Assembly: GCA_964486505.1 (NCBI GenBank)
Contig: CAZAMC010000001.1
Location: 106,133 to 170,132 of the forward strand
Direction of reading: 5' to 3'
Length of the DNA: 64,000 nucleotides
Origin: an uncultured Gammaproteobacteria bacterium
GTDB taxonomy: Bacteria; Patescibacteriota; Patescibacteriia; PEXW01
Part shown: in pieces, positions 1-64,000 of the stretch
How positions within the stretch are numbered: position 1 is the first letter of the stretch
How the letters are laid out: each line of letters starts with the position of its first letter
The notes under the pieces: generated by a model
The model's input: the letters and a program-made list of their open reading frames with translations, nothing else
What the model was told of the DNA's origin: nothing
The model's database searches: none
Program-made: the position numbers and the translations under genes

Positions 1-2
1 AG

Positions 3-2180
3 GTGCTCCGCGCGCTCGGGTACCCGGTGCCCCGACGCGCTGCCGCTCGGACGCTCATGCTGTCCGAAATTACAAGGTACGTTCCTGGAAACGTCTGGAG
101 TGTTCTTGGACGAATTGGCTTAAGTACCAAACAGGGCATTCCTGCAGATCGGGCATTCATCGCTACTGTCGCCGAGATTTTGGCACTCTTGACCGCGTCA
201 CTCATCGTTGGCGGCGGCTTCGCTGTGCTTGCGGACGGGGTGCCAACGTGGGTTCGTTACGGCGCAATTATTGGGGGAGTAGTTGCTTTGATTCTTGCCT
301 TTGCATTTAGCCGGCTTGATCGGGCGTTGCAGTGGGTGCTCAAGCGCTTACGTCGTGAAGGTATGGTATGGAATTTTCCGGCGCGCGCTTTCCTCCGCAC
401 GGTAACGACATTTGTTATCGCGTGGGCAGGATTTACGTTTGGCAGTTACGCGATTGCCGCTGCTTTTTTGAAGTTGCAACCAGGCACCGCGCTACTGCTT
501 CTTGCAACATTTCCGATCGCCTGGTTTCTGGGGTATGCAAGTTTCGTTACCCCGAGTGGACTTGGTGTTCGGGAGGCGGCCGTGGCAGTTCTCCTGGCGC
601 CCGTGTACGGTAGCGTGGGGGCGATTATTGCAACATACTCACGCATTGCCATGACGGTTGTTGAACTGGCCTGGGTTGGCGGCAGCGCGTGGCACGATGT
701 CTGGCAGGGGTTGCAAGTGGCCTGGCGCTGGCTACGGAGCCCTCGCGGCGTGGTGGTGGTAGCCACTGCGGCTTTTGCTGTGTACTTCAGCATCATTACT
801 TGCGGTATGCACGCTAAGGTCATAACGAGCCGATTTGACCTGGGGAACATGACCCAGACGGTGTGGAACACCAGCCAGGGTCGCTTCTTTGAATTTACCA
901 ACCCCTACGGAACAAACCTGGCAGAGCGGTTCATCCACCATGGGGATATCCTGCTGGTGCTCTTTGCTCCAGTTTACTGGGTGTTTGCTAGCCCCTACGT
1001 GCTTCTCGTTGCCCAAGCACTCATTGTGGCTCTCGGCGGCTGGTTAGTCTTTAAGCTTGCCCGAAAGGTCCTTGGGCATGAGTGGCTCGCTGCAGTCTTG
1101 GCACTGAGCTACCTATTTTACCCAACTCTCCAGCGCGCAGTAATGTTTGATTTTCATGCCCTCACCTTAGGTGCTACATTTGCGGTGGGACTCGCCTGGG
1201 CTTACGTCGAGCGCCGCTGGCGGTGGTTTGCAGTATTTGCCGTACTCCTTTCCATGAGCAAAGAAGAGTTACCCGTAATGGTTGCGACGTTTGGCGTGCT
1301 TATGCTCTGGCGGGACTGGAAAGACGTTCGAATACGTCGCATTGCTTTTGCGACAGTTGCCATGCCGTTGGTGTACTTTGGGATTATGTACTTTGCTATC
1401 ATGCCGGCGGCGCGTAATGATCAGCCGAGCAAGTACGTGGTACAATACGATGTTCTTGGTGATTCACCGAAAGAGATGTTGCAAACCGTTTTGGATGAAC
1501 CAAGGCTGTTTCTCTCGATGGTCGCCGGTGCGCAAGCTCGTCACATGTACGCGGGTCAGCTGGGTCCGGTAGGCTTCTTGCCATTGGCAAGCCCGCTCTG
1601 GCTCGTGAGTGCATGGCCAGACTACGTCGTGAATCTCTTCAATGAGCGTATTGAACCTCGGTTGATGATTTATCATTACCAAGCAACAATTGGTGGATTT
1701 GTTTTCGTCGCCACCATCTTTGGCATTGGCGCGCTCCGGCGGCGTCTGGGGCCATGGTGGGCACGCGCGGGCAGACGCTGGACGCGGGTATCACTCGAAG
1801 GACTAGTCATTGTCTATCTCCTCGTTGTAGGTGGAGTAGAGTCGTACCGCCTGAGCCCCTTACCCTACAGCCAAACGAAGGACATGCGCGTTTTCTGGCC
1901 CGCACCCATGGCTCCCGTCATCCACGAGGCGGTCGCGCAGGTTCCGGATAACGCTCGCGTCTCGGCAACGAATACAGTTGGAGCGCAGCTTGCGCACCGA
2001 CAGTATCTGTACCACTTTCCCAACGGCATTGGGGAAGCCGACTACATCCTTATTTTGATGGCAAAAACAGGGACCTTGGAGTGGGAGCGTAACCATGTGC
2101 AAGCGGAATCACTCGTGACCGATACCCGGTACGAGCTCGTTACCGAGTACCGGAATTTCCGCATGTACAAGAAGCGGTAG
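3..2180 (+). CDS. Integral membrane protein, 5'-truncated at window edge. The N-terminal part resembles the flippase-like UPF0104/LPG-synthase TM region and the C-terminal half resembles DUF2079.
   Basis: ORF runs from the window edge and is strongly hydrophobic throughout. Motif ITRYVPGNVWSVLGRIGL is typical of the flippase-like domain. HGDILLVLFAPVYW...LIVALGGWLVFKLAR...YLFYPTL matches the DUF2079 pattern from memory. Confidence 0.55.
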   Translation: MLRALGYPVPRRAAARTLMLSEITRYVPGNVWSVLGRIGLSTKQGIPADRAFIATVAEILALLTASLIVGGGFAVLADGVPTWVRYGAIIGGVVALILAFAFSRLDRALQWVLKRLRREGMVWNFPARAFLRTVTTFVIAWAGFTFGSYAIAAAFLKLQPGTALLLLATFPIAWFLGYASFVTPSGLGVREAAVAVLLAPVYGSVGAIIATYSRIAMTVVELAWVGGSAWHDVWQGLQVAWRWLRSPRGVVVVATAAFAVYFSIITCGMHAKVITSRFDLGNMTQTVWNTSQGRFFEFTNPYGTNLAERFIHHGDILLVLFAPVYWVFASPYVLLVAQALIVALGGWLVFKLARKVLGHEWLAAVLALSYLFYPTLQRAVMFDFHALTLGATFAVGLAWAYVERRWRWFAVFAVLLSMSKEELPVMVATFGVLMLWRDWKDVRIRRIAFATVAMPLVYFGIMYFAIMPAARNDQPSKYVVQYDVLGDSPKEMLQTVLDEPRLFLSMVAGAQARHMYAGQLGPVGFLPLASPLWLVSAWPDYVVNLFNERIEPRLMIYHYQATIGGFVFVATIFGIGALRRRLGPWWARAGRRWTRVSLEGLVIVYLLVVGGVESYRLSPLPYSQTKDMRVFWPAPMAPVIHEAVAQVPDNARVSATNTVGAQLAHRQYLYHFPNGIGEADYILILMAKTGTLEWERNHVQAESLVTDTRYELVTEYRNFRMYKKR

Positions 2181-2181
2181 T

Positions 2182-3258
2182 ATGGCCAAGATTGCGGTCG
2201 CCATGTCTGGAGGAGTTGATTCATCTGTTGCCGCACTACTCTTGCAGCGCGCTGGGCACACCGTGCATGGGATTTTCATGAAGAACTACGAACCGCCGCC
2301 GAATAGCAATCAGCCATGCCCCTGGGAGGCGGACCAGGCCGATGTGGCAGCCGTATGCGAACACCTGGGCATTCCTTGGGAATCCTGGAATTTTGAGCAG
2401 GAGTACAAGCAGCGCGTGCTGGAGTACTTCTTCCGTGAATACGAGGCCGGGCGTACACCGAACCCCGATGTGATGTGTAATCGGGAAGTGAAATTCGGCG
2501 TGTTCTTTACTCGTGCAAAAGCAGAGGGCTTCGAGGCAATTGCCACCGGCCACTACGCCCGTATACGCGAATCGAAAGGCCTACACCACCTCCTTGCAGG
2601 GCGCGATGCAAACAAGGACCAATCCTATTTCTTGCACGCCCTTGGCCAGGATACGCTGGCCGCTACGTACTTTCCGGTGGGGGAATATGAAAAGCCCGCC
2701 GTTCGTGCTCTGGCTCAGGAAGCCGGATTACCAACGGCGACAAAACCCGATAGCCAGGGCATTTGCTTCATCGGCCAAGTTGACGTAGCCGAGTTTTTGC
2801 GAGGGCATATTTCTACCGTCGGTGGCCCAATTGTCACTGCTGATGGCGAGTATGTGGGTGAACATCACGGTCTACCGTACTACACCATTGGTCAGCGTCA
2901 CGGTTTGGGTGTGGGTGGGGGCGTGCCGTACTACGTTGCCGAGAAAAACGTTAATACGAATACACTCATCGTTGCTCGGGGTGACCGTGACCCCGTGCTC
3001 TACGCCAGTGGGCTCGTCGCTTCACAATCAACGTGGGTACTTGGAACGCCACCATCAAAGAACTTTACCTGTCAGGCGCGAATTCGTTATCGGCAACCGC
3101 TGGAAGAATGCGCCGTCGAGCTAACTTCTACCGGGGTACAGGTGCAGTTCAAAAACCCTCAACGCGCAATTACGCCAGGTCAGGCAATTGTTTTCTATTC
3201 TGGTGAGGAATGCTTAGGCGGAGCAACAATTGAGGTAGCTGCCGCCCACTCACTCTAG
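2182..3258 (+). CDS. mnmA: tRNA-specific 2-thiouridylase MnmA
   Basis: N-terminal PP-loop AVAMSGGVDSSVAA. Conserved MnmA blocks NPDVMCN, KDQSYFL and GICFIG are present. Length 358 aa. Confidence 0.9.
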   Translation: MAKIAVAMSGGVDSSVAALLLQRAGHTVHGIFMKNYEPPPNSNQPCPWEADQADVAAVCEHLGIPWESWNFEQEYKQRVLEYFFREYEAGRTPNPDVMCNREVKFGVFFTRAKAEGFEAIATGHYARIRESKGLHHLLAGRDANKDQSYFLHALGQDTLAATYFPVGEYEKPAVRALAQEAGLPTATKPDSQGICFIGQVDVAEFLRGHISTVGGPIVTADGEYVGEHHGLPYYTIGQRHGLGVGGGVPYYVAEKNVNTNTLIVARGDRDPVLYASGLVASQSTWVLGTPPSKNFTCQARIRYRQPLEECAVELTSTGVQVQFKNPQRAITPGQAIVFYSGEECLGGATIEVAAAHSL

Positions 3259-4052
3259 GGTCGAATTGTTGGAGCTTGGCGGGCTTTTCTCCAGGCAAAG
3301 ACGACAACGGCGACGAGCAGCACTACCCCAACCAGGATGAGAATGAGTCCGGTTCGGCCATCGCCCGAAGGTTCGGCGGCTGATGCATTCACGTTCGTCG
3401 TATCGGTGTTCGTATCGGCAGCGACGGTATTGGTATTGTCGTTTACATTCTGATTGAAAAGGCTTTCCGAAGTGTTCGTATTCGTTGTCGCGTTTGTATT
3501 CTTATTGGCGTTCGTGTTCTTATTCGTATTTGCGTTTTTGTTCAGCGTTGTATTGGTGTTCTTGTTCGCATTTTTGTTTACCGTTGTGTTCACGTTCTTA
3601 TTCGTGTTCACGTTGGCATTCGCGTTTGCATTGGCATTGCTATTGAGGTTGCTATTCACCGTTGTGTTGGTATTCGTTGCTGTCCCGGTGGTCGGTAAGA
3701 TGGCATCCGTGCTCACTGCTTCGTTTCCTGCCTGGTCCTTTGATCGAACGCGATAGTGGTACTGTGTTCCTGCCGTTAAACCGAGCACAGTCACACTGTG
3801 TGTCGTTACGTACGAACCATCCCCGAGGGTATTGCCGTATACGTCTGTAGGGCCGAAATCCACATAGCTTGTCGCGGCCTCGTTCGTTGTCCAGCTCACG
3901 ACCGCCGACGTTGACGTCGTCGAACTCACGCCTACCCCAGTAATTGTTGGCTTGGTTACGTCGGCTGAGGTGTTGGTTTGAGCTAGTGCGCCGGGGGCCA
4001 GGATGAGGCTGAAGAAGCACACCGCGACAAGAAATTTGCGCATATGGTACAA
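3255..4052 (-). CDS. Secreted, anchored protein: signal peptide, fibronectin-III-like domain, Asn/Thr-rich low-complexity repeat, C-terminal TM anchor with basic tail
   Basis: N-terminal hydrophobic signal (FLVAVCFFSLILAPGALA). Fn3-like segment (SAVVSWTTNEAATSYVDFGPT...QYHYRVRSKDQAGN). Then NTN/NAN/NKN repeats. Then GLILILVGVVLLVAVVVFAWRKARQ. Confidence 0.6.
   Translation of the reverse strand: MYHMRKFLVAVCFFSLILAPGALAQTNTSADVTKPTITGVGVSSTTSTSAVVSWTTNEAATSYVDFGPTDVYGNTLGDGSYVTTHSVTVLGLTAGTQYHYRVRSKDQAGNEAVSTDAILPTTGTATNTNTTVNSNLNSNANANANANVNTNKNVNTTVNKNANKNTNTTLNKNANTNKNTNANKNTNATTNTNTSESLFNQNVNDNTNTVAADTNTDTTNVNASAAEPSGDGRTGLILILVGVVLLVAVVVFAWRKARQAPTIRP
3440..3670. repeat. Imperfect short tandem DNA repeats encoding the Asn/Thr/Ala/Lys low-complexity region of the 3255-4052 protein
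   Basis: Reiterated GTT(C/G)TT(A/G)TT-type units are visible in the sequence. They produce a poly-Phe/Val/Leu shadow ORF on the opposite strand (3454-3756). Confidence 0.6.
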
Positions 4053-4084
4053 TCCTTTCTACTCGCAGTATACCATAGCTCAGT

Positions 4085-4708
4085 ATGAACGAAAAACGGC
4101 AAAACCTTGCCATAATCGCGGCCGTCGCGGCCGTCATTGTCATAGCTGGCGTGCTCATCTGGTCGGGGACCTGGTCCAAGAAGGATTCCACCGCACAAGT
4201 AAATTCCTCCACTTCGCAAAGTAACGTGAATGCTATGCAGTACTCGTTTCCAGGGGTTTTACCCAGTGAACGTATTGAAAACAAGAAAGTAATCATTACC
4301 ACGTCGAAAGGAACAATAGAGTTCGATCTGCTTGCAGACGCCGCGCCAAAGTCGGTGAGCAACTTTGTGTACTTAGCCGAGGCTGGATTTTACGACGGCC
4401 TCACCTTTCACCGGGTGGAACCGGGATTCGTCATTCAGGGTGGCGATCCAGCCGGAACCGGGAGTGGGGGCCCAGGCTACCAATTTGAGGACGAACCCGT
4501 ACAGGGGGAATATGTTGAAGGCGCGGTTGCCATGGCGAATGCCGGACCCGATACGAACGGCTCCCAGTTCTTCATTACTTTGGGCGACCAGAGCAAAAAC
4601 CTTACGAAAAGCTATAACCTTTTTGGTAAGGTCACCAAAGGCCTGGATGTCGTTAAGAAGATCGCCGTAGGCGACGTCATGCAAACCGTACGGATCACTT
4701 CACGCTAG
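4085..4708 (+). CDS. Cyclophilin-type peptidyl-prolyl cis-trans isomerase with N-terminal membrane anchor
   Basis: FHRVEPGFVIQGGDP...GPGYQFEDE...MANAGPDTNGSQFFITL are canonical cyclophilin motifs. N-terminal hydrophobic helix IIAAVAAVIVIAGVLIW. Confidence 0.85.
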   Translation: MNEKRQNLAIIAAVAAVIVIAGVLIWSGTWSKKDSTAQVNSSTSQSNVNAMQYSFPGVLPSERIENKKVIITTSKGTIEFDLLADAAPKSVSNFVYLAEAGFYDGLTFHRVEPGFVIQGGDPAGTGSGGPGYQFEDEPVQGEYVEGAVAMANAGPDTNGSQFFITLGDQSKNLTKSYNLFGKVTKGLDVVKKIAVGDVMQTVRITSR

Positions 4709-5650
4709 TGTAGCGTGGAGAATTGCCGGGTATCCACGAACGAAGGCGTGCGCGTCTACCGGTAATTTCCCCGGGTACTGTAGTCGTTGAATGACGAGGA
4801 TATCTTTGGTTGTGCCAATCGCAAAACCCTGCGGGTTACTTTGAGTTTTGCCTGCTGGTAAAGTGCCCGGGGCAACGGTGGCTGAGAGAACTTTAATGTC
4901 TTTGCCGTTCCAGCGAAACGTGGCACTCGGCCAAGGAGTGAAGGCCCGAACCATGCGCTCAAGCTCAACGGCCGGACGGTGGAATTGGAGCAGCCCATCG
5001 GCCCGAGAAATTTTTCGGGCGGTTGTCACACCCGTGCTGGGTTGGGGTTGCAGTGGTCGCTTCGCTTCTAGATACGGGCCCAGGTGTTCTGTGAGTAAGC
5101 GGGCGCTCCAGGTTGAGAGTTCCGTATTCAAGCTCATAGCTGTTGCGTCTGCCAGTATGGGAACGCGCACTTGCGCAAAGGTCGGACCAGTATCCATACC
5201 AGCATCAATGCGCATAAGGGTTACCCCCGTTTCAGCGTCACCCGCAAGCAGCGCGTGTTGGATTGGTGAGGCACCTCGCCAGCGTGGCAAAAGTGAGGCG
5301 TGGGTATTCACCCAGCCATGGGGAAAAAGCGAAAGTGCCGAAGCGGGTATGAGGAGGCCGTACGCGACAACAACCGCAACATCGGCGTGGAGCGGACGGA
5401 GCGTGGCAATGACTTCGGGTGATTTGAGACTGTCTGGCGTGAGTGTAAACACGTCATGTTCACGCGCCAGTTGGGCAACGGGACTATCTTGCATTTGCAA
5501 GCCCCGTCCGTGCGGTTTCGGTTTCTGGGTGAGCACCGCAACGACCTCAAACTGCGGATGCTCTAAGAGCACGCGCAACGACGGTACCGCGAACTCAGGC
5601 GTACCCGCGAAGAGAACTTTCCAGCGCTTACTCAATGCGAGGGCGCTCAC
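4700..5650 (-). CDS. fmt: Methionyl-tRNA formyltransferase
   Basis: KVLFAGTPEFAVPSL...VVAVLTQKPKPHGRG...HASLLPRWRGASPI are formyltransferase motifs. Likely GTG start near 5650. The ORF-track start at 5746 over-extends into def. Confidence 0.85.
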   Translation of the reverse strand: MSALALSKRWKVLFAGTPEFAVPSLRVLLEHPQFEVVAVLTQKPKPHGRGLQMQDSPVAQLAREHDVFTLTPDSLKSPEVIATLRPLHADVAVVVAYGLLIPASALSLFPHGWVNTHASLLPRWRGASPIQHALLAGDAETGVTLMRIDAGMDTGPTFAQVRVPILADATAMSLNTELSTWSARLLTEHLGPYLEAKRPLQPQPSTGVTTARKISRADGLLQFHRPAVELERMVRAFTPWPSATFRWNGKDIKVLSATVAPGTLPAGKTQSNPQGFAIGTTKDILVIQRLQYPGKLPVDAHAFVRGYPAILHATLA

Positions 5651-6110
5651 CTTTTGTGTACCGGCTAACCCGCGTGGTGAAGAGGATCCCATCAATGTGG
5701 TCCACTTCATGCTGGATGATGCGGGCAAAAAGCCCTTCGGCCACAACGGTTACGGGCTTGCCATGGCGATCGAGTGCTTCAACGGTAATACGCTTATACC
5801 GTTTCACCATGCCAAAAACCCCGGGAATTGATAGGCACCCTTCCTCCATGCTCTCTTTCCAAAGGGAATGCTTAGTAATCTTTGGGTTAACGTATGCCGT
5901 AGCGCCATCTTTGGTGGCAACAACAATTAGGCGTTTGCTCACGTCGATTTGGGGCGCGGCTAGGCCAATGCCATCGGCAATAAACATGGTTTCAACCATG
6001 TCGTCAATGAGCTTTTGCATTGCGGGTGACCCGAGCTCAGCCAGCTGCACCGGTGCGGCCGGTGTTCGGAGAATGCGATTGGGGATGATGACGATAGGTA
6101 AGCGAGGCAT
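5628..6110 (-). CDS. def: Peptide deformylase
   Basis: GIGLAAPQI, EGCLSIPG and HEVDH motifs are present. Start chosen at MPRLPIV (161 aa). Classic def-fmt order with short overlap. Confidence 0.85.
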   Translation of the reverse strand: MPRLPIVIIPNRILRTPAAPVQLAELGSPAMQKLIDDMVETMFIADGIGLAAPQIDVSKRLIVVATKDGATAYVNPKITKHSLWKESMEEGCLSIPGVFGMVKRYKRITVEALDRHGKPVTVVAEGLFARIIQHEVDHIDGILFTTRVSRYTKGERPRIE

Positions 6111-6141
6111 TGGGGTAGTGTACGCGTCCGTGCAGAAGCGG

Positions 6142-7860
6142 TCAAGAATCAATGTGTGGAGGGTCCACGGTGGCTTCCCAGGTAGGTTCCAGGGTCTTCC
6201 GCAAAAATTGGAGGAGTTTTGGACGAGCAGCTTTACTGCATCGAAGCACCCACTGGTTCTCACCGGTTTGCGATATGATGTCGGCAGGCAGTGCAGCAGC
6301 CGGCAGAGGCTGTACTGCGGTTTCCTGCAGCCGCAAACGTCTTCCTAGGGTGACGAGCGTGCCTTCGGGTGGGTAGAGAAGCTGCGCACGCTCAGCTTTC
6401 GTCTTCTGCAGCCAGGCGCCAAGGTCCTGGAGAAATTGGAGGGTTTGGTGGTCCGGCTGAAAAGTAGGGATGTACACCGTGCCTGTTGGAGCAACAAATT
6501 GCCGAACCAGCGCTAGAAGGTCCAGGAAATTTTCTTCACTTCGGTACTGGCCAGAGGTGAGCAAACTGTCCGGCTGGACAACGACGGCAGCTTCAAAGCG
6601 CTGCTGGATGTGCGCGGCGATTGCTGTAGTGGCAACGACGTGCAAAGTTTTTGGAAGAGTTCGTTGAAGTTTGCTAACGACAGAAACATCTGGCTCAACT
6701 GCCCGAATTTCTCGGGCAGTATGCAACAGGCCGTAGCCTCGCTGCACAAATGCAGCACTGTGACACACCGAGCAGGCGGCAGGTCCAAGCAGGCGAGTTC
6801 GGTCTTTCGGGCACCAGAGCTGCACTGGCTGGACACTCTGCACCTGTAACGGTGTCTGGCAGTTTGGGCAAGCAACCGGCGCTCCGCAGTCTTTACACAC
6901 GTACTTGCGGGATTCGTTGAGTCGGTTGTGAAGCCAGAGTGTACGCGTACTAGCTAAACGTTCCAGGAGGTGTGCTGGAATAATTGCCCCACGCATGGCC
7001 GGGGGCTCTGTAGAACGATCCAGAATTTGGACAGCGGCTTGAGCCCCGATGCTCTTTGTTACTGTATTCGGAAAAAGTGCCGCAACTTCGGGGTTAACGT
7101 ACCGCGCACAACCAACCAGGATTGCTCCGTTGAGGGCCGCAAGTTTTTCGGCAACCTGGCGAAGATCAACGCGCGGAGCCTGTTCAAATGCAAAGTACCC
7201 CGGATCGTCAGCCAGATCGATTATCACGCGGTGCAAGTGGGGGAGAGGGGAGTAGAGGCCGCTGTGCGTGGTGAGGAAGAATCGTTTTGCACTGAGCTCC
7301 GCATGTGCACGTTTACGACCCACGGCTGACAGTTCCCGTTGCAGCACCGTGGTTTGGGTTTCGGGTAATTTTTCTTGCCACAACCGCACGTACGCCTGCG
7401 AGGGACAGAGAATAAGCACGTGTTCTTGGGTACGGAGCAATTGTTGCACCCAGGAGGAAATGACCTGCTCGTGTGCCGGGAGGGTGGCGCAGAGGACAAG
7501 GCGTCGAGCTGAGACTTGGTCTTGAACTGCCCGTGTTAGCCTAGTGACCGTGGGGGTGAACAGTCTACCAACAACGTTTAAAGGAGTATTTGTCTCTTGA
7601 TGCAGCCACTGCATAAGCGCAAGCTGCGTGGAACTCAGCGCCGCTTCGGTGACCCGTTCTACGGGTTTACGTTTGCGCTCGCCCAAAGATGCGTCAAGCT
7701 TCCAGACAATACCGTCAATAGTTTGACGTCGAAAGGGAATGCGAACGACCATGCCGGGCTGAACGGCTATGGAGTTTGGCACTTCGTAATCCAGCACGGC
7801 GAGCGTTGGGATAACCCGGATGAGGGGTACCACCTGCACGATCGTGTGGGAAGTTTTCAC
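6142..7860 (-). CDS. priA: Primosomal protein N' (PriA) homologue with degenerate helicase motifs
   Basis: N-terminal 3'-DNA-binding domain (VPLIRVIPTLAVLDYEVP...VVRIPF) is present. Cys-rich zinc region CKDCGAPVACPNCQ...CPKDRTRLLGPAACSVCHS is present. Where Walker A GxGKT is expected the sequence is CATLPAHEQ. Where DEEH is expected it is IIDLADD. Confidence 0.7.
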   Translation of the reverse strand: MKTSHTIVQVVPLIRVIPTLAVLDYEVPNSIAVQPGMVVRIPFRRQTIDGIVWKLDASLGERKRKPVERVTEAALSSTQLALMQWLHQETNTPLNVVGRLFTPTVTRLTRAVQDQVSARRLVLCATLPAHEQVISSWVQQLLRTQEHVLILCPSQAYVRLWQEKLPETQTTVLQRELSAVGRKRAHAELSAKRFFLTTHSGLYSPLPHLHRVIIDLADDPGYFAFEQAPRVDLRQVAEKLAALNGAILVGCARYVNPEVAALFPNTVTKSIGAQAAVQILDRSTEPPAMRGAIIPAHLLERLASTRTLWLHNRLNESRKYVCKDCGAPVACPNCQTPLQVQSVQPVQLWCPKDRTRLLGPAACSVCHSAAFVQRGYGLLHTAREIRAVEPDVSVVSKLQRTLPKTLHVVATTAIAAHIQQRFEAAVVVQPDSLLTSGQYRSEENFLDLLALVRQFVAPTGTVYIPTFQPDHQTLQFLQDLGAWLQKTKAERAQLLYPPEGTLVTLGRRLRLQETAVQPLPAAALPADIISQTGENQWVLRCSKAARPKLLQFLRKTLEPTWEATVDPPHIDS

Positions 7861-8651
7861 ACGGGTTGCCAGCTAACGACGCTGTAGGCTGTACCGTATA
7901 GCACCGCGTTAACGTGCACAGTGGGTTCCAGACCGAGGGAACGGGTGCAGCCGGCAAGGAGGCTAACACTGAGCGTGCCACAAGAAAGCACATCCTGAAC
8001 AGTTTCGAGGGGTACACTTTCGAGAAAGTGCTGTAAACGCCGGGCTTTCATAGCGTTGGTCCAGTCTTTCCAGAACGTCTGGGCGTTTGCAGATACGCCG
8101 CTCGGCGATTCTGCGCTGCAGCGAGCAGCAATCTCGCCCGAAGCGAGAATGAGAATCCGCTCACGAGCATTCAGGAGTTCTCCATGCAGGAGTGAGCCGA
8201 AGTGGATGTGCTCCGAAGGTGGTTGCGTAGTGGTTGACAGTTCCACCCACCGCGGCTGCGGCTTGCAATCTTTCAAAAGTAAGGCCGGGATACTCAGGCC
8301 GTACGTAACGTGCGTTTCATGTGATGCCGCAACGTGGGCATGGGCTTCCACATGTTCTTTGAGGTGGTAGGCAAACTTTGGAGCAGCAGGAACATCGATG
8401 GTTGTTGAGAGGTCACCAAACTCCTCGAATGCGCCAAAATACTGTTTAGCAAGGTTGAACGTAAATTGCTTAGCGTTCGTTGGCGTATGTGGGTTAATGC
8501 ACAGGATAATGTCAGGTTGAAGAGCGTGGACCCACTCCGCTACCGTTTTGCACGCCCGAGCAATTTTTTCAAGCCGTTGTGCATGCGCGGGGTCCGTGGT
8601 TGGCAAAAGCAACGGCGTGTGCGGGAGCATTGCCGCGCCAATAATGCTCAT
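7857..8651 (-). CDS. LigB/Memo-like (class III extradiol dioxygenase superfamily) protein
   Basis: 264 aa with a His-rich N-terminal block (GAAMLPHTPLLL...ILCINPHTP). Several conserved His later (HAHVAASHETH). Family call from memory only. Confidence 0.4.
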   Translation of the reverse strand: MSIIGAAMLPHTPLLLPTTDPAHAQRLEKIARACKTVAEWVHALQPDIILCINPHTPTNAKQFTFNLAKQYFGAFEEFGDLSTTIDVPAAPKFAYHLKEHVEAHAHVAASHETHVTYGLSIPALLLKDCKPQPRWVELSTTTQPPSEHIHFGSLLHGELLNARERILILASGEIAARCSAESPSGVSANAQTFWKDWTNAMKARRLQHFLESVPLETVQDVLSCGTLSVSLLAGCTRSLGLEPTVHVNAVLYGTAYSVVSWQPV

Positions 8652-10039
8652 AGTGTCTCGTTGCCTACCGCGCTCAATGGTTCACCCACAGGATGGAGCG
8701 AGGCAACGCGTTCAGAGATAACGATGACGTTCTTCATCTTGTACCCGAGTTTGTTGAAGAGCGCGCGAGATTGTATGCCGCGGCGCTGGCCATTTGAAAT
8801 GACGCTAATTCCGCCCTCACCTTGTACGCGCACGAGCTCACCGTCACGGAGCGTGAGCGCGTCACCTTTGGCATACTGGAGAAGTTCGTCATTGGTAATG
8901 GTGACCGTTGCTTTGCGATTGGGGAAGCGGGACTGCAGGATAGCCCGGTCCAGAATTGGGTGCCACACGCCCTGCTCAATCCAGACAATTGCGCTAAGAC
9001 CCTTAATTTTTACTAAGGCGCCCGCCGGGTAGGCGCTGGTATTGGATATTTGGAAGCCATCAAGGTACCCCGCCAGGTCCTCGGCCGTTACATCAATGAC
9101 TTCTTCTGGATTAAAGCCCAGATTTCGAAACACTTCTTCGTCCTGGATGAGTCTCTTCTCATCGCCACTTAGTAGGTAGGTTGCGCCATCCGGCGTGCGG
9201 ACCAGTGAGTAGTTTGGTAGGCGAAGGTCTGCGCCGCGTGGGTACTGCCCCAATGCATCCTGCGTAACTTCCAAAATTTTTGTATAGTCACCAAAACGAG
9301 TGACGAACGCTGAGCGGGTTTGAATTGCCCGGCGGAAACCATTCTGTACTAGCCAGATGGGCCCTTTCTTACCAACGCGAATCAGTGAACCATCGGGGTA
9401 CAGTTTGCTGAACCAGCCCGTATAGAACGTGTAGAAATTGTAGTTTCCGTTGTACACATGGGGGGTGTAGTTGTAGAGCGCAGCCGTAGCTTGCGTCTGG
9501 ACGGCGACCGTTGTTTGGCGAGAGCCACCAAGATCGTTAAAGGTGTACACATTGCCCGCTTTGAAGGTGTAGCGGCCCGGGAAATCCATATACTGCCGGA
9601 ATTGCCAGGTGGCAAAATCCATTTGCCGGTACAAGCCAGCCGCGTTGCCACTGCAGCCACCGCTATCAGGACAGCCGTAGCCCATGGCGTAGTCGTAGGC
9701 CCGTTGGGAAGGGGACTTATGGGTGAGCAAACTCTGTTCTTTCTGCAAAGTAACGAGTATGACTTTTGGGTTAATGTTGTACGCCCGGGCAATTTCGACA
9801 ATCGCATCGCTTACGCGCTTGGTGGTGCCATTAAAATCCTGCACTTGCTTGGCCGTAAGGGTTCCCCCTCGACGGGCAAGAAAAGACTGCACGTCGGGCG
9901 CAGTCATGCTTGTGCTGTCGGTAAATTCCTGGTCGGAAATAATCCAACCAGGGTTGAATGCTGCATGGGTTGCGAACGGAACGCTCAGGCAACCAGCTAC
10001 CGTGACGAGCACGAGCGCTACGCGTTTTCGGCTGTGCAT
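8648..10039 (-). CDS. Secreted protein with an N-terminal domain and three tandem ~95-aa repeats (possible cell-wall associated)
   Basis: Signal peptide VALVLVTVAGCLSVPFATHA. Three internal repeats: GSLIRVGKKGPIWLVQNGFRRAI.../GALVKIKGLSAIVWIEQGVWHPI.../GELVRVQGEGGISVISNGQRRGI... Confidence 0.5.
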   Translation of the reverse strand: MHSRKRVALVLVTVAGCLSVPFATHAAFNPGWIISDQEFTDSTSMTAPDVQSFLARRGGTLTAKQVQDFNGTTKRVSDAIVEIARAYNINPKVILVTLQKEQSLLTHKSPSQRAYDYAMGYGCPDSGGCSGNAAGLYRQMDFATWQFRQYMDFPGRYTFKAGNVYTFNDLGGSRQTTVAVQTQATAALYNYTPHVYNGNYNFYTFYTGWFSKLYPDGSLIRVGKKGPIWLVQNGFRRAIQTRSAFVTRFGDYTKILEVTQDALGQYPRGADLRLPNYSLVRTPDGATYLLSGDEKRLIQDEEVFRNLGFNPEEVIDVTAEDLAGYLDGFQISNTSAYPAGALVKIKGLSAIVWIEQGVWHPILDRAILQSRFPNRKATVTITNDELLQYAKGDALTLRDGELVRVQGEGGISVISNGQRRGIQSRALFNKLGYKMKNVIVISERVASLHPVGEPLSAVGNETL

Positions 10040-10121
10040 AGCTTTATGACAGTACCATATTTTTTAAGGGTGCGCAAGCCTGTGTCTTGCAGAAGTACGT
10101 TTTTACGCGCAAGATGCAGCT

Positions 10122-10823
10122 ATGCAGCAAATTACGTATCGCAATGTACGTTTGGATATTGGCGCTTTGACAGAGCTTCGCGTTGCTTTGCTACAGCTGC
10201 TGGTTAAGCCTGTCACGAGCCGAGTGATGACGATCAATCCGGAATACGTTGTCCTGGCCCAGAAGCGGCCAGAATTAACAACACTTACTCATTCCGCCGC
10301 TTTAAGCCTCGTGGACGGCGTTGGATTAGCGTGGGCATTGCACGGGTATGGACACGTTGATCGTTACCCCGGTGCCGACGCCGTGCAGGATGTTTGTAAA
10401 ACCCTTGCGGCCAAGCACGCATTAGTAGGGGTGCTTGTGCCCGTAGGCGGCCTTTCAAAGCCGGAAGACATCCAGCGCCATCTGGAAATGCGTTTTTCAG
10501 GTTTGCGCTGTAGCGTGTGGACCATTAGCCCCGATGTCCAGGAGCGCATCGCGCATGAGAAACCGACAGCGCTATTCGTTACGCTGGGGCAGCCCTTGCA
10601 GGATATATGGGGTGCCGAACATGCAGCCGCGCTAACCGACACCGCTTTGGTCATGGGGGTTGGCGGCGCGATAGATTTTCTCACTGAGGCGCGACGTCGA
10701 GCGCCTCGATTCTTGCGTCGGCTTGGGTTAGAATGGTTGTGGCGTCTCGTCACTCAACCGCGGCGATTCCCACGAATTCTCCGGGCCACGTTTGGATTCT
10801 GGTACACTATACTTTTCCGATGA
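10122..10823 (+). CDS. WecB/TagA/CpsF-family glycosyltransferase
   Basis: VNPEYVVLAQ, LVDGVGLAWAL, MGVGGAIDF and LEWLWRL blocks are characteristic of the WecG/TagA family. Confidence 0.75.
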   Translation: MQQITYRNVRLDIGALTELRVALLQLLVKPVTSRVMTINPEYVVLAQKRPELTTLTHSAALSLVDGVGLAWALHGYGHVDRYPGADAVQDVCKTLAAKHALVGVLVPVGGLSKPEDIQRHLEMRFSGLRCSVWTISPDVQERIAHEKPTALFVTLGQPLQDIWGAEHAAALTDTALVMGVGGAIDFLTEARRRAPRFLRRLGLEWLWRLVTQPRRFPRILRATFGFWYTILFR

Positions 10824-12271
10824 ACTCTGTCCGCGTTCGATTTGCCCCATCACCAACCGGCCGCTTGCACATTGGAGGCTTGCGGAGCGCCCTCTACAAC
10901 TACCTTTTTGCGAAGAAGCAGAATGGAGTCTTCATATTGCGCATCGAGGACACGGATAGGAAGCGGCTTGTGCCGGGAGCGGTTGAAGATATTGTTGATA
11001 CGTTGCAGGCGTACGGCCTCACTCCGGATGAAGGCCCTGTGCGACGTGATGGAAAAATTATTGAACAAGGCACACATGGCCCTTACGTACAGTCACAGCG
11101 ACTCACCCTCTACCAAGAGGCGGTCCAGGTGTTGCTGGAACAGGGGAGTGCATACCCTTGCTTCTGTAGTGCAGAGCGTTTAGCTAAGCTTCGGGAAAGC
11201 CAGGAGCAGCAGCACCTCCCACCCGGGTATGATGGGCACTGCCGAGAAGTACTACCTGACGATGCGCAGAAACGACGGCACGCGGGGGAAACATGCGTGA
11301 TTCGTTTCCGGGTTCCGCACGAGGGCACCACTACTGCGCAGGATGTTGTGCGTGGCACCGTGCAATTCCGGAATGCACTCCTCGAAGATGCCGTGCTCAT
11401 GAAGTCTGACGGTTATCCAACCTACCACCTAGCGAATGTGGTGGATGATCACGCCATGGAAATTTCCCACGTCATTCGCGCCGAAGAGTGGCTTTCATCT
11501 TTGCCGCTCCACCTCTTGCTGTACCAAGCGTTTGGTTGGAATCCACCAACGTTTGCTCACCTGCCCCACGTTCTGGGCGCGGGCAGGAAAAAGCTTTCAA
11601 AGCGCGATGGCGATACCGCTGCTGGTGACTACCTAAAAGAATACCTCCCCAGGGCGGTTCTGAACTTCATTGCCTTGCTGGGCTGGAATCCGAAAACGAA
11701 TAAGGAGTACTACCCCACAGTTGAAGAGCTCGTCGCCGATTTTGATTTAGCCAAGGTGAATAAGTCGGGAGCGATATTTGATGTGCAGAAACTAACCCAC
11801 CTGCACCAGTTGCACTTACGCGCCACTCCGGTGGATGAGATTCGCACTGCTGCGCAGCTTCCATGTACCGCGGAGGAAGCTCGACGGTACCTTCCACTTG
11901 TGTTGGAACGGGCCGAGCGACTTTCCGATCTCGCTCCAGCCATTGCGTATCTCATTGGCAATGTACCTGAGTACGACGCAGACCTCCTCATCCCAAAGCA
12001 GGGGAGTAGGGAGAATACAAAAAACATCCTCAAGGATACTGCAGCATGGTTAACGTCGTTACCGCAAAGTGTCTGGGGCAACGCTGCAGAAATGCGGGAG
12101 CGCTGCTTGCAGTGGATAATCGAGAGGAAGCGCACAAACCAGGAGACCCTTTGGCCCTTGCGGGTCGCGCTCACGGGGTCACGCACTAGCCCTGACGTAT
12201 TTGATAGCGCCGTTGCCCTGGGTTCGGAACGGACCGTAGAGCGGGTTCAGGCAGCTTTAGCGCGGTTATAG
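10820..12271 (+). CDS. gltX: Glutamyl-tRNA synthetase
   Basis: VRVRFAPSPTGRLHIGGLRSALYNYLFA is the class I HIGH region. KLSKR (KMSKS variant) is present. Start at MNSVRV overlaps the upstream gene by 4 nt. Confidence 0.9.
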   Translation: MNSVRVRFAPSPTGRLHIGGLRSALYNYLFAKKQNGVFILRIEDTDRKRLVPGAVEDIVDTLQAYGLTPDEGPVRRDGKIIEQGTHGPYVQSQRLTLYQEAVQVLLEQGSAYPCFCSAERLAKLRESQEQQHLPPGYDGHCREVLPDDAQKRRHAGETCVIRFRVPHEGTTTAQDVVRGTVQFRNALLEDAVLMKSDGYPTYHLANVVDDHAMEISHVIRAEEWLSSLPLHLLLYQAFGWNPPTFAHLPHVLGAGRKKLSKRDGDTAAGDYLKEYLPRAVLNFIALLGWNPKTNKEYYPTVEELVADFDLAKVNKSGAIFDVQKLTHLHQLHLRATPVDEIRTAAQLPCTAEEARRYLPLVLERAERLSDLAPAIAYLIGNVPEYDADLLIPKQGSRENTKNILKDTAAWLTSLPQSVWGNAAEMRERCLQWIIERKRTNQETLWPLRVALTGSRTSPDVFDSAVALGSERTVERVQAALARL

Positions 12272-12272
12272 C

Positions 12273-12301
12273 TTGCAAAAACGTAGGAAACATGCTATAG
12301 T
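12273..12301 (+). promoter_or_regulatory. Sigma70-like promoter (TTGCAA, 17 nt spacer, TATAGT) giving a near-leaderless transcript of the M23 peptidase gene
   Basis: TTGCAA at 12273-12278 and TATAGT at 12296-12301. ATG at 12311. No Shine-Dalgarno between. Confidence 0.5.
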
Positions 12302-12310
12302 GGCTCCGCT

Positions 12311-13582
12311 ATGGCGAAACAGAAAGTAACACTACGTTTACTCGTCATACTCACGCTCACTACAGGCGTGGTTTTTGGCATGCCGAAAATTGGGCGGGTG
12401 CAGGAAGCCCCAGCCTCGACCGTGAGCACAGTACCCGCCTCGGTAGAGGAACTGAATCGTGCAATAGAGGAAAAGCAGCAGCAGCAAAAATTACTTCAAC
12501 AGCGAGCAGAGGAGTATGCCAATATTGTGGCTCAAAAGCAGAAAGTAGCGGCTAGCTTGCAGAATGAGCTCTCCCTCCTCGATGCACAGGTGGCGAAAAG
12601 TGAGTTAGACCTTCAAGCTCTAGACTTTTCAGTAGAGGAGAAACGTTTAGAGATTCAAGCTGCCCAGCATGGCATTAACGAAGCGCAGGGTGCAATTGAC
12701 CAGCAGCAAAGCTACCTCGCAGATTTAGTGCGTACGTTGTACCGCTACGATCAGAAGGACACGCTGGAACTGCTTGTAGCGCACGATTCTTTTTCAGAAA
12801 TAGTACAGGATGTTCGAGCAGCTACTTCTCTTGAGCAAAAGGTGCAAAGCGCGCTCGACACGGTACAAGAGAAAAAGGCAAACCTGGAGCGCGAGAAGTC
12901 TGATCGGGAACTCCGTAAACTTGAACTAGAAAATCTTCAGAAGGAAGTGGCGCAGGCCACAGAAGCACTTGACGCGCAGCGGGAATACAAGACAACGGTT
13001 CTTACCGAAACTCGTTCGGATGAGCAGCAGTACAATCAACTTCTTGAACAATCAAAACAAGAGCAACTCGCTGCGGATACTGACATTCGTTCGCTAGAAG
13101 AGCAGGTAAAATCAAAACTTGGGGGCACAGCAAACACCAATTCAAACCCCACGATATTTACTGGTAATCGAAATGTTCAACTCGCTTGGCCCGTATCACC
13201 AGCGAAAGGTATTAGTGCGTACTTCCATGACCCGAGTTACCCGTACCGCCGCTACTTCGAACACCCGGCTGTAGACATTCCCACACCCCAAGGGACGGCA
13301 ATTAGTTCCCCAGATGATGCCTACGTCGCCCGGGCGAAAAATGGGGGATTGGGGTATAGCTACATCCTTCTGGTTCACTCAAACAGCATCTCCACAGTCT
13401 ATGGACACGTGAGTCAGATTAATGTTGCTGAAGACACCTTTGTGAAGAAGGGGCAGATCATTGGTCTATCTGGCGGGATGCCGGGCACCCCTGGAGCAGG
13501 TCGTTTAACAACCGGGGCCCACTTGCACTTCGAAGTTCGTTTAAATGGTATCCCAGTAAACCCTCTCGACTACTTACCGTAG
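12311..13582 (+). CDS. Coiled-coil M23 family peptidoglycan metalloendopeptidase (EnvC/NlpD-like)
   Basis: Signal/TM at the N-terminus, then a long Q/E/L-rich coiled coil. C-terminal M23 domain VYGHVSQINV...GQIIGLSG...GAHLHFEVRLNG. Confidence 0.85.
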   Translation: MAKQKVTLRLLVILTLTTGVVFGMPKIGRVQEAPASTVSTVPASVEELNRAIEEKQQQQKLLQQRAEEYANIVAQKQKVAASLQNELSLLDAQVAKSELDLQALDFSVEEKRLEIQAAQHGINEAQGAIDQQQSYLADLVRTLYRYDQKDTLELLVAHDSFSEIVQDVRAATSLEQKVQSALDTVQEKKANLEREKSDRELRKLELENLQKEVAQATEALDAQREYKTTVLTETRSDEQQYNQLLEQSKQEQLAADTDIRSLEEQVKSKLGGTANTNSNPTIFTGNRNVQLAWPVSPAKGISAYFHDPSYPYRRYFEHPAVDIPTPQGTAISSPDDAYVARAKNGGLGYSYILLVHSNSISTVYGHVSQINVAEDTFVKKGQIIGLSGGMPGTPGAGRLTTGAHLHFEVRLNGIPVNPLDYLP

Positions 13583-13676
13583 GGGAGCCTGTTAGAGGAG
13601 GTTTCATAAAGTAGTCATGAGTCGCACAATATATCTTAGGCGAATCATGATAAGCCATAAAGCTGCTCTTGGCCTG

Positions 13677-14123
13677 CTACGCGCTGTGTATCCCAATAAG
13701 TATCAGTAGCAATATCCAGACGAAAAACGCCTGTATTGCCAATCCTGGGCCTTTAGCGACCTCCCACTGTACGAGATTATGAAGCCGGAAGTAAAGACGA
13801 AGCTTCTTGGACCATGGCCGCTGGTGACTGAAGAGCGTCAGAAAATCTGGCAGGCTTGCCCAGCCGACGCCCCAGGCCACCAGAAGCCACTGACTTTTAA
13901 AGGCGGCCAGGAGTAAACCGGTAACAAGGACTGTTGCGGCCATGTCTGGGCCAAAGGCTTGCCAGAAACTTTTGAGACTTCGTTCTTTAGGAACAGGAAA
14001 ATTCCAGTGCGGTACAGCGTCGAGGATAAGATGTGTCGCAAAAGCAAGAGGGGCGCTAAGCACTGGGTTTTGCACAGCCAGCCCTATCGTTGCACCCGCA
14101 ATGACATGCGCGACAAGGAGCAT
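13677..14123 (-). CDS. Small integral membrane protein (possible membrane-bound metal-dependent hydrolase, DUF457-like)
   Basis: Four predicted TM segments. MLLVAHVIAGATIGLA...HLILDAVPH pattern. Confidence 0.4.
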   Translation of the reverse strand: MLLVAHVIAGATIGLAVQNPVLSAPLAFATHLILDAVPHWNFPVPKERSLKSFWQAFGPDMAATVLVTGLLLAAFKSQWLLVAWGVGWASLPDFLTLFSHQRPWSKKLRLYFRLHNLVQWEVAKGPGLAIQAFFVWILLLILIGIHSA

Positions 14124-14124
14124 G

Positions 14125-14937
14125 TTACTTTATGTAGACGCGAGCCGGCACAGAGACATCCACGTATTCAAATTTCTTCCCGCGGAGTTTTTGGTCGTAC
14201 GAAATGAGGAAGGCTTGAACTTGGCGGGTGGTATCACCTAGCCGGTCAGCGACAATATCCCAATCCCCTTCTGCGTGAAAGCGAACTGTTGGGTCGGGGG
14301 GTAGGCTAAGCGTGATGGTAGTAATTTCAAAGGCTGGATTGGCACGCTCGCGGAGTTCTTGTAAGAAATTCCACAGGAACGCCGCATCAGAAGTGGAAAG
14401 AATACTTTGGCCAAGTTCCAGTTTCTCGGGAATAGACGAAAGGCTGAGAGCAGGTGTATGCGGAAGCGGGCCAGTTAGAACAGTAGATACAACCCCGGTG
14501 CGATCGACACTATAGAGCCCGGTTGGATGAGAGATTGAAAAAGCGGGCGACTCTTCAACAAGCGTGAGCTTTAGAGTATCGGGAAGTGAGCGCTCAACGT
14601 GGAGTTCAGAAAAGATCCATTTTTCCCGCAGCCGACGTTCAAAGGCTCGCGTATCAAAGGCCCACAAGGAGTCCTGCTTAAAGAATAGCAGCCAGCGTGA
14701 CTGCATCTGCGCTCGGGTAAGCGCCCGAAGTGACTCGAGGGGTAACGTGTATTCTCCTTGCACCTTGAGCGTATGTAATTGCCAGCTGGGCAACCCGTAT
14801 ACGAGATATGCACCAGCCGCTACAAGACCTGCAGCAAACACGAGGAGAATCCACCGGTGCCGGAGGAGCCACGGCTGATTCGGGGTCTGGGCGAAGAGTG
14901 GATTTCGGTAGGTGGTAGGAGAACGTCGAAAGCGCAT
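14125..14937 (-). CDS. ftsQ: Cell division protein FtsQ/DivIB-like (TM + POTRA)
   Basis: Single TM WILLVFAAGLVAAGAYLVYGL followed by a POTRA-like region (LKVQGEYTLPLESL...LKLTLVEESP). Start at MRFRR chosen to avoid a 100-nt overlap with alr. Confidence 0.6.
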   Translation of the reverse strand: MRFRRSPTTYRNPLFAQTPNQPWLLRHRWILLVFAAGLVAAGAYLVYGLPSWQLHTLKVQGEYTLPLESLRALTRAQMQSRWLLFFKQDSLWAFDTRAFERRLREKWIFSELHVERSLPDTLKLTLVEESPAFSISHPTGLYSVDRTGVVSTVLTGPLPHTPALSLSSIPEKLELGQSILSTSDAAFLWNFLQELRERANPAFEITTITLSLPPDPTVRFHAEGDWDIVADRLGDTTRQVQAFLISYDQKLRGKKFEYVDVSVPARVYIK

Positions 14938-14938
14938 G

Positions 14939-16057
14939 CTAGCGGGTAAGGCTGCGAGGGATTTGCGGGTGTAGGCGGGTAAGCACCTCGTAGACAATGG
15001 TACCACTCTGCTGGGCCATGAGTTCCGCCGGTACATCTGGGCCTATGAGTGATACCCGTGTACCAGTACGGGCACCAGGAACGTTGCTCACGTCAACCAT
15101 GGAGAGATTCATGCAGATTCGACCGCGGATTGGCGCTCGGTGTTGTCCAATGTGCACAACGCCACGGTTAGAGAGAGAGCGGTCAAAACCATCCCAGTAG
15201 CCCACCGGGATCACGCCAATTCGTCCAGGCCGTATAAAACGGTAGGTTCGATTGTAGCCCACAGATGTTCCAGCATTTACAGCCTTTACCTGTACGAGCT
15301 GAGTGTCCCAACGGAGCGCTGGGCGGAGCCGGAAACCCGGGTACCGTTTGTGGACCCGCGTGGGGTCGGCTACTGTCCAAACACCGTAGAGGGACATGCC
15401 GATGCGAACCATGTTGAGGTCGGCATCTGGGTGCACAAGCGTTCCGGCTGAGCAGTTCATGTGTTTTATGAGACATTCCCCTACCCCGCTTTCGAGAGTA
15501 GATGCAAGTGTCGTAAAACGCTCATGCTGCAGTTGAGAAAAGTTTTGGTCTCGGGTTTCGACCTCGGCAAAATGACTGTACACACCCTCCACATGAACGT
15601 GTGGGAGACGCCTTAACGTTTGGATGAGTTGTGGCAGCTCCTTTGGCAGAAAGCCAACGCGCGTGGTGCCGGTATCCAGTTTCACGTGTACGCGTACAGC
15701 TTGTTTCACTTTTTTTCCAAGGCGTTCGTACATGTGTAACATGGCAAGGCTATACGCTGGAAAGCGAATGTTTACGCGTATCGCTTTTTCGAGGTCGGCT
15801 GTCTCTCCATCGAGGTAACTGAGAACCAGAATGGGTTTAGAAACGAGATGCTGGAGAACGAGGGCTTCTTGCACACCGGCGACGCCAAACCATTGTGCCC
15901 CCGCCTGTGCAAATACTCGGGCGCACAGCTCCATGCCATGCCCGTACGCGTTACCCTTTACCACGGCCATGAGCTGGGTTTCCTTTGGCAGAATACGCCG
16001 AAACGCGCGCACGTTGTGTGCGAGGGCTGATCGAGAAATGCGAATAACAGACTGCAT
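14939..16057 (-). CDS. alr: Alanine racemase
   Basis: AVVKGNAYGHG is the PLP-binding motif. Length 372 aa. C-terminal domain conserved. Confidence 0.85.
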   Translation of the reverse strand: MQSVIRISRSALAHNVRAFRRILPKETQLMAVVKGNAYGHGMELCARVFAQAGAQWFGVAGVQEALVLQHLVSKPILVLSYLDGETADLEKAIRVNIRFPAYSLAMLHMYERLGKKVKQAVRVHVKLDTGTTRVGFLPKELPQLIQTLRRLPHVHVEGVYSHFAEVETRDQNFSQLQHERFTTLASTLESGVGECLIKHMNCSAGTLVHPDADLNMVRIGMSLYGVWTVADPTRVHKRYPGFRLRPALRWDTQLVQVKAVNAGTSVGYNRTYRFIRPGRIGVIPVGYWDGFDRSLSNRGVVHIGQHRAPIRGRICMNLSMVDVSNVPGARTGTRVSLIGPDVPAELMAQQSGTIVYEVLTRLHPQIPRSLTR

Positions 16058-16066
16058 GGGCAGTGC

Positions 16067-17350
16067 CTAGGCCTTCGCGATGCGCGTTTGACCGTGCATG
16101 TAGGGCTGGAGCACGTCTGGAATGCGCACGCTGCCATCGGTCTGCTGGTAATTCTCAAGGATTGCAATGATCATCCGGCCAATGGCAAACGCGGTGCCGT
16201 TTAGCAGGTGAGCACTAACGTTCTTGCCATCCTTGCCCTTTACCCGAATGTTCAGCGCTCGAGCTTGGTAATCGGTGGTATTGGAGGTGGAATGGGTTTC
16301 ACGGTACTCACCAGCGCCACCATTCTGGCCCGGCAGCCAGCACTCGATATCGTAGGTTTTTGCCGACGGGAAGCCGAGATCACCGGTGCAGAGCTGAACA
16401 ACACGGTAGGGTATGCCGAGTCCTTTCACCAGTTTTTCCTGCAGTGAAAGAATCTCCTGATGCAACGTTTCGGAGTGCTCTGGGGAACAGACAATGAACA
16501 TTTCTACCTTATCAAACTGGTGCACACGGAGGATGCCCTTGGTATCTTTCCCGTAGCTCCCGGCTTCACGTCGAAAGCAGGAAGAAAAAGCGGCGTACTT
16601 CTTCGGTAGCGCTGAGGTTAGCAGAACTTCATCGGCGTGGTACGGCCCCACCGATTGTTCCGAGGTGCCCACGATGTACTGCTGGTCTTTTTCCAGGGCG
16701 TAGACCTCGTCGGCGCCGCCTTGCGCAAGGTAGCCCATCGCCTCCATGTACTGCTGCTTAATAATAACTGGTGGAACGACAGCGGTGTAACCGGCACGTG
16801 TGAGTTCACCCATGGCGTATTGCACCAGGGCAAACTCTAGAAGGGCGCCCGCGCCTTTTAAGTAGCCAAAACGGCTTCCCGAAACCTTTGCGGCGCGTTG
16901 CACATCGATGATATCAAGGGCCTCTGCCAGGGTGAGGTAGTCTAAAGCCTTTCCGTGATTACTCCGCTCCCCTACTTCGCGCAGGATGACGTTTGCCGAT
17001 GCATCAGGCCCCACCGGAACGTCTGGCAGCGGGATATTCGGCAGCACTAATGTTTGATCCTTTTCAAATGCAGCCAGTTGGTCCAAGGTTTTGGCGGCGG
17101 CGGTTTGCTTTGCTGAAAGGTCTTTAAGGGTTTTCAGTGCCGCTTTTCTTTCTGCCCCGGTTTGGGTTGGGATAAGGCGCTCTAGCTTCTTCTGTTCGGC
17201 CCGTGCCTGCTCATCGGCCTGGAGCGCCTCAGTGTATTTTTCAAGCTGCATCAGGAAGTGCTGGGCCAGTGTGCCAAACTTCTTTCCGCGCTTTTCCAAA
17301 GCGGCAATGTACTCTTCAGGATGTTTCCGTAATTCTCGGAGATCAATCAT
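16067..17350 (-). CDS. serS: Seryl-tRNA synthetase
   Basis: N-terminal coiled-coil MIDLRELRKHPEEY. Class II motifs FRREAGSYGKDTKGILRVHQFDKVE and GSALP...RMIIAILEN. Confidence 0.9.
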   Translation of the reverse strand: MIDLRELRKHPEEYIAALEKRGKKFGTLAQHFLMQLEKYTEALQADEQARAEQKKLERLIPTQTGAERKAALKTLKDLSAKQTAAAKTLDQLAAFEKDQTLVLPNIPLPDVPVGPDASANVILREVGERSNHGKALDYLTLAEALDIIDVQRAAKVSGSRFGYLKGAGALLEFALVQYAMGELTRAGYTAVVPPVIIKQQYMEAMGYLAQGGADEVYALEKDQQYIVGTSEQSVGPYHADEVLLTSALPKKYAAFSSCFRREAGSYGKDTKGILRVHQFDKVEMFIVCSPEHSETLHQEILSLQEKLVKGLGIPYRVVQLCTGDLGFPSAKTYDIECWLPGQNGGAGEYRETHSTSNTTDYQARALNIRVKGKDGKNVSAHLLNGTAFAIGRMIIAILENYQQTDGSVRIPDVLQPYMHGQTRIAKA

Positions 17351-17360
17351 GGCTGTAGAA

Positions 17361-17921
17361 TTAGAGACCGAGGGTAGAAGCGATGCCTTGCACTGCTTCC
17401 AAGGTCAGACGAACATGCTCGTCGAGCGGGCGCTGAAGTTCTTGGGCGCCTTGCGTTATCTCTTCGCGCTTCACCTGCCGGGCAAATCCTTTCTCTTTTA
17501 GCTTCTTGAGAACCGTTGCTACCGATACTTCGCTGAGTTTCTTGTTGGGCCGGACTAGCGCCACGGCAATAATGAAGCCACAGAGCTCATCAACTGCGAA
17601 AATAGCTTTCTTCGCTAAGGAATCTCGCGGTTCACCTGTATGCGGCGCATGGGCCAGGATTGTAGCGATGAATGCCTCTGGGTATCCCTGACCTCGGAGC
17701 GCTTCCGCGCCTTTAAAAGGGTGGTCGGCAATCGTTGGGTAGCGCTCATAGTCGAAGTCGTGCAGCAGCCCCACTTGACCCCAGAACTCCTCATCTTCGC
17801 CGTAGTGCTTCGCGTATGCACGCATGGCCGCTTCGACTGCGAACATGTGCTTTCGAAGATTGACATTCTGCACCCAGGTTTCTAAAAGCGACAAACTTGC
17901 AGCCCGAGGCGGGAGGCTCAT
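17361..17921 (-). CDS. HD-domain phosphohydrolase
   Basis: H...HD motif (KHMFAVEAAMRAYA...VGLLHDFDY) and downstream conserved His/Asp. Confidence 0.7.
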   Translation of the reverse strand: MSLPPRAASLSLLETWVQNVNLRKHMFAVEAAMRAYAKHYGEDEEFWGQVGLLHDFDYERYPTIADHPFKGAEALRGQGYPEAFIATILAHAPHTGEPRDSLAKKAIFAVDELCGFIIAVALVRPNKKLSEVSVATVLKKLKEKGFARQVKREEITQGAQELQRPLDEHVRLTLEAVQGIASTLGL

Positions 17922-19369
17922 TGGGCAGGCCGCAAGGTTGGGAACAGAATGACTTCTTTAAGGCTGTGGCTGCCAGTGACTATTGCTGCTAAGCGATCAA
18001 TGCCAATTCCCGCTCCGGCGGTTGGGGGCATGCCGTATTCCATGGCTTCGACAAAGGTCGGGTCAGAGCCCTCGGCTTCTTCATCCCCCTTCGCTCGCAG
18101 TGCTTCCTGCTCAGCAAAGCGTTGAGCTTGATCTAGGGGGTCGTTGAGTTCGGTAAACGCTTTCACAACTTCTGCCCCGGCAATAACAAGTTGGAACATT
18201 TCTACAACCCGGGGGTCGGTGGCTTTTCGTTTTGCCAATGGCGAAAGCTCTACTGGGTAGTCCATAACAAATGTTGGCCGGTGGACGGTTGGCCGGACAG
18301 TGCTCTTCCAAAGCGTATCAATGAGTTTGCCGCGGCCCACATGGGCATCTACCTTTGCTCCGCACTTTTTCACGGCAGCCTTGAGTTCGGCCATCGTTGC
18401 CTCCAGCACGTGTACACCGGTTGCTTCTTGAATCGCGCTCACGTAGGAAAGTCGTGGAAACGGCGGCGTGAAGTCCAGGAGCTTCCCATCAACTTCAATC
18501 CTGAGCGAGCCCCGCACGCGCTCCACAGCGCGGGTCACCAGCTGCTCGCAAAAGTCCATCATGCGCGCGTAGTCCCAGTAGGCAGCGTAAAATTCAATCT
18601 GTGTAAATTCTGGATTGTGCTGAGTATCAATCCCTTCGTTTCGGAAGCACCGGGCAACTTCGTAGACGCGTTCAATACCGCCAATAATGAGCCGTTTGAG
18701 GTACAACTCGGGTGCGACACGGAGGTACAGGTCGGTATCTAGAACATTGTGGTGCGTCACGAATGGCTTAGCGGCCGCCCCTCCGGCGATACTCTGCAGA
18801 ATTGGAGTTTCCACTTCCAAAAAACCAGCTTCCTCAAATCCTGCGCGCAGTGACTGGAGCAACGTTGAGCGCTGCTTCGCCACCGCAGTTGCTTGGGGGT
18901 TTGCGAGCAGGTCTAACTCACGCTGACGGTACCGCTGCTCGGTATCCGTGAGTCCGTGGACAGGGTCGGGTAACGGGCGTAAGGCCTTTGCTAGTAGGGC
19001 TACCGCACTCGCTTTCAGGCTTGGTTCCCCGGCCTTTGTGGTGAACCGTTCCCCTGTTACCTGTAAGATATCGCCAATGTCGAGTCGGACAATGAGTTCG
19101 TAGACAGACTCACCAAGTTCTGCGCGTGAGCAAAAAATTTGGAAACGCGCGGATGCATCTTCCAGGTCGAGGAATGTTGAACCGCCATGCCGTCGAAGAC
19201 CTCGAATGCGTCCAACCACTGTGTACTGGGCACTCCCCTCTCCGCTTGCTACCTGGGCAAGCGTGTGGGTGCGATGGACTTCGCTGGGGTAGGGTTGAAC
19301 CCCTTGCGTCCGGAGTTCTTCCAGACGCTGTAATCGGACGGAACGTTCATCATTAATATCTACGGGCAT
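17918..19369 (-). CDS. lysS: Lysyl-tRNA synthetase, class II
   Basis: N-terminal OB-fold anticodon-binding region. Class II motifs FRNEGIDTQHNPEFT and GIGIDRLAAIVTG. Confidence 0.9.
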   Translation of the reverse strand: MPVDINDERSVRLQRLEELRTQGVQPYPSEVHRTHTLAQVASGEGSAQYTVVGRIRGLRRHGGSTFLDLEDASARFQIFCSRAELGESVYELIVRLDIGDILQVTGERFTTKAGEPSLKASAVALLAKALRPLPDPVHGLTDTEQRYRQRELDLLANPQATAVAKQRSTLLQSLRAGFEEAGFLEVETPILQSIAGGAAAKPFVTHHNVLDTDLYLRVAPELYLKRLIIGGIERVYEVARCFRNEGIDTQHNPEFTQIEFYAAYWDYARMMDFCEQLVTRAVERVRGSLRIEVDGKLLDFTPPFPRLSYVSAIQEATGVHVLEATMAELKAAVKKCGAKVDAHVGRGKLIDTLWKSTVRPTVHRPTFVMDYPVELSPLAKRKATDPRVVEMFQLVIAGAEVVKAFTELNDPLDQAQRFAEQEALRAKGDEEAEGSDPTFVEAMEYGMPPTAGAGIGIDRLAAIVTGSHSLKEVILFPTLRPAQ

Positions 19370-19400
19370 ACTGTGTTTGTACCATGTTTTGTGCTCCTGG

Positions 19401-19435
19401 GCAACAAAAAACGCCCCTTTTACAGGGCGTTTGGT
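19401..19435 (-). terminator. Rho-independent terminator downstream of greA
   Basis: 8-bp GC-rich stem (AAACGCCC/GGGCGTTT) with an 8-nt loop. Followed on the minus strand by a U-tract (complement of A403-A410). Confidence 0.6.
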
Positions 19436-19442
19436 GCTTCAC

Positions 19443-19910
19443 CTAGGAAATTTTTTCAATGCGGGCTTCTAGCTCGCCTCGGGGGGTTCGAATGCTTGTG
19501 GTGTCCCCTACCCGACGGCCTAGGAAGGCCTGGCCCAGGGGTGAGGCGTTTGAGATTCGGCCTTCCGCTGGATTTGCTTCGTTTGAGCCAACAATAGTGT
19601 AGGTAACCTCCTGCTTGTCCATTTTCACCGTTACTGTAGAACCAACCTGCACGACGCCAGACGCTGTGTGGGTAATGAGCTCAGCATTCTTCAGCATGAC
19701 TTCCAGTTCAACAATACGGCCTTCAACAAAAGACTGCTCGTTCTTCGCTTCTTGGTACTCGGCATTTTCCGAAAGATCGCCAAGCTCTTTCGCCTCCTGG
19801 ATCCGGTCCGCAAGTTCTTTCCGCTTGACGGTTTTTAATCTATGCAATTCGGCTTGGAGTTTTTCAAAGCCTTCGGCAGTGACGTACTGGGGTGTTCCCA
19901 TAAGAACCAC
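19443..19910 (-). CDS. greA: Transcription elongation factor GreA
   Basis: N-terminal coiled coil with the conserved acidic tip (LSENAEYQEAK). C-terminal FKBP-like domain (VQVGSTVTV...GRISNASPLGQAFLGRRVGD). Confidence 0.9.
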   Translation of the reverse strand: MVLMGTPQYVTAEGFEKLQAELHRLKTVKRKELADRIQEAKELGDLSENAEYQEAKNEQSFVEGRIVELEVMLKNAELITHTASGVVQVGSTVTVKMDKQEVTYTIVGSNEANPAEGRISNASPLGQAFLGRRVGDTTSIRTPRGELEARIEKIS

Positions 19911-19979
19911 AAAAAAATGTGAAACGTGGTTGAAAGGATACGGCTTGGACTGCGGGCTGTCAACCCAGGAAAAAATCCG

Positions 19980-21929
19980 CTATTCTTGGCCCTTTTTACC
20001 CTGGGTAAGCCAGTAGCGCATCCCGTCCTCGGCCACGGGTAGGGCGGCCGCATGCCCTTCACCACCGCCTTCTACAATCACCGCAATGGCAATAGTTGGA
20101 TTTTCATAGGGCGCAAACCCTATGAACCAGGCGTGGGTTTTGTTGCTCGTGCCAAATTGAGCAGTGCCTGTTTTGCCAGCAACTGGTGTGCCCAACCCCT
20201 GCAAGCGCCGTGCGCTTCCATTCGTTACTGCTTGGCGCATGCCTTGACGTACCGTGTCCAAAACTTCTTGGTGCTGGACTGGCGTGCGAATAACTTCCGC
20301 CTTCTGCTCATGCTTCATCCCGTCGGCAGTTTCAAACGCCTGAACGATATGCGGCTTGTACAACGTTCCACGATTGGCAATGGCTGAGGTCGAGAGTGCC
20401 ATTTGCAAAGGGGTCACGAGAAGGTCGCCTTGGCCAATGGCAAAATGGTAGGTATCGCCAACGTACCACGGCTCTTTTTTCGTTTCCTCCTTCCAAGCTT
20501 TTGAGGGTAAGAATCCCCCTCGTTCACCCGGCAAATCAATGCCGGTTGGCGCGCCCAGACCAAACGCTCGAGCATACTGTGTCATCCGGTCGATGCCCAA
20601 GCCATCAAAAGTATCGGTCCCGCCCCCAATAGTGTAGAAAAAAGTATTTACCGAATCGGCGATGGCTTTCGCAACGTCGGTTGAACCGTGTCCGCCAGCT
20701 TTCCAGTCTGGGAAGAACCACTTATCAATGCGAATGCCGCCAGTACTCATGATTGTGGTCTGCGGACTAATGACCCCTTGATCGAGCGCCGCGGATGCAA
20801 TGACTGGTTTAATCGTGGAGCCGGATGGGTACTCGCCCGCAATGGCGCGGAAGAACAACGGCCGTTGAGGATCTTCCAGAAGCATTTTGTACTTTTCCGC
20901 ATCCAAACCAGAAACAAAGTCGTTGCTATTAAAAGTCGGTGCGGTAACCAGTGCCAGAACCCCGCCGGTCTGGGGGTCAATGGCTACCGCTGCCCCGCCC
21001 GTTGAGTGCACAGCGCGCACCATGCTCTTCAATGAGTCGGCGAGTTTTTCCTGAAGCCCAAGGTCAAGAGTTGTGTGCAAATTTTGGCCAGGCACTGCCG
21101 CTTCCGAAGCAACAACCTTTTGCTCACGACGCTGGGCATTTACTTCCACTGACGTTCGCTCGCTCTGCCCTCGAAGTTGGCTCTCATACTCTGCTTCTAG
21201 TCCAGTCTTGCCGATGACATCGTTGAAACGGTACTCGCTGGACTGTGTCCCCCGTAATTCTTGCCACTCGGTATCCGAGAGCTTGCCGGTATACCCAAGC
21301 ACGGGGCTTAAGCTAGAACTTACCGTGTACTGCCGCCGGGGCATTGCTTCGACCCGAGCGGCGGCAGACTCGTGAAGCCGGACACGAAAACGCATGGCGT
21401 CTTCGTACGAAACGTGCTCGCGCACTGGAATTGCATCGGTGCTTGTGTGCTCCACTTGAGCGAGCGCTTTCTCTATGTCGGCAACGGGCGTATTAATGAT
21501 TTCACTTATCTTTTGAAGCTCCCGAGTTTTTTCCGCTTCATCTCGGCTAAGGTCCGCGGGTATAATGCCCACGAGAAATTCTGCGACATTTGCAACCAGC
21601 GCTTTGCCCAACCGGTCGTAAATGATGCCTCGGGGTGCAGCATAGGAGTACTGCCGGACCCGATTTTCCTCAGCGCTTGTCCGCATTGCATTGCCCTGGA
21701 GGATCTGAAGCCAGCCCGCGCGGCCAAAGAGAATAATTGCTAGTACGGTAAAAGCAATGGCCGCCACGCGGAGGCGATTTGGTTGTACCTGGTGCTTCAG
21801 GGTTGGAGACTCTGAATCTTGGGCATCCAGCGTAGCATCTGCGTACTCAAAGCTCTGGAAACGCCGGAGAATTCGGGAGCGTCCAAGGCCAGCAGGTGGA
21901 ACGATGTCGAAAGGATTAGCGCGAGGCAT
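19980..21929 (-). CDS. mrdA: Penicillin-binding protein 2 (class B transpeptidase, elongasome)
   Basis: N-terminal TM. SGSTIKP (SxxK), SNDF-like and KTGTAQ motifs. Genomic position downstream of mreBCD. Confidence 0.85.
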   Translation of the reverse strand: MPRANPFDIVPPAGLGRSRILRRFQSFEYADATLDAQDSESPTLKHQVQPNRLRVAAIAFTVLAIILFGRAGWLQILQGNAMRTSAEENRVRQYSYAAPRGIIYDRLGKALVANVAEFLVGIIPADLSRDEAEKTRELQKISEIINTPVADIEKALAQVEHTSTDAIPVREHVSYEDAMRFRVRLHESAAARVEAMPRRQYTVSSSLSPVLGYTGKLSDTEWQELRGTQSSEYRFNDVIGKTGLEAEYESQLRGQSERTSVEVNAQRREQKVVASEAAVPGQNLHTTLDLGLQEKLADSLKSMVRAVHSTGGAAVAIDPQTGGVLALVTAPTFNSNDFVSGLDAEKYKMLLEDPQRPLFFRAIAGEYPSGSTIKPVIASAALDQGVISPQTTIMSTGGIRIDKWFFPDWKAGGHGSTDVAKAIADSVNTFFYTIGGGTDTFDGLGIDRMTQYARAFGLGAPTGIDLPGERGGFLPSKAWKEETKKEPWYVGDTYHFAIGQGDLLVTPLQMALSTSAIANRGTLYKPHIVQAFETADGMKHEQKAEVIRTPVQHQEVLDTVRQGMRQAVTNGSARRLQGLGTPVAGKTGTAQFGTSNKTHAWFIGFAPYENPTIAIAVIVEGGGEGHAAALPVAEDGMRYWLTQGKKGQE

Positions 21930-22437
21930 AGATGAATCGTCGGGAGACAGACCGCAGTATAGCCCGAATAGTTATACCCAGGGCAATGGTCACTGTGCAC
22001 TCTAGCATGTAAAGGCGTAAGGATGACCACCCCGCCCACGCTTCGTGTACGTCTGACGACAGAACCCCAGAGGCGTATGCAAAACTCTGGAGGGTAAGGT
22101 GAGCACCATGAGCGACTGCGAGGCCGGCAATGGTTATGCCGATCAGAGACATGCTTGAATGATTCGTTAACCAGCGCCGCTGAATAATGGTCGCCACGCC
22201 AAAACTGCAGAGCACACTTACCGTGGCAAGCGGCAGCTGCTGGGCGTACATGAGGTCTACGAAAACCGCCGCTGGACCAACCGCGTAGGCAACCCAGGTT
22301 TCTTTGCCCAACCAAACAGCGAGAACTGCGCATGCGGGCAAGACCGCTGGGACCCAACCAGCGTCACTTAAGGCCCCAAAGCCAACCTGCCCGGCAAAAA
22401 GGAGTATTGTTCCCACGCTGGCGCTGAGAAAAGCCAT
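21916..22437 (-). CDS. mreD: Rod shape-determining protein MreD (probable)
   Basis: Polytopic 173-aa membrane protein located between mreC and PBP2, the canonical mreD position. No diagnostic motif. Confidence 0.5.
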   Translation of the reverse strand: MAFLSASVGTILLFAGQVGFGALSDAGWVPAVLPACAVLAVWLGKETWVAYAVGPAAVFVDLMYAQQLPLATVSVLCSFGVATIIQRRWLTNHSSMSLIGITIAGLAVAHGAHLTLQSFAYASGVLSSDVHEAWAGWSSLRLYMLECTVTIALGITIRAILRSVSRRFIYASR

Positions 22438-22439
22438 GC

Positions 22440-23234
22440 TTACTGTAAGATGGTTACCACAGAGAGTTGGTCATAGGCCAGTGACGGTATGACACTGGCG
22501 TTTTGGAATAGCGCTCCCGGCACTTCTTCCAACGTCGCAATGGATCCAATGAGAAGGTTGCTGGGAATGCGGGGGTCAACATCCGCGGTCATAACGAGTT
22601 GACGTTCGGCAATCGTTTCCCCTTTGGGTACCAAGGTGAGTTGCATGCCCACGCCTCGCTCGCCAACCAGCACGCCCGATGGCCCATCCTGGCGCTCAAC
22701 GCGCACAGCAATATCGGTGCCTTCGGCGGTGAGGAGCCGTACTTCGGTCGTGGCGGGGGCCACGGCTGTTACTACCCCAATTAAAATACCCTCATTCGCA
22801 ATCACGGGGGCTCCGGTACGGATCCCCTCTTGCGACCCAACATCCACGAGCAAAACTTGAGCGCTCGTTTGCGCGCGACCAACCACCCGACCAGCCACCC
22901 CTTTCAGGGACCGGCGGTTGAGAAAGTCCGATTCTTGACGCAAGAGCTTAAGTTCAGCGAGCTGCTTATCAAGAGCGGTACGTTCAAGTTCCACGTCGGT
23001 CAGCCGTTGTCGCAGGGTTGCGTTTTCGGCTTCGAGAGTGGCACGGGCAGAACGTTCGGCAAAAATGCCTTTCCACCATTCAACAATGGAGTAGGAAACT
23101 CGGCCAATGGGCGTGAGCACTGGCGCAACAAAACGTTGGGCCGGTTTCAGCAGACCGACGCTGAGTAGCACCGCCGCAAAAATGAAGATGACGATTGCCC
23201 AGCCAACGCGTGAAAGCCGCAGAGTGCGTCCCAT
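22440..23234 (-). CDS. mreC: Rod shape-determining protein MreC
   Basis: N-terminal TM, coiled coil (LRQRLTDVELERTALDKQLAELK), C-terminal beta-rich domains. Follows mreB. Confidence 0.8.
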   Translation of the reverse strand: MGRTLRLSRVGWAIVIFIFAAVLLSVGLLKPAQRFVAPVLTPIGRVSYSIVEWWKGIFAERSARATLEAENATLRQRLTDVELERTALDKQLAELKLLRQESDFLNRRSLKGVAGRVVGRAQTSAQVLLVDVGSQEGIRTGAPVIANEGILIGVVTAVAPATTEVRLLTAEGTDIAVRVERQDGPSGVLVGERGVGMQLTLVPKGETIAERQLVMTADVDPRIPSNLLIGSIATLEEVPGALFQNASVIPSLAYDQLSVVTILQ

Positions 23235-23235
23235 A

Positions 23236-24300
23236 CTACCGCTTGGCTCCTGTGCCTTCAGCTTCCGTTGAGAGAACGAGAGAGTTGCGTAGAGTATCTA
23301 AATCTTCTAAAACTATGCCCGCGCCCCGCACAACGGCAGTGAGGGGGTCATCGGCCACGTGGACAGCGATTTTCGTTTGGCGCTGTACGAGTTCCGGCAA
23401 CCCACGCAGGAGTGCCCCGCCGCCTGTTAAGAGTATCCCCCGTTGGTGAATGTCTGCGACCAGCTCCGGCGGGGTACTTTCAATAACGCTGCCAATATTC
23501 TCTACGAGCATGCTCAAATTTCGGCTCAGGGCTTCACGGACGTGCTGTCCCATCATCGTTACTTCTTTGGGCAGACCTGTAATGAGGTCACGCCCCCGAA
23601 CTTTTGTCTCCAGAAGGTCATTTTCTTCGGTGGCGCTACCAATGGCAATCTTCGTTTCTTCGGCTGTTCGCTCGCCGATGAGCAAGTTGAAATGTTCCCG
23701 GGCATACTGGGTAATGCTTGAATCAAAAGCATTCCCGGCGGTGCGTAGACTTCGCCACGTTACCACCCCGCCAAGCGAAATAACGGCAATGTCGGTTGTC
23801 CCGCCGCCAATATCTACAACCAGGTTCCCTGCGGCATCTTGGATTGGTAGTCGAGCACCAATTGCTGCCGCCATTGGCTGTTCAATTAAGTACACTTCTC
23901 GGGCGCCCGCATGCAGCGTAGCGTCTTCTACAGCTTTCCGTTCTACTTCAGTTACGCCAAGGGGGATGCCAATGACAACCCGCGGGCGTGGGATAAAGGT
24001 AAAACCTTCCCGGTGTACTTTGTCCACGAAGTAGCGAAGCATTTTTTCTGTTACTTCAAAGTCAGAAATGACGCCGTCGACTAAGGGCTTAGCGGCAATA
24101 ATGTGGCTTGGCGTTTTCCCGACCATCTTCCGCGCTTCGGCGCCCACGGCTAGAATCTGCTCGGTTCGGGTGTTTACCGCAACGACTGACGGCTCATTGA
24201 TCATGATGCCCTTCCCTTTCACGTACACAAGGGTACTCGAAGTCCCCAGGTCTATGCCGAGGTCTCGGGAAAAACGGCCGAGAATACGATCGAATATCAT
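23236..24300 (-). CDS. mreB: Rod shape-determining protein MreB
   Basis: DLGIDLGTSSTLVYV, VDIGGGTTD and GGALLRG actin-fold motifs. Confidence 0.9.
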   Translation of the reverse strand: MIFDRILGRFSRDLGIDLGTSSTLVYVKGKGIMINEPSVVAVNTRTEQILAVGAEARKMVGKTPSHIIAAKPLVDGVISDFEVTEKMLRYFVDKVHREGFTFIPRPRVVIGIPLGVTEVERKAVEDATLHAGAREVYLIEQPMAAAIGARLPIQDAAGNLVVDIGGGTTDIAVISLGGVVTWRSLRTAGNAFDSSITQYAREHFNLLIGERTAEETKIAIGSATEENDLLETKVRGRDLITGLPKEVTMMGQHVREALSRNLSMLVENIGSVIESTPPELVADIHQRGILLTGGGALLRGLPELVQRQTKIAVHVADDPLTAVVRGAGIVLEDLDTLRNSLVLSTEAEGTGAKR

Positions 24301-25523
24301 AGGTCGTGAATAATCTTTCGGGCGGCAGCCTCTGGTACAACTTGAACGTTACCGGTTCCTCGTTCAGTTATCTCAACGTTATCACCATGCCGAGCGCTGA
24401 AGACCACCCGCACGGGCATGCCCAGAAGGTCAGCGTCCTTCAGTTTAAAGCCCGGGCTAACTTCACGGTCGTCAAATAGCACAGTATCAGCAAATTCGTC
24501 TGCAAATTTTTCCGCACGCGCTTGGAGCTGGGCATCGGCCTTGCCAGCCACCAGGAGGTGCGCTGAAAACGGCGCGACGCTCGCCGGCCACACCAAGCCC
24601 CGCTCATCTGCGTGAACTTCTGCAATGGCACCGACGAGTCGGGAAACCCCAATGCCGTAGCTCGCTACGAATAACGGTTGACGCTGCCCTTTCGCATCCG
24701 TAAAGGTGCAGCGCATGTCTGTACCGTAGTACGAGCCAAAGTTAAAGGTATTTCCAACTTCGATACTCTTCTCCACGGCTGCGGGCTTTGAGCAGGCTGG
24801 GCAGATGGTTTCGGCGCCAAGTTCAACGTTCTGGGCAAAGCCACAGTGCGAGCAATGCAGTATTCGGTCTTCGCCCGCCTCGCTGAGCACCTGAAATTCA
24901 TGGCTATGGCGTTTGGTAAATGTCCCGCCCGATGCTTCGGTTTTTAAGGCTTGGAGTTTGCACCGTTCAAAGATTTTTTGGTAGGCCACATGCACAGCAC
25001 TGTAGTATGTGTCGAGATCTGCAGCAGAGCCGTGAAAGCTGTAAAGATCTTTCATGAGAAATTCTCGTCCGCGCATGACGCCTGACTTTGCCCGTGGCTC
25101 ATTTCGGAACTTCCATTGAATTTGGAAGAGCCGAAGCGGGATGTCACGGTAGGTGGGTTGACTTCGCCGCACGAGGTCGACAATGACTTCCTCGTGGGTT
25201 GTGGCGAGGCCAACGGCATGGTGGTGACCATCATCAAACTGGTACATGATTTCTCGGAGAGTATTCCAACGACCGGTTTCATCCCAAAGGCCTTTGGGTT
25301 GGAGGGCCGGCATAAGAACTTCACTGGCGCCTATACGCGTGTGCTCTTCTCGGATAATGCGAGAAATGTTTTCTAAGACTCGGTGGCCAAGGGGTAGCCA
25401 GCTGTAAACACCGGCATGCAGTTTGTCTACAAATCCCGCTTGCTGCAAAAGCTTGCCATTCCGGGAGACCTCGTCGGCGGGAGCAGCGTTCTGCGTGGGA
25501 ATGAAGAGTGATCGGAAGCGCAT
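24297..25523 (-). CDS. proS: Prolyl-tRNA synthetase, short bacterial-like form without the large editing insertion
   Basis: Class II motifs FRNEPRAKSGVMRGREFLMKD and GIGVSRLVGA. 408 aa. CxHC...CPAC cluster where the INS domain would sit. Confidence 0.8.
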   Translation of the reverse strand: MRFRSLFIPTQNAAPADEVSRNGKLLQQAGFVDKLHAGVYSWLPLGHRVLENISRIIREEHTRIGASEVLMPALQPKGLWDETGRWNTLREIMYQFDDGHHHAVGLATTHEEVIVDLVRRSQPTYRDIPLRLFQIQWKFRNEPRAKSGVMRGREFLMKDLYSFHGSAADLDTYYSAVHVAYQKIFERCKLQALKTEASGGTFTKRHSHEFQVLSEAGEDRILHCSHCGFAQNVELGAETICPACSKPAAVEKSIEVGNTFNFGSYYGTDMRCTFTDAKGQRQPLFVASYGIGVSRLVGAIAEVHADERGLVWPASVAPFSAHLLVAGKADAQLQARAEKFADEFADTVLFDDREVSPGFKLKDADLLGMPVRVVFSARHGDNVEITERGTGNVQVVPEAAARKIIHDL

Positions 25524-25528
25524 AGATT

Positions 25529-26629
25529 TTAGAATAGTCGGTCCCAGAGCGCCCGGACGGCGTCTAGGCGGAGGACATCCCGCAAAGTAATAAGCGCAAC
25601 GAGAGCGAGCAAAGCAGCAAACCCGGCGCTGTGAATTTTTGCTTCAGTAACGCGACGCAACGGCTTGCCTCGCAACCGCTCTATCGCTAGGAAGAGCACG
25701 CGCCCCCCATCGAGGGCGGGTATAGGCAAAATGTTAATGAGGGCCAAATTCAGGGAAAGGAGGGCGGTAAATTGCAAGATGTACGAGAAGCCGAGTTGGG
25801 CTACTTGGCCAGTCAGCACCGCAATGCCTACTGGTCCGGCCACGTCTGCGCTCACCTGCCCATGGGCAACCAGATTAACAATGAGTTGGGCAAAGGCTTG
25901 AATGATTGCCCAAAATGATTCGTACGTTGCGCGGGCACCTTCCACAATCGCTCGGCCTATGCCAAAAGACACTGTGCCAATTTGTGCCAAGCTGACGCCC
26001 AGGCCGGTGTTCTCGGTACCGGGAATAAGTGCGAGCGGTATTGTTTTCTCCTGTACCAGCCCATTACGCTCATACTGAACCCGCACATCTTGTGCGCTGA
26101 CGTTGCGGGTCCGCTGCTGGACTTGGGTGGGTAGTGTAGTTGCTACTCCGTCAATGCTGACTACCACGTCGCCCGGTTGAAGGCCGGCTTTCGCCGCAGC
26201 AGACCCGTCTGCCACGGCAATAACTTGCAGTTCAACATTTCGCACCTTCGCCCCCGCGGGTGCCCCTTCAGTAACATCGGTTGGTAACCCAGAGGCAAAA
26301 CCTATAGCAAAAACGCCAAAAGCCAAAATGATATTCATCACAACGCCGGCAACCAGGATAATGAAGCGGCGCCAAGCATCAGCCCTAACAAAGCTACCCG
26401 CATCCTGCTCTTCTCCGTCTTCACCGTGCAGACGTACAAACCCCCCAACGGGAATCCAGTTAATGCTGTAGGTTGTTTCCTTTCGGCGAATGCCCCATAG
26501 GCGGGGTGGGAAACCAAACCCAAATTCCTTCACTTTTACCCCCAAAAGCCGCGCCGCACAGAAGTGCCCAAACTCATGGACGAAGACCAGCAGGCTCAGG
26601 ACGATGATGAAGATGAGAATTGGTGGCAT
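25529..26629 (-). CDS. rseP: RIP site-2 metalloprotease RseP
   Basis: HEFGHF motif in the first TM. PDZ-like middle region. LDGG motif near the C-terminus. Four TM segments. Confidence 0.85.
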   Translation of the reverse strand: MPPILIFIIVLSLLVFVHEFGHFCAARLLGVKVKEFGFGFPPRLWGIRRKETTYSINWIPVGGFVRLHGEDGEEQDAGSFVRADAWRRFIILVAGVVMNIILAFGVFAIGFASGLPTDVTEGAPAGAKVRNVELQVIAVADGSAAAKAGLQPGDVVVSIDGVATTLPTQVQQRTRNVSAQDVRVQYERNGLVQEKTIPLALIPGTENTGLGVSLAQIGTVSFGIGRAIVEGARATYESFWAIIQAFAQLIVNLVAHGQVSADVAGPVGIAVLTGQVAQLGFSYILQFTALLSLNLALINILPIPALDGGRVLFLAIERLRGKPLRRVTEAKIHSAGFAALLALVALITLRDVLRLDAVRALWDRLF

Positions 26630-26631
26630 GC

Positions 26632-27183
26632 TTAGATATTCGTCAATTCCGCCTCTTTCTGGTCACCAAGTTTTTGAATTCGATCAGTGCAGTCATCAAC
26701 AAATGCTTGCAAGGTTTTAAGTTCCTGGGCCGCAATGTCTTCGGAAAGATCGCCATCGCGTTCACGCTGCTTTACCTGCTTCTGTACATCTTCGCGTACC
26801 CCCCGGACTCCCACCTTAGCCATCTCTAATTTTTCTCCCACAGTTTTCAACATCTCTCGACGACGCTCCTCGGTGAGCGGTGGGAAGTGTAAGCGGATGA
26901 GGGTTCCTTCAACAGTTGGCATAATGCCTAACGGCGATGCCTGGATGGCCTTCTCCACCGCCTTTACCAGGTTTGGGTCCCACGGTTGGATGAGCAGTTG
27001 CGTTGCCTCAGGGGCGGTAATGCTCGCGGCCTGGATGAGGGGTGTGGGGGCACCGTAGGCGTCAATGCGGATTGACTCGACCATGGCAGGATTTGCTCGC
27101 CCCGTGCGAATACTCTGCAGTTCTTGCTGCAGGTGGGCGAGGACTTTTTCGAAATTGGCTTTTTGCTCGGGGGTCAGGGGCAT
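26632..27183 (-). CDS. frr: Ribosome recycling factor
   Basis: 183 aa. Conserved ESIRIDAYG...P, ITAPEA and RREMLK blocks. Confidence 0.9.
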   Translation of the reverse strand: MPLTPEQKANFEKVLAHLQQELQSIRTGRANPAMVESIRIDAYGAPTPLIQAASITAPEATQLLIQPWDPNLVKAVEKAIQASPLGIMPTVEGTLIRLHFPPLTEERRREMLKTVGEKLEMAKVGVRGVREDVQKQVKQRERDGDLSEDIAAQELKTLQAFVDDCTDRIQKLGDQKEAELTNI

Positions 27184-27192
27184 ACAGAAAGT

Positions 27193-28248
27193 CTACTTGC
27201 GAGGAATGTACGTGCCAATGTACAGCACTGCTGGCCGGCGGGGGTGTGCTAACAGCGTACGTAACTGACGGGCTGAAGGCACATTTTGCAACGTCTGCCA
27301 GGTTTCACCGCCATCTTGCGACCGGTAAAATGTAGAATTTGCGGTAAAGAAGAGTTCTTTCTCGTCAAAGGGGTTTATGGCTACGCTGAGAATCGGTACG
27401 GTGTTCGGGGGGATGACCGTGGGTACCACTTGCCACGAAGCGCCACCATCGCGAGACCGATACAAGCCCGCGTTTGTCGCGGCGTACATCGTTCCAGGAT
27501 TCCGTTCGGTGTAGGTGAAATGGTTGAGCGGTACGGCGCCAGCTTTGCCAAGGGCTTGGCCGATTGAGTCTGACCAGGTAACCCCACGGTCAGTGGAACG
27601 GTACAGTGTTCCACCGACAAGCAAGAACATGATGCTCGGATCATTCTGCAGGATCGTTAAGCGTTCAAGGCCCATACCCGGGAACTGGTAGAGAATGCGC
27701 CACGTAACCCCTTGGTCATCACTTTCCAGGAGTACACCCCCATTTGTCGCGGCGTAGATGTGGCGGCTGTTTGCCGGGTCGAAGCGAACCGCGGTAATCG
27801 TGTTCCCCGGTTGATTCGTGTACACAACATTCCAGGTTTCCCCAGCATCGGCGCTGTACTGCACCGTGTTCGCAACCCCAGCAAACATTAGTTTTGGATC
27901 CTTAGCGTTAATATCAAATCCCTGAATAAAGCCGTTGCTCAATGGGGTGGGCGTCCAGGTCTCTCCATTATTTACGGTTTTCCACAAACCTTGCTCCAAG
28001 GTGCTCATGTACACGGTTGCGCCGTCTTCTGGATGAAGGTAGAAGAAACCAACGTTGGCATTGTTTAAGGTGACTTTTCCGCTTTCTTCATCGCGTACAA
28101 AGACCCGCTGTTCCCACGTTACGCCACGGTCTACTGAAAAAAACATCCCGCCGTCACCAGAAGCCGCTCCCCCACCGCCGGTGTTAATGGAGATGGCACA
28201 ACTGGAGAGAAAAACCACGACTAGCGCAAGACCAAGAATTCTTTTCAT
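27193..28248 (-). CDS. BNR/Asp-box repeat beta-propeller lipoprotein
   Basis: Lipobox-like signal (VVFLSSCAI). At least seven S-x-D-x-G-x-T-W repeats (SVDRGVTW, TVNNGETW, SADAGETW, DDQGVTW, STDRGVTW, SRDGGASW, SQDGGETW). Confidence 0.7.
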   Translation of the reverse strand: MKRILGLALVVVFLSSCAISINTGGGGAASGDGGMFFSVDRGVTWEQRVFVRDEESGKVTLNNANVGFFYLHPEDGATVYMSTLEQGLWKTVNNGETWTPTPLSNGFIQGFDINAKDPKLMFAGVANTVQYSADAGETWNVVYTNQPGNTITAVRFDPANSRHIYAATNGGVLLESDDQGVTWRILYQFPGMGLERLTILQNDPSIMFLLVGGTLYRSTDRGVTWSDSIGQALGKAGAVPLNHFTYTERNPGTMYAATNAGLYRSRDGGASWQVVPTVIPPNTVPILSVAINPFDEKELFFTANSTFYRSQDGGETWQTLQNVPSARQLRTLLAHPRRPAVLYIGTYIPRK

Positions 28249-29132
28249 ATGCGCGTAAGGAGAGCATCGAGAATAAATCGGGGTTGGGCGTTTGACTGAA
28301 GTACACGACTGGTTTCGCAGAGGGCCTGCACTGTTGGTAAGGCCCGGGGCCACGTACGGGCCGCTGCCGCGGTAAGCGCCTGCGCTTTGTCGCGCTGCAC
28401 ATTGAGGGGCATGCTGCTTTCAAAGACGCTGCTCATTTCCCGAAGCCGCTGGACCAAGGGTACCCGCGGTAACTTTTCTGCAAGGGTGTCTAGGAGTTGC
28501 ATAGCTTGAAGTTGGACGGGTTGTTCGAGCACTGCTGCAGCTGTCGCGGGCATTCCGGGATAGGCGCGTAGCACGCGTTCCACTGCCGACTTAGGATACC
28601 CGGCCGCTACCAAAGCTTTTATTGCTTGCTCTGTAGGGACGCGCTGGACGTAGAAAAGCATTGTCCGCGACCGAAGAGTTGGTAGCAAACTTTGTCGTTC
28701 TGGAACGGTAAGAACGAAGCGCACGTCACCCAGCGGCTCTTCCAGGGTTTTCAAGAGCGCATTTGCAGCGGCTCCGCGTAGGAGATTCGCTTGGTGCAAA
28801 ACCACGATTCGTCGGGTGCTGCGGAGCTGCAAGGCTCGTCGAAGACTGCGAATATCTTCGACCGCATAGCCAGTGGGTCCTGGCTCCAGGGTAATGACCT
28901 GTTCGTGTAAGCCCCGGGCAATACTCTGGCAACCGGAGCACCGTCCGCAGGGTTCTTCAGCGCTATCTTCACAAACCGAGCACTCGCTCACCCACTGGGC
29001 AATCTGCTGGATAGCAAGACGGTCTGGACCCGCAAGGGTTATGGCGTGTCCAAATGACGAAGCGCGGAAGATATCCCGAAGGGCACGAATGAGGGTCTCA
29101 TGCCCCACGCGGGCGAGGGTGTACGTATGCAT
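28245..29132 (-). CDS. holB: DNA polymerase III delta' subunit (HolB-like)
   Basis: AAA+ like with Walker A replaced (GHAITLAGPDR). Zinc module CGRCSGCQ. Box VII-like LLKTLEEP...VRFVLT. Start at MHTYTL chosen. Confidence 0.7.
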   Translation of the reverse strand: MHTYTLARVGHETLIRALRDIFRASSFGHAITLAGPDRLAIQQIAQWVSECSVCEDSAEEPCGRCSGCQSIARGLHEQVITLEPGPTGYAVEDIRSLRRALQLRSTRRIVVLHQANLLRGAAANALLKTLEEPLGDVRFVLTVPERQSLLPTLRSRTMLFYVQRVPTEQAIKALVAAGYPKSAVERVLRAYPGMPATAAAVLEQPVQLQAMQLLDTLAEKLPRVPLVQRLREMSSVFESSMPLNVQRDKAQALTAAAARTWPRALPTVQALCETSRVLQSNAQPRFILDALLTRI

Positions 29133-29185
29133 GCAAGACTGGAATGAAAGTACCAAAAAACTGCCTTTTTGGCAAGTCTCTCGGA

Positions 29186-30394
29186 CTACTGGCCTGAATG
29201 TAAAAGTGCCGCTAGCTGCTTGGCGCTTGCTGACCAAGAAAACCCTTGAACTCGGGCAAACCCACGGGTGCGGAGCAGCAGCTGTTCATCAGGATCATCA
29301 AGCACGCTCTGTATTGCCTGTCGCATAGCCGCTGGGTCATGAGGGTCCATGAGAATGCCAGCGTCCCCAACCACTTCTGGAAGCGCGGTGACGTGGCTAC
29401 AGACAACGGGCGTACCTACGGCCATAGCTTCGAGTACCGGAATACCAAAACCCTCGAAGAACGAAGGCATAACAAAAACTTCTGCACCGGCCATGAGCGC
29501 CGGTATGTCTTGGCTCGCCACCCACCCAGGACGCTGGACAGATTTTTGTAACTGATGTTCCTGAATGTAGGCATCCACTTCACGCGCACCCACTCCTGCT
29601 TTCCCAACGAGGAGAAGCTGTACGTTGGCGAATTTTGGCTGACGAATGAGCTCGGCAAAAGCTTGGACCAAACCCAGAGTGTTCTTCTTCTTTTCAATGC
29701 GGCCAATGGACATGAGGTAGGGCGGCCGAACGCCTGCCCGCGCAAACGCCGCCTGCAGCACTTCTCGGTTATCCCGAATATGTGGTTGAAAAGCTGTACT
29801 ATCAAAGGCATTTGGAATGACATGCACCCGCTCGGGTTCTATGCCGTACGTGGTGCAAATGTCACGTTTGGAATACTCGGAGACGGTAAGAATGGTCTGG
29901 CAGTGACGGATTGCCAGACGAGCCGAAAACCTGTGGTAATCCAGCTCCGTCCCGCCGTAGCGACCAAGCGTGAGGAAACGGATGAGGACGTTGAGCCACT
30001 GTTTGCTGTGCACGGCTTTCCCCAGAAGCTCGTGGCCGTAGAGGTCACTTGCGTGTTCAAAGCCAATATCGTGCAACGTGGTAAGTGTCCGACGAGGAGC
30101 GAGAAACGGAATCGTGTGCGCCGGAACGAAGAGGACGTCAACGCGATGGATGAGGAGTTCCCAAGACAAGCGGAACTGTGTCCAGAGCAAACCGGGCGGC
30201 CAACGCAAAACCCGAACGTGGACGTTCGAGGGCAAAGGGCCCCATTCGTCCCGCAGAGGCTCACGAACGTAGAGTCGAACGTCGTCGGAGGGCTGCAGAT
30301 ATGCAAAAAGCGCTTTGGTCAGGTGAAAAGCGTACCACTCGGTGCCGGTACGTTGTGCGAGGTTCGCCCGTGATGCATCAATCCCGATGCGCAT
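29186..30394 (-). CDS. Glycosyltransferase family 4 (GT1-fold, group 1)
   Basis: MRIGIDAS start. C-terminal EGFGIPVLEAMAVGTPVV is the GT4 motif. Confidence 0.8.
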   Translation of the reverse strand: MRIGIDASRANLAQRTGTEWYAFHLTKALFAYLQPSDDVRLYVREPLRDEWGPLPSNVHVRVLRWPPGLLWTQFRLSWELLIHRVDVLFVPAHTIPFLAPRRTLTTLHDIGFEHASDLYGHELLGKAVHSKQWLNVLIRFLTLGRYGGTELDYHRFSARLAIRHCQTILTVSEYSKRDICTTYGIEPERVHVIPNAFDSTAFQPHIRDNREVLQAAFARAGVRPPYLMSIGRIEKKKNTLGLVQAFAELIRQPKFANVQLLLVGKAGVGAREVDAYIQEHQLQKSVQRPGWVASQDIPALMAGAEVFVMPSFFEGFGIPVLEAMAVGTPVVCSHVTALPEVVGDAGILMDPHDPAAMRQAIQSVLDDPDEQLLLRTRGFARVQGFSWSASAKQLAALLHSGQ

Positions 30395-30399
30395 AGGCG

Positions 30400-31422
30400 T
30401 TAACGGGTGGCGAGGACGCTGCGCTTGTAGGATTCCAGGTTATCCAGGGCTACGCCTGTGCCTTTGGCTACACAGAGCAAAGCGTCGTCGGCCACGTACG
30501 CAGGTACCCCGGTTGCTTGGGTGAGGAGCTTGTCCATGTTCCGCAGCAGGCTTGAGCCACCCGAGAGCACCATGCCCTTATCAATGACGTCGGCCGAAAG
30601 CTCTGGGGGGGTGTTCTGTAGAACGGACTTCACCGCCTGGATGATACCTACCAGTTCGTTCTGGATAGCGGCGGTTATGTCGTCCGACGTAACGCGTAAC
30701 GTGGTGGGCAAGCCACTCACCATATCCCGGCCTCGCACGTCCATAGTGAGTTTGTCCTCCAAAGGAAGGGCGGAGCCAATTTGAATTTTCAGTTCTTCGG
30801 CTGAACGTTCACCAATGGCCACCCCGTGTTTCTTCCGCATGTACTCTTGAATGGCAGCATCAAATTTATTGCCGCCAATACGAACAGAGGTGTTGGCCAC
30901 AATGCCACCGAGGGAGATCACTGCAACTTCCGAAGTGCCACCACCCATGTCAATGATCATGTGCCCGGAAGCAGACCCAATGGGGATGTTTGCCCCAATC
31001 GCCGCGGCGATTGGTTCTTTAATAATGTACGCAGCTTTGGCACCCGCTTGAATGGTGGCGTCAATGACGGCACGGCGCTCTGTTGAGGTAATGCCGGCAG
31101 GTACAGCAATCATCACTTCGGGGCGGAAGAAACGTACGCCCCCCAACGCCTTATTAATGAAGTACCGGAGCATGGCCTCGGTGGTTTTGTAATCGGCAAT
31201 GACGCCTTCCTTTAACGGCCGAGAAGCAATTATTGTGTCGGGGGTTCGACCGAGCATTTCCTTGGCTTCTACGCCCACCGCCAAAATCCGCCTATCCCCT
31301 ACTGCCACAGCAACTACGGAAGGTTCATTCAGAACAATGCCGCGGCCGGGCATGTGAACGAGGGTGTTCGTCGTGCCAAGGTCTATGCCAAGTTTTTTTC
31401 CGAAGAGGGCCATACTATTCAA
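30400..31422 (-). CDS. MreB/Mbl-like actin homologue, second paralogue
   Basis: KLGIDLGTTNTLV, IIDMGGGTSE and GGSSLLRN motifs. About 45% identity by eye to the 23236-24300 MreB. Confidence 0.85.
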   Translation of the reverse strand: MNSMALFGKKLGIDLGTTNTLVHMPGRGIVLNEPSVVAVAVGDRRILAVGVEAKEMLGRTPDTIIASRPLKEGVIADYKTTEAMLRYFINKALGGVRFFRPEVMIAVPAGITSTERRAVIDATIQAGAKAAYIIKEPIAAAIGANIPIGSASGHMIIDMGGGTSEVAVISLGGIVANTSVRIGGNKFDAAIQEYMRKKHGVAIGERSAEELKIQIGSALPLEDKLTMDVRGRDMVSGLPTTLRVTSDDITAAIQNELVGIIQAVKSVLQNTPPELSADVIDKGMVLSGGSSLLRNMDKLLTQATGVPAYVADDALLCVAKGTGVALDNLESYKRSVLATR

Positions 31423-33370
31423 AAGTCACTTCGTACTCCCGATCGACTTCGAGCGTCGCTTCATCCTGGAGGCGTTCACCCTGCACGTGGGCGCCCTCTG
31501 GAAGAATAGGAGTATCGCCAATTTCCCGGTCCACGTCAACCGTCAGCTGAAGGGCATGAGCAATTGTTCCCGGCTGCTTTTGGATGAGCAGTTTGTAGCG
31601 CCCTTGGTCCAAAAGGGCCACCGGGCTGCCATTCAAACGGTATGTAAGCGTGAGCTCTTTCGTGGCACCAACTTCGGTGCAGGTAAAGGCCGCGAAAACA
31701 GTGTGCCCCAGCTCTTCAAACGATTCTACCGTGCCATCTTTCTTCACGTTGCACTCGGTCATGGCACCACTTGAAGAAATGAGAGTGCTACCCCGGGGCA
31801 CGTAGACACGCGTATACGTCCGGTAACGCGTAGTTTTCCACGTCAGCTTCCCAGTGTGCTGGTATTTGATAACGAGGTTTGCAATGAGGTCGCCGCCATC
31901 GCGCGTGACCTTGTAGGTAAGCGTACGCGACACAGCTGGGTCACTCTTCAAGCTTGCAAGGTTGGCATCAATAACCATGAGGCTGTCCCCTTGCGGCACC
32001 TCTACAGCACCGGCCCAGCCTAACGACTTCACAATTGCCTGCCGGTCACCATTCGCAAGCCAGATGAGTAAGTGCTTCTGCTGGACGCTCTCTTGGAATA
32101 TGGTCCAGGCCTTACCGTACTTCTCCTTGGGTAGTTTCAGCATGCGCTCAATGAGCTGCTGTCCCAGGACGCCAATAATGTTCTTTCGCTGGGTAGTATC
32201 AACATTTACTTTCCCATCGTACGCATACCCCGTAATGTACTGCAGCTCTTCCACAAGGTTGTCCGACCGGAATTCGGTTTTACCAATAGTGATGGGCCCC
32301 GTGAGCGTAAGGAGGCGCGAGAAGAAGGTTGGGTCAACGGCAATGACCCCGTCGAGATTACGTTCTGGTCCCCCTTCCCGCCGGTAGAAGTTTAGGGCTT
32401 CTTGGGCTGCTGTTGGAAAGTCGGGAGACCAGTTTGAGTCCCGGAAGAGCCAACGGTTTACCCGCATGTACTTGGTGAGGGGGGTGGGAGGCTTAATGTT
32501 CAAGCCTTTTGCCCGATCATCAAGATTATAAACGTTGTCGGTGGTGAACGAAGCAATTTCTCCATCACGGGCCTTGAGAATCCCGTACGTACCAATGAAG
32601 CCACCGGTAGGCCGGAGCTCAGTATTATTTTGCAAAAGGAAGAGGTAGTTCTGCTGGTCAGGGTACCCCAAGATTGGCGGGATAATCCGGCTCGCGGGAA
32701 TTGCCTGCTCAATGCCATCACGTAGCCCAGGGAGTTTCTCTTGGAATGGCTGAATGGCATTCGCTACCGGTCCGAGCAAGCCACTCTTCGGAATAGCGTC
32801 AATATGGGTCAAGGCTAAATCAAGGGATGCTTTGGCAGCCTGCAAATCGGGCTGCGCTTTGTAGATAGCCTCCAAGATGCTGCGCTTCTGTTCGGGTTTC
32901 AGGGTACTAAGGCTAAACGACTTCCCCGTTTTAAAAGGTTTCACCACGGTTTCCGCCCATGTGCTCAGGCGTTCAACGCCTGCGGTCATGGCAATGCCCG
33001 CCGATAGCAGTTCATTAATCGCTCGAACATTTGCGCCGGCCACGGGGAACTTCCGTAGAACATTCAAGCGCTGCATCTTCTCTTGGGCTGTAACTAAATG
33101 CGCGCGGCCAGTGACGAGGGCTTTCTGGCCCTCCGTAAACTCTTGGCTGACGATCATGGTTTGCGCTTCTTCCAAATCCGTTTTCGCCGCGAGAGCTTCT
33201 TTGTACACGGTCCGAGCCGAGGGGCCAAACCACGCTGCGCCTATAGCCAAGACCAACACCAAGCCGGCAAGGACGGGCCATGCGTAGCGCCAAATTTTTC
33301 GCAGCGTGCTTCGGACTCTTGCCCACTGCGGGTTCCGGAGACGATCCAGCAAGTTATGCAAGGCATTCAT
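31415..33370 (-). CDS. DUF4012-like large extracytoplasmic protein with N-terminal TM anchor
   Basis: N-terminal TM (WPVLAGLVLVLAIGAAWF) then ~600 aa soluble. Family assignment from memory of DUF4012 architecture (TM + long helical/beta region in polysaccharide loci). Not verified. Confidence 0.5.
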   Translation of the reverse strand: MNALHNLLDRLRNPQWARVRSTLRKIWRYAWPVLAGLVLVLAIGAAWFGPSARTVYKEALAAKTDLEEAQTMIVSQEFTEGQKALVTGRAHLVTAQEKMQRLNVLRKFPVAGANVRAINELLSAGIAMTAGVERLSTWAETVVKPFKTGKSFSLSTLKPEQKRSILEAIYKAQPDLQAAKASLDLALTHIDAIPKSGLLGPVANAIQPFQEKLPGLRDGIEQAIPASRIIPPILGYPDQQNYLFLLQNNTELRPTGGFIGTYGILKARDGEIASFTTDNVYNLDDRAKGLNIKPPTPLTKYMRVNRWLFRDSNWSPDFPTAAQEALNFYRREGGPERNLDGVIAVDPTFFSRLLTLTGPITIGKTEFRSDNLVEELQYITGYAYDGKVNVDTTQRKNIIGVLGQQLIERMLKLPKEKYGKAWTIFQESVQQKHLLIWLANGDRQAIVKSLGWAGAVEVPQGDSLMVIDANLASLKSDPAVSRTLTYKVTRDGGDLIANLVIKYQHTGKLTWKTTRYRTYTRVYVPRGSTLISSSGAMTECNVKKDGTVESFEELGHTVFAAFTCTEVGATKELTLTYRLNGSPVALLDQGRYKLLIQKQPGTIAHALQLTVDVDREIGDTPILPEGAHVQGERLQDEATLEVDREYEVTFE

Positions 33371-34197
33371 AGGGCTGAGCGGTTAGGCCGGACGGGCAGC
33401 GGGACGCCCCAGTACTTGGCCAGGTAACGGAACCATGATCGAATGTGAATTTGCGTAGGGAAGGCAAAAATTCCGCGCAAACCTGGGTGTGCGGCAGAGG
33501 CCCGCTTGTGGTAGTGCACACACTCTACACCTGCAACGTACCACACTTCCCAACCAACTGCCCAAAAGCGCCGGCACCAATCTACATCTTCAAAGTACAG
33601 AAAGAACCGTTCATCCATATCCCCCACCTGTTGCACAGCTTCGCGGCGAGCGATGAGGAATGCACCAAGCAGCCAGTCAACCGGCCGGTCTTCCTGGTGA
33701 TCAAAGTCCGCCATAACGAACCGTTGCAAGTGCGCACGGATGCCAGGTAATTTTCCTAAGGGGGTCCGTCGGAAAAGCGGAGTGAAGGTGTTGTGGAAAC
33801 GGTAACACGAGTACTGAACGGTGCCATCGGGATTCAAAAGCTTAGGGCCGGCAACACCCGCACGCGGATGCTGATCCATGAAAGCGACCAGGCGATCAAA
33901 AGGGCGATCCATAATAGCAATGTCCGGATTCAGCAAAACTACGTACCGACCATTGGCGCGTTTCAGGCCGAGGTTCATCCCGCTGGCAAAACCCTTGTTC
34001 TCCGCGGCGGCTACGACCGTAACCTCGGGAAAATCTTGCTCCAACATCTCAACGCTGCCGTCGTTGGAATTGTTATCGACAACGATGACTTCCACCGTCA
34101 CCGTATCGCCCGACGTGGCAATGCCCCGAAGGCACTGCCGGAGTAAACCGCGGGATTTGTAGTTCAGAATAATGGCCGAAACGTCGGGTTCTGGCAT
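33367..34197 (-). CDS. Glycosyltransferase family 2
   Basis: VSAIILNYKS...VIVVDNNSNDGS and DxD-like FEDVD. Start at MPEPDV avoids overlap with the neighbour. Confidence 0.8.
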   Translation of the reverse strand: MPEPDVSAIILNYKSRGLLRQCLRGIATSGDTVTVEVIVVDNNSNDGSVEMLEQDFPEVTVVAAAENKGFASGMNLGLKRANGRYVVLLNPDIAIMDRPFDRLVAFMDQHPRAGVAGPKLLNPDGTVQYSCYRFHNTFTPLFRRTPLGKLPGIRAHLQRFVMADFDHQEDRPVDWLLGAFLIARREAVQQVGDMDERFFLYFEDVDWCRRFWAVGWEVWYVAGVECVHYHKRASAAHPGLRGIFAFPTQIHIRSWFRYLAKYWGVPLPVRPNRSAL

Positions 34198-34204
34198 GGG
34201 AAGG

Positions 34205-35125
34205 TTAGAACGTGGCCCGAAGCATACGAGCCACTTTTTTTCTGGGCTGAGCACCAGCGAACGTTCTTGCAGCGTGCCACATTTTCAGGGCATCAGCAAG
34301 GGCATGCAATGTCACGCGGGGATCTGTGCACAGCAAAAATATGAAACGCAGAAGCTCGGCAGGGATCACTGCCCACGCGTGCGGCAGCACCGTTTGCCAA
34401 GATTCCACCAGCGCATAGAGAAGGATGTGATTTCGATAGCTTAAGTACCGGCGGTCGGCGCTTCGCTGAGCGCGGGCGGCGCCCTTGCCCACCTGTCGAG
34501 CATGGGTGGCGACGGCCATGGGCACGCAGAACGCTTCCCAGCCATTCCACCGCAGCCGCCACGCTAGCTCTACGTCTTCTTTATACGCAAAGAGGAGGTT
34601 ACAAAAAAATTCACCGTTCACGGCGGTCTGCTGCAACGCTGCTCTCCGGTAGAGCGCTACCGCCCCCGACACGCCAAAAACTTCTTGCGGTGTCGGTGGA
34701 ATAGTTACCCGCTCTTGGATAAGTCGCCATGGGGGTATGTGCAAGCCGGTTGTATCAACGCCACCCTGCGCATTCTTCACCGTCCCCACAAACGCGGCTG
34801 CCGTGGGGTGGGCATCAGCAAAACGTACCAGGTGCTCCAGGTAATCAGCCTCTAAGCGAACGTCCGGATTAATGACGAGTACGTAGTCAGCGGTGCCTTG
34901 CGCAATGCCCATATTGTGCCCGCGAGAAAAGCCCGTGTTCTTCCCAAGCGCAACAACGTTCACGCCAGGTACTGCTTTTGCCACGTCGACGGAATTATCG
35001 GTTGAACCATTATCCACTACCGTCAGTGATTGGGGCACCAGCGTTTGCTGACGCAGACTGCGCAAAACCAACGCAAGTTCTTCCGCGCTATTCCAGCTTA
35101 CAAGCGAAACATCAACGGTGCCCAT
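34205..35125 (-). CDS. Glycosyltransferase family 2
   Basis: VSLVSWNSAEEL...LTVVDNGSTDNS, GFSRGHNMG. Start at MGTVDV. Confidence 0.8.
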   Translation of the reverse strand: MGTVDVSLVSWNSAEELALVLRSLRQQTLVPQSLTVVDNGSTDNSVDVAKAVPGVNVVALGKNTGFSRGHNMGIAQGTADYVLVINPDVRLEADYLEHLVRFADAHPTAAAFVGTVKNAQGGVDTTGLHIPPWRLIQERVTIPPTPQEVFGVSGAVALYRRAALQQTAVNGEFFCNLLFAYKEDVELAWRLRWNGWEAFCVPMAVATHARQVGKGAARAQRSADRRYLSYRNHILLYALVESWQTVLPHAWAVIPAELLRFIFLLCTDPRVTLHALADALKMWHAARTFAGAQPRKKVARMLRATF

Positions 35126-36572
35126 AGCGTGGATCGGCCAAAGCAAAGCCGGTAGTAATGAGGATGAGCATGCCAAGGCCTAGTGGGTGGTTGAGGTACG
35201 GGGTCGTAAGGTGGAGGACCATGAGCGCAACGCCGCTGGCCAAAAGCCCGGCAACCAATGGCCGCTCGGTGGTCTGCAGGCGCAGGATATGTACCCCCTG
35301 CATGAGCACCCAAATGAAAGCGGCCAAGAGCACAATAGTGATCGGCACGCCGGCGTGAACGGCAAAACCGTGGTAGCCCAACTCAAACGCCCGGGCGGTG
35401 TACAAGGTTCCGTTTGCATCATGGGTAACGTTTACCCGGGGGTCCAGCGTACGGTAGGTTATGCTCGTGCCAAAGCCGTTGCCGAGCAAAGCATGTTCAA
35501 GAATCTTCTTGTGCATTGCTGGCAGCAACTCGCGTCGGCTAGAGGCGGCAGACTCTGTAGCAATGTCTGTTCGATTCCGAACCAGCGAGCCGCTTCCGCC
35601 CGCGCCGCCCCATAAACCCGGGAAATTGAGCGTCCAGAGAAAGCCAACGTACGCCAAGAGCAGTGCTACGCCGCTGGCCAGCACCACCTGCGGAAAGTAC
35701 GACCGGAGTGACCGACGAGCAAGCAATCCTCCGAGACTCACAACTGCAGCAGCAATCCCACCCAGCCAGAAGCTCCGTGACAAACTGACGATGACCACGT
35801 AAGCCCCCAAACCAGCAATAGTCGTCCAGAACCATTGCCGTTTACGGTCAGCCACCGCTAGACCAAGGCCCGTGAAGAACGCAAAGAGGCCCCAGACGTG
35901 ACTTTGGAAGAAGACGCGGTACAGACGACCAATGATCCACGTAATCTCGCCTACCCCGGTATCGCGCACCCACTTGTAGAGCTGCACGAGCTCGGTTGAG
36001 GGGTAGTGAGCAAAAAGCCCTTGGACGAAAGCAGTTTTTATGGCTAAGACACCAATTGCCGCAGCACTCACCCACAAGACCCGCCGAAATTCTTCGCGAG
36101 AACGGAGCAGACCAAAAAGAGGTACAGCCCCGATGTACAAGTACGCGTTCGCATCCAAGAAGACGTTCCCAAGCCCATGGCCCCGTAGTACCCCTACGAA
36201 CGCTGCCCAAACCGCCAACCCCAAAAACGCCAACCAGACCCAGCGGAAACGCCACTGTGCGCCCCAAAGACTTTTTCTTCGGAGCAGATGCATGAGCGTA
36301 GCGGCAAAGACCGCTAGGAAAATTCCCAGCCGGAATGAAATGTCCTGGCCGCCTTCCGGCAGACTGAAGAGGTAGCCTTTCCCACCCACAATGAGTTCAG
36401 CGACGACGATACTCACACCAGCGACCGGGGAAAAACTTGTTGCGATAAAAGTGAGGAAAACGAGAATCACCCAAAAGATTACTCCCGCAGTTGGCCAAAG
36501 CCAGCCCAGGTACGAAAGCCCCTCAATGATGAGTAGGCCAACAACCGTGCTTGCAAAAAGTTTCCAGCGCAT
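35112..36572 (-). CDS. O-antigen ligase/polymerase-like polytopic membrane protein (Wzy/WaaL family)
   Basis: About 10-12 TM segments with a large periplasmic loop. Embedded among GT2 genes. Start at MRWKLF chosen. Confidence 0.65.
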   Translation of the reverse strand: MRWKLFASTVVGLLIIEGLSYLGWLWPTAGVIFWVILVFLTFIATSFSPVAGVSIVVAELIVGGKGYLFSLPEGGQDISFRLGIFLAVFAATLMHLLRRKSLWGAQWRFRWVWLAFLGLAVWAAFVGVLRGHGLGNVFLDANAYLYIGAVPLFGLLRSREEFRRVLWVSAAAIGVLAIKTAFVQGLFAHYPSTELVQLYKWVRDTGVGEITWIIGRLYRVFFQSHVWGLFAFFTGLGLAVADRKRQWFWTTIAGLGAYVVIVSLSRSFWLGGIAAAVVSLGGLLARRSLRSYFPQVVLASGVALLLAYVGFLWTLNFPGLWGGAGGSGSLVRNRTDIATESAASSRRELLPAMHKKILEHALLGNGFGTSITYRTLDPRVNVTHDANGTLYTARAFELGYHGFAVHAGVPITIVLLAAFIWVLMQGVHILRLQTTERPLVAGLLASGVALMVLHLTTPYLNHPLGLGMLILITTGFALADPRYGHR

Positions 36573-36573
36573 A

Positions 36574-37440
36574 CTACTTACGCCGAAATGTGCTGGCGAG
36601 CCAAACAAGTGCCAGTCCTTTCCACCCCGCAATGCGTACCAGCACTGTTGCCAGTCGAGAAAAATGTTTGCGACTGTAGCGGAGTACACTGGCGGCCCAC
36701 ACCCGCTGCTTCGCCAGGGAAGGCAACTGGTTAAAGCTCCCTCCGCCGAGATGAGTGATGGCAGCGCTGGGCACAAACCACGTTTCCCAGCCAGCATCGG
36801 CGGCGCGCTTGCAGTAATCTACTTCCTCGAACCATATGTGGAAACCGTCATCCATTAACCCAATCTGGCGGATCACATCGGTCCGGATGAGAAAAGCCGC
36901 TCCCATAACTTGGCCAACCGGTTGCTCAGCAGTGTAGTCCAGTTCAACGGCCATGTACCGACGCAACGGGGGGAAGCTCGGCCACCAATGAGAAAACTTC
37001 AAGGCAATGGCAACGAGAACCGTTGGCGTAGGGAGACGTCGAACCGATGGTTGGAGAGAGCCATCTGCGTTAAGTAACTTCGGCCCTACAATGCCCGCTC
37101 GGGGATGATCGGTGAGCGCCTGGAGCATCCGGGGGAAGGCGCCCGGCGGAACAAGCGTATCGGGATTAAGCAGCAATACCGGCAGACCCTCGCTCGCCTG
37201 CATCGCTTGGTTATTTGCACCAGCAAACCCACGATTATCAGAATTGGCGATGAGCTGGACCTGCGGAAATCGCTCTCGCACCATGGCAGCGGTCCCGTCC
37301 ATCGAAGCATTATCCACGACAAAAACCTTCCTCGGTTGTTCGGTGGCTGGCAAACGAAAAATGCTCTCCAGGCATTCCTGAAGAAGCTTGCGAACGTTCC
37401 AACTCACTATGACAACCGAAAGATCCAGCGTGCCTGGCAT
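36574..37440 (-). CDS. Glycosyltransferase family 2
   Basis: LSVVIVSWNVRKLL...VFVVDNASMDGT, NRGFAGANN. Confidence 0.8.
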   Translation of the reverse strand: MPGTLDLSVVIVSWNVRKLLQECLESIFRLPATEQPRKVFVVDNASMDGTAAMVRERFPQVQLIANSDNRGFAGANNQAMQASEGLPVLLLNPDTLVPPGAFPRMLQALTDHPRAGIVGPKLLNADGSLQPSVRRLPTPTVLVAIALKFSHWWPSFPPLRRYMAVELDYTAEQPVGQVMGAAFLIRTDVIRQIGLMDDGFHIWFEEVDYCKRAADAGWETWFVPSAAITHLGGGSFNQLPSLAKQRVWAASVLRYSRKHFSRLATVLVRIAGWKGLALVWLASTFRRK

Positions 37441-37563
37441 AGCGATACTTTGCTGGAAAACTGAAGATTTGTCAATTCCTTTCCTCTCAGCTGTTGACTT
37501 TTTCTTAGGTACATGCGAGCATCAACTACTTACCAGAACACCCAAAGGAAAAAGGAGTGACCT

Positions 37564-37980
37564 TTGCAATTACGATTTGCCCTCTCGCGCATGTGCGATA
37601 CGATTGAGCGTACGCACGGTTCGCATGAACATGCGACTCCCATCTTGCGTAACATCATCGCCCTTATACCGGAGAATGAGATCTTCTCCCTTCTCATGGC
37701 GGTCGAGGCCTTTCAGAAAACACAGTTCGTCAAGCCCGTGGCCCGTCACATTGACCTTGATGGGTACATCGTCACCCTGGGTGAGGAAGTAGCTCGCGCC
37801 GGCAAGCACTATGCCGTGAAGCACGAAAAACGTCGCGAAGCATACGTGCTTGGGTCGTACGTCATCGTACTTCAGTTCATGATGAACTACGCTGATCTCT
37901 CGGCTCACTTGCGCGCCGCCCACAATGGACACACGTATGCCGAAGTCATGGTGATCCACAAACTTTTTCGCGAGTGCTAA
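37564..37980 (+). CDS. Hypothetical protein (TTG start, strong RBS)
   Basis: AAAGGAGTGA 5 nt upstream of TTG at 37564. 138 aa with no recognisable domain. The overlapping minus ORF 37570-38010 lacks an RBS. Confidence 0.4.
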   Translation: MQLRFALSRMCDTIERTHGSHEHATPILRNIIALIPENEIFSLLMAVEAFQKTQFVKPVARHIDLDGYIVTLGEEVARAGKHYAVKHEKRREAYVLGSYVIVLQFMMNYADLSAHLRAAHNGHTYAEVMVIHKLFREC

Positions 37981-38011
37981 AGCACAGTGCCCCATCAACA
38001 ACCCGCACACT

Positions 38012-38425
38012 CTAGCCGCTTCTCTCCCGAGGGGCGGCTTTCACTTTCCGGCGCTTCTTCTGCGCCTCCAACTTCCGGATAGTTGATTCGTCGATGCCAA
38101 AGTAGTGGCCGATTTCGTGGTGGACTACTTCATGCACAAGTTCACGGATGCCACCCTCGGTACGGCCTAACTCCTCAATGGGCTGCTGAAAAATCGTTAT
38201 CTTATCGGGCAAGACCAGGCTGTAGTGAATGCCTCGTTTTGTGAGCGGCACGCCCTGGTACAAGCCGAGCAAGTACTGGTGCACGACTATCCCCCGCTCC
38301 CGCCAGCCGGGTGGTCGGGAATCCTCTTCAATGACAAACACCACATTGTCAATCTTGCTCTGTAACGCTTTTGGCACAGAGGCGATTGCGTCCTCAACGA
38401 CCTTTGCAAATGCTTCACGTTCCAT
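38012..38425 (-). CDS. Zincin-like minimal metallopeptidase family protein
   Basis: HEVVHHEIGHYFG HExxH-type motif in a ~130-aa protein. Matches the Zincin_1/DUF-type family seen in many bacteria. Confidence 0.65.
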   Translation of the reverse strand: MEREAFAKVVEDAIASVPKALQSKIDNVVFVIEEDSRPPGWRERGIVVHQYLLGLYQGVPLTKRGIHYSLVLPDKITIFQQPIEELGRTEGGIRELVHEVVHHEIGHYFGIDESTIRKLEAQKKRRKVKAAPRERSG

Positions 38426-38427
38426 AC

Positions 38428-38730
38428 TTAGACGTTCAAGAGCGCGAAGTGAACGCGAACGGCCTTCCCGACGGCGAGGTTCTCACGCTTCCGTACATCG
38501 GCCTTTACAAAAAGCCAGTACGATACTTCTCGATTCCAAAAGATTGAGGTCTTCCAGGACGTGCCCCCGACGATTACCTCCACGCGGAGTGAACCCCAGC
38601 CCCCATGGTTGGGCCGGTATTGCTGGCGAAGTTGCTGCGCCAACTTCCGCGGCACGGTTATGAAATGCCAGCCCCCCGGTCCAGGGAACCGCTTCAGCAC
38701 GCCCCGGAAACTATACGCATGCGGTCTCAC
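38428..38730 (-). CDS. DUF1905-like small protein
   Basis: 100 aa. GWHFITVP...GWGSLRVEVIVGGTSWKTS pattern resembles DUF1905. Confidence 0.55.
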   Translation of the reverse strand: MRPHAYSFRGVLKRFPGPGGWHFITVPRKLAQQLRQQYRPNHGGWGSLRVEVIVGGTSWKTSIFWNREVSYWLFVKADVRKRENLAVGKAVRVHFALLNV

Positions 38731-39410
38731 AATTTGTACACTACGTCTTTGCGTTCCACCACAATTTTCCAGCCCACCCGCCGAGCGTACGTGTAGAGAA
38801 TGCGGTTTGGGTTAAAACAAATAGGGACATCAACGAGTTTAAGCATGGGGATGTCCCCTTCCGAATCCCCCAAGCCCACCGAGCCCTTCAAGGAGATGCC
38901 TTCGTGGGCAATAGCGTGTTTCAGTATCTGGGCTTTGTCGTTAATGACCTCGGCATGCAGGATCTTCCCCGTAAAACGCTGATGGGCGTCCAGCTCAAAC
39001 ATGCGGCCGTACACTCGATGAAAGCCCCAGTGCTTGGTGAACTCCACCACAAGGTCACGGGGCGAGTGGGATATCGCCAGCAAAAAATACCGCTGTTTCC
39101 GCAGCTTTCTAATCATATCTCGGGTATACCGGTACACCCGATGTTTCTGGTATCCAATGACCTTACGAACCACGCGCAAAAAGACGGTTCGTTGAACGCC
39201 GGCAATGTATTTGTCGAACGCTCGAACAACGTCGGCAATGTAGGCGTCGTAGCCCGCCTTCCGATTCAACCAATTCTCAAAGCTCTGCTGGTACACCCGC
39301 CGAGCCCGTGCAGGAAAAATGCCTTCAGCGATGAGGGCGTTGGTTACCTCGATGAGCAAACTCGAGCGAAAGATGGTGCCATCAATGTCAAAAATGGCTA
39401 GCTTCTTCAT
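38727..39410 (-). CDS. HAD-superfamily hydrolase (subfamily IB-like)
   Basis: LAIFDIDGT motif I. GDSEGD motif IV. Confidence 0.75.
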   Translation of the reverse strand: MKKLAIFDIDGTIFRSSLLIEVTNALIAEGIFPARARRVYQQSFENWLNRKAGYDAYIADVVRAFDKYIAGVQRTVFLRVVRKVIGYQKHRVYRYTRDMIRKLRKQRYFLLAISHSPRDLVVEFTKHWGFHRVYGRMFELDAHQRFTGKILHAEVINDKAQILKHAIAHEGISLKGSVGLGDSEGDIPMLKLVDVPICFNPNRILYTYARRVGWKIVVERKDVVYKL

Positions 39411-39475
39411 AGAACAAGTATACACCTGCGGCTTGCGCCAGGGGCACGCGCTTCCTAAATTTTCCCCCTGGATTT

Positions 39476-39901
39476 CTAATCAAACGCGAGAATCGTCAAA
39501 AACAAGCCAATAACGCAAATGATGCTTGCAAAGTAGATGCTCGCTTTTTCAAAGGTGACTGTACGCCAGCGCTGGGGCAACAAACGGAGCAACACCAGCC
39601 AGGCTCCAAGAAAAATTGCGGTGTTCAGGGCAAAAGGGAAAATCGAACCATCCGGCGGGATGTCGCTGCCCAGGGGCGGTAAGGGGTAGTAGAATGTCAC
39701 AAAAGGAAAACCGGCTTTGGCGATGAGGGGAGCTCGTACCGAGCCGGGTTCATTGAAGTACTTTTGCAAATCAATGTCCTGGTAGGGCAAGTCCGTACGC
39801 GAAGACCACAGAGAAATCCAGGTGGTAATGAGGGCGAGGGCAACCGCGGCCTTCACGAAGGAAAAATGATGCTTGTTGATCTGCGGTGTATCATTAGCCA
39901 T
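39476..39901 (-). CDS. Hypothetical membrane protein
   Basis: Three to four hydrophobic helices. No recognisable motif. Confidence 0.4.
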   Translation of the reverse strand: MANDTPQINKHHFSFVKAAVALALITTWISLWSSRTDLPYQDIDLQKYFNEPGSVRAPLIAKAGFPFVTFYYPLPPLGSDIPPDGSIFPFALNTAIFLGAWLVLLRLLPQRWRTVTFEKASIYFASIICVIGLFLTILAFD

Positions 39902-39914
39902 AAATTGGTTCTCT

Positions 39915-41159
39915 TTACGAGCAGTAGTCGCTCATAGTCCCGCTCACGCCGTCAGCCGCCGGAAGGGCGCGAACCGTTGCTTCATCGGTAGCGGAAAGCC
40001 AGTCAAACCAGCATACGGCAAAGTACGCGTTGCTCACCATGTCACTGTGTGCCGTTTGATAAGCGACATCCTGCGAAGCAGCGTTTGCCGTTCGCAAGTC
40101 GTAGACACCAAGGTCGAAACCGACGTTATCTGGATGCCCAACTGCAGTAGCGATAACGGTCCCGGATTTAATGAATGCCGGCTTGACTATGTACGATTGC
40201 GAACTCTCATTCGGCGCGGGCAGCTGGCTAGCCAGGGCGGCCATAGTGGACGAAAGTGTATGCAGGTGGTCCAGCCGGTAACGGATGCCGCAGGGGTGGA
40301 TGAAGTCGAAGTAGTACTGAATATCCGCGCCTTCGTAATGCCGAGAGCCATCTACGACGTACCCATCAAACGGTGCGGTAATCGTAACTGCGTTGTAGGC
40401 CTGGCCATCTAGGCGGAAACCACCGTGAGGCTTGTACTGGCCGCCGCGTACTTGGCCCGGGTACAAAACAGAACTGGCTTGGGCAATGTTTACAGGCAAT
40501 CGAATAGTGAATGGTGTTGGGCACGTTGGCACCGTCCCTCCAGATGCTACCCACTTCGTACCGTTGAAGTTCCACGACACGCTACTGAACGGCGTAAGGC
40601 TCTTCACCAGAGCTGCAAGAGATTGCGCAAAAGGACTCGTGCTCTGTTTGGTCCACTTTTCGGAAACACTGTAGACGTTTACTTTGTCGTTTGAGAGTAA
40701 GACAACCCGCCACGTTGTTTTCACGCCCCGGACAGTTTTGGTAAGGGTGAGGAGGGATGCACTCCATCCAGAACGCGTGTACGTACTGATTCTTACGGTC
40801 GCACCAAGTTTTGTAGCGAGAACCTTTGCATACGCGTTCACAAAACCCGACCAACTTTTTTTCAAGCTGGACTTCAAGCTCGTCGTCAGGACGGCCGAGT
40901 CGTTATTGAGTAACTGCACAGTAGCGCTGTAGCTCACACCTTTCGCGGCAAGAGTCTTCAACGTCGCCGCGGGTGGTACCACCCCCACAGACTTTGCGAA
41001 CTTCTTCGTGCTCCAAGTGCTGGGGTACGTGAAGCTGTACTGATCTGCGGTGTACGTGTAGGTCTTGGTCGTGGCGGCGTACACGGGCACTGCCTGCAGA
41101 ATAGTGCCTGCGGTGAAGAGAATGCTCAGCACAATGGCAAGTTTCTTTACCATACGCAT
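39915..41159 (-). CDS. Secreted hypothetical protein, possibly with a degenerate LytM/M23-like C-terminal region
   Basis: Signal peptide LAIVLSILFTAGTILQAVPVYAA. C-terminal HGGFRLD ... DHLH spacing reminiscent of M23 HxxxD/HxH. Weak. Confidence 0.4.
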   Translation of the reverse strand: MRMVKKLAIVLSILFTAGTILQAVPVYAATTKTYTYTADQYSFTYPSTWSTKKFAKSVGVVPPAATLKTLAAKGVSYSATVQLLNNDSAVLTTSLKSSLKKSWSGFVNAYAKVLATKLGATVRISTYTRSGWSASLLTLTKTVRGVKTTWRVVLLSNDKVNVYSVSEKWTKQSTSPFAQSLAALVKSLTPFSSVSWNFNGTKWVASGGTVPTCPTPFTIRLPVNIAQASSVLYPGQVRGGQYKPHGGFRLDGQAYNAVTITAPFDGYVVDGSRHYEGADIQYYFDFIHPCGIRYRLDHLHTLSSTMAALASQLPAPNESSQSYIVKPAFIKSGTVIATAVGHPDNVGFDLGVYDLRTANAASQDVAYQTAHSDMVSNAYFAVCWFDWLSATDEATVRALPAADGVSGTMSDYCS

Positions 41160-41165
41160 AGTATA

Positions 41166-41534
41166 CTACTGAACTTTGGCAAGGTTCTCCGTAAGCCGGT
41201 ATTTCACAATTCTGGTTATGAGACGGTAAGGAATGCGAACGCCCCAAGGAAATTGCACAGTCCCCTTTGACGTTCTGTACGGCTGAAGCGCCTTGGCGAA
41301 CACCCGCATGGCCACTGAGCCGGGAAAGAAACTTACGTGCTGTTTAAAACCCCCAAAGTGCACAAGGTTCTTACCGTGCACCTGGAAGGTTGGAATGCCA
41401 TACCGCATTACCTCGGTAGCGTGCGGCGCTGCTCTTCGAATGGTTGTGCGGAGGGTCTGCAAAATCCGCCTTTCCGGTGGCGGGAAGGCCTTCAGGTACG
41501 CAGCAACAGTTTTTACGGATGTACGCATGTACAC
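41166..41534 (-). CDS. DUF1801 (YdhG-like) domain protein
   Basis: VAAYLKAFPPPERRILQTLRTTIRRAAPHATEVMRYGIPTFQ fits the DUF1801 pattern. Confidence 0.6.
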   Translation of the reverse strand: MYMRTSVKTVAAYLKAFPPPERRILQTLRTTIRRAAPHATEVMRYGIPTFQVHGKNLVHFGGFKQHVSFFPGSVAMRVFAKALQPYRTSKGTVQFPWGVRIPYRLITRIVKYRLTENLAKVQ

Positions 41535-41601
41535 TCATCTGCTAGTGCTATGGTATGAGTATACAGTACCGGGCTTGCTTCCGAAAATGGCTGACTGTTG
41601 C

Positions 41602-42177
41602 TTAGCTATTCACACACAAGCGCTTCGCCCGCTGGTACCAATCTTCAACAGATCCACAAAGCCACCACGCGTCCTGTTCAACCGTAGCGAGGTTATCGGG
41701 AAACGAAAGAAGCTCGGGTTGGTGAAACGGCACTTGTCCGGGGGAAAGTGCCAGACTTAAAGGGTGTGCACCCAGGCGATCGCGAATTTGTAGCAGGGTT
41801 TTCCCCCGAAAGTGCTCCCCTAGCCGCTGAACACAACGGCGCAGTGCAATATCCTGGATGTGCGTTCGCACAGGTCCACGTTTGGCGTAGTCCGTACCAG
41901 ACTCCACGTTACTTGGGTCATCATCGTACACATCGGCAGCGGTAGCCACGAGCTGCTCTAGCAATTCTGGCCGCTGCTTCAAGTATGCCAAATAGGCGTC
42001 TTCATACAGTTGGCAGGCTTCAACGTACTCGTAGAGTTTCCCTTCCACCAGCCAGGCCATGCGCCAATGCCCTTTGCCGTACGTGGCATCGCGCTTTGCC
42101 CATTCGGCATTGCGATGCTTGCCAACGTAACCCGTGGAGGTGTTGGAAAGAATTTTCCAAAATTTGGGGTCGAGCAT
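41602..42177 (-). CDS. Hypothetical protein
   Basis: 191-aa ORF with coding-like composition. No recognisable family. Confidence 0.4.
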   Translation of the reverse strand: MLDPKFWKILSNTSTGYVGKHRNAEWAKRDATYGKGHWRMAWLVEGKLYEYVEACQLYEDAYLAYLKQRPELLEQLVATAADVYDDDPSNVESGTDYAKRGPVRTHIQDIALRRCVQRLGEHFRGKTLLQIRDRLGAHPLSLALSPGQVPFHQPELLSFPDNLATVEQDAWWLCGSVEDWYQRAKRLCVNS

Positions 42178-42238
42178 GTGAGTACTCTACCCGGTGACCG
42201 GCTACGCGGACTAGTGAAGTGGACTTCAGCAAGAAATA

Positions 42239-42736
42239 CTACCGAACTTCTCGCACGCTCAGTACAACGTCCTTCCCCCCAATGGTTCGGTGAATTGTAT
42301 CCCCCACTTGCCTGCCCATGAGCAACGCGCCCAAGGGTGATTTGTGTGAAATAATCCCCCGCCCTGGGTCGGTTTCGGTTGGGCCAAGAATGCGGAACGT
42401 TTGGCGCCCGCCGTCTTGCTCAATAGTCACGGTGCTTCCAAGTTGAACAATTCCCGATTCGCTACGAGACGGGATAATCTGCGCAAGCTTAAGGTGGTCT
42501 TCAATTTCCAGGATGCGTTGGTTAATACCTCGCAACCGCCCTTTAGACAGTTGGTAGGCCGCGTTTTCCGAAAAGTCCCCCATTTCTGCCAAGCGCTTCA
42601 CTTCAGCCGCCGCCTCGGGGCGCGCCCGCAGCAGTCGAGCGAGTTGTTGTTTGAGCTCGTCAAACTTTCCCTGCGTCATGTGCGGGTCTCGCTGTTGGTC
42701 TGTGTACTTCCCCGGTTTCCGGGCAGGGATGCGCAT
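42239..42736 (-). CDS. GreA/GreB-family transcript cleavage factor, second paralogue
   Basis: LAEMGDFSENAAYQLSKGRL acidic-tip coiled coil. C-terminal VQLGSTVTIE...GIISHKSPLGALLMGRQVGD. Start at MTQGKF (42679) or MRIPAR (42736). The ORF-track extension to 42961 overlaps the upstream gene. Confidence 0.75.
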   Translation of the reverse strand: MRIPARKPGKYTDQQRDPHMTQGKFDELKQQLARLLRARPEAAAEVKRLAEMGDFSENAAYQLSKGRLRGINQRILEIEDHLKLAQIIPSRSESGIVQLGSTVTIEQDGGRQTFRILGPTETDPGRGIISHKSPLGALLMGRQVGDTIHRTIGGKDVVLSVREVR

Positions 42737-43113
42737 TACCCTTGTATACCTGGTTGGCTGGGCTGTCGCTGCTTGTAGAGGATGTACCAGCCAGCAATTG
42801 CGCCAATGATGGGTGGGAAAGCCATGAGGAGGCCTTCTGCCGTATGGGGGCCCAGCAGGTATACCGTCAGGGCTAACCCGATAACCAAAAAGCCAAATGG
42901 CCGAACGTCTTTGAAAAATCGGCACACCCCAAAGGCGAGCAGAAGGTACAGCGCCCCCCATATGAACATAGTGAAGCTGGATGCCCCCGCCCCGCAGCTA
43001 ATTTCTGTGGACCGCTCGGCGGCTGAGCACAAACCGTAGGCTTGCACGACCCCAGCAACAAGGGCGGCAACCAAGTGAGCAGTGAACGCGTAGAATAGGA
43101 AGTGACGCTTCAT
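42736..43113 (-). CDS. Hypothetical small membrane protein
   Basis: Four hydrophobic segments. 125 aa. Confidence 0.4.
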   Translation of the reverse strand: MKRHFLFYAFTAHLVAALVAGVVQAYGLCSAAERSTEISCGAGASSFTMFIWGALYLLLAFGVCRFFKDVRPFGFLVIGLALTVYLLGPHTAEGLLMAFPPIIGAIAGWYILYKQRQPSQPGIQG

Positions 43114-43196
43114 GCCCTAGAGTATATACCTACGCTTCAAAAAGTGTCATCCGTAAAACTCCTACAAAATTTGGTTTGTAAGGTATACTGACGCCC

Positions 43197-44717
43197 ATGA
43201 CCAACCGCACCAAAATGGCACTCCGGCTAGGCCTGGTTGCCCTTGTACCCATTCTTGCCTTATCACCGGTGTTCCCAGCGCCTGCGAGCGTGGCGGCTGA
43301 ACCAGTGGTGGCGTACCCGAACTACAAGATTGCCGTCATTATGGTGACGTTCTCAGATAACCCGGCAAAGCCAACAATTGACGGCACGAAGACGGTGTTA
43401 ACCAAAGCCTATGTCAGCGAGGCACTCTTCACCGGCTCTACGTCCATGGCCGCCTTCTACGCCGATGCTTCGCGTGGGCAGGTTACCATAACGGGCGAAG
43501 TCTTTGATAATGCCGGGCAGTGGTACACCATCACTCGGCCACTCCTCAATGCCGAAGGTTGCGACTGGACAGAGTACTTCCGCGAAACCATCCGTGCCGC
43601 GAACGCAGACATAGACTTTAGCCAGTTCAACCAGGTGATGATGATTTCCCCCCGCCACGGCTGCAGTACCGGGGGTATCGCGGCAAGCGAAGTGGTACCG
43701 GATACGAACGGCGCTACGTACAGCGTCATTGACGTCAGTGGTTCTTTCGGCCGGATCCCCGACCACGAGCTGGGGCACACGATGCGCCTGGGCCACGCGA
43801 ACTCGTGGGAGTGCAAAGCCCCGGGGGTGCTGGTGGGAACGAATTGTGCCTCAATTGAATACGGCGACCGCTTTAACGTGATGGGCGTGAGCCCCCGCAT
43901 GCTCCAGCCCACCGGTTGGCAAAAAGAATTTCTGGGCTGGCTGGCGCCCGAAGAAATCACTACAGCAACCACAAGCGGTGATTACATTCTTCAGGCCTAC
44001 GAGTTGAACAACACGTTACCCAAGGTACTCAAAATTCCTCAAGCCTGGGACGCTGCTGGAGCGGTGACAAACTGGTACTACCTAGAGTACCGCCAACCCG
44101 TGGGCTTTGATAACCTGGTGCGAACGCCAACCATTCAGGAACTGGGCATTCCAAATGGTGTACTCGTCCACGCCATTCCAACCTCCAATCCATTTGTTAC
44201 AACGTCCCTGCTAGACATGACGCCAGGCTCTCTGCCAGGGCGGGATATATTTGATCCGGCCTTACCCTTGGGCTACAGCTACACCGATGCCCAAGCCGGC
44301 GTTAGCTTTGGTGTGCTGGCGCGTACCGCAACGACCATGACCATCCGGGTGAAATTCGGTGGGGCCAGTCTGTGCGCACCAAAAGCCCCAACCGTAACCA
44401 TTAAAAGTGTTAAAGGCTTTGGGAAGCCAGGCCAAGAATTGCGGTATGACCTTACGGTGAAGAACAACTCTGTGCTTTGCGGGAAGCAGAGTCTGGAAGT
44501 GCTCACGCGCAAAGCACCAGCGGGCTGGAAAGTGACAATTGATAAGAAGAGCAAGAACGCCTTGAGCGTGCTCTCGGGTCAAACTCAAAAATTTACGGTT
44601 CGGCTAACTTCACCGAAAAAAGCCACGTACCAGAAGTACACATTTGCCCTCGAAGCCCGGCTCGCAAAAAAGCCAACCAACAAGCGGGCAATTCAGCTGA
44701 AACCGGCGATTCGCTAG
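43197..44717 (+). CDS. Secreted zinc metalloprotease (HExxH...H) with beta-rich C-terminal domain
   Basis: Signal peptide MALRLGLVALVPILALSPVFPAPASVAA. HELGHTMRLGHAN motif. C-terminal CARDB/NEW3-like segment (TVKNNSVLCGKQSLEVLTRKAPAGWKV). Confidence 0.6.
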   Translation: MTNRTKMALRLGLVALVPILALSPVFPAPASVAAEPVVAYPNYKIAVIMVTFSDNPAKPTIDGTKTVLTKAYVSEALFTGSTSMAAFYADASRGQVTITGEVFDNAGQWYTITRPLLNAEGCDWTEYFRETIRAANADIDFSQFNQVMMISPRHGCSTGGIAASEVVPDTNGATYSVIDVSGSFGRIPDHELGHTMRLGHANSWECKAPGVLVGTNCASIEYGDRFNVMGVSPRMLQPTGWQKEFLGWLAPEEITTATTSGDYILQAYELNNTLPKVLKIPQAWDAAGAVTNWYYLEYRQPVGFDNLVRTPTIQELGIPNGVLVHAIPTSNPFVTTSLLDMTPGSLPGRDIFDPALPLGYSYTDAQAGVSFGVLARTATTMTIRVKFGGASLCAPKAPTVTIKSVKGFGKPGQELRYDLTVKNNSVLCGKQSLEVLTRKAPAGWKVTIDKKSKNALSVLSGQTQKFTVRLTSPKKATYQKYTFALEARLAKKPTNKRAIQLKPAIR

Positions 44718-44720
44718 CAC

Positions 44721-45323
44721 TTAGGCTTCCACCCCAAGGGCCCGCAGGTCCGTCTTTAGCTGCTCTAGATTTTTAAACAGTATGGTCTGCATGCCCAACG
44801 CCCGAGCGGGCGGGAGGTTCTTTTCGAGATCATCAATGAACACGCATTCGGTAGCGGGTACCTGCAAAGCCTGTAGGGCATCTTGGTAAATCTTTTGCTC
44901 GGGCTTGGCCGACTCACTGGTGTAGGAGGTAATAATTGCGTCAAAAATTTTGCCAAGGGCTTTTTCCTCAATGTGGGGCGCAAACCACGACTCAATGTGG
45001 TTTGAGATAATGCCCAGCTTATACTTACCCAGCAAGGTCGTTTGCACAAACAACAACATGCTTGGGTTATAGTTCAGAAATTCATCTATGTCGCGGTGAA
45101 ATTGCTCCTCGCTCACTCCCGCAAGCGCAGACAGCTCTGACCAAAAGCGCCGGGAATCTATCTTCCCCACCCGAGCTTCGTACCATATTGCTAGCAAACT
45201 CTTGGTGAATGCCTCAACGTCAAAACCATGTTTCTTGGCATACGCCTCACAGAAATCATTGAACGTCAACGAGCTGGTGAATACCCCGCCCCAGTCAAAA
45301 ATTAGGGTTGTGATCTTTGGCAT
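44721..45323 (-). CDS. HAD-superfamily hydrolase
   Basis: LIFDWGGV motif I. FIDDLEKN motif IV-like. Start at MPKITT. Confidence 0.7.
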   Translation of the reverse strand: MPKITTLIFDWGGVFTSSLTFNDFCEAYAKKHGFDVEAFTKSLLAIWYEARVGKIDSRRFWSELSALAGVSEEQFHRDIDEFLNYNPSMLLFVQTTLLGKYKLGIISNHIESWFAPHIEEKALGKIFDAIITSYTSESAKPEQKIYQDALQALQVPATECVFIDDLEKNLPPARALGMQTILFKNLEQLKTDLRALGVEA

Positions 45324-45364
45324 ACACGTAGTATACCCTTGACAGCCTACTCTACCTATGACCC

Positions 45365-45724
45365 CTAAAACCCTGCGCAACCCGCATCATGCAAGCTCCT
45401 CGTCGATTCGTAATACGGAACGCGAGTAAAGTACCAGATAGCGAATAGAACAATGACGCCAACCAGAAGCAGAAGCACCGCTGGGTAGAGGTACTTCAGC
45501 ACCTCCTTTATTTCTACAAGGGCTGCTTGATTCTCTGGTGATTGCGGGTTTCTGGTTACAAAGCGTTTTCGGACTTCAAAGAATGCCAGCGCGAAACAGG
45601 CTAAGAGGAAAAACATGCTCAGTGCGAGCAGTCCGTAAAGGGAATACGTTGCCACCGCTGAGTCCTCCTGAATTCCCCAGGTTTCGCAGAGCATCCCGCC
45701 GACGTTCTCAATAGTTACTGCCAT
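45365..45724 (-). CDS. Hypothetical small membrane protein
   Basis: Two to three TM helices. 119 aa. Confidence 0.35.
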   Translation of the reverse strand: MAVTIENVGGMLCETWGIQEDSAVATYSLYGLLALSMFFLLACFALAFFEVRKRFVTRNPQSPENQAALVEIKEVLKYLYPAVLLLLVGVIVLFAIWYFTRVPYYESTRSLHDAGCAGF

Positions 45725-45810
45725 ATGTGTAGTGTACGTGTTTTAGAAAAAAACTACATCTATCATCCGCCCTTGGATTATAGGAGCCCCGCTACCAAAT
45801 TGCCACATAG

Positions 45811-45843
45811 AAAAACAAGAAGTGGGTTAGACTTCTTGTTTTA
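45811..45843 (-). terminator. Intrinsic terminator immediately after the fatty-acid-hydroxylase gene
   Basis: 10-bp stem AACAAGAAGT/ACTTCTTGTT with a 7-nt loop. Flanked by an A-tract and a T-tract (bidirectional-looking). Confidence 0.55.
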
Positions 45844-46671
45844 CCGAATGAGCGAGGTAGCCTTTGCCTCTCGTTTCCTGGCCCAGGAATCCAGCCAGCG
45901 GACAAAACGCCGGGGCGGCGCAACCTGGAATTCATCTGCAGTGGCCAGCCGACCTTCGAGCAAGAGCCGTTTGGGGAAGTGGCAGGTGCCAAAGAGCCAG
46001 TCGAACACCGGCAGACCAAAGAAGCCACTAATGGTTTCGTTCACGTTCACGTTGGCATGGTGGAAGTGATGGAAACCGTAGACTCTCTGCCAGAGCCAGC
46101 CGAAGTGCCGATGCTCTACGGCGCGTTTCCACCACGCGTAGGGGTAGTGCTCCACGGCGTGGAACACTTCGTAGCTGACCATTGACCAGGTGATTGCAGC
46201 GTAGCCACCCAGGATGACCGGTGCGTGTGGTAAGCAGAGCTGCACGCCAATGAGCAGCGGCGTGAACAGCGCCCAAAAGCTGAGCAGCGCGTACCACGGG
46301 AACGCCGAAGCTTCAAACTGCGTCCCTTCCACAATGGGGTAGCGGTTTAGGACAATGCGTCCGGGGCCCGCTTCATTCTTGCGGAGCCGAATGGGCGTGA
46401 GGCTATGGTGCAAACGGTGATCCTTTGCTAATTGCTTCGCCCACGAAAATGGCGCAACGTGGAGCACGTACCGGTGGAAGCCCCACTCGAACAGGGAGTT
46501 AAACAGGTGCATGACCAGGAAGACGAGGCTGAACGCGCCAAACCCGGCCGTCACTTGAGTCTTCCAGATTCCGGGGAACGCATACGCTATGCCAATGAGG
46601 AGCAAGAGCAGCTGGACGCAGACGAAAAGGAGGAACCACCGAATCGAGAAGCGTTTACTGTGCGTTGCCAT
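45841..46671 (-). CDS. Fatty acid hydroxylase / sterol desaturase superfamily integral membrane protein
   Basis: Histidine boxes HRYVLH, HRLHH and HHFHH in a 4-TM protein. Confidence 0.7.
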   Translation of the reverse strand: MATHSKRFSIRWFLLFVCVQLLLLLIGIAYAFPGIWKTQVTAGFGAFSLVFLVMHLFNSLFEWGFHRYVLHVAPFSWAKQLAKDHRLHHSLTPIRLRKNEAGPGRIVLNRYPIVEGTQFEASAFPWYALLSFWALFTPLLIGVQLCLPHAPVILGGYAAITWSMVSYEVFHAVEHYPYAWWKRAVEHRHFGWLWQRVYGFHHFHHANVNVNETISGFFGLPVFDWLFGTCHFPKRLLLEGRLATADEFQVAPPRRFVRWLDSWARKREAKATSLIR

Positions 46672-46810
46672 GGAGTTACCTCCGAGGTTTCAGGTTATAA
46701 AGGTGTCACATATTCATGCAACCCGCTGCTGTAATTACAGAGCGAGAAGTGTGTATTTTTCTGTTTCGTGAGTATAGGCGAAACCCACCCGAAAAACAAT
46801 TCTGGTAATT

Positions 46811-47395
46811 CTACAGTTCAGTAACTTCCTCGCACTTAACCAACTTACTATTTAGAAAGGCAATGACCTGTTCTCTTGCTTCCATTGGAATGTGGAAACC
46901 AAAAGCAAACTGCGGTGGCCGTTCTGGATGCTGGACACTTTCCTTGTGAAAAATTTGTACACGTGGAAGCTTGAGATTTTCATCACTAATATGGGGCTGC
47001 AAAGCAGTTGTTATTGCAAAGTACTTATAATTTTTCCACATTCGTTTTTCATTGGGTGGTTCTATCATCGTCACCCCTTCATCATCAAAAAGTATTTTTC
47101 TATACCGGTAAGCTGTGATTTCCGCATTACCAATAAGAGTAATAAAACCAAAGACACAGACGGCACCAACCATGAGGAACGCTGCAAATGTGAAATCTTT
47201 CCATGTTGCGTACACTTGGTACGCAATATAGAGCGCTACGGGCGCCAAGGTTATCATAACCCATTTGTTTGGCATCCATTTGGGTAGACTTTTCTTCTTT
47301 GACGATGTGGATCCCAAAGTCAGCAACAAACCCCTGGGAGTCTTTTCTATGGACCCGGTAACTTTTGGTGTGAACTGTATGTTTGCATCACTCAT
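46811..47395 (-). CDS. Hypothetical membrane protein (2 TM + C-terminal soluble domain, possibly bacterial PH-like)
   Basis: TM hairpin (VMITLAPVALYIAYQVY / FAAFLMVGAVCVFGFITLI) followed by a ~110 aa domain. PH-like call is weak inference. Confidence 0.45.
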   Translation of the reverse strand: MSDANIQFTPKVTGSIEKTPRGLLLTLGSTSSKKKSLPKWMPNKWVMITLAPVALYIAYQVYATWKDFTFAAFLMVGAVCVFGFITLIGNAEITAYRYRKILFDDEGVTMIEPPNEKRMWKNYKYFAITTALQPHISDENLKLPRVQIFHKESVQHPERPPQFAFGFHIPMEAREQVIAFLNSKLVKCEEVTEL

Positions 47396-47451
47396 AATGG
47401 CCTCTTTATACTACTCTTCTGAAAATATCCAATGTAGACAACATTTACTCC

Positions 47452-48129
47452 TCACTCCTGAAAAAATATCGCCATGACAAACGAAAATATCGCAAGAAGC
47501 CCCATAAATACAAAAAATGCGATGCGAAAGTACTTCCCCGATGGTCGCAACTTACCCGTGATATTGGAGCTATGGCGTATACCATGTGCTTGTAGCCATG
47601 CTGTAGCTTGTGTATGCATGTCGGCATTCGCGTACACTGGCACGCTCCAAGCACTACCACGCAACTTTAAGTAAATCACAGTAAGTGGCAGCTTCCCTTC
47701 TTCCTGGGTATCAGCGGCGATTTTTCGGACAGTAGCTGGTTTGTACACCGAAAGAGAGTTATCACCATACAACGAATACCACCGTATGTTTTTGAGCGGA
47801 ATGGTGCGGGTACGGTTATCTTGCAGGATTTCTACTGCATCGGGTCGAAAAGTATACGTCGCTTCTGCCACCCCACCCCGCTTGCGGAAGGCCAATACTA
47901 ACAGTACGCACGCGATTGCCAAAGGCAAGAGAAACCAAAGGTAAATTGGATCTTGCGAAGCAGCGTAGATGCCTATAGCAAGAGTGAGGAAAAAAGCCGA
48001 AACGAGTACTCGCAAACCTTGGTAGCTACTGGCGCCTCGCAGCGCAAGGTTCTCGCCTTTCAGGTACTTCCAAGTAAGTGTGTCATTCATGTCGTTATTG
48101 TACCATTCGTCTCCGAATAAATCGTACAA
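47452..48129 (-). CDS. Hypothetical membrane protein (TM hairpin + soluble domain + C-terminal TM)
   Basis: LRVLVSAFFLTLAIGIYAA / LWFLLPLAIACVLLVLAF, then soluble region, then C-terminal FRIAFFVFMGLLAIFSFVMAIFF. Confidence 0.45.
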   Translation of the reverse strand: MYDLFGDEWYNNDMNDTLTWKYLKGENLALRGASSYQGLRVLVSAFFLTLAIGIYAASQDPIYLWFLLPLAIACVLLVLAFRKRGGVAEATYTFRPDAVEILQDNRTRTIPLKNIRWYSLYGDNSLSVYKPATVRKIAADTQEEGKLPLTVIYLKLRGSAWSVPVYANADMHTQATAWLQAHGIRHSSNITGKLRPSGKYFRIAFFVFMGLLAIFSFVMAIFFQE

Positions 48130-48340
48130 CCCCCACTATACCCAGAATGCCCAGTATCACCCCAATCCCCTGCGCCCCTGGGCTGTCATCATAGCCGCCG
48201 TACACCACCATGAACGCCCCGAACAGTATCGCCAAAATGGATAACCCGATTCGCGTCTTTCTATGCATAGGAGCTACATACTTCCTTTCATTTCTTCCGC
48301 TATATCTCGTCTGCCTCTTCAATCTAGCTTCGACAGCCAC
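48095..48340 (-). CDS. Hypothetical small membrane protein
   Basis: 81 aa. Two TM helices with GxxxG-like packing (GVILGILGIVGVV). Confidence 0.35.
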   Translation of the reverse strand: MAVEARLKRQTRYSGRNERKYVAPMHRKTRIGLSILAILFGAFMVVYGGYDDSPGAQGIGVILGILGIVGVVRFIRRRMVQ

Positions 48341-48588
48341 AGCTTTCTAATAGAAGTCAGGGACACCGTTGAGAGCAAGTAGCCAATTGCCGGAACGAAC
48401 GCGGCTAAAAACGGTCGACTACTTTTTATGATGAGTAGCCACAGCAAGGCGAAGATGTAGGTAACTACTGTCACAAACCCACGCCGTACCCACGACGTTT
48501 CCCACGCTTTGTCCGCTTCCACGCGTTCATTGCGTTGCTGGATCTCCACAAGTTGTTTTTGGAGGTCTTCCATGGGCATTCTATACAT
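48319..48588 (-). CDS. Hypothetical small membrane protein (2TM-like)
   Basis: 89 aa. N-terminal helical region then two TM helices. Confidence 0.35.
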   Translation of the reverse strand: MYRMPMEDLQKQLVEIQQRNERVEADKAWETSWVRRGFVTVVTYIFALLWLLIIKSSRPFLAAFVPAIGYLLSTVSLTSIRKLWLSKLD

Positions 48589-48964
48589 GGGCCTCCAAAA
48601 AAGCCTTCAATGCACCGAGGTCTTTTGCGTCCTTATCGTAGTGGTACGTGGTAATACCCACAGACTTCGCGCTCTCCACGGCTTCAGGGTTATGCTCAAA
48701 GTACACAACGTCCGCTGCGTTTAGCTGGTTCGCCTGAAGCATGGTCTTATAAAATACTGGGTTCACTTTGTCGGGATTGTGCTTCAGCGTGAACACGGGG
48801 TACGGAACCTTGTCCAGACCAAACTCCACCATCTGCTCATCATTGGCATTGGTCAAAATAATCTTCGGGTTAGGGTAAGTATCCAAAAGCTTTTGCATTG
48901 CAACATTAATCCCCTGCCCTTCGATAATAAACGTATTGTAAGCGTCAACGAGAATGGTTTTCAT
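48581..48964 (-). CDS. Small HAD-like hydrolase domain protein
   Basis: KTILVDAYNTF (DxY/D motif I-like). C-terminal VYFEHNPEAVESAKSVGI resembles HAD motif III/IV. Confidence 0.45.
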   Translation of the reverse strand: MKTILVDAYNTFIIEGQGINVAMQKLLDTYPNPKIILTNANDEQMVEFGLDKVPYPVFTLKHNPDKVNPVFYKTMLQANQLNAADVVYFEHNPEAVESAKSVGITTYHYDKDAKDLGALKAFLEAHV

Positions 48965-48966
48965 AG

Positions 48967-50280
48967 TTACATTTTCGATAGTGCTACTACCTTAGGACTT
49001 CCATCCTGAATATAAAAACCGTCGTCATTCCTAAGTAATTGCCCTGGATCATTTCTATCAATTTTGAATATCTGAAAACTCACTGTATCGTTGTCCAGCC
49101 ATGTAACGACGCCATCGGCAAGGTAACACCCATGACCACACGACAACACACCATCAGCCTCAGCGTACTCAAATACCAGTTCCTGGCGCTTGAGCGTTAT
49201 AAAGTCATACACATAGAAAAGTGCTTTGGGCTCATCCCCTGAAATTGGGGTTTCCTTATCAAGCTCAGCTTCAGAAGTTGTGAATTCAATTGCTTTTGTA
49301 TGGTCGGGAGAAAGCACAAGATTTGGTAAATATGGAATTGTCCAATCTACGCCCTTTTTAACGACTTTGCCTGAATCTGTCTTCAGCGTCAGGTATGGAC
49401 CGTTGAATATGCACCCACCGCATCCGGCTCCGCCCCGAAAGAAGAAAGTAATTTCATTATTCTTGTCATAACGAAACCATTCGTCTGCGGCTTCGCCTAT
49501 GCTTCTAATACTATCATTAAACTTTGCGCCAGGATTCGTTTTACCAAATTCTCCCGAAGTAATTTGGCTATGAATTGTTTTATCAAAAACCCTAACCTTC
49601 TTTCTATACAAGCAGCTATTTACTATTGTGTAATCTTCTTTAGAGATTTCTTCTTCAAGAGTTAATGCGCAGTTTTTTGGACGCGTATACTGCTCATCCA
49701 ATTTCTTTGACTTATAATCATAGGCACAGCCATCATTCACTACCCAATTGGCATAGGGGTCATAAATATTATTTCGTTCAGCAAGTATTTCTTTTGGGCA
49801 AATTTGCTCAAGTATTCCTGGATTACTAGCAATATAATCATATTTTTTTTCCGTTTTCGTTTCTTCGCAGGTATAACCACTCAATGTTAGAGTTTTACCT
49901 TCTGGGCAAGTACATTGTTCACGTGCCATTTTTTTTGAAGAGTCCCATGTGCCCCCGCTGTAAAGGCAATTACTATAAACATAGTTGTCTCGGCATGTCT
50001 TAAACACCCTATCCGATGTACAAGAACCGTTTTCGCATTTGCTAGGCCCATACATTCCAAAGCAATCTAGCCTGGCTGTACATGTTTGCTCATCAAGAAT
50101 TTTAGAGCAGGTCGGTGAGCTTGCATTCACGTTGACTTGCTCGTTTGATTGAACGACAACTTGATTCACAGCATTACTTACCATCTTTTGTTTATGCCAA
50201 CTCCAATACCCTAGATATGCAATACCAAGGCAGCCAGCAACGGCGAGGACAAGAACTAAAATTCGTGGAGTAAGCTTCAT
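48967..50280 (-). CDS. Cysteine-rich secreted or anchored protein
   Basis: N-terminal signal/anchor LVLVLAVAGCLGIAYLGYW. About 30 Cys in a 437-aa extracytoplasmic region. No family recognised. Confidence 0.5.
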   Translation of the reverse strand: MKLTPRILVLVLAVAGCLGIAYLGYWSWHKQKMVSNAVNQVVVQSNEQVNVNASSPTCSKILDEQTCTARLDCFGMYGPSKCENGSCTSDRVFKTCRDNYVYSNCLYSGGTWDSSKKMAREQCTCPEGKTLTLSGYTCEETKTEKKYDYIASNPGILEQICPKEILAERNNIYDPYANWVVNDGCAYDYKSKKLDEQYTRPKNCALTLEEEISKEDYTIVNSCLYRKKVRVFDKTIHSQITSGEFGKTNPGAKFNDSIRSIGEAADEWFRYDKNNEITFFFRGGAGCGGCIFNGPYLTLKTDSGKVVKKGVDWTIPYLPNLVLSPDHTKAIEFTTSEAELDKETPISGDEPKALFYVYDFITLKRQELVFEYAEADGVLSCGHGCYLADGVVTWLDNDTVSFQIFKIDRNDPGQLLRNDDGFYIQDGSPKVVALSKM

Positions 50281-50425
50281 AAATAGGTGGATATGCCCTC
50301 TTGTTCACACAGTATAATTCTTTGCTTTTCTCTCGTATACCCCCTAGAAATCCCCTTACAACGTTGACAGCGCATAATGAACTATGTAGTGTGCATGTAA
50401 ACTAAAAACAAACGATGGAGGTTGA

Positions 50426-50941
50426 ATGCACTTTAAATTCGGCGGTTTTGACACTTCTGCACTGTACGGGATTCTCGATGCTGTGGAGAAAAGCTTCATC
50501 ACCTTGTTCGAGCTGGATCTCCAAAATCCTCCGCGTCACCAAGGTGGCTTCTTCACCCTACGGGACGGCAAAACCGGAGACATTCTTATCGCTATCCAAG
50601 TTGGAGAAGTACCCCGGAAAGACCGCATGAAATGGTACCACCTAAGCCTGGAAAAAGGTGATCGACTCTTCCGAACATGGCATAAGAGCAGAATCGAGAG
50701 ACACCTCACGAGCTCGGAATCACGTGACCCAACACAAAACAAATTCGGCGGCGCGGTTATTGCCACAGAAGGTAAGTACCCGTACATTCTCTCGTTTCAC
50801 GGTCTGGGCGAAGAGCCTGATGAAGCGTTGATGGTCGCAACAGCCTTGAAGCTCCGCTGGATGTCTGCAGACATCGCACAGGAAATTGCTACCGCGTACA
50901 AAAATACTACGGCCCGCAATTTGCAGAAGCTCATGAGCTAA
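50426..50941 (+). CDS. Hypothetical protein (divergently transcribed, strong RBS)
   Basis: GGAGG 5-6 nt upstream of ATG. 171 aa, soluble. No family recognised. Confidence 0.45.
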   Translation: MHFKFGGFDTSALYGILDAVEKSFITLFELDLQNPPRHQGGFFTLRDGKTGDILIAIQVGEVPRKDRMKWYHLSLEKGDRLFRTWHKSRIERHLTSSESRDPTQNKFGGAVIATEGKYPYILSFHGLGEEPDEALMVATALKLRWMSADIAQEIATAYKNTTARNLQKLMS

Positions 50942-51024
50942 TACTCGCCCGACAGCGAACCAAGATCAGCCAGAAATGGTTGATCTTTTCTATAGTCTGT
51001 AACACCTACAACTGTATCGCGTTC

Positions 51025-51348
51025 TTAAAAGTCCTTCGTAAACTTACACTTCGGGTAGTTCGTGCATCCAAAAAACGGCCCATATTTGCCGCTCCGTTCT
51101 AATAAATTCCCACCACACTGTGGGCATTTTTGATTCTGTGCCATGGTTGTTGCCTTTTTCGATTTTCTAAACAAACGAAACAATCCCTTTTCCAGCTTTG
51201 CAATCGCCAGAGTTAAAAGTACCGCCGCAATGCCCCCAATAACAAGCCATGGCAACATCGTTCGTAATGTTGATTGCGCTAGGAACCCAGCAGCATTCAC
51301 GAGTTGTGGGTCTGCGGCCATTCTCTGTTTATTTCTTAAATGACACAA
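51025..51348 (-). CDS. Small membrane-anchored protein with C-terminal topoisomerase-type C4 zinc finger
   Basis: TM LPWLVIGGIAAVLLTLAIA then CPQCGG...YGPFFGCTNYPKC (zf-C4_Topoisom pattern). Confidence 0.55.
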   Translation of the reverse strand: MCHLRNKQRMAADPQLVNAAGFLAQSTLRTMLPWLVIGGIAAVLLTLAIAKLEKGLFRLFRKSKKATTMAQNQKCPQCGGNLLERSGKYGPFFGCTNYPKCKFTKDF

Positions 51349-51760
51349 AGAATGGTATATCGTTCATCTGCACATAGTTAAACATCCAATACCCAGCACG
51401 TCGTGCCCGTTTAGAAAGCTGATGCTTTAGAAGATGCTTTTTAGGGACAAAGGGATAGAAACGAATTTCTTGCTTCCTTTTCTGTTTTTCTATCCATTTG
51501 AAATTTAGAAAAAGCGGCGGCACCATATATCCAGACTTAGTCACCTTATCCATTATCTGCCAGCCTGCGCCAAACACAATATTACTTGGCTTGCGGTTGT
51601 TAGTCTTTACCTGCGCCCGAAAAGAACAACCAGTGCACTGCACATCATAAAGCGGATACCCTGTCGGTAAACACATAAGCTTCTTGCCACAATTCGGACA
51701 AGGTACGTACTTAACTACCTCTAATTCCCCTTGTTTTCCAGATGCTTGGTTTCCTGCCAT
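51329..51760 (-). CDS. Hypothetical zinc-ribbon protein
   Basis: CPNCGKK...CTGCS CxxC-x19-CxxC ribbon at the N-terminus. Basic C-terminal half. 143 aa. Confidence 0.45.
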   Translation of the reverse strand: MAGNQASGKQGELEVVKYVPCPNCGKKLMCLPTGYPLYDVQCTGCSFRAQVKTNNRKPSNIVFGAGWQIMDKVTKSGYMVPPLFLNFKWIEKQKRKQEIRFYPFVPKKHLLKHQLSKRARRAGYWMFNYVQMNDIPFFVSFKK

Positions 51761-51805
51761 GACCTCATTAGATCATGGTCAAACATCTTACGCAAGAAAA
51801 AAACT

Positions 51806-52897
51806 TTACTTACCAGCTTTGGTTCGGTTGTCTTCTTTGCACAACATCTGGCAATTTTCTGCTATTGTCTTGCCGCCCTCATGCCAAGGAGTTACGTGAT
51901 CAGCTTCCATCTCCGATATGTCATACTTTTTTTTGCAGAATGGGCAAATGGCCTTTTGTCGCTCATACGCTTCGCGCTTCATCTTGTCGGTAAATGCACG
52001 AATAGAAAGATACTTATCTTGCCTAGTTAAAATATATGGATAAATACCGGACTTTTTTGTGACGTCTTCATCTTGCATTAACTCCTTTACTTCGATTTCT
52101 AACTTTACTGCGTTTAATTTCCTTTCTTTATATTTATTAAATAACTCACCCCAATTTACATTCGACATTTCTTTTCGGTAATAGGGAAATGACTTGCGTA
52201 CCCAAGCAATCACGTCTTGAAAGTACTGCCATAATTCATCAGCGTTTTTATTGTGCTGGTGCTTTGCCATATAGTCTTCAATCTTGCCCTCATTTATCCA
52301 CGACAGGGCAGTTTCCAAATATTCTTGCCGTATTGGAGAACCGCTAAGCAACGGTCCGTCATCATTTGCTATATGATATGCAACACAGCCCGTCTTACTA
52401 AACTTGAGTTTCGCATCTGAAAGCCATGGGCCGGTATAAACTGCGTTGCGGATTTCTTGATCGGTTAATTTTTCTCCGGCAATATTGATAATTCTGAACC
52501 AGTCCAATCGTTCTTTATCCGTGCCTTCGCAAAAGTAAATCATTAGTTGGTAATCTAAAATCTGATCTTGTTCTTCCTTTAGAAGATTGTGAAAGTACCT
52601 TTCATCTAAGGAAAAATCGCCATTCACGAATTGACCGATACTAATTGTTCGCTGTTGACCATCCAGCACTTCATACCCGCCGTCCTCACGAACCATCCAG
52701 TACATAACATTAAGCGGAAAATTCTGTTTTACTGTTTCAAGCACTGCATTGCGTTGCTTATCCTTATAAACGAATTCACGCTGATATTTAGGACGAATAT
52801 CAAGTTTGCCACTGTAGGCAACCACACCTTCCTCGGCGCTATCTTTATAACCAGCGACCACTTCACGAATTGAAATTCTATGTAAATCAATTTTCAT
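51806..52897 (-). CDS. DUF262 (ParB/Srx-like) + HNH endonuclease fusion (GmrSD-like architecture)
   Basis: N-terminal RPKYQREFVY and VLDGQQRTISIGQF are DUF262 signature motifs. C-terminal CPFCKKK...ADHVTPWHEGGKTIAENCQMLCKEDN is a canonical HNH. Confidence 0.75.
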   Translation of the reverse strand: MKIDLHRISIREVVAGYKDSAEEGVVAYSGKLDIRPKYQREFVYKDKQRNAVLETVKQNFPLNVMYWMVREDGGYEVLDGQQRTISIGQFVNGDFSLDERYFHNLLKEEQDQILDYQLMIYFCEGTDKERLDWFRIINIAGEKLTDQEIRNAVYTGPWLSDAKLKFSKTGCVAYHIANDDGPLLSGSPIRQEYLETALSWINEGKIEDYMAKHQHNKNADELWQYFQDVIAWVRKSFPYYRKEMSNVNWGELFNKYKERKLNAVKLEIEVKELMQDEDVTKKSGIYPYILTRQDKYLSIRAFTDKMKREAYERQKAICPFCKKKYDISEMEADHVTPWHEGGKTIAENCQMLCKEDNRTKAGK

Positions 52898-52899
52898 AA

Positions 52900-54009
52900 T
52901 TAAATCTTTCGTTTTCGAATTACTATTCTAAAATATGTATACCTTTTGCCATTATCTATTGAACACATATGCCTTCCGATCCTATTATTTCCTCTATTAA
53001 GTATAAGCTTGTCATGATCAAATAATTGATAACGATTTAACGCATTTACAATTTCAAATTGCTTAGGGTTATACTTGTCAAGAAAGGTAATGGGCACGCC
53101 CATAGCGCCATAAAAGTTTTTTGGTATCTCGTTAACAACATTTACATTAATAGCATCGTAGTTATCGAACTTTTGAAATTCGTCGGTGGTATAGGTCTTA
53201 TAAAGGTCCAGCTTCTCGTGACGCTTTACAGTATCTAAATTTGTAAACCAATTGATGGCCGGAACCTTAACATAGCCTTTGTCTGGGTCATACCCTTTTC
53301 CGATTACAAACTTTCTATTTGCCTCAAGATTATTTACATAGGGAGTCTTATAAACGACGGACATATTAAAACCGTAACCTGACCAAATTTTGTTCTCTTT
53401 TATCAGTCTAAAAATTTCTTTATAGGTAATGGCATTCATATTGCCTAAGATCAAAAACTTCTTATTATTTCCTACGAGCTGCGCAACATACTCACGAAAG
53501 AGAGAAAAAGGAGGGTTGGTTACAACAATATCTGCATGTTTGAGGAGCGCAACACATTCATCACTGCGAAAATCGCCGTTACCACTAAGCGGTATAGAAG
53601 TGTTTTTATCGTGCTTAAGCAATTGCTCAACGTCTTCAAGACTAATAGAGCCATTTTTATTTATGTCCTTCACTTCATTAATTTCAATTCTGTACGCTTC
53701 GGCACCTTTAGGTTTTATTGACTTCAAACCTTCCATTTTAAACAATGGCAACTGCTTGCCCGCAATAGGTGATTTTTTGTAGCTCGTAGTAACAAGTTTT
53801 TTCAATCTAAGGGCATTAAAGTTTGCAGCAAAATACTTGAAGAAGTTACTTTCAAATGGGTCGTCACAATTACAATAAACGATCTTCCCACGAAACTGAT
53901 CTTTATAGTGTTTCAATTCTTTTTCAACATCAACTAGCTGAGTATAAAACTCATCCTTTTTCGCATGGTTAGCTTTGCGTAAGCCCTTGTTTGAGGACTT
54001 TGTGGCCAT
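52900..54009 (-). CDS. N6-adenine DNA methyltransferase, EcoRI-methylase-like family
   Basis: DEFYTQL...KIVYCNCDDPFESNFFKYF N-terminal block and catalytic VVTNPPFS motif IV. Large C-terminal putative target-recognition region. Confidence 0.7.
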   Translation of the reverse strand: MATKSSNKGLRKANHAKKDEFYTQLVDVEKELKHYKDQFRGKIVYCNCDDPFESNFFKYFAANFNALRLKKLVTTSYKKSPIAGKQLPLFKMEGLKSIKPKGAEAYRIEINEVKDINKNGSISLEDVEQLLKHDKNTSIPLSGNGDFRSDECVALLKHADIVVTNPPFSLFREYVAQLVGNNKKFLILGNMNAITYKEIFRLIKENKIWSGYGFNMSVVYKTPYVNNLEANRKFVIGKGYDPDKGYVKVPAINWFTNLDTVKRHEKLDLYKTYTTDEFQKFDNYDAINVNVVNEIPKNFYGAMGVPITFLDKYNPKQFEIVNALNRYQLFDHDKLILNRGNNRIGRHMCSIDNGKRYTYFRIVIRKRKI

Positions 54010-54059
54010 AATATCGATTAGGGATGAATGCTGCTAGTGTATTACGACTCCCCTAAAAA

Positions 54060-55853
54060 TCAACTCAATTTCTGCTTAACGAGTTTAGCTACATCCCTCG
54101 CAGAATCCTTACTAATCCCCCCAAACCCAGCATTAAACAAACGTCCAGGCACCCATATCCCCTTCACGCCCTTCTGTAAAAGTCTTTTCCAAAGATCCCA
54201 GTCCTGGTACCGCTTTAGGCTCTCATCAAAGCCAATGCAGTGCTCACGGCGGAGGAGGGACATTGTTGAAATGTAGTTGGCTTTTAGCAAGCGCTCGGGG
54301 TTGAAGTCGAAGAGGTCAAACGTATGCCAGCCGAACTTGAAGTCAGAATACGCATAGCCAGCTTCGGGGTGCAGAAGGAGGGCGCGGGCCATGCTCTCTA
54401 ACATAGTCGGCTGCAGCTGCACGTCGGCGTCGCAGTAGAGCACGAAGTCCCCGGTTGTCTTGGCAAACCCGGCATTGCGCGCGCTGGGGGCGCCTTTGTT
54501 TTCTTGGCGGATGAGCTGCACATTGAACTTCTTAGCGATTTCGGATGTGTCGTCTGTGGAACCATCATCAACCACCACAACTTCAAGCGGTTTTAGGGTT
54601 TGCGCGTTGAGGCCGTTCAAGGTTGTGGCAATGGTCTTGGCACTGTTGAACGCCGGGATAACAACGCTAACCTTTACCTTTGGGACGGTGGCAACCGTGT
54701 TCAAGAGTTCAGCGATGCGTGCGCGGCGTGTGTCCCAGCTGAACTGCTCTTTAGCAAACTTCTTGGCGCGGTCGCTGTACCGCTGAATCCGCAACGGGTC
54801 TTTGAGAAACGGTTCAATTGCTTTGGCAATTTCATCGGCTTCCCCGGGTTCAACCAGCTCACCAGTGAGGCCGGGTTCAATGGTCTCGGGTATGCCCCCA
54901 GTGTTGCTGGCAATCACGGGCAGGCCGTGGGCCTGGGCTTCCACGCTCACCAAGCCAAAGCCTTCCACATCGCCTCGCTTCCCTTCGAAACTCGGAAATA
55001 CAAAGAGGTCAGCCGCGGCATAGGCAACGTTCGTGTCTTCCACGTTATTCAGGACGTGAATGCGCTGTTCCAGTTTGTGCGTAGCAATCCGCGCCCGGAT
55101 GTTCCCCTCTTCGGCACCCCGGCCCACAATGAGGTAGTGCACGTGTGGGTACTGCGGCGCCAGCCACGCTACCGCATCAATTGCCAGCACGTGGCCTTTG
55201 CGCTCCACCAGCCGGCCCACCGTGAGCAGGATGTGCGCGTCCGCCGGCAGGTTGAGGGTTTTGCGGGCTTCGGTCTTCACAATCCCCTGCTCGGGAACAT
55301 CAGCCCCGGGGGTAAGGACAACTCGTCGACTTTCGGCTACGCCAAGGCGCTTGAGGTGCTGGTTAGTGAACTTGCTGTTCGCAACAACGAGGTCGGCTTG
55401 CCGGAGGTTCTTCCGCAGCATCCGGCGGCGCAAACCCCCGGCCGTGTCGTAGCTCAACACATCCATGCCGTGCGTAATGACCACCACCTTGGTGCCGTAG
55501 AGCTTGCGGCAGCGCAAAGCCGCCGCCAGGTAGGGCCCGTAGTGGCCCAGGACAATGACGTCGTAGTCATGCTTCTGTGTGAGCGCTGCAAAGCGGCGAT
55601 AGGTGCCCAACCACCGCGGCCGCAGTTTGCCGGTGAGCAACGGCTGCCGAATGAGCTTCCAACCGGCAACGACGCTCGATCCCGGTTCGGTGAGCACGTC
55701 CACGTTAACATCATGCCGCTCACCAAAGAGGTGCGCCAGAAACCGCTCTACCCCGCCGTAGGCGGGTAGGAACGTGGTCGTAACGAGGAGGACGCGCATG
55801 GTTTTATGCTGGACGCCTTCGAATAATCCGCCAGAGAGCCGAAAGCTCTTCAC
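54060..55853 (-). CDS. Bifunctional glycosyltransferase: N-terminal GT4 (group 1) fused to C-terminal GT2
   Basis: N-terminal MRVLLVTTTFLPAYGGVE and EGFGLVSVEAQAHGLPVIA. C-terminal KVSVVIPAFNSAKT...VVVVDDGSTDDT and CDADV. Confidence 0.8.
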   Translation of the reverse strand: MKSFRLSGGLFEGVQHKTMRVLLVTTTFLPAYGGVERFLAHLFGERHDVNVDVLTEPGSSVVAGWKLIRQPLLTGKLRPRWLGTYRRFAALTQKHDYDVIVLGHYGPYLAAALRCRKLYGTKVVVITHGMDVLSYDTAGGLRRRMLRKNLRQADLVVANSKFTNQHLKRLGVAESRRVVLTPGADVPEQGIVKTEARKTLNLPADAHILLTVGRLVERKGHVLAIDAVAWLAPQYPHVHYLIVGRGAEEGNIRARIATHKLEQRIHVLNNVEDTNVAYAAADLFVFPSFEGKRGDVEGFGLVSVEAQAHGLPVIASNTGGIPETIEPGLTGELVEPGEADEIAKAIEPFLKDPLRIQRYSDRAKKFAKEQFSWDTRRARIAELLNTVATVPKVKVSVVIPAFNSAKTIATTLNGLNAQTLKPLEVVVVDDGSTDDTSEIAKKFNVQLIRQENKGAPSARNAGFAKTTGDFVLYCDADVQLQPTMLESMARALLLHPEAGYAYSDFKFGWHTFDLFDFNPERLLKANYISTMSLLRREHCIGFDESLKRYQDWDLWKRLLQKGVKGIWVPGRLFNAGFGGISKDSARDVAKLVKQKLS

Positions 55854-57306
55854 GTTTCACACCTTTAAGGACAATGAGCCCGGCCACGTAGATGACGGCG
55901 AAGAGCACTGTCCAGCCCAGCACGTCTGCACGGCGGCCCCCCACGAACACCGGGAAGGCGTTGCGGAACGGGAAGATGAGCAAACTGGCAATGAGGGCGG
56001 CGCCATACACGCGCAAGATGCGGGAAATCAGCCGCTGCCACGGCACCGTAATGACGTTCCGTACCCAGTACATGCCCATGCCAAACAGCACCGTACCGCT
56101 CACCAGAGTGGCGGCCGCAGCGCCCATGTAGGAGAAGCGCGTAATGAGCAAGGCGTTGAGGGAGATGTTCACCAACACGGTCACCGCCATGCTCACGGTG
56201 TTGTACTTGGTGCGGTTGCTGGCATTCAGCAGGGTGCCCACGGGGAAGTTCATGAAGATGACGGGCAAGCTCAAGATGAGGATGCGCAACGGATCGGCCG
56301 AGGCCGCGAAGAACTCGTTGAACGCCAAGCCCACAAAGCTGCTGGCCAGCACGAAGATGCCCAGGGACATGGGTACACTGAGAATCATCATGTACACAAT
56401 GGCGCGCTCAAACGTATCGGCCAGTTTCTCTTTGGAGTTGATGTAGAAGTTGCTCATGGCCGGATACAAACCGGCGGCAAAAGCCGAGGGCAGGAATTCC
56501 AAAGCAAAGGTGAGCTTGTGCGCCACGGCGTAGAAACCCACGGCATCCCGGCCCTTCTGAATGAGGAGCAAGTACCGGTCGGTGTACGTGTAGACCTTCA
56601 CCAGCATGGCCGCAATGGCGAAGGGCAGAGCCATTTTGAGGAGCTCCTTAATGAGCCACACGTCCCACTGCAGACGGGGCCACACTTTGGCAAAGCGCCG
56701 TAAGGAAAAGGTAGACCAGGCAAAGTTGGCCACCGAACCCAGCAACGTGGCAAAGAAAATCCCGCGCAGCCCCAGGTCCAGGCGCAGCGTGGTGTAGCCA
56801 ATGCCGACCGCTAAAACTTGGTTGAGGATCATACCCATGGCCTCGAACTTCATGTTCTGCAAGCCCCGCAGCACGGCAAAGAACGTGAGCGTGAACGTAT
56901 CGAAGCCCACGATGAGCGCCACCAGGTACAAGGACGACTGCACGTCCTGTGAGAAATTACCAAAGTTGGTGACGAATCCAAAAGCCGTCATCACCACCAG
57001 GGTGAAGAGCAACTTCAGGCCCAGGACGTTCCCCAGGATAGACTTCAGGCGCTGCGGCGAGCGCGCAATTTCACGCGTGACCACCTGCGAGAGCGAGAAG
57101 TCAATGAGGATGAGGGCAATGGGGATAAGCGATTTCAGCGGGTCGTACTCGCCGCTGCGGGAGACGCCAATGTGATTGACGACCACCGTGTAGTACAAGA
57201 ACGAAATAATTTTCTGCAGCACAAAGGCCCCCGTGAGGTACGAGGTATTCCGGAGAATCTTCGACTGGCCGGCATTCACTTCGGTCGTAGGTTCGACGGT
57301 GGCCAT
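55804..57306 (-). CDS. Wzx-like polysaccharide flippase (MOP superfamily)
   Basis: About 12-14 TM helices. Polysacc_synt-like N-terminal pattern (ILRNTSYLTGAFVLQKIISFLYYTVV). Start at MATVEP chosen to limit overlap with rpsI. Confidence 0.7.
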   Translation of the reverse strand: MATVEPTTEVNAGQSKILRNTSYLTGAFVLQKIISFLYYTVVVNHIGVSRSGEYDPLKSLIPIALILIDFSLSQVVTREIARSPQRLKSILGNVLGLKLLFTLVVMTAFGFVTNFGNFSQDVQSSLYLVALIVGFDTFTLTFFAVLRGLQNMKFEAMGMILNQVLAVGIGYTTLRLDLGLRGIFFATLLGSVANFAWSTFSLRRFAKVWPRLQWDVWLIKELLKMALPFAIAAMLVKVYTYTDRYLLLIQKGRDAVGFYAVAHKLTFALEFLPSAFAAGLYPAMSNFYINSKEKLADTFERAIVYMMILSVPMSLGIFVLASSFVGLAFNEFFAASADPLRILILSLPVIFMNFPVGTLLNASNRTKYNTVSMAVTVLVNISLNALLITRFSYMGAAAATLVSGTVLFGMGMYWVRNVITVPWQRLISRILRVYGAALIASLLIFPFRNAFPVFVGGRRADVLGWTVLFAVIYVAGLIVLKGVKREELSALWRIIRRRPA

Positions 57307-57356
57307 GGGTCGGGACGGGTTGGAAGGCTGACGAGAAACGCCAGCAGCAGGGCGCT

Positions 57357-57956
57357 TTAGCGCTTCTGCCACTGCGGCGCGCGGCGGGCGCGCTTGAGGC
57401 CGTACTTCTTGCGCTCCTTCACGCGGGCATCGCGCGTGAGGAAGCCGTGGGGCTTAATGACCGCCCGAAGAGCCGGATCCAACAGGATGAGCAGGCGAGC
57501 AATACCGTGGCGAATGGCGTGCGCTTGGGCGTGCTTGCCACCACCCTGAACTTTAATAGACCAGCGGCCCTGCGCCCAGCCAGTTGCCGCGAGCGAGCCC
57601 TTGGCTTCATCCACCCAGGGGGTGTAGCCGAAGTACTTCTCCAGGGTCATGCCGTTTACCTGCATTTCACCAGTACCCAGCTTGTAGTACCGCACCCGAG
57701 CAATAGCGGTCTTGCGCTTACCCACGCTCGACATGTACTCCTCACGCTTGATCGCGTCGGGTACAACTGCAGCGACCACAACGTGCGGCTTGGCATCGTG
57801 CGTGACGGTAGGCTTGGCGTGAACGGCCTTGTGCACGGCGGCCTTGTGGGGCGCGGCCTTTTTGACAGCAGGTTTCCCGCCGCGACTCGATGCGTGCGGC
57901 GAGGCGGGCTTGGCAGCCTTCTTGGCAGCGGGTTTCTTGGTGGTCTTGGTAGGCAT
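57357..57956 (-). CDS. rpsI: 30S ribosomal protein S9 with ~70-aa Lys/Ala/Pro-rich N-terminal extension
   Basis: C-terminal 128 aa is canonical S9 (GKRKTAIARV...KKYGLKRARRAPQWQKR). N-terminal is basic low complexity. Confidence 0.9.
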   Translation of the reverse strand: MPTKTTKKPAAKKAAKPASPHASSRGGKPAVKKAAPHKAAVHKAVHAKPTVTHDAKPHVVVAAVVPDAIKREEYMSSVGKRKTAIARVRYYKLGTGEMQVNGMTLEKYFGYTPWVDEAKGSLAATGWAQGRWSIKVQGGGKHAQAHAIRHGIARLLILLDPALRAVIKPHGFLTRDARVKERKKYGLKRARRAPQWQKR

Positions 57957-57960
57957 GGCT

Positions 57961-58326
57961 TTACGGTTGGACAGTGAGGCGCTTGAGGATGAACTTGCGG
58001 GTGCGGTTGTCGGGCAGCATGCGCTTCACCGCGAGGGTGAAGAGGCCAACCGGATCTTTCTCCAGCTTCTCCTTAAAGCTCGTCTGGCGCAAACCGCCGG
58101 CGTAGCCCGAAAAGTGCGCGTACATTTTCTGGTCGAGCTTGCGCCCGGTCACCAGAATTTTTTTCACGTTGGTAACAATGACTTTCTCACCAGAAATCAC
58201 ATCCGGCCGGAAGGTGGGCAAGTGCTTCCCCCGCAGCGTGGCGGCCACGTGCGAGGCCAAACGGCCCAGCACTTTACCAGAGGCGTCAATGGTAACGGTC
58301 GTAGATGGTGGGGTAGGTTTGCGCAT
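57961..58326 (-). CDS. rplM: 50S ribosomal protein L13
   Basis: IDASGKVLGRLAS...HFSGYAGG... is canonical L13. Confidence 0.9.
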   Translation of the reverse strand: MRKPTPPSTTVTIDASGKVLGRLASHVAATLRGKHLPTFRPDVISGEKVIVTNVKKILVTGRKLDQKMYAHFSGYAGGLRQTSFKEKLEKDPVGLFTLAVKRMLPDNRTRKFILKRLTVQP

Positions 58327-58329
58327 ACG

Positions 58330-58677
58330 TTACACGAGTTCAAGAATGGCCAGCTGCGCGCGGTCACCTTGGCGCTGGTTGGCCAGGATACGTCGCGTGT
58401 AGCCGCCCTTGCGGTCCTTGTACTTGGGGGCGATGTCGGTGAGGAGCTTCTGCGCCGCCGGTTCAGTAAAGCTTTGCAGAAGGGTGCGGCGGGCGCTCAG
58501 GTCACCGCGCTTGGCTGTGGTTATGGCGCGCTCCACGAGCGTGCGAACCGCGCGGATCTTCGCCACCGTGCTGGTCACGCGGCCGTTAAGCACAACGCTG
58601 ATCGCCAGGCTACGGAGCATGGCGTTGCGCGGGGCGGCTTTGCGATCGAGAGTGGGACGGGTCTTGCGGTGGCGCAT
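58330..58677 (-). CDS. rplQ: 50S ribosomal protein L17
   Basis: MRHRKTRPTLDRKAAPRNAMLRSLA and GGYTRRI motifs. Confidence 0.9.
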   Translation of the reverse strand: MRHRKTRPTLDRKAAPRNAMLRSLAISVVLNGRVTSTVAKIRAVRTLVERAITTAKRGDLSARRTLLQSFTEPAAQKLLTDIAPKYKDRKGGYTRRILANQRQGDRAQLAILELV

Positions 58678-58683
58678 GGGAAA

Positions 58684-59451
58684 TTACTCTTCAGCTTCCT
58701 TGTCCTTCTTCTTCGTAGATTTCTTTTTCGCCGGCTTTGCTTCCTCCGCTGGGTCGGCATCGGCAGGAACGGAGGCGAGGAGGTGCTGGAAGTGCTCGGT
58801 GAGAATTTGGGCAGCTTCGCGGAACGCCGCGGCGGGGCTTACGGTTCCGTCCGTGCGGATAGTAAGAGTCACCTTGTCGTAATTGGTCATCTGACCAACG
58901 CGGACGTTCTCCACCCGGAAGTTCACTGTGCGAACGGGCGTGTAAATGGCATCCACGGCAATCACGCCCAAGTCCAGGCGCTCCTTCTCCCGCATTTCCA
59001 CTGGGATGTAGCCGCGACCCACGCCGACGGTGAGTTCCATTTCCACATCGGCATTCTTGTCGGTGAGGTGACAAATGACGTGCTCCGGATTGCGGATTTC
59101 CACGTTCGAAGGGCACTTCAGGTCACCGGCAGTGAGCACTTTTTCGCCCTTCGCCTTCACCATGATGGTGGCCGTCTCACCTTCGAACATCTTCAAGCGT
59201 ACGCCCTTGAGGTTGAGAATGAGGTCCACCATGTCTTCCTTCACGTGCGGGAGAGTGGTGAACTCGTGCGTGGCACCGTTAATTTTCACCGCCGTAATGG
59301 CCGCGCCGGGGAGGGACGACAGCAGCACCCGCCGCAAGGCATTGCCCAGGGTGGTACCGTAGCCGGGGTAGCACGGTTCAATGACGACGTTGGCTTCGTG
59401 CTCACCGCTTTCGGTGAGGCTAATCTTCGAGGGCAGGGCGATGCGTTCCAT
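58684..59451 (-). CDS. rpoA: DNA-directed RNA polymerase alpha subunit, N-terminal domain only (no alpha-CTD)
   Basis: Canonical alpha-NTD (GYGTTLGNALRRVLLSSLPGAAIT...). Protein stops after ~230 aa plus a K/E-rich tail. rplQ follows within 7 nt. Confidence 0.85.
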   Translation of the reverse strand: MERIALPSKISLTESGEHEANVVIEPCYPGYGTTLGNALRRVLLSSLPGAAITAVKINGATHEFTTLPHVKEDMVDLILNLKGVRLKMFEGETATIMVKAKGEKVLTAGDLKCPSNVEIRNPEHVICHLTDKNADVEMELTVGVGRGYIPVEMREKERLDLGVIAVDAIYTPVRTVNFRVENVRVGQMTNYDKVTLTIRTDGTVSPAAAFREAAQILTEHFQHLLASVPADADPAEEAKPAKKKSTKKKDKEAEE

Positions 59452-59472
59452 AGGCGTGAGGGGGTAAAAGGT

Positions 59473-60081
59473 TTAGCGGGAGTAGTACTCAACTATGAGC
59501 TGCATGTTGAGCGGTTGGTTGACATCGGTGGCTTCCGGCAAACGGCTGACCGTGCCGGCGAGCTGTTCCACGTTGCGCGTGAGCCAGCTGGGCGGGTCTT
59601 CGTGTGCGCCCTTCAAGCGCTCGGCAATCTGGGTACGGAACTTCGCTTTGTCCTGAATGCTCACCACGTCCTTGGGCTTCACGTTAAAAGACGGGATGGT
59701 TACCTTGCGGCCGTTCACCTTCACCAGGCCATGGCTCACAAACTGGCGCGCTTGGCTGTGCGTGGTGGCAAAACCCAAGCGGAAGACGGTGTTGTCTAGC
59801 CGGCGCTCCAAAAGTTGGAGCAAAATCTGCCCGGTGTTGCCCTGCTTGCGCTTGGCCCGCTTGAAGTAGTTTTCAAATTGGCGCTCCAGTAAACCGTAGA
59901 TAATCTTGGCCTTCTGCTTCTCGGCGAGCTGAATGCCGTACTCCGAAAGACGCGGCGTACCCTTGGGGCCGTGCTGGCCAGGCGGGTAGGGCCGACGAAC
60001 GACAGGGCACTTCGCCGAGTCGCAGAGCTTCACGCCGTAACGGCGGCAACGAGTATGTTTGGGTCCTGTGCGGCGAGCCAT
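59473..60081 (-). CDS. rpsD: 30S ribosomal protein S4
   Basis: MARRTGPKHTRCRRYG zinc-ribbon-like N-terminus and S4 domain (RRLDNTVFRLGFATT). Confidence 0.9.
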   Translation of the reverse strand: MARRTGPKHTRCRRYGVKLCDSAKCPVVRRPYPPGQHGPKGTPRLSEYGIQLAEKQKAKIIYGLLERQFENYFKRAKRKQGNTGQILLQLLERRLDNTVFRLGFATTHSQARQFVSHGLVKVNGRKVTIPSFNVKPKDVVSIQDKAKFRTQIAERLKGAHEDPPSWLTRNVEQLAGTVSRLPEATDVNQPLNMQLIVEYYSR

Positions 60082-60090
60082 ACGAGAGAG

Positions 60091-60570
60091 TTAAACGCGA
60101 CGAACTTTCGGCTGGCGCACGCCATTGTGCGGAATGGGCGTGACGTCTTTGATAGATGTAATTGTTAGGCCCATGCCCACGAGGGCACGAATGGCGGCTT
60201 CCCGGCCGCTGCCAATCCCCTTCACGCGCACGTCCACCTGCTTGAGGCCAACGTCGCGAAGCTTTTCCATGATGCTGCGCACCACCACGCCGGCGGCGTA
60301 GGGAGTGCCCTTCTTGGGGCCGCGGAAACCTTGCGCGCCCGCCGAACCCCAGGCCAAGACGTTCCCGTTCTGGTCGGCGATGCTCACAATGGTGTTGTTA
60401 TAGGTTGCTTGAACGTGCGCTACGCCGTGCTGCACAAACTTCTTGCCCTTCTTGGCGCGCTTCTTCTTGGGCTTCGCACCGTCAGCGGCCTCGGCCGGCT
60501 TGTCTTCGGCGGCGGGCGCGGGGGCGACTTTGTCCAAGAGTTCTTCGACGTTCTTTGTATTGTCAGCCAT
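60091..60570 (-). CDS. rpsK: 30S ribosomal protein S11 with ~40-aa A/K/E/P-rich N-terminal extension
   Basis: GVAHVQATYNNTIVSIAD...GFRGPKKGTPYAA...VRVKGIGSGREAAIRAL. Confidence 0.9.
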   Translation of the reverse strand: MADNTKNVEELLDKVAPAPAAEDKPAEAADGAKPKKKRAKKGKKFVQHGVAHVQATYNNTIVSIADQNGNVLAWGSAGAQGFRGPKKGTPYAAGVVVRSIMEKLRDVGLKQVDVRVKGIGSGREAAIRALVGMGLTITSIKDVTPIPHNGVRQPKVRRV

Positions 60571-60575
60571 ATGCG

Positions 60576-60965
60576 TTAGGTCTTCTCAGCGGTGGGCTTG
60601 CGGCCACTTCCCATGGTGCGGCGAACGTTGCCCCGCACCGTACGAGAATTGGTCTTCGTGCGCTGGCCGCGGACCGGCAAATTCCGGCTATGCCGCATGC
60701 CGGCGTAGGAGCTAATTTCCTTCTTGCGCTTAATGTTGAGCAGCACCTCGCGGCGGAGTTCGCCTTCCACTTTGTGCTGCTTCTCGATGATGTCCTTCAG
60801 CCGGTTCACTTCCGATTCCGAAAGGTCGTTCGGCCGGGACTGCGGGTCCAGGTCGGCCAGCTTCGCCACTTTCACGGCGAGCGTTGGGCCAATGCCGTAG
60901 ATGTACCGCAAGGCAACGCGGAGGGGTTTGTTGGGCAGGATGATACCAGCGATACGTGCGGGCAT
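60576..60965 (-). CDS. rpsM: 30S ribosomal protein S13
   Basis: MPARIAGIILPNKPLRVALRYIYGIG is canonical. Confidence 0.9.
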   Translation of the reverse strand: MPARIAGIILPNKPLRVALRYIYGIGPTLAVKVAKLADLDPQSRPNDLSESEVNRLKDIIEKQHKVEGELRREVLLNIKRKKEISSYAGMRHSRNLPVRGQRTKTNSRTVRGNVRRTMGSGRKPTAEKT

Positions 60966-60969
60966 AGGG

Positions 60970-61083
60970 TTATCCTTGACGTTGCTTATGCTTGGGGTTG
61001 CTGCAAATCACGAGCAGCTTCTTGCCCCGTCGAATGACGCGGCACTTGGGGCAAATCGGTTTTACGGAGGATCGAACTTTCAT
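60970..61083 (-). CDS. rpmJ: 50S ribosomal protein L36
   Basis: Manual translation of the minus strand gives [37 protein letters not shown] (37 aa). Not in the ORF track because it is under 60 aa. Confidence 0.85.
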
Positions 61084-61085
61084 GG

Positions 61086-61346
61086 CTACTTGCGGAAGGT
61101 GATGCGACCTTTCTTCAGGTCGTAGGGGGTCATTTCCAGAATGACGGTGTCACCCGGCAGGATCTTAATGCGATTCATGCGCATTCGGCCGGAAAGGTGG
61201 GCCAGCACTTCGTGGCTATTCTGCAAACGGACGCGGAAGGTGGCCGAGGGGAGGAGTTCCTCCACAACGCCTTCCACTTCCAGAAAACCTTTCTTATTCA
61301 CGCCCCGGGCCTCTGGCTTGGGGCGATCAGCCGCGCGATGGTGCAT
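61086..61346 (-). CDS. infA: Translation initiation factor IF-1
   Basis: S1-like OB domain [46 protein letters not shown]. Start at MHHRAA (87 aa). The ORF-track 5' extension has no support. Confidence 0.8.
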
Positions 61347-62079
61347 GCAGGGTGATGAGAAAAAATATATCCCCGCCAAATGCGGGGTCTGCGCAACATC
61401 TACCCCACAAAATGGGGGTTCTAGTGCGCAGCCGGACGGACCAAAGTCGTGAGCAACAGGAAAGCGATTTGTAACTGGATGGACTGTACCAGGAGGCTGG
61501 ATGGGTGTCAAGGGTTTACCCTAGCGTCATTGCGAGCGACCAGAGGGAGCGTGGCAATCCTCCTAAACCTCGGGTCCAAGCCAGTGTTTGATGTATGTAC
61601 TGAACAACGACTTCAAGGTTAGTTAGTCCCTGGCGGGCAGCCACGGAATGCTACCTTTTCTGGCGGCAGAAAAGGTAGCGCCAAAAGCACCGTTGGGGGC
61701 TCCAGATGCGGTTGCTGAAAATACTTCAACACGTATGTGCTAACACCGCCTGTCGCCCCCAAACCCCAACGTACTAACTACGCCATGCTCTTTTTTCCTT
61801 TAAAAGCGGTGACTCAATTAGCACTGGGGTGCAGGGGGTTTCACTGAGCCTGTCCAACACACTGAACGGCTTGCTCCCTGCGTGCGAATTGAAACCCCCT
61901 GCCACCCTTCTTTCGGCACCACCCTTTCTTGGGTGCGCAAGAAAGGGTGGTGATCGTGAAAACCACAACTCGCCAAACGAGCAGCGGGTCGTTGTGCAGG
62001 AAAACCGTCCTGCTCCCGAAGTTCAGTAGGATTGCTTTGCCACCCGCCATTCGGCGGGTTCCTCGCAATGACACATTGA
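61347..62079 (-). ncRNA. Candidate structured non-coding RNA or long structured leader (unidentified)
   Basis: 730-bp gap without a convincing ORF. Three near-perfect 10-13-bp hairpins (about 61906-61938, 61826-61897, 61650-61679). Strand unknown. No RNase P, tmRNA or SRP consensus recognised by eye. Confidence 0.25.
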
Positions 62080-63924
62080 TTACTTCCCCACCGTGGCTTT
62101 TATGCGCCGAATACCAGCAGAAGCTGACTTCTCAGAAACAATTTTAAAGCTCTTCAGTTCGCCCGTGTGAGTCACGTGCGGGCCGCCGCAGAGCTCTTTG
62201 GAGTAATTGCCCACGCTGTACACCGTAACCTTTTCCGGGTACTTCTCCTTAAAGAAGGCCAGAGCGCCCGCGGCTTTCGCTTCTTCAAATGACATTTCTT
62301 CCTTCGTCACGGGCAGGTCGTCGGCAATTTTCGCATTGACGATTGCTTCCACCTGCAGAATTTGCTCTGCAGTGAGTTTTGTGGGGAAAGTGAAATCAAA
62401 GCGCAAACGCTCGGGATTGATGTCTGACCCATCCTGATGCACGTCGTTCCCCAGCACGTCCCGCAGTGCCTGCTGCAGTAGGTGCGTAGCGGTGTGCAGG
62501 CGGGTCATGGTTGCACGCTCTTCGTCACCTAAACTGGCGCTGTTCAGCCCGTGGCCACCGAACTTGGCCACTGCGCCGGCCCGAGAAACGCCGCGATGCT
62601 CTTCAAGCGCCGCTTCAAACTCGGCATCGTCAAAGACAAAACCTTTGCTACGGAGTTGGTCCACCGACGTGCCGTACGTGGTGAAGAGCTGCACCGCTGC
62701 TTTACCAGAAATGCGAATGGCCGAAGGGCCAGCGAGTTCCTCCTGCTGGCTGAGTACATCTTCCTTGGGCAGCTGCTTAATGAGCTTCTGTACATCCATG
62801 AGCCGAACTTTTTCGTAGTTCGTGTACTCCTTCTGAAAGTCTTCCAAGATCGCGCTGCGTTTCTCCTTGAGCTCTGGGTAGGCCTCGCCGTACTCATGGA
62901 TGATGGCATCCACGACCGGCGCAAAGTGCATGCCCGGATGCAGGTACTGATCGCAGGCGCGGCGGAACACGCGGCGCAGCACGTAGCCCTGCTCCTTGTT
63001 GCTAAAACGCACCTCGTCGGCCCGCAGGAAGGTGGCGCTCTTAAAGTGGTCACTGGCAATCCGCAGGCGCCGCGCATCCTCCAGCGGTTCGGCAGTCTGG
63101 CCAAAACGGTCGTCGGCTTCTACGGCTGCAATGATGCCGGTGAAGGCATCGGTCTGGAACACGCTGGCTTTATCCTGCAGCACCATGGCCAGGCGCTCCA
63201 GGCCCATGCCGGTATCAATGTTCTTCTGCGGCAACTCCCGGTACTCGCCGGCATCGGTCTTCTCAAACTCCATGAGCACCAAGTTCCAAATTTCCACAAA
63301 CCGGCCGCACTCGCAGTTCGGCAAGCACTTCGCACCCTTGTCGCAGGGCTGCCCCGTGCGATCGTAGTGAATTTCGGTAGACGGTCCACAGGGCCCGGCC
63401 TTCCCGGGCGGCCCCCAGAAGTTGGCGTCCATGCCAAAACCGGCTATGCGTTCCTTGGGTAAGAACTTTTGCCAGAGCTTTGCCGATTCCAGGTCCGACG
63501 GCACGCTCACCTTCTTCCGGCCGTGCACGGCGTCGGCGTGGTAGAACGTGGCCCACAGCCGGTTCGGGTGCAGCTGCACCACCTTGGTGACGAACTCCCA
63601 GGCAAACGCAATGGCCTCCTTCTTGAAGTAGTCCCCCACGCTGAAGTTCCCCAACATCTCAAAGAAGGTCAGGTGCGTAGCGTCCCCAACTTCCAGAACG
63701 TCCGATGTGCGGAAGCACTTCTGCACACTGGTTAACCGGCGTGACTGAAAATCCTTTTCCGGGTTTTTCTCCCCCAGCATGTACGGCTTAAACTGCTGCA
63801 TGCCCGCCGTCGTGAGCAGCACCGTGGGGTCGTTCTGTGGGATAAGCGACGACGACGCAACCACCACGTGCTTGTGTGCAGCGAAGAAATGCAGGAATTT
63901 CTTACGAATGTCCTTGAGCTTCAT
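62080..63924 (-). CDS. alaS: Alanyl-tRNA synthetase, short form lacking the C-terminal C-Ala domain
   Basis: N-terminal FFAAHKH...SSLIPQNDPTVLLTTAGMQQFKP. Editing-domain HTATHLL and CGGPHV motifs near the C-terminus. Ends at 614 aa. Confidence 0.85.
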   Translation of the reverse strand: MKLKDIRKKFLHFFAAHKHVVVASSSLIPQNDPTVLLTTAGMQQFKPYMLGEKNPEKDFQSRRLTSVQKCFRTSDVLEVGDATHLTFFEMLGNFSVGDYFKKEAIAFAWEFVTKVVQLHPNRLWATFYHADAVHGRKKVSVPSDLESAKLWQKFLPKERIAGFGMDANFWGPPGKAGPCGPSTEIHYDRTGQPCDKGAKCLPNCECGRFVEIWNLVLMEFEKTDAGEYRELPQKNIDTGMGLERLAMVLQDKASVFQTDAFTGIIAAVEADDRFGQTAEPLEDARRLRIASDHFKSATFLRADEVRFSNKEQGYVLRRVFRRACDQYLHPGMHFAPVVDAIIHEYGEAYPELKEKRSAILEDFQKEYTNYEKVRLMDVQKLIKQLPKEDVLSQQEELAGPSAIRISGKAAVQLFTTYGTSVDQLRSKGFVFDDAEFEAALEEHRGVSRAGAVAKFGGHGLNSASLGDEERATMTRLHTATHLLQQALRDVLGNDVHQDGSDINPERLRFDFTFPTKLTAEQILQVEAIVNAKIADDLPVTKEEMSFEEAKAAGALAFFKEKYPEKVTVYSVGNYSKELCGGPHVTHTGELKSFKIVSEKSASAGIRRIKATVGK

Positions 63925-64000
63925 GGCCGCAGTGTAGCGGAAATGGCTTGACCTGGCGAGGGTCAGCGGTCGCTGCGAACGGCGGGTTTTTCAGGCTTTG

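Follow-up and report, generated by a model that had tools for sequence, protein, structure and literature searches.

Bacillus subtilis, a monoderm bacterium, carries several MreB paralogues (MreB, Mbl and MreBH), with one copy in the mreBCD operon and another elsewhere. Teichoic-acid enzymes and LCP ligases are among the partners of these isoforms, and a coupling of MreB filaments to lipid-linked wall glycopolymer made by cytoplasmic-face glycosyltransferases (GTs) has been proposed. Members of the MreB/Mbl family polymerise into membrane-bound antiparallel double filaments, and RodZ binds MreB via a conserved cytoplasmic helix-turn-helix domain. The CPR/Patescibacteria constitute a large, mostly uncultivated share of bacterial diversity whose cell biology is almost unknown. 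In the accessible part of one study, CPR MreBs fall into two clades, both of which are found in single genomes and for which different roles were suggested (Takahashi et al. 2020, bioRxiv 10.1101/2020.05.13.095042). The DUF4012 family is enriched in CPR and Gram-positive bacteria (PMC6744442), and one member, BL105A_0406 of Bifidobacterium longum 105-A, lies in an EPS locus beside a priming GT, Wzz and further GTs (PMC5412050). No paper treating DUF4012 together with MreB was found in the literature searched.

The window (the whole analysed stretch, 64,000 nucleotides of contig CAZAMC010000001.1) encodes two MreB proteins, the second of them amid genes of glycan synthesis. Pfam profile searches, an ORF map and per-protein prediction of transmembrane (TM) segments yielded the following features:

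37440-36574, minus strand: GT2c glycosyltransferase (PF00535, 5e-22), the first gene past a 129-nt gap
36572-35112, minus strand: Wzy_C-family polytopic membrane protein (O-antigen ligase/polymerase superfamily), ~9 TM segments; ORF reaches 36797
35176-34205, minus strand: GT2b glycosyltransferase (PF00535, 5.8e-23)
34254-33367, minus strand: GT2a glycosyltransferase (PF00535/PF13641), WbbL/rhamnosyltransferase-like below the family cut-off
33370-31415, minus strand: DUF4012 membrane protein (PF13196, 3e-34) with a single N-terminal TM segment
31413-30400, minus strand: mreB2, type-2 CPR MreB paralogue (PF06723 MreB_Mbl, 439 bits, 1e-131)
30394-29186, minus strand: GT4 glycosyltransferase (Pfam Glycos_transf_1/GT4, 3e-33), soluble or peripheral
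29237-28245, minus strand: holB (Pfam), start of the backbone between the two MreB genes (24297-29237)
28353-27193, minus strand: BNR-repeat membrane protein (Pfam), backbone
27183-26632, minus strand: frr (Pfam), backbone
26629-25529, minus strand: rseP-like M50 protease (Pfam), backbone
25523-24297, minus strand: class II aminoacyl-tRNA synthetase (aaRS; Pfam), backbone
24300-23236, minus strand: mreB1 (Pfam, 455 bits), start of the elongasome set (19980-24300)
23234-22440, minus strand: mreC (Pfam)
22437-21916, minus strand: mreD-like (position and 4 TM segments; no Pfam match)
21929-19980, minus strand: PBP2 (Pfam)

Gene positions, all on the minus strand, agree with those in a preliminary description of this DNA, as do its three GT2 genes, each with a PF00535 match, its TM-anchored DUF4012 protein and its 5-nt spacing between mreB2 and the GT4 gene (TAA, cgcct, ATG). 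The overlap that it placed between mreB2 and the DUF4012 gene depends on the start codon: the mreB2 ORF extends upstream to a TTG at 31422, and only with that start do the genes overlap, whereas the ATG at 31413, used in the database copy (337 aa), gives a junction of TAG, 1 nt, ATG. The elongasome set that it called canonical is backed by Pfam for MreB1, MreC and PBP2, and for MreD by position and four TM segments only. The mreB1-mreC-mreD-like-PBP2 set lies 6 kb downstream of mreB2. About 22 genes on the ORF map are co-directional with nearly no intergenic space, and counts of promoter- and terminator-like sites within the array were at or below the shuffled expectation, with no excess. As in B. 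subtilis, several MreB paralogues occur in a monoderm-type cell with one copy in an mreBCD-type operon and another elsewhere: in the window and its relatives mreB1 precedes mreC, the mreD-like gene and the PBP2 gene, and mreB2 lies beside none of the three. The window also encodes a TagA/WecG-family (GT26) protein (PF03808, 3e-32; 10122-10823, 19 kb from the locus), a possible likeness to B. subtilis wall teichoic acid synthesis; no TagO, TagGH or LCP protein was seen within the window. The Bacillus isoform genes do not lie inside a glycopolymer operon, however, and the linkage of MreB2 to glycan synthesis described here is a genomic one.

Judged by its sequence, MreB2 is a complete, bona fide MreB that has the motifs for nucleotide binding as well as a hydrophobic loop for the membrane. 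It covers positions 2-326 of the 327 in PF06723 (439 bits against a cut-off of 27), exceeds the NCBIfam thresholds of NF010539 (454 bits, cut-off 293) and TIGR00904 (444 bits, cut-off 366), and matches the Geobacillus MreB structures 7zpt/8azg at 380 bits. The ASKHA criteria were the phosphate-1 DLGT, the catalytic Glu in xEP, the phosphate-2 DxGGGT and the adenosine motif; the corresponding sequences in MreB2 are DLGTTNT, IIKEPIAAA, DMGGGTS and LSGGSSLL, and their alignment with MreBs of known structure needs no gap. Residues F98/F99 align with the L93/F94 loop of Thermotoga maritima MreB, reportedly a membrane-binding element (Salje et al. 2011); MreBs attach to the membrane by such a hydrophobic loop or by an N-terminal amphipathic helix. 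Geobacillus, Thermotoga and Caulobacter MreB all lie at much the same distance from the protein (about 50-55%), and neither copy reaches the MreBH subfamily cut-off of NF010540 (515 bits; MreB2 368, MreB1 393). Members of the MreB2 clade have IIKEP for LIEEP, GGSSLL for GGGALL and LLRN for LLRG; the substitutions E129K, GGG to GGS and G289N are kept by 95% or more of the clade members and could reflect a specialised activity. E129K and the GGSSLL change are located close to the nucleotide.

MreB1 and MreB2 share 48% identity across 336 residues. In the phylogenetic analysis, in which all trees were built by neighbour joining, the MreB2 clade was recovered in 50/50 bootstraps and the MreB1 clade in 46/50, and the two were sisters in 0/50. 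The second MreB had been described as clearly distinct, with recent duplication of the elongasome copy as the case to be checked; this identity, together with the separate, never-sister clades, rules out a recent tandem duplication. MreB2 is instead the predicted orthologue, in this lineage, of an ancient second MreB widespread in CPR bacteria ("type 2"), and our trees recover the two-clade split of Takahashi et al. (2020), the accessible text of which does not describe gene neighbourhoods (10.1101/2020.05.13.095042). Relative to that part of the text, what is new is the mreB2-holB-frr-rseP-mreB1 array, the presence of murA or DUF4012/GT genes upstream of it, and the finding that type 2 evolves about two-fold more slowly. 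The mreB2 gene is the slowest-evolving gene of the conserved array: the median identity to the window copy across the same loci was 78% for MreB2, 65% for MreB1, 41% for the ribosome recycling factor (RRF) and 36% for DUF4012, a ranking in which MreB2 conservation is somewhat inflated because loci were picked as best MreB2 matches.

The enzymes around mreB2 are of glycan-synthesis type. The GT4 protein has no TM segment and its PDB matches are MshA-like, its NCBIfam matches (MSMEG_0565, MshA, BshA and GlgA-like families) all being sub-threshold; GT2a matches the rhamnosyltransferase family TIGR01556 at 6.6e-17, below its cut-off. Since the PDB and NCBIfam matches of GT4 and GT2a are generic, neither was assigned a sugar. 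The Wzy/WaaL-like call of the preliminary description stands through relatives of the window protein: its own Wzy_C match is sub-threshold (3e-3, 18 bits, cut-off 31.7), 23/25 orthologues match (best 5.7e-14) and ~9 TM segments are predicted. It is predicted to be either a polymerase or a ligase. A start at 36797 would give a 224-nt overlap with GT2c, and M76 (~36572) is therefore the probable start. A Wzx-type flippase candidate (Polysacc_synt/MurJ-like, 55804-57372) lies outside the locus, 18 kb off, beside a GT4-GT2 fusion. The scan of window ORFs, which covered part of those below about 150 aa outside the locus, found no priming polyprenyl-phosphate sugar-phosphate transferase (PF00953 or PF02397). 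The Bifidobacterium locus (PMC5412050) shares the PF13196 family in a polysaccharide setting but has no MreB, and its priming transferase and Wzz were not found at the window locus.

The DUF4012 protein scores 119 bits against PF13196 (cut-off 28), a domain carried by all 120 listed homologues. A short cytoplasmic tail and a TM segment at residues 26-44 are followed by a helical stalk that runs to ~233, an alpha/beta core that is conserved (234-470) and, at the C-terminus, a beta-sandwich. Polar residues that do not vary include N248, E251, D284, R310, D462, D468, N470, K475 and D477. The AF2 model has a pLDDT of 88.8 and a pTM of 0.84; no solved structural or sequence relative was found beyond generic beta-sandwiches. 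A single-pass membrane protein encoded immediately beside an MreB gene recalls MreB-RodZ and MreB-MreC coupling. RodZ, however, has a conserved cytoplasmic helix-turn-helix, whereas the sole cytoplasmic part of DUF4012 is a basic, unconserved tail of ~28 aa and its conserved part is extracytoplasmic; on account of the unconserved tail a RodZ-like adaptor role was rejected as unsupported. DUF4012-MreB fusions were likewise not found, the long top-scoring representatives being kinase, zinc-ribbon or tandem MreB fusions without DUF4012.

Gene neighbourhoods were compared across a set of close lineages that spans seven or more candidate phyla within the Parcubacteria group (Kerfeld-, Falkow-, Buchanan-, Uhr-, Magasanik-, Kuenen- and Komeilibacteria). 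In these lineages a wall-glycopolymer module is built around mreB2, with GT2c-Wzy_C-GT2b-GT2a-DUF4012 upstream, GT4 downstream and gaps of a few nt. DUF4012, GT2a or GT4 adjoined MreB2 in 54/54 loci with enough flank, and under stricter flank rules a glycan gene did so in 51/51, with glycan genes upstream in 47/51 and GT4 downstream in 40/51. Individually, GT4 lay downstream in 49/66 loci and GT2a upstream in 49/63, GT2b was present in 45/59 and a Wzy_C-type gene in 18/46. Median gaps at the two MreB2 junctions were about 5 and 4 nt, and both gaps stay near zero in genomes whose RRF identity is down to ~40%. The housekeeping genes are linked nearly as firmly: holB was retained beside MreB2 in 43/51 loci, a frequency close to that of the glycan genes, and the linkage of holB, frr and rseP is of similar frequency. 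Where holB was missing, glycan genes were kept (8/8), and in two rearranged loci (L053 and L061) GT genes still adjoin MreB2. Within the close lineage, glycan genes are linked to MreB2 no less tightly than housekeeping genes, and a more specific coupling of MreB2 to glycan synthesis is therefore a possibility.

Outside this group the picture changes. The expectation that MreB2 would sit beside glycan genes elsewhere held throughout the close lineage and failed in Nealsonbacteria/Minisyncoccales-type genomes, where MreB2 orthologues directly follow murA and the vicinity lacks DUF4012 and GT genes. Their orthology is indicated by the tree (clade 33/33; MreB1 excluded in 50/50 bootstraps). MurA catalyses the first committed step of peptidoglycan synthesis. 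In Nealsonbacteria-type genomes neither MreB copy adjoins mreC. What is deeply conserved across close and distant CPR lineages is the unit mreB2-holB-frr-rseP-(aaRS)-mreB1, preceded always by an envelope-precursor gene, either murA or GT/DUF4012 genes, so that the array reads (envelope-precursor gene)-mreB2-holB-frr-rseP-(aaRS)-mreB1. Because the sister-lineage orthologue adjoins a peptidoglycan gene, MreB2 is more likely a general wall isoform than a glycan-only cytoskeleton.

The reading that we favour, at a probability of roughly 0.5, takes MreB2 as a second MreB isoform of general function, co-transcribed in this lineage with a wall-glycopolymer module. From their spacing, mreB2 and the module genes would be co-transcribed and probably translationally coupled. 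MreB2 would act as an ordinary membrane-bound MreB filament organising envelope growth in general and would not be exclusive to the glycan pathway. By analogy with the B. subtilis isoforms, co-expression may let cytoplasmic-face GTs match their output of lipid-linked wall glycopolymer to the growing wall. DUF4012 may serve this polymer as an enzyme or assembly factor, its conserved core working on the outer side of the membrane.

That the glycan genes were merely inserted into the frozen, gene-dense array of a reduced genome, functionally unrelated to MreB2 as a partly redundant, Mbl-like elongasome isoform, seems rather unlikely to us. The conservation across CPR of a backbone joining genes of unrelated functions, the retention of holB as often as of glycan genes and the near absence of intergenic space among co-directional genes are what such historical synteny would produce, and a mirror-tree test, confounded by phylogeny and saturation, gave no specific co-evolution signal. 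Against it, MreB2 stays with glycan genes and not with holB when the array breaks, an envelope-precursor gene invariably lies just upstream of it, and near-zero gaps at both its junctions outlast considerable divergence of RRF. The opposite extreme, in which MreB2 filaments physically recruit GT4, GT2a, GT2b and the DUF4012/Wzy_C proteins, steer the making of a surface or wall polymer and leave peptidoglycan to MreB1-MreCD-PBP2, we consider unlikely. The unfailing adjacency of a glycan gene in the close lineage, its survival of rearrangement and holB loss, the clade-specific substitutions and the association of B. subtilis isoforms with teichoic-acid enzymes and LCP ligases are in its favour, as is the highest MreB2 partial correlation in the mirror-tree test, that with GT2a (r = 0.44, equally confounded). 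In that confounded test, however, DUF4012 distances track MreB1 (0.71) better than MreB2 (0.20); moreover, the DUF4012 tail is unconserved whereas MreB2 is about 80% conserved, no DUF4012-MreB fusion appeared among the long top-scoring representatives, the holB, frr and rseP synteny is equally or more deep, and murA takes the place of the glycan genes in the sister lineages. The preliminary proposal of a cytoskeletal track reserved for surface polymer and not serving peptidoglycan is accordingly unsupported, given the murA-linked orthologues, the holB linkage and the unconserved tail. A stronger version, in which type-2 MreB, GT4/GT2 and DUF4012/Wzy_C of this large CPR lineage would form one physical machine patterning wall glycopolymer independently of the elongasome, with DUF4012 as a new extracytoplasmic enzyme whose fold has no solved relative, appears quite improbable, the least likely of these accounts.

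These findings leave the current picture of MreB function intact. They offer a conserved anatomy, two ancient MreB paralogues in one array with the second copy the most constrained, in which the roles of the two CPR MreBs and a coupling of wall glycopolymer to MreB in ultra-small cells become testable, and they flag DUF4012 as a conserved extracytoplasmic protein worth solving.

ORF mapping placed about 22 genes between roughly 41.2 and 19.4 kb of the window, all on the minus strand, co-directional and with near-zero spacing. Pfam assignments gave the following genes, listed in the order of transcription.

Genes of the array surrounding the two MreB copies
36574-37440, minus strand: glycosyltransferase GT2c
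35112-36572, minus strand: Wzy_C-like membrane protein (O-antigen ligase/polymerase superfamily)
34205-35176, minus strand: glycosyltransferase GT2b
33367-34254, minus strand: glycosyltransferase GT2a
31415-33370, minus strand: DUF4012 (PF13196) membrane protein
30400-31413, minus strand: MreB2
29186-30394, minus strand: glycosyltransferase GT4
after GT4, minus strand, in this order: holB, BNR-repeat membrane protein, frr, M50/RseP protease, class II aaRS
23236-24300, minus strand: MreB1
after MreB1, minus strand, in this order: MreC, MreD-like protein, PBP2 (MreC and PBP2 by Pfam; MreD-like by position and TM segments only)

The TAG stop of DUF4012 is separated by 1 nt from the MreB2 ATG, and the TAA stop of MreB2 by 5 nt from the GT4 ATG. 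All genes named in the preliminary description were recovered, MreD positionally and Wzy as a weak Wzy_C match for the window copy alone; since 23/25 orthologues match Wzy_C (best 5.7e-14), the latter assignment is upheld at the family level. The head of the array (39915-41159, minus strand) encodes a secreted or membrane-anchored protein of 414 aa, unmatched in Pfam and NCBIfam. Two GreA/GreB-family genes are present in the window (19443-19910 and 42239-42961, minus strand), the second encoding 240 aa, about 90 of them in an N-terminal extension.

MreB2 and MreB1 score 439 and 455 bits, respectively, against PF06723, are 48% identical, and lie at about equal distance from the solved MreBs of Geobacillus, Thermotoga and Caulobacter. 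MreB2 and DUF4012 both found their best database matches in metagenome-assembled genomes of the 'Patescibacteria group' and Candidatus Kerfeldbacteria, which places the window in a CPR bacterium. In neighbor-joining trees (50 bootstraps) that included 50%-identity representatives of the whole MreB family, MreB2 orthologues formed a clade in 50/50 and MreB1 orthologues in 46/50 bootstraps, and the two clades were sisters in 0/50. The duplication is therefore ancient, and MreB2 is not a recent tandem copy of MreB1. MreB2 retains the catalytic Glu and both phosphate motifs, carries Phe-Phe aligned to the T. maritima membrane loop L93/F94, and shows clade-specific conserved substitutions at otherwise conserved positions (IIKEP for LIEEP, GGSSLL for GGGALL and LLRN for LLRG). 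In the same genomes, identity to the window copy was 74-96% (median 78%) for MreB2 orthologues and 52-94% (median about 65%) for MreB1 orthologues, a comparison in which MreB2 conservation is somewhat biased by the choice of loci by MreB2 similarity; the corresponding values were 41% for RRF, 43% for RseP, 36% for DUF4012 and 27% for HolB.

A scan of species-representative genomes yielded 80 loci with an MreB2 of at least 74% identity, belonging to Kerfeld-, Komeili-, Falkow-, Buchanan-, Kuenen-, Uhr- and Magasanikbacteria, groups that we take to be united in GTDB as class ABY1. At least Falkowbacteria is a candidate phylum of the Parcubacteria group according to NCBI. When the window proteins were searched against the ORFs of each locus, and each gene was counted among loci with enough flank, DUF4012 lay directly upstream of MreB2 in 48/68 loci, with GT2a (49/63), GT2b (45/59) and Wzy_C (18/46) also upstream, and GT4 (49/66), HolB (49/60) and MreB1 (31/46) downstream. 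Among the 51 loci with at least 5 kb of flank on both sides of MreB2, upstream glycan genes were found in 47, GT4 in 40 and HolB in 43, with median gaps of about 5 nt from DUF4012 to MreB2 and about 4 nt from MreB2 to GT4. The expectation that glycan neighbours would be conserved was borne out in these lineages: at least one glycan gene was kept in all 51 loci. However, holB, which is functionally unrelated, is kept beside MreB2 just as often. Glycan genes were retained in 8/8 of these loci lacking HolB, and GT genes still adjoin MreB2 in two rearranged loci (L053 and L061). In two close relatives, the ORF holding the GT2c orthologue reaches about 880 aa, three times the length in the window (L002, 1175-3838; L005, 2196-4829), through either fusion to an extra domain or use of another start. 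The holB-frr interval of the glycan-flanked lineages conserves a membrane-anchored BNR/Sortilin-repeat (beta-propeller) protein (27193-28353, minus strand); in four Nealsonbacteria-type loci, Pfam found none.

Beyond the tight MreB2 cluster, the nearest relatives come from Nealsonbacteria and Minisyncoccales where named, and are 55-62% identical to MreB2 and 43-50% to MreB1. They group with MreB2 (clade 33/33; MreB1 excluded in 50/50 bootstraps), and the second MreB of their loci groups with MreB1. The gene order there is murA (PF00275)-mreB2-holB-frr-rseP-(aaRS)-mreB1-gatC-gatA, with no DUF4012 or GT gene adjoining MreB2. This arrangement, the decisive result of the comparison, does not support the proposed cytoskeletal track dedicated to surface polymers. 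In these loci (L081-L085, L087-L113), mreB1 is followed by gatC-gatA, with no mreC or PBP2 after it, and thus neither MreB gene adjoins the rest of the Rod system; in one of them (L081), mreB2 has ftsZ about 3.5 kb upstream. A metagenome scan recovered the murA-type pattern in the majority of CPR loci (11 with murA immediately before mreB2), the glycan-flanked form in six (L100, L103, L104, L108-L110), and the ordinary mreB-mreC-PBP2 order without DUF4012 in non-CPR loci. Being shared by glycan-flanked and murA-type CPR loci, mreB2-holB-frr-rseP-mreB1 constitutes the deeply conserved unit, and the gene before mreB2 is an envelope-precursor gene whose identity varies by lineage.

The AF2 model of DUF4012 is confident (pLDDT 88.8, pTM 0.84) and comprises a short tail, one TM segment and a long helical stalk to about residue 233, followed by an alpha/beta core (234-470) and a beta-sandwich (about 480-650); comparison with solved structures found no resemblance beyond a generic beta-sandwich. 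Conservation is concentrated in the extracytoplasmic core: 30% of its positions reach at least 90% conservation, many invariant polar residues among them, which suggests an enzyme or a specific binding site. The tail on the cytoplasmic side is basic and not conserved (mean top-residue frequency 0.27). Published work links DUF4012 only to EPS loci (PMC5412050) and to CPR/Gram-positive enrichment (PMC6744442). Extra DUF4012 paralogues occur away from MreB2 in three of the compared loci: L063 (18244-19319), where it adjoins a second GT4 downstream of mreC, L034 (1-3276; 1091 aa) and L023 (1-666).

No TM segments were predicted in GT4, GT2a, GT2b or GT2c, and their family matches are generic or sub-threshold only; GT2a and GT2c are nearest to a WbbL-type rhamnosyltransferase model, below its cut-off. 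Rhamnose wall polysaccharides have been proposed for a member of the same phylum (PMC11809585), which is a lead only. Neither a priming transferase nor Wzz or an LCP ligase turned up among the window ORFs scanned. A WecG/TagA/CpsF-family (GT26) gene adjoining gltX (10122-10823, plus strand; 3e-32) hints at a wall-polymer pathway linked to Und-PP-GlcNAc, of the teichoic-acid type. A second glycan gene pair, a GT4-GT2 fusion (597 aa) and a Wzx/MurJ-like Polysacc_synt flippase (522 aa), lies at 54060-57372, immediately next to the ribosomal operon rpsI-rpoA-rpsD-rpsK, and could provide the flippase absent from the MreB2 locus. The ORF running off the window start (3-2180, plus strand), a predicted polytopic membrane protein with an LPG_synthase_TM region and DUF2079, may be a further envelope glycosyl- or aminoacyl-transferase. 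The region 46000-54000 has a low GC content (0.37-0.49 versus about 0.55 elsewhere) and carries an EcoRI-type adenine methyltransferase (52900-54009; 443 bits), an adjoining GmrSD_N+HNH nuclease (51806-52897) and five ORFs without Pfam match (45841-50941); this is probably a restriction/defence island acquired horizontally.

A second CPR MreB clade is already published: Takahashi et al. (bioRxiv 10.1101/2020.05.13.095042) describe two such clades, both present in single genomes. Apparently undescribed are the conservation of the array, the lineage-dependent choice of murA or DUF4012/GT as neighbour, and the difference in rate: no paper in the literature searched has both DUF4012 and MreB. A mirror-tree test did not separate the general-isoform, glycan-dedicated and synteny readings. 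Pure historical synteny as the account of the mreB2-glycan gene linkage is a less likely reading, and a glycan-dedicated filament system formed by MreB2 is slightly less likely still. The best fit, to which we assign a probability of about 0.5, is that MreB2 is a highly constrained but otherwise ordinary second MreB serving general envelope growth, co-transcribed here with a wall-glycopolymer module.

Follow-up and report, generated by a model that had tools for sequence, protein, structure and literature searches.

The AT-rich tract at 46.7-54.05 kb of the window, as we call the whole 64-kb stretch of DNA analysed, is probably (roughly 65%) a composite variable region of unrelated pieces, neither one mobile island nor one defence system, with an order of acquisition events that we infer. 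The segment 51,025-54,009 would be a horizontally acquired mini defence cluster with a restriction-modification (R-M) cassette at its core, in which the EcoRI-family methyltransferase (MTase) would methylate adenine (N6) in a putative target site on the host DNA and the DUF262-HNH enzyme (REase) would cut incoming DNA without the methyl mark. A DpnI-like protein, Dpn143, adjoins the cassette and the small, apparently membrane-anchored zinc-ribbon protein Zn107 comes after it, while i171 would be a separate gene whose convergent transcription closes off the defence unit. The segment 46,811-50,280 appears to be a tightly packed six-gene envelope operon, preceded by a divergent region of its own. 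It would mix lineage-native genes (i225, probably i81, i89 and i127) with outliers or orphans (i437 and i194), and resembles cassette turnover at a fast-evolving cell-surface locus.

A sharp drop in G+C over 46680-54055 had been described by eye in the sequence-only reading, and computation confirmed it. In 500-nt windows the GC content of the tract is 0.35-0.51 compared to about 0.55 around it, with 0.56-0.59 at 46.0-46.7 kb and a return to 0.52-0.62 from 54.0 kb. Against a background of 100 windows of 1.5 kb (GC 0.551 ± 0.019), the tract windows have GC z-scores of -3.5 to -9.8 and tetranucleotide-distance z-scores of 2.4 to 12.4. The GC transitions lie within about 100 bp of 46680 and 54055, and match the start codon of the hydroxylase (46671) and the stop codon of the glycosyltransferase (54060), with the MTase starting 50 bp downstream of the latter. 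The foreign composition proposed for the whole tract held for six genes (i437, MTase, REase, i194, Dpn143 and Zn107), whose GC3 of 0.35-0.44 is 2.7 to 4.3 standard deviations below the mean of 51 host genes and in every case under the host minimum of 0.495. It did not hold for i225, i81, i89, i127 and i171, which are host-like (0.50-0.60, z -1.7 to +0.1), GC3 being noisy for short genes (81-127 codons). The tract genes have low GC1 and GC2 as well. Since the flanking genes have above-average GC3 (0.70-0.79, as has the housekeeping gene AlaRS with 0.73), the contrast between tract and flanks is partly sharpened by them. The evidence for foreign composition covers about half of the tract genes and is strongest for the MTase/REase pair.

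As previously counted, the tract contains 11 ORFs, all but one of them on the minus strand (Table 1). The plus-strand gene i171 parts the tract into at least two transcription units; it and Zn107 face each other across an 83-bp gap, and a 145-bp gap separates it from the divergently transcribed i437. All 11 proteins are singletons at 90% identity. The searches for mobility features agreed with the earlier reading, which could not find any: no integrase or transposase domain was found among the tract proteins in Pfam, NCBIfam, PADLOC and PHROG, no tRNA in the whole window, and no direct repeats above chance at the tract edges. Rfam returned no RNA family match.

Table 1. Genes of the AT-rich tract and its flanks, with GC3 (z-score in parentheses) where given individually
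Gene	Position	Strand	Description	Basis	GC3 (z)
mem119	45365..45724	-	flank gene outside the tract; synteny anchor with i225		
Hydroxylase	45841..46671	-	left flank; His-box membrane hydroxylase-like protein	NCBIfam TrhA extension/companion domain NF047868, E 3.6e-83	
i194	46811..47395	-	single-TM ORFan	TM prediction	0.415 (-3.2)
i225	47452..48129	-	membrane protein, 3 TM	TM prediction; relative P0136	
i81	48095..48340	-	small membrane protein, 2 TM	TM prediction	0.54
i89	48319..48588	-	small membrane protein, 2 TM	TM prediction	0.58
i127	48581..48964	-	short HAD-like ORF, degenerate motifs	sub-threshold matches	0.60
i437	48967..50280	-	N-terminally anchored Cys-rich (19 Cys) extracytoplasmic protein	TM/anchor prediction	0.354 (-4.3)
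i171	50426..50941	+	soluble protein, 171 aa; only plus-strand tract gene		0.57
Zn107	51025..51348	-	one TM helix, then topoisomerase-type C4 zinc ribbon	PF01396, E 3.9e-15	
Dpn143	51329..51760	-	stand-alone DpnI catalytic-domain protein, 143 aa	PF06044, E 5e-10	
REase	51806..52897	-	DUF262 (ParB/Srx-like, DGQQR motif) + HNH endonuclease, 363 aa	PF03235, E 4e-17; PF01844, E 4e-10	0.396
MTase	52900..54009	-	EcoRI-family N6-adenine DNA methyltransferase, 369 aa	PF13651, E 7.8e-133, profile 2-344/345	0.365 (-4.1)
GT4-GT2	54060..55853	-	right flank; GT4-GT2 fusion glycosyltransferase	Pfam	

In a 4.1-kb contig, L044, a homologue of i225 (P0136, 66% identical and its one relative among 1.84e9 representatives) is followed two genes downstream by a homologue of mem119 (L044:1630-2010, 39% identity, E 1e-26), and the hydroxylase is absent between them. 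Because i225 is syntenic there with a gene outside the tract, the left tract edge is not an insertion boundary, an argument drawn from one locus that is distant at 39-66% identity; a metagenome scan with mem119 found no further locus. This synteny and the host-like GC3 of i225, i81, i89 and i127 mark the native part of the left block: on sequence grounds i225 is native to the lineage, and i81, i89 and i127 probably are. The true start of i225 is probably M14 (48090).

TM helices were predicted in the 194-, 225-, 81-, 89- and 107-aa proteins; four small membrane proteins had been proposed. None of the membrane proteins matched a known family in Pfam, NCBIfam, PADLOC or PHROG, the Pfam matches of i81 being weak. 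An exhaustive phmmer search with i194 returned only itself, and its slot in L044 is taken by a non-homologous 182-aa TM protein. The 437-aa protein is Cys-rich and N-terminally anchored, in line with its first description as secreted. It has a conserved C-terminal domain of about 290 aa in the alignment (GAGCGGC...NGPY...PYLP) and only 9 homologues in 5.8e9 proteins; its AF2 model has pLDDT 50, and the fold matches were weak and beta-propeller-like. The label of HAD-like fragment for i127 was not upheld, its matches to HAD_2 (E 0.016) and TIGR01509 (26 bits, cut-off 29) both being sub-threshold, and HAD219, the HAD gene in the flank, is not similar to it. For i171 there was no match in Pfam, NCBIfam, PADLOC or PHROG and no PDB relative by profile; its relatives of about 160 aa form about 400 clusters at 50% identity.

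Both members of the R-M pair were correctly recognized from the start. The MTase carries motif IV (NPPF), and the REase gene lies 2 bp downstream. The REase matches the PADLOC REase_II model PDLC03418 end to end (E 5.6e-134, protein 1-362, profile 1-371/372). Its homologues are found on plasmids of Bacteroidota, Bacillota, Pseudomonadota and Actinomycetota, and the closest relatives of the pair are on plasmids and one phage contig from unrelated phyla. In 6 of 7 plasmids across the four phyla and in all three complete metagenome loci (L064, L116 and L120), the REase homologue directly follows that of the MTase, while two truncated loci show the MTase only; from this arrangement, the DUF262-HNH protein is presumed to be the cognate Type II restriction enzyme of the MTase. 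The same families, order and strand are seen in plasmid cassettes annotated as 'adenine-specific methyltransferase EcoRI family protein' and 'DUF262 domain-containing protein', for example in Aeromonas caviae p1 (WP_202154987.1/WP_202154986.1) and Sulfitobacter indolifex pDSM14862_g (WP_243254695.1/WP_243254696.1). Their genes also nearly abut or overlap, with 48-63% (REase) and 42-52% (MTase) identity. Unlike them, the window copy is chromosomal, in an uncultured host of about 55% GC, and is followed by a DpnI-like gene. No other tract gene accompanies the pair in the 7 plasmid loci, and by its sequence it looks like an orthodox, widely travelled and self-contained Type II cassette.

Two zinc-ribbon proteins had been reported. 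Zn107 is one, with a topoisomerase-type ribbon after a TM helix at residues 31-49; it is called as a 98-aa version (51025-51321) in the Logan contig and is never beside Dpn143 homologues in 84 loci. The other, Dpn143, turned out to be a DpnI-family nuclease with a zinc ribbon and a PD-(D/E)XK fold (D39...Q50-x-K52). It matches PADLOC mREase_II (E 5e-7), and the best Foldseek match of its AF2 model (pLDDT 87) is DpnI (4kyw_A), the predicted fold agreeing at TMq 0.73. In the alignment to DpnI 4esj the active-site D and K match, and the zinc-ribbon PD-(D/E)XK catalytic domain is common to Dpn143 and R.DpnI, the Type IIM, Gm6ATC-dependent enzyme of the 'Dam-replacing family' (PF06044). In contrast to the 254-aa R.DpnI, Dpn143 has no C-terminal winged-helix m6A-reading domain, shows only about 20% identity and replaces the catalytic E with Q; D39, Q50 and K52 are invariant in 44 sequences of what is its own tightly conserved family from uncultured lineages. 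In all likelihood Dpn143 is a nuclease that works alone. It possibly cuts foreign-methylated (m6A) DNA like DpnI, and such an activity would complement the R-M pair. Of the by-products of the analysis, this uncharacterised family of mini-DpnI proteins holds the most interest.

Homologues of Dpn143 form at least 1,395 clusters at 65-76% identity. Of 148 immediate neighbours in 81 further loci, most of those open to annotation belong to restriction or other defence functions, among them type I R subunits, Eco57I-type enzymes, MTases of the EcoRI family and of other kinds, HNH, PDDEXK_1, GIY-YIG, TIR and toxin-antitoxin genes. In 6 of the 82 loci where a Dpn143 gene was called, a count that takes in the window, an EcoRI-family MTase is no more than four genes away from it and on the same strand in every case, suggesting that Dpn143 may have a functional tie to the R-M pair and not merely be co-located. 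The GC content of the relatives' loci is 0.30-0.49 compared to 0.55 for the host, a difference compatible with acquisition from a donor of lower GC. Relatives of i171 also occur near Dpn143 homologues, in two loci (L072 and L040). The window cluster resembles defence islands in its two to three adjoining nuclease-based immunity genes, its foreign composition and the company its Dpn143 relatives keep, but it is very small (3 kb) and lacks mobility genes, and nothing in the evidence ties the neighbouring operon of membrane proteins to defence.

The mode of action of the REase is uncertain because DUF262 is best known from modification-dependent enzymes. We consider it unlikely that it is a Type IV nuclease like GmrSD or SspE, with the MTase either licensing or stimulating it by marking self or being an independent orphan. 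SspE is stimulated by host phosphorothioate. The DUF262 region of the REase is GmrSD_N and is followed by a His-Me finger nuclease, and the REase also matches the DUF262 domains of NsnA and PD-T4-2 in PADLOC. One plasmid copy, in E. dispar (L127), lacks the MTase and another has a frameshifted MTase, suggesting that the nuclease is not lethal alone. GmrSD, BrxU and SspE are typified by a DUF262/ParB-like NTPase domain that carries DGQQR (PMC4619093, PMC12707154, PMC12065111). However, these enzymes are solitary, about 600 aa long and end in DUF1524, whereas the REase has about 360 aa, a classical HNH domain (PF01844) and a paired MTase, and its end-to-end match is to a Type II model. A search of the literature found no paper that characterises the DUF262-HNH REase family. 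The nuclease/MTase pair and the membrane block had been said to fit no named defence system; this is correct for the mundane reason that the pair travels alone, as seen in the 7 plasmid loci, the three metagenome loci that carry it and the two truncated ones, and the membrane and secreted genes accompany it nowhere. Nothing links the two. A new multi-gene system, in which the MTase and nuclease would sense or mark DNA and membrane or secreted effectors would act, for example, in abortive infection via membrane damage, is accordingly very improbable in spite of co-oriented, tightly packed genes and membrane proteins of no known family. These genes do not occur with the MTase, REase or Dpn143 in the 7 plasmid and 84 Dpn143 loci, apart from the i171 relatives and one 40% identical i89 homologue, which a WS5 contig carries 4 kb away from its Dpn143 homologue; i194 and i437 have few or no relatives, and i171 interrupts the tract on the opposite strand.

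The single island of 7.4 kb first proposed to have entered between the hydroxylase and the glycosyltransferase would have brought all 11 genes together from a low-GC donor, with mobilisation genes lost or elsewhere. The contiguous low GC, the sharp edges at gene boundaries, the near-uniform orientation and the singleton proteins fit this idea, but five genes are indistinguishable from the host in GC3, there are at least two transcription units, i225 is syntenic with mem119, the R-M cassette and Dpn143 are seen at other loci where the remaining genes are missing, and integrase, tRNA and direct repeats are all absent; we regard it as improbable. It is still less probable that nothing is foreign and the low GC reflects membrane and secreted amino-acid composition with relaxed selection in a native variable surface locus. 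Low GC1 and GC2, the five host-like genes and the lack of mobility genes are compatible with this, yet it leaves the six outlying GC3 values, the tetranucleotide z-scores of up to 12, the plasmid and phage relatives of the R-M pair and the low-GC genomes of the Dpn143 relatives to be explained.

The left-flank hydroxylase has 28 species-level relatives, at most 63% identical and with zero neighbours in common. They are labelled Eisenbacteria, Kerfeldbacteria or Patescibacteria.

The sequence-only reading had described the tract at 46680-54055 of the window as an AT-rich island of foreign composition inserted between a fatty-acid hydroxylase gene and a glycosyltransferase gene. Its edges fall on the start codon of the hydroxylase gene and the stop codon of the glycosyltransferase gene, and the gene inventory was essentially as claimed, with eleven ORFs of which ten are on the minus strand. 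The sharp GC drop was also reproduced. In 500-nt windows, GC changed from 0.56-0.59 left of 46.7 kb to 0.35-0.51 inside and to 0.52-0.62 from 54.0 kb, and the remainder of the 64-kb window lies at 0.50-0.61. Scored against 100 background 1.5-kb windows (GC 0.551 ± 0.019), the tract had GC z values of -3.5 to -9.8 and tetranucleotide-distance z values of 2.4 to 12.4. The deviation was strongest at 52-54 kb, with a second peak at 48.5-50.5 kb, and was far weaker at 47.5-49 kb.

Although the tract as a whole was deviant, its atypical composition did not hold gene by gene. Third-position GC (GC3) was compared with that of 51 other genes of the window (mean 0.594, SD 0.056), and five of the eleven tract genes (i225, i81, i171, i89 and i127) were in the host range. 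The low outliers (i437, MTase, REase, i194, Dpn143 and Zn107) do not form one block, and the order along the left operon is low, host-like for four genes, and low again. Hence, the tract is compositionally mosaic. Since the flanking hydroxylase, glycosyltransferase and flippase genes have above-average GC3 (0.70-0.79), the visual contrast at the edges is sharpened; the alanine--tRNA ligase gene is similarly high. Elsewhere in the window, the gene with the lowest GC3 of the background set coincides with a local GC dip (0.51) and may be another, milder compositional outlier.

Coordinates, strand and GC3 of the tract genes, their flanks and other features discussed in the text
Feature	Position	Strand	GC3	Description
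Background gene	12311-13582		0.495	lowest GC3 of background genes
mem119	45365-45724	-		left flank
Hydroxylase	45841-46671	-		left flank
i194		-	0.415	left unit
i225		-	0.50	left unit
i81		-	0.54	left unit
i89		-	0.58	left unit
i127		-	0.60	left unit, HAD-like
i437		-	0.354	left unit
i171	50426-50941	+	0.57	sole plus-strand gene
Zn107	51025-51348	-	0.444	Zn-ribbon protein
Dpn143	51329-51760	-	0.424	DpnI-family domain
REase	51806-52897	-	0.396	DUF262-HNH nuclease
MTase	52900-54009	-	0.365	EcoRI-family methylase
GT4-GT2	54060-55853	-		right flank, glycosyltransferase
Alanine--tRNA ligase	62080-63924		0.73	short (~600-aa) PRK01584 type
Zn107 copy	L001:4304-4600			98 aa, Logan contig
i89 homologue	L034:5621-5884			candidate division WS5

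The right-hand cluster begins with the MTase gene, which lies 2 bp upstream of the REase gene. The MTase matched the EcoRI methylase family (PF13651, E 7.8e-133, residues 10-366 of 369 aa), and an NPPF motif was read in its translation. The REase (363 aa) carries a DUF262/GmrSD_N domain (PF03235, E 4.3e-17), which contains the DGQQR motif, followed by a classical HNH domain (PF01844), and it matched the PADLOC Type II model REase_II (PDLC03418) over its full length (E 5.6e-134). The N-terminal DUF262 domain is shared with GmrSD-type Type IV enzymes. However, those enzymes are solitary and end in DUF1524, whereas the REase has a PF01844/PF14279 HNH domain with no DUF1524 match at E ≤ 0.1, and is paired with an MTase both here and beside its homologues.

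A tblastn search of plasmids with the REase returned 44 records in which 80% or more of the protein was covered. Identity was 48-63% in the best of these, from Chryseobacterium, Macrococcoides, Aeromonas, Mammaliicoccus, Sulfitobacter, Variovorax, Gordonia, Dietzia and Lactiplantibacillus, and one human-gut phage contig carried a relative with 62% identity. An EcoRI-family MTase was directly upstream on the same strand in six of the seven plasmid loci opened, counting the Chryseobacterium plasmid NZ_CP034172.1 (L003), in which the MTase copy is frameshifted. The 8.6-kb Enterococcus dispar plasmid NZ_CP116586.1 (L127) has an intact DUF262-HNH homologue without an MTase, beside optrA. Because a classical Type II REase should be lethal if unprotected, a REase without an intact MTase on these two plasmids is odd for Type II. 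The MTase-REase adjacency was also found in three metagenome loci (L064, L116 and L120), and none of the other island genes was present in the seven plasmid loci. Judged from domains and gene contexts, the pair is a putative self-contained, promiscuously transferred two-gene Type II R-M cassette. The REase is expected to need unmethylated DNA, and Dpn143 may be methyl-dependent. Palindrome avoidance, used as a guide to the R-M site, gave nothing decisive in the 64 kb, and a literature search found no paper characterising a DUF262-HNH/EcoRI-family MTase enzyme or its recognition site. On many plasmids NCBI labels the nuclease of the cassette only as 'DUF262 domain-containing protein', and such 'DUF262'/EcoRI-family MTase pairs may be read as R-M cassettes. 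That a mobile Type II R-M cassette should sit in a variable, envelope-related part of an uncultured bacterium's genome is biologically expected and overturns nothing.

The next gene, Dpn143, had been counted as one of two zinc-ribbon proteins. That description fits Zn107 (PF01396), but the 143-aa protein has a DpnI-family catalytic domain. It matched PF06044 with 39.8 bits against a cut-off of 26.7 (profile positions 28-151 of 183) as well as the PADLOC methyl-directed Type II model. Its AlphaFold model (pLDDT 87) had DpnI (4kyw_A, E 6e-6, TMq 0.73) as the sole significant Foldseek match in the PDB. When aligned with the DpnI crystal sequence, D39 and K52 of Dpn143 fall on the catalytic Asp and Lys, and the position of the catalytic Glu is occupied by Q50. 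D39, Q50, K52 and the four zinc-ribbon cysteines (CPNC, Cys42/Cys45) were invariant in a 44-sequence alignment; the D-QxK variant is found in some active PD-(D/E)XK enzymes. Unlike DpnI, which has a C-terminal winged-helix m6A-binding domain, Dpn143 is wholly without this domain and ends at 143 aa, and the 44 aligned relatives are all 142-150 aa long. The family comprises at least 1,395 homologues (clusters), nearly all of 142-146 aa and 65-76% identical, from Omnitrophota, WS5, Nanoarchaeota and CPR-like genomes. A tblastn search with Dpn143 against plasmids and phages gave no match, scans of viral contigs with Dpn143, i437 and i171 found no relatives, and no experimental characterisation of this mini-DpnI family was found in the literature. 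In the host part of the window (1-46680 and 54055-64000), GATC was the most under-represented 4-nt palindrome (102 observed against 135 expected, z -3.7), and AGCT and CTAG came next. This mild under-representation is at most a hint of Gm6ATC-dependent cleavage by Dpn143.

A metagenome scan with Dpn143 yielded 388 relatives, and 80 loci were retained. The ORFs of 84 Dpn143 loci and of the window were clustered, and Pfam was run on the representatives and on 148 immediate neighbours. The annotatable neighbours were mostly immunity genes: Type I S subunit (8 loci), EcoRI-family MTase (6, the window counted), Type I R subunit (3-5), Fic (5), SocA antitoxin (5), Eco57I-type enzyme (4), PDDEXK_1 (3), GIY-YIG (3), Pycsar-type TIR (2), and MmeI, AlwI and Zeta toxin (1 each). 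Other recurrent genes were TspO and DNA polymerase III gamma. On long contigs the settings varied: homologues were flanked by DnaJ and PDDEXK_1 genes, adjoined an Eco57I-type IIG enzyme and a DUF2726 protein, followed an HTH and HNH pair, or lay among hypothetical genes. A gene for an HNH endonuclease of about 233 aa adjoined the homologue in 8 of 82 loci, as the next gene downstream in L056, L060, L084, L089, L098, L119 and L122 and on the opposite strand in L094. In the loci checked it overlaps or abuts the stop codon of the Dpn143 homologue, suggesting a two-nuclease operon unlike the arrangement in the window. The EcoRI-family R-M genes were beside Dpn143 in the window and in five other loci, always co-oriented. 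In L064, L116 and L120 the MTase is followed by DUF262-HNH and the trio is co-oriented, in the order MTase, REase, Dpn143 (with or without an intervening gene) or Dpn143, MTase, REase.

The GC of the Dpn143 loci was 0.30-0.49 (median 0.39), well under that of this host. We read Dpn143 as a defence-neighbourhood gene imported from a lower-GC lineage, with or beside the R-M pair, and its adjacency to that pair is either functional or mere co-residence in an island. The variety of its neighbours (HNH, PDDEXK_1, DUF2726, GIY-YIG, DUF262-HNH and m6A-MTase R-M) points to a possible widespread immunity module. On this evidence we tentatively propose, with a probability of roughly 0.3, that the family is a minimal modification-dependent restriction nuclease or the reader/nuclease partner of a variable second nuclease. 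If Dpn143 is an immunity module of ultra-small genomes, its adjacency to the EcoRI-family pair would reflect functional coupling. To our knowledge, CPR/DPANN-type organisms are mostly without CRISPR, and therefore small solitary nucleases like Dpn143 may matter in their immunity. Abundant and extremely conserved, the mini-DpnI family lies in defence neighbourhoods in genomes of CPR/DPANN type; it is the sole element of the tract worth experimental work.

Downstream of Dpn143, Zn107 is a membrane-anchored protein and not a conserved partner, being found in none of the 84 Dpn143 loci. In the Logan contig L001 it was called at 98 aa, with one residue different from the window copy, and therefore does not overlap Dpn143 there; every other protein shared by L001 and the window is 100% identical. 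Two Logan runs (L001 and L033) carry the R-M/Dpn143/Zn arrangement with 98-100% identity, and it is thus stable in the source population. The locus is present in the Logan runs SRR14932662 and SRR14932695. The only plus-strand gene, i171, faces Zn107 (convergent, 83 bp apart) and is transcribed away from i437 (divergent, 145 bp apart), leaving the tract with a minus-strand unit on either side of it. Its family has about 400 clusters at 50% identity, with proteins of about 160 aa, and the closest relative lies on a 926-bp contig. Relatives were present in 2 of the 84 Dpn143 loci, in one of them convergent and immediately downstream as in the window. A GlcG/DUF336-like identity, guessed from motifs, was not supported, since neither i171 nor 10 relatives matched Pfam and a profile search found no PDB relative.

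The left unit runs i437, i127, i89, i81, i225, i194, with genes that overlap or abut. The i437 protein has an N-terminal anchor and 19 Cys, and only 9 relatives were found in 5.8 billion proteins; they have in common a C-terminal domain in which the motifs GAGCGGC, NGPY and PYLP are invariant, and their gene neighbours are unrelated to the window locus. Since its model had a pLDDT of 50 and the weak beta-propeller-like Foldseek matches had TMq below 0.2, the fold matches are not interpretable. BLASTP showed no similarity between i127 and the flanking HAD gene of which it might have been a duplicated piece. In exhaustive phmmer searches of 1.84 billion representatives, i194 matched only itself and i225 had a single relative, P0136 (66% identity). 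P0136 starts at the equivalent of i225 M14, and therefore i225 (47452-48129 as called) probably starts at ATG 48090 instead of TTG 48129, which would remove the overlap with i81. Of the island membrane genes, only i89 had a homologue close to a Dpn143 relative; this i89 homologue (40% identical) is on L034, 4 kb downstream of the Dpn143 homologue.

Whether the tract is one island was weighed on composition, mobility signatures and synteny. The compositional observation behind the single-island reading is real, but the mosaic GC3 argues against it, and so does the synteny of the island gene i225 with mem119, which in the window lies beyond the hydroxylase, outside the tract. The single-island reading is right only in part. 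The contig of P0136 (L044, from run SRR22388340, 4.1 kb, GC 0.48) encodes in order the i225 homologue, a 182-aa TM protein and a mem119 homologue (39% identity, E 1e-26), indicating that a gene of the "island" and one from outside it were already neighbours in an ancestor. The TM protein fills the i194 slot with no similarity to i194, and L044 has no hydroxylase gene in between; together with the ancestral linkage, this argues against an insertion boundary at the left compositional edge. The left unit has the appearance of an envelope locus that is specific to the lineage and undergoes turnover of cassettes, and a sharp GC trough is not necessarily a single insertion event. The layout, once considered unassignable, can be taken apart into a known R-M cassette, a solitary nuclease of DpnI type such as is typical of defence neighbourhoods, a small gene of unknown function and, unrelated to these, an envelope operon.

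As noted from the sequence alone, mobility signatures were lacking. Domain searches found no integrase, transposase or relaxase in the eleven island proteins, tRNA genes were absent from the whole 64 kb, and no direct-repeat pair bracketed 46.68 and 54.06 kb. No Rfam family matched, and promoter and terminator scans gave counts equal to the shuffled expectation. The island proteins looked up were all singletons at 90% identity, and scanning metagenomes with an alignment of mem119 returned nothing. An empty site joining the hydroxylase to the glycosyltransferase gene was sought by scanning genome contigs with the hydroxylase. None of its 28 species-level relatives, all at most 63% identical, shared any window neighbour within 10 kb.

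The "fatty-acid hydroxylase" had no Pfam match at E ≤ 0.1 and strongly matched the NCBIfam 'TrhA extension/companion domain' (NF047868, E 3.6e-83). An exact-sequence look-up returned no record. Because L044 has no copy of it between the homologues of i225 and mem119, this gene may itself be a separate acquisition. Its 28 relatives are labelled Ca. Eisenbacteria, Kerfeldbacteria or Patescibacteria group, most of them in MAGs with a GC of 0.65-0.75. The alanine--tRNA ligase of the window is of the short PRK01584 type, which is typical of reduced genomes. The short enzyme and the labels of the hydroxylase relatives suggest a CPR/Patescibacteria-like host.

Follow-up and report, generated by a model that had tools for sequence, protein, structure and literature searches.

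Is a DUF262 nuclease encoded directly behind an adenine methylase a restriction enzyme held in check by that methylase, or a modification-dependent enzyme whose neighbor serves another purpose? Two minus-strand genes in a 64,000-nt stretch of DNA (hereafter the window) raise this question. We consider it probable that they form a two-gene restriction-modification (R-M) cassette, in which an EcoRI-family m6A methyltransferase (MTase) protects and a DUF262-HNH nuclease cuts unmethylated DNA.

Both open reading frames were found on the minus strand where an initial annotation of the window had placed them (51806-54009), separated by a junction that reads ...ATT TAA tt ATG AAA... (Table 1). Every motif quoted in that annotation is present in the translations (KKDEFYTQ, VYCNCDDP and VVTNPPFS in the MTase; RPKYQREFVY, LDGQQRT and CPFC...EADHVTPWHEGG...ENCQMLCKEDN in the nuclease). 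Its domain assignments were likewise upheld by Pfam, with the MTase matching EcoRI_methylase over its full length (E=7.8e-133). The PADLOC models for R-M systems match the two adjacent same-strand genes as MTase_II (E=3.6e-110) and REase_II.

Short junctions recur across the family. The spacing between the MTase (M) and nuclease (R) genes is 2 nt at 39 of 73 loci, the reading frames overlap at 10 of the 73, and the gap is at most 24 nt at 57. Because of this spacing, the two genes are predicted to be translationally coupled. The cassette is a low-GC insert in a host of 55-60% GC, and the insert boundary falls where the upstream glycosyltransferase gene ends. The window contains no tRNA or Rfam matches.

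Table 1. Positions of the cassette and of its functional motifs in the window
Feature	Position	Strand	Remarks
Boundary of the low-GC insert	54010..54060	.	GC steps up at the MTase start, from 0.36-0.41 to 0.58 (composition profiles)
EcoRI-family N6-adenine DNA methyltransferase, cassette gene 1	52900..54009	-	369 aa; Pfam PF13651, PADLOC MTase_II
MTase catalytic motif IV NPPF, residues 165-168	53506..53517	-	Read from sequence
MTase AdoMet-region motif CNCDDP	residues 46-51		Read from sequence
Spacer, MTase stop TAA to nuclease start ATG	52898..52899	-	2 nt
DUF262 (ParB/Srx-like) + helical linker + Zn-HNH nuclease, cassette gene 2	51806..52897	-	363 aa
DUF262/GmrSD_N domain, residues 34-154, including QR motif Q39 R40	52436..52798	-	Pfam PF03235, E=4.3e-17
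DGQQR motif, residues 79-83, presumed nucleotide-binding signature of DUF262	52649..52663	-	
Zn-ribbon HNH domain, residues 318-360, with N348 and N357	51818..51946	-	Pfam PF01844, E=4.1e-10
HNH D333-H334	51896-51901	-	

CNCDDP and TNPPFS are kept in at least 97% of 73 partner MTases, and over residues 1-321 the window MTase shares ~45% identity with the M.EcoRI found on E. coli plasmids. M.EcoRI (GAATTC; partner R.EcoRI) is itself 45-60% identical to the partner MTases of the nuclease family and nests among them. A single MTase clade has thus paired with two nucleases that are not homologous, R.EcoRI and the DUF262+HNH enzyme. Since M.EcoRI lies inside this group, the window MTase likely targets a site with an AATT core, for instance GAATTC or a less strict form of that sequence; for GAATTC itself, the nesting is a phylogenetic hint only. 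M.CjeNI is another EcoRI-family MTase. It was at first reported to be GAATTC-specific and actually recognises RAATTY (PMC3526280). In P. intermedia, GAATTC methylation went undetected for an EcoRI-homologue MTase with a REase gene, possibly of another nuclease family, directly downstream (PMC5608340), which speaks against the R-M explanation. A non-specific adenine MTase like Hia5 was ruled out because the Hia5 family is Dam-related, whereas the MTase described here is EcoRI-related.

The cassette resembles the EcoRI system in being a two-gene module with a PF13651 MTase, whose m6A guards host DNA in the EcoRI system and is predicted to do so here. It differs in its nuclease, as the ParB/Srx-like and HNH domains are unrelated to the PD-(D/E)XK fold of R.EcoRI, and in its gene order, with M preceding R across a 2-nt junction where the E. 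coli EcoRI locus has R before M.

The nuclease of the window matches the PADLOC-DB model PDLC03418 ('REase_II') over its full length (E=5.6e-134; model positions 1-371 of 372 align with residues 1-362) and is therefore a member of that catalogued family. The model comes with neither an enzyme name nor a recognition site nor an evidence level. The available portions of the PADLOC papers cite REBASE and are silent on whether the models derive from characterised enzymes.

A degenerate HNH site, a concern raised at the outset, was not observed: D333, H334, N348 and N357 are invariant in an alignment of 118 sequences. In a more diverse alignment (A2, 35-56% identity), N348 is invariant and H334 is kept in at least 90% of sequences. 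The N-terminal signatures are retained at the same distances, with Q39 and R40 invariant, D79, G80 and R83 of DGQQR also invariant, and Q81 and Q82 each kept in at least 90%. In the window nuclease, Asp356 occupies the fourth Zn-ligand position of the family consensus LCxxCN, and the consensus of 35 close homologues (at least 80% identity) likewise reads LCKQDN.

At the C-terminus, no DUF1524 domain was found in the nuclease; the region is a Zn-HNH of the PF01844/PF14279 type. The nuclease-family profile matches the Gme HNH nickase 4h9d (1.2e-6), the HNH domains of IscB and Cas9, and McrA 6ghc. KpnI is an example of an HNH-type Type II restriction enzyme. The HNH profile of our family falls with the group-1 HNH domains that also include McrA, MnlI and Cas9. 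In having a beta-beta-alpha-Me catalytic domain within an R-M system protected by methylation, the family resembles HNH-type Type II enzymes such as MnlI and Hpy99I (PMC5714182). A ParB/Srx (DUF262) module for binding DNA or nucleotides is absent from every HNH Type II enzyme described in the His-Me classification of PMC5714182.

The fold was modeled with AF2 from 118 sequences of 54-87% identity (pLDDT 88.8), and an earlier model built from a shallow alignment (at least 80% identity, pLDDT 41) was discarded. When this model was searched with Foldseek, the best solved match was BrxU 7p9k (E=9.8e-5, TM 0.25), and the DUF262 part matched the N-domains of CTP-binding ParB/Noc proteins. In sequence, the family profile is only marginally similar to BrxU (E=0.011 over 36 residues), and the PADLOC models for GmrSD, BrxU and SspE do not match the nuclease at E<=0.01. 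The likeness to BrxU, as judged from the model, is thus one of fold only. Nucleotide binding has been described for BrxU/GmrSD and NTP stimulation for BrxU (PMC12707154) and, by analogy with these enzymes, the conserved DGQQR pocket probably holds a nucleotide that would regulate the nuclease.

How common is the arrangement? At an E-value of at most 1e-30, the relatives of the nuclease fall into 494 clusters at 50% identity. Of 80 loci from species-representative genomes, 77 have a same-strand EcoRI-family MTase gene immediately before the nuclease gene, in line with the operon-like pairing of the initial annotation, and so do all 78 testable viral loci (nuclease identity 50-77%). The six plasmid and phage records that we inspected all have the MTase upstream, at nuclease identities down to 38%. 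Carriers span many phyla and hundreds of species, with numerous Patescibacteria among them, as well as small plasmids, 241 viral contigs and a cultured Flavobacterium phage. Natural single-chain EcoRI_methylase-GmrSD_N-HNH proteins also exist (P0150, 688 aa, and the fragment P0255). The pairing, called uncommon in the initial annotation, is therefore not rare but one of the more frequent cassettes in the databases covered here, and PADLOC already has a full-length model that classes its nuclease family as a Type II REase.

Mobile cargo, such as T5orf172-like genes, sits between M and R at some loci. In 2 of the 80 genomes (loci L054 and L059), an intact nuclease has no EcoRI-family MTase within 12-14 kb, and such solitary nucleases weigh against the R-M explanation. 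A DpnI-like gene downstream of the window pair was excluded as a third cassette component because it co-occurs at only 1 of 80 genome loci and 0 of 80 viral loci.

The two genes have evolved together, M and R distances being correlated (Mantel r=0.58, p=0.001). Purifying selection on both is strong: R has a dN of 0.075-0.12 and M one of 0.24-0.33, with synonymous sites saturated. Recent transfer, as the ~80% identity across phyla was first read, is ruled out by this saturation, which makes the divergence old and the constraint strong; the cassette has therefore been maintained over the long term. The nuclease is ~3x more constrained than its MTase and is conserved uniformly, with no variable specificity segment. 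In Type II systems, the opposite balance of conservation is usual. Nucleases that are at least 90% identical can adjoin MTases that are as little as 50% identical, and the non-catalytic segments diverge strongly among MTases serving near-identical nucleases. Both the swapped MTases and the more conserved nuclease weigh against the R-M explanation.

In the R-M cassette that we propose, the MTase would methylate the N6 of adenine within a short target on host DNA. In the nuclease, DNA recognition would fall to the N-terminal ParB/Srx-like DUF262 module together with the helical region, and the C-terminal Zn-HNH site (D333-H334, N348, N357) would cleave unmethylated DNA, with the m6A added by the partner MTase stopping cleavage. 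With M first and a junction of 2 nt, the cell may make the methylase ahead of the nuclease and in amounts proportional to it.

Protection by m6A might also work in a less conventional way, with a nuclease other than a classical site-specific Type IIP enzyme that needs Mg alone. It would be a nucleotide-gated ParB-fold enzyme that loads onto or scans DNA and cuts at positions that are only loosely set, so that the density of m6A rather than an exact site protects the host. We regard this as rather unlikely. It would fit the invariance of the DGQQR and QR motifs, a fold resembling both CTP-binding ParB/Noc and the NTP-stimulated BrxU (PMC12707154), and the uniform constraint on a nuclease that pairs with such divergent MTases, but the divergent MTase segments may simply be under weak constraint, NTP binding or hydrolysis is so far a prediction, and PADLOC places the nuclease family among Type II enzymes. 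Site usage in the host is also compatible with loose cutting: palindromic 4- and 6-mers show no selective avoidance, whether in the window or across 1.05 Mb of host flanks (in the flanks, AATT has an observed/expected ratio of 0.99 and GAATTC of 0.93). The lack of palindrome avoidance is also a point against the R-M explanation. A mobile, recently acquired cassette, as suggested by the GC step, likewise predicts no site avoidance.

The initial annotation had offered two alternatives, an m6A-protected nuclease or a Type IV enzyme attacking DNA with an orthogonal modification, such as modified cytosines, next to an m6A MTase with a separate role. We find the latter highly unlikely. The nuclease does share its DUF262 N-domain with Type IV enzymes, BrxU is its best solved structural match, the available reviews treat DUF262 nucleases solely as Type IV, and the two solitary intact nucleases fit it too. 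That the closest solved structure is modification-dependent is also a point against the R-M explanation. However, a Type IV role leaves unexplained why linkage on one strand is near-obligate, why junctions are 2 nt long or overlap, why M and R occur as fusions and why the divergence of the two genes is correlated. In addition, the C-terminal nuclease is a classical Zn-HNH and not a DUF1524 domain, the PADLOC Type IV models are unmatched, and the sequence similarity to BrxU is marginal. It is because of the linkage, the junctions, the fusions and the co-evolution that we favor m6A-protected R-M, so the first of the two alternatives is well supported and the second is not supported.

We give hardly any credence to a selfish or competitive element that persists by post-segregational killing, with phage copies that may degrade host or rival DNA and defense as an incidental effect: the breadth of carriers, the low-GC insertion and the mobile cargo between M and R would suit it, but it concerns selective benefit rather than mechanism and is compatible with the R-M explanation, and saturated synonymous divergence under strong protein constraint indicates long-term maintenance.

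The nuclease can be compared with the GmrSD, BrxU and SspE enzymes, which are Type IV or PT-sensing nucleases. All have an N-terminal DUF262 domain with DGQQR followed by a C-terminal His-Me finger nuclease. The C-terminus is a Zn-ribbon HNH here and DUF1524 in the other enzymes, the protein is shorter, at 363 aa where the aligned part of BrxU has 580 residues, and it is almost always linked to an MTase rather than standing alone. Modification, on which those enzymes depend, would presumably block the nuclease described here.

A literature search that extended neither to REBASE nor to the preprints on Nanomotif and on MTase classification in which PF13651 is named found no published biochemistry on any member of the nuclease family, and no publication describing the MTase/DUF262-HNH pair. 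We tentatively suggest, as a possibility short of an even chance, that DUF262(ParB/Srx)-HNH nucleases with EcoRI-family MTases constitute a biochemically undescribed, methylation-blocked class that uses a nucleotide-gated ParB-like module. Such a class would account for a nuclease far more constrained than its MTase, and its nuclease might even be an iso- or neoschizomer of EcoRI without being homologous to it. Elsewhere, a nucleotide-gated module of this kind is known only from Type IV enzymes that depend on modification and from the CTP-switch clamps of ParB.

The cassette of the window is in itself ordinary, one more instance of a mobile R-M cassette that is very widespread, inserted here as foreign low-GC DNA beside a glycosyltransferase gene. 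Its interest lies in the family: reviews view DUF262 nucleases as modification-dependent, and here a large and deeply conserved clade of them is tied to a protecting m6A methylase. If the nuclease family is uncharacterised, it would offer a compact HNH restriction enzyme, possibly with EcoRI-like specificity, and a test case for a ParB-fold nucleotide switch in self/non-self discrimination. It would also represent a frequent barrier to the genetic manipulation of CPR bacteria and of the plasmids of lactic acid bacteria. Should a nucleotide-gated, methylation-blocked class prove true, its mechanism would link Type II restriction with Type IV.

The methyltransferase (MTase, M) and the nuclease (R) are two adjoining minus-strand ORFs separated by 2 nt (junction TAA-tt-ATG). 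ORF coordinates, the reading of the junction and Pfam bear out this spacing and the domain assignments proposed in the initial annotation, and all the motifs that it quoted were found in the two proteins. The Pfam EcoRI_methylase domain spans the whole MTase (E=7.8e-133), while in the nuclease residues 34-154 match GmrSD_N/DUF262 (E=4.3e-17) and residues 318-360 match HNH (E=4.1e-10). GC content is 36-41% across the cassette region versus 55-60% in its surroundings, and composition profiles show a sharp step at ~54.05 kb, exactly where the MTase begins. This composition marks the cassette as foreign DNA in the host genome. The low-GC stretch that contains it (~46700-54050, 0.37-0.52 versus 0.55-0.60) also carries several ORFs without Pfam or PHROG match. 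No tRNA or Rfam elements were found in this stretch, nor any recombinase domain among its ORFs scanned against Pfam.

Features of the cassette and its surroundings (positions within the window)
Feature	Position	Strand	Length	Remark
EcoRI-family MTase	52900..54009	-	369 aa	
DUF262+HNH nuclease	51806..52897	-	363 aa	
DpnI-catalytic-domain-like protein	51329-51760	-	143 aa	begins 45 nt after nuclease stop
Small protein	51025-51348	-	about 97-107 aa	overlaps end of DpnI-like gene
Fused GT4+GT2 glycosyltransferase	54060-55853	-	597 aa	directly upstream of MTase
Cys-rich protein, probably secreted	48967-50280		437 aa	no Pfam or PHROG match
Membrane proteins	46811-47395 and 47452-48129			no Pfam or PHROG match

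The family to which the pair belongs is very widespread and already catalogued, and the pair adds a new member to it. In a collection of 5.8 billion proteins, at least 8000 are close relatives of the nuclease; the best 120 all share at least 80% identity with it and are drawn from Patescibacteria, Chloroflexota and Margulisiibacteriota, among other groups. The arrangement had been thought uncommon, which is not borne out: when 50%-identity representatives were searched exhaustively, 494 clusters matched at E<=1e-30. Species-representative genomes carry genes for relatives at 577 places, and further copies lie on 241 viral contigs, on 44 plasmids (full-length) and in laban6-1, a cultured Flavobacterium phage.

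A same-strand EcoRI-family MTase lies upstream of the nuclease in 77 of the best 80 genome loci (of 577) and in all 78 testable viral loci, where nuclease identity is 50-77%; two further viral loci of the 80 offer no upstream sequence and were left out of this count. The same order is found on Aeromonas, Rhodococcus and E. faecium plasmids, on an uncultured gut plasmid and in a phage, including at 38% nuclease identity, with stop and start overlapping or abutting in three of these records. Among the 73 loci where both genes are complete, the MTase stop lies within 24 nt of the nuclease start in 57 and exactly 2 nt from it in 39; in 10 loci the two reading frames overlap. In the remaining 16, the genes are separated by 0.35-1.9 kb of variable cargo, including T5orf172-like, DUF2130-like and RhuM-like ORFs. 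Two proteins from the 50%-identity family search point to putative single-chain fusions: P0150 (688 aa) reads EcoRI_methylase-GmrSD_N-HNH, and P0255 (319 aa) is a fragment of the same type with EcoRI_methylase and GmrSD_N. Finally, the distance matrices of the two proteins are correlated (Mantel r=0.58, p=0.001).

Taken together, linkage, coupling, fusion and co-evolution argue strongly for a functional dependence of the nuclease on the methylase, and favour the first of two options raised in the initial annotation, a nuclease blocked by the m6A mark of its partner. The second, in which the nuclease is a modification-dependent Type IV enzyme with an orthogonal target and acts independently of the adjoining MTase, would predict none of the four. 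Two loci carry intact solitary nuclease copies, 78-79% identical, amid housekeeping genes: L054 (984-2090), beside DnaJ and GT4 genes, and L059 (3305-4396), beside SerRS, NYN and S49 peptidase genes. No EcoRI-family MTase was found within the 12-14 kb examined at either.

The site between the two genes seems to be an insertion hotspot. Cargo was seen there at L011, L019, L025, L027, L034, L037, L040, L042, L060, L065, L068, L069 and L081; it includes a recurrent protein of ~200 aa ("MKGIIYIMTTAVSGL...") that looks T5orf172/GIY-YIG-like from its sequence alone, a DUF2130-like protein of ~430 aa, RhuM-like proteins and others.

PADLOC assigns the MTase to MTase_II over its full length (E=3.6e-110) and the nuclease to REase_II, model PDLC03418 (E=5.6e-134), with residues 1-362 aligned to positions 1-371 of the 372 in the model. 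A Type II REase label for exactly this architecture thus already exists in PADLOC, which cites REBASE. The NsnA and PD-T4-2_A models matched only partially, in the DUF262 region, PtuB matched only marginally, in the HNH region, and the GmrSD, BrxU and SspE models did not match the nuclease. Against the PDB, a profile of diverse nuclease relatives retrieved the Gme HNH nickase 4h9d (1.2e-6), IscB/Cas9 HNH domains and McrA, all classical Zn-ribbon HNH domains, and BrxU marginally (E=0.011 over 36 residues). An AF2 model built on a 118-sequence alignment (pLDDT 88.8) had as its top solved structure in Foldseek BrxU (E=9.8e-5, probability 0.99, TM 0.25), a GmrSD-family Type IV enzyme, followed by CTP-binding ParB/Noc N-domains and then HNH domains. 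The predicted architecture runs from a ParB/Srx-like domain through a helical region to a Zn-HNH domain.

A degenerate HNH His/Asn had been named in the initial annotation as refuting its proposal, and alignment shows the key residues to be conserved. Q39, R40, D79, G80, R83, C318 and N348 are invariant and Q81, Q82 and H334 at least 90% conserved among relatives 35-56% identical to the window protein, and the 118-sequence alignment shows no variation at D333, H334, N348 or N357, so the nuclease is not degenerate. At residue 356 (51830-51832), the fourth Zn-ligand position, the window protein has Asp (LCKEDN) where the family consensus LCxxCN has Cys; the consensus of 35 close aligned homologues (>=80% identity), LCKQDN, also has Asp. 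Conservation of Asp356 under purifying selection would imply either zinc binding by a Cys3-Asp site or an enzyme that no longer depends on zinc.

Over residues 1-321, M.EcoRI and the window MTase share 45% identity. In a neighbour-joining tree of 139 MTases, M.EcoRI nests among those found upstream of DUF262-HNH nucleases, closest to the MTases of viral loci L121 and L123 (60% identity). Nucleases of two non-homologous kinds thus have partners from a single MTase clade, since R.EcoRI, which precedes M.EcoRI on E. coli ColE1-type plasmids, is unrelated to the DUF262-HNH nuclease. By inference, the target of the window system would be GAATTC-like or have an AATT core. The exact site is not readable from homology because of M.CjeNI, which we take to be an EcoRI-family member. 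First reported as GAATTC-specific, it in fact recognises RAATTY (PMC3526280). In P. intermedia, an EcoRI-homologue MTase followed directly by an REase gene was expected from M.EcoRI homology to methylate GAATTC, but no such methylation was seen (PMC5608340); that REase may be of another nuclease family. We found nothing in the accessible literature describing the DUF262+HNH architecture as a Type II enzyme, and a 2025 review of R-M biology takes up DUF262 solely in connection with GmrSD-family Type IV enzymes and SspE.

In 98.7% of locus pairs, conservation is higher for the nuclease than for its MTase (mean 80% versus 60%), with dN of 0.075-0.12 versus 0.24-0.33 and saturated synonymous sites (pS about 0.8). 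The high identity of the nuclease across phyla is therefore a sign of very strong constraint acting over deep divergence and not only of recent transfer. Conservation is uniform along the nuclease, with no hypervariable segment, whereas the MTase diverges mostly at residues 81-140, 201-300 and 321-360, which lie outside its catalytic motifs. Nucleases at least 90% identical can adjoin MTases only 50% identical, so MTase alleles are sometimes replaced. No selective avoidance of palindromic 4- or 6-mers was detected in 1.05 Mb of host flanks (O/E 0.99 for AATT, 0.93 for GAATTC) or in the window. The constraint, the pattern of variation, MTase replacement, the lack of avoidance and the solitary nucleases fit a mobile orthodox Type II system, and they also allow for a less conventional enzyme in the form of a nucleotide-gated ParB-fold nuclease.

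The DpnI-like protein downstream (PF06044, E=5e-10; PADLOC mREase_II, 4.7e-7; DpnI PDB 4esj, E=0.015) has a 4-Cys cluster, shows D...QVK at the position of the D...ELK of DpnI, and has no equivalent of DpnI's C-terminal winged-helix m6A-reading domain. A possibly m6A-directed nuclease beside an m6A methylase is a curious arrangement. The small protein after it combines a hydrophobic segment with a C-terminal topoisomerase-I-type C4 zinc ribbon (PF01396, E=3.9e-15), and the same gene order recurs in Logan contig L083. The DpnI-like gene was considered as a cassette component and rejected. Neither of the two travels with the cassette, the DpnI-like gene co-occurring with it in 1/80 genome loci (L078) and 0/80 viral loci, with no plasmid homologue found. 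Both are therefore regarded as neighbours outside the cassette that may belong to a small defence island. On the other side, the glycosyltransferase also matches PF20706, "GT4 in conflict systems" (E=7.5e-18); the GT4 adjoining the solitary nuclease at L054 matches it too (E=2.3e-10).

Overall, the pair is probably best explained as an m6A-protected R-M cassette whose nuclease is apparently modification-blocked. Its unconventional aspect belongs to the family and not to the locus in the window: an extremely constrained ParB/Srx-HNH nuclease paired with the M.EcoRI clade.
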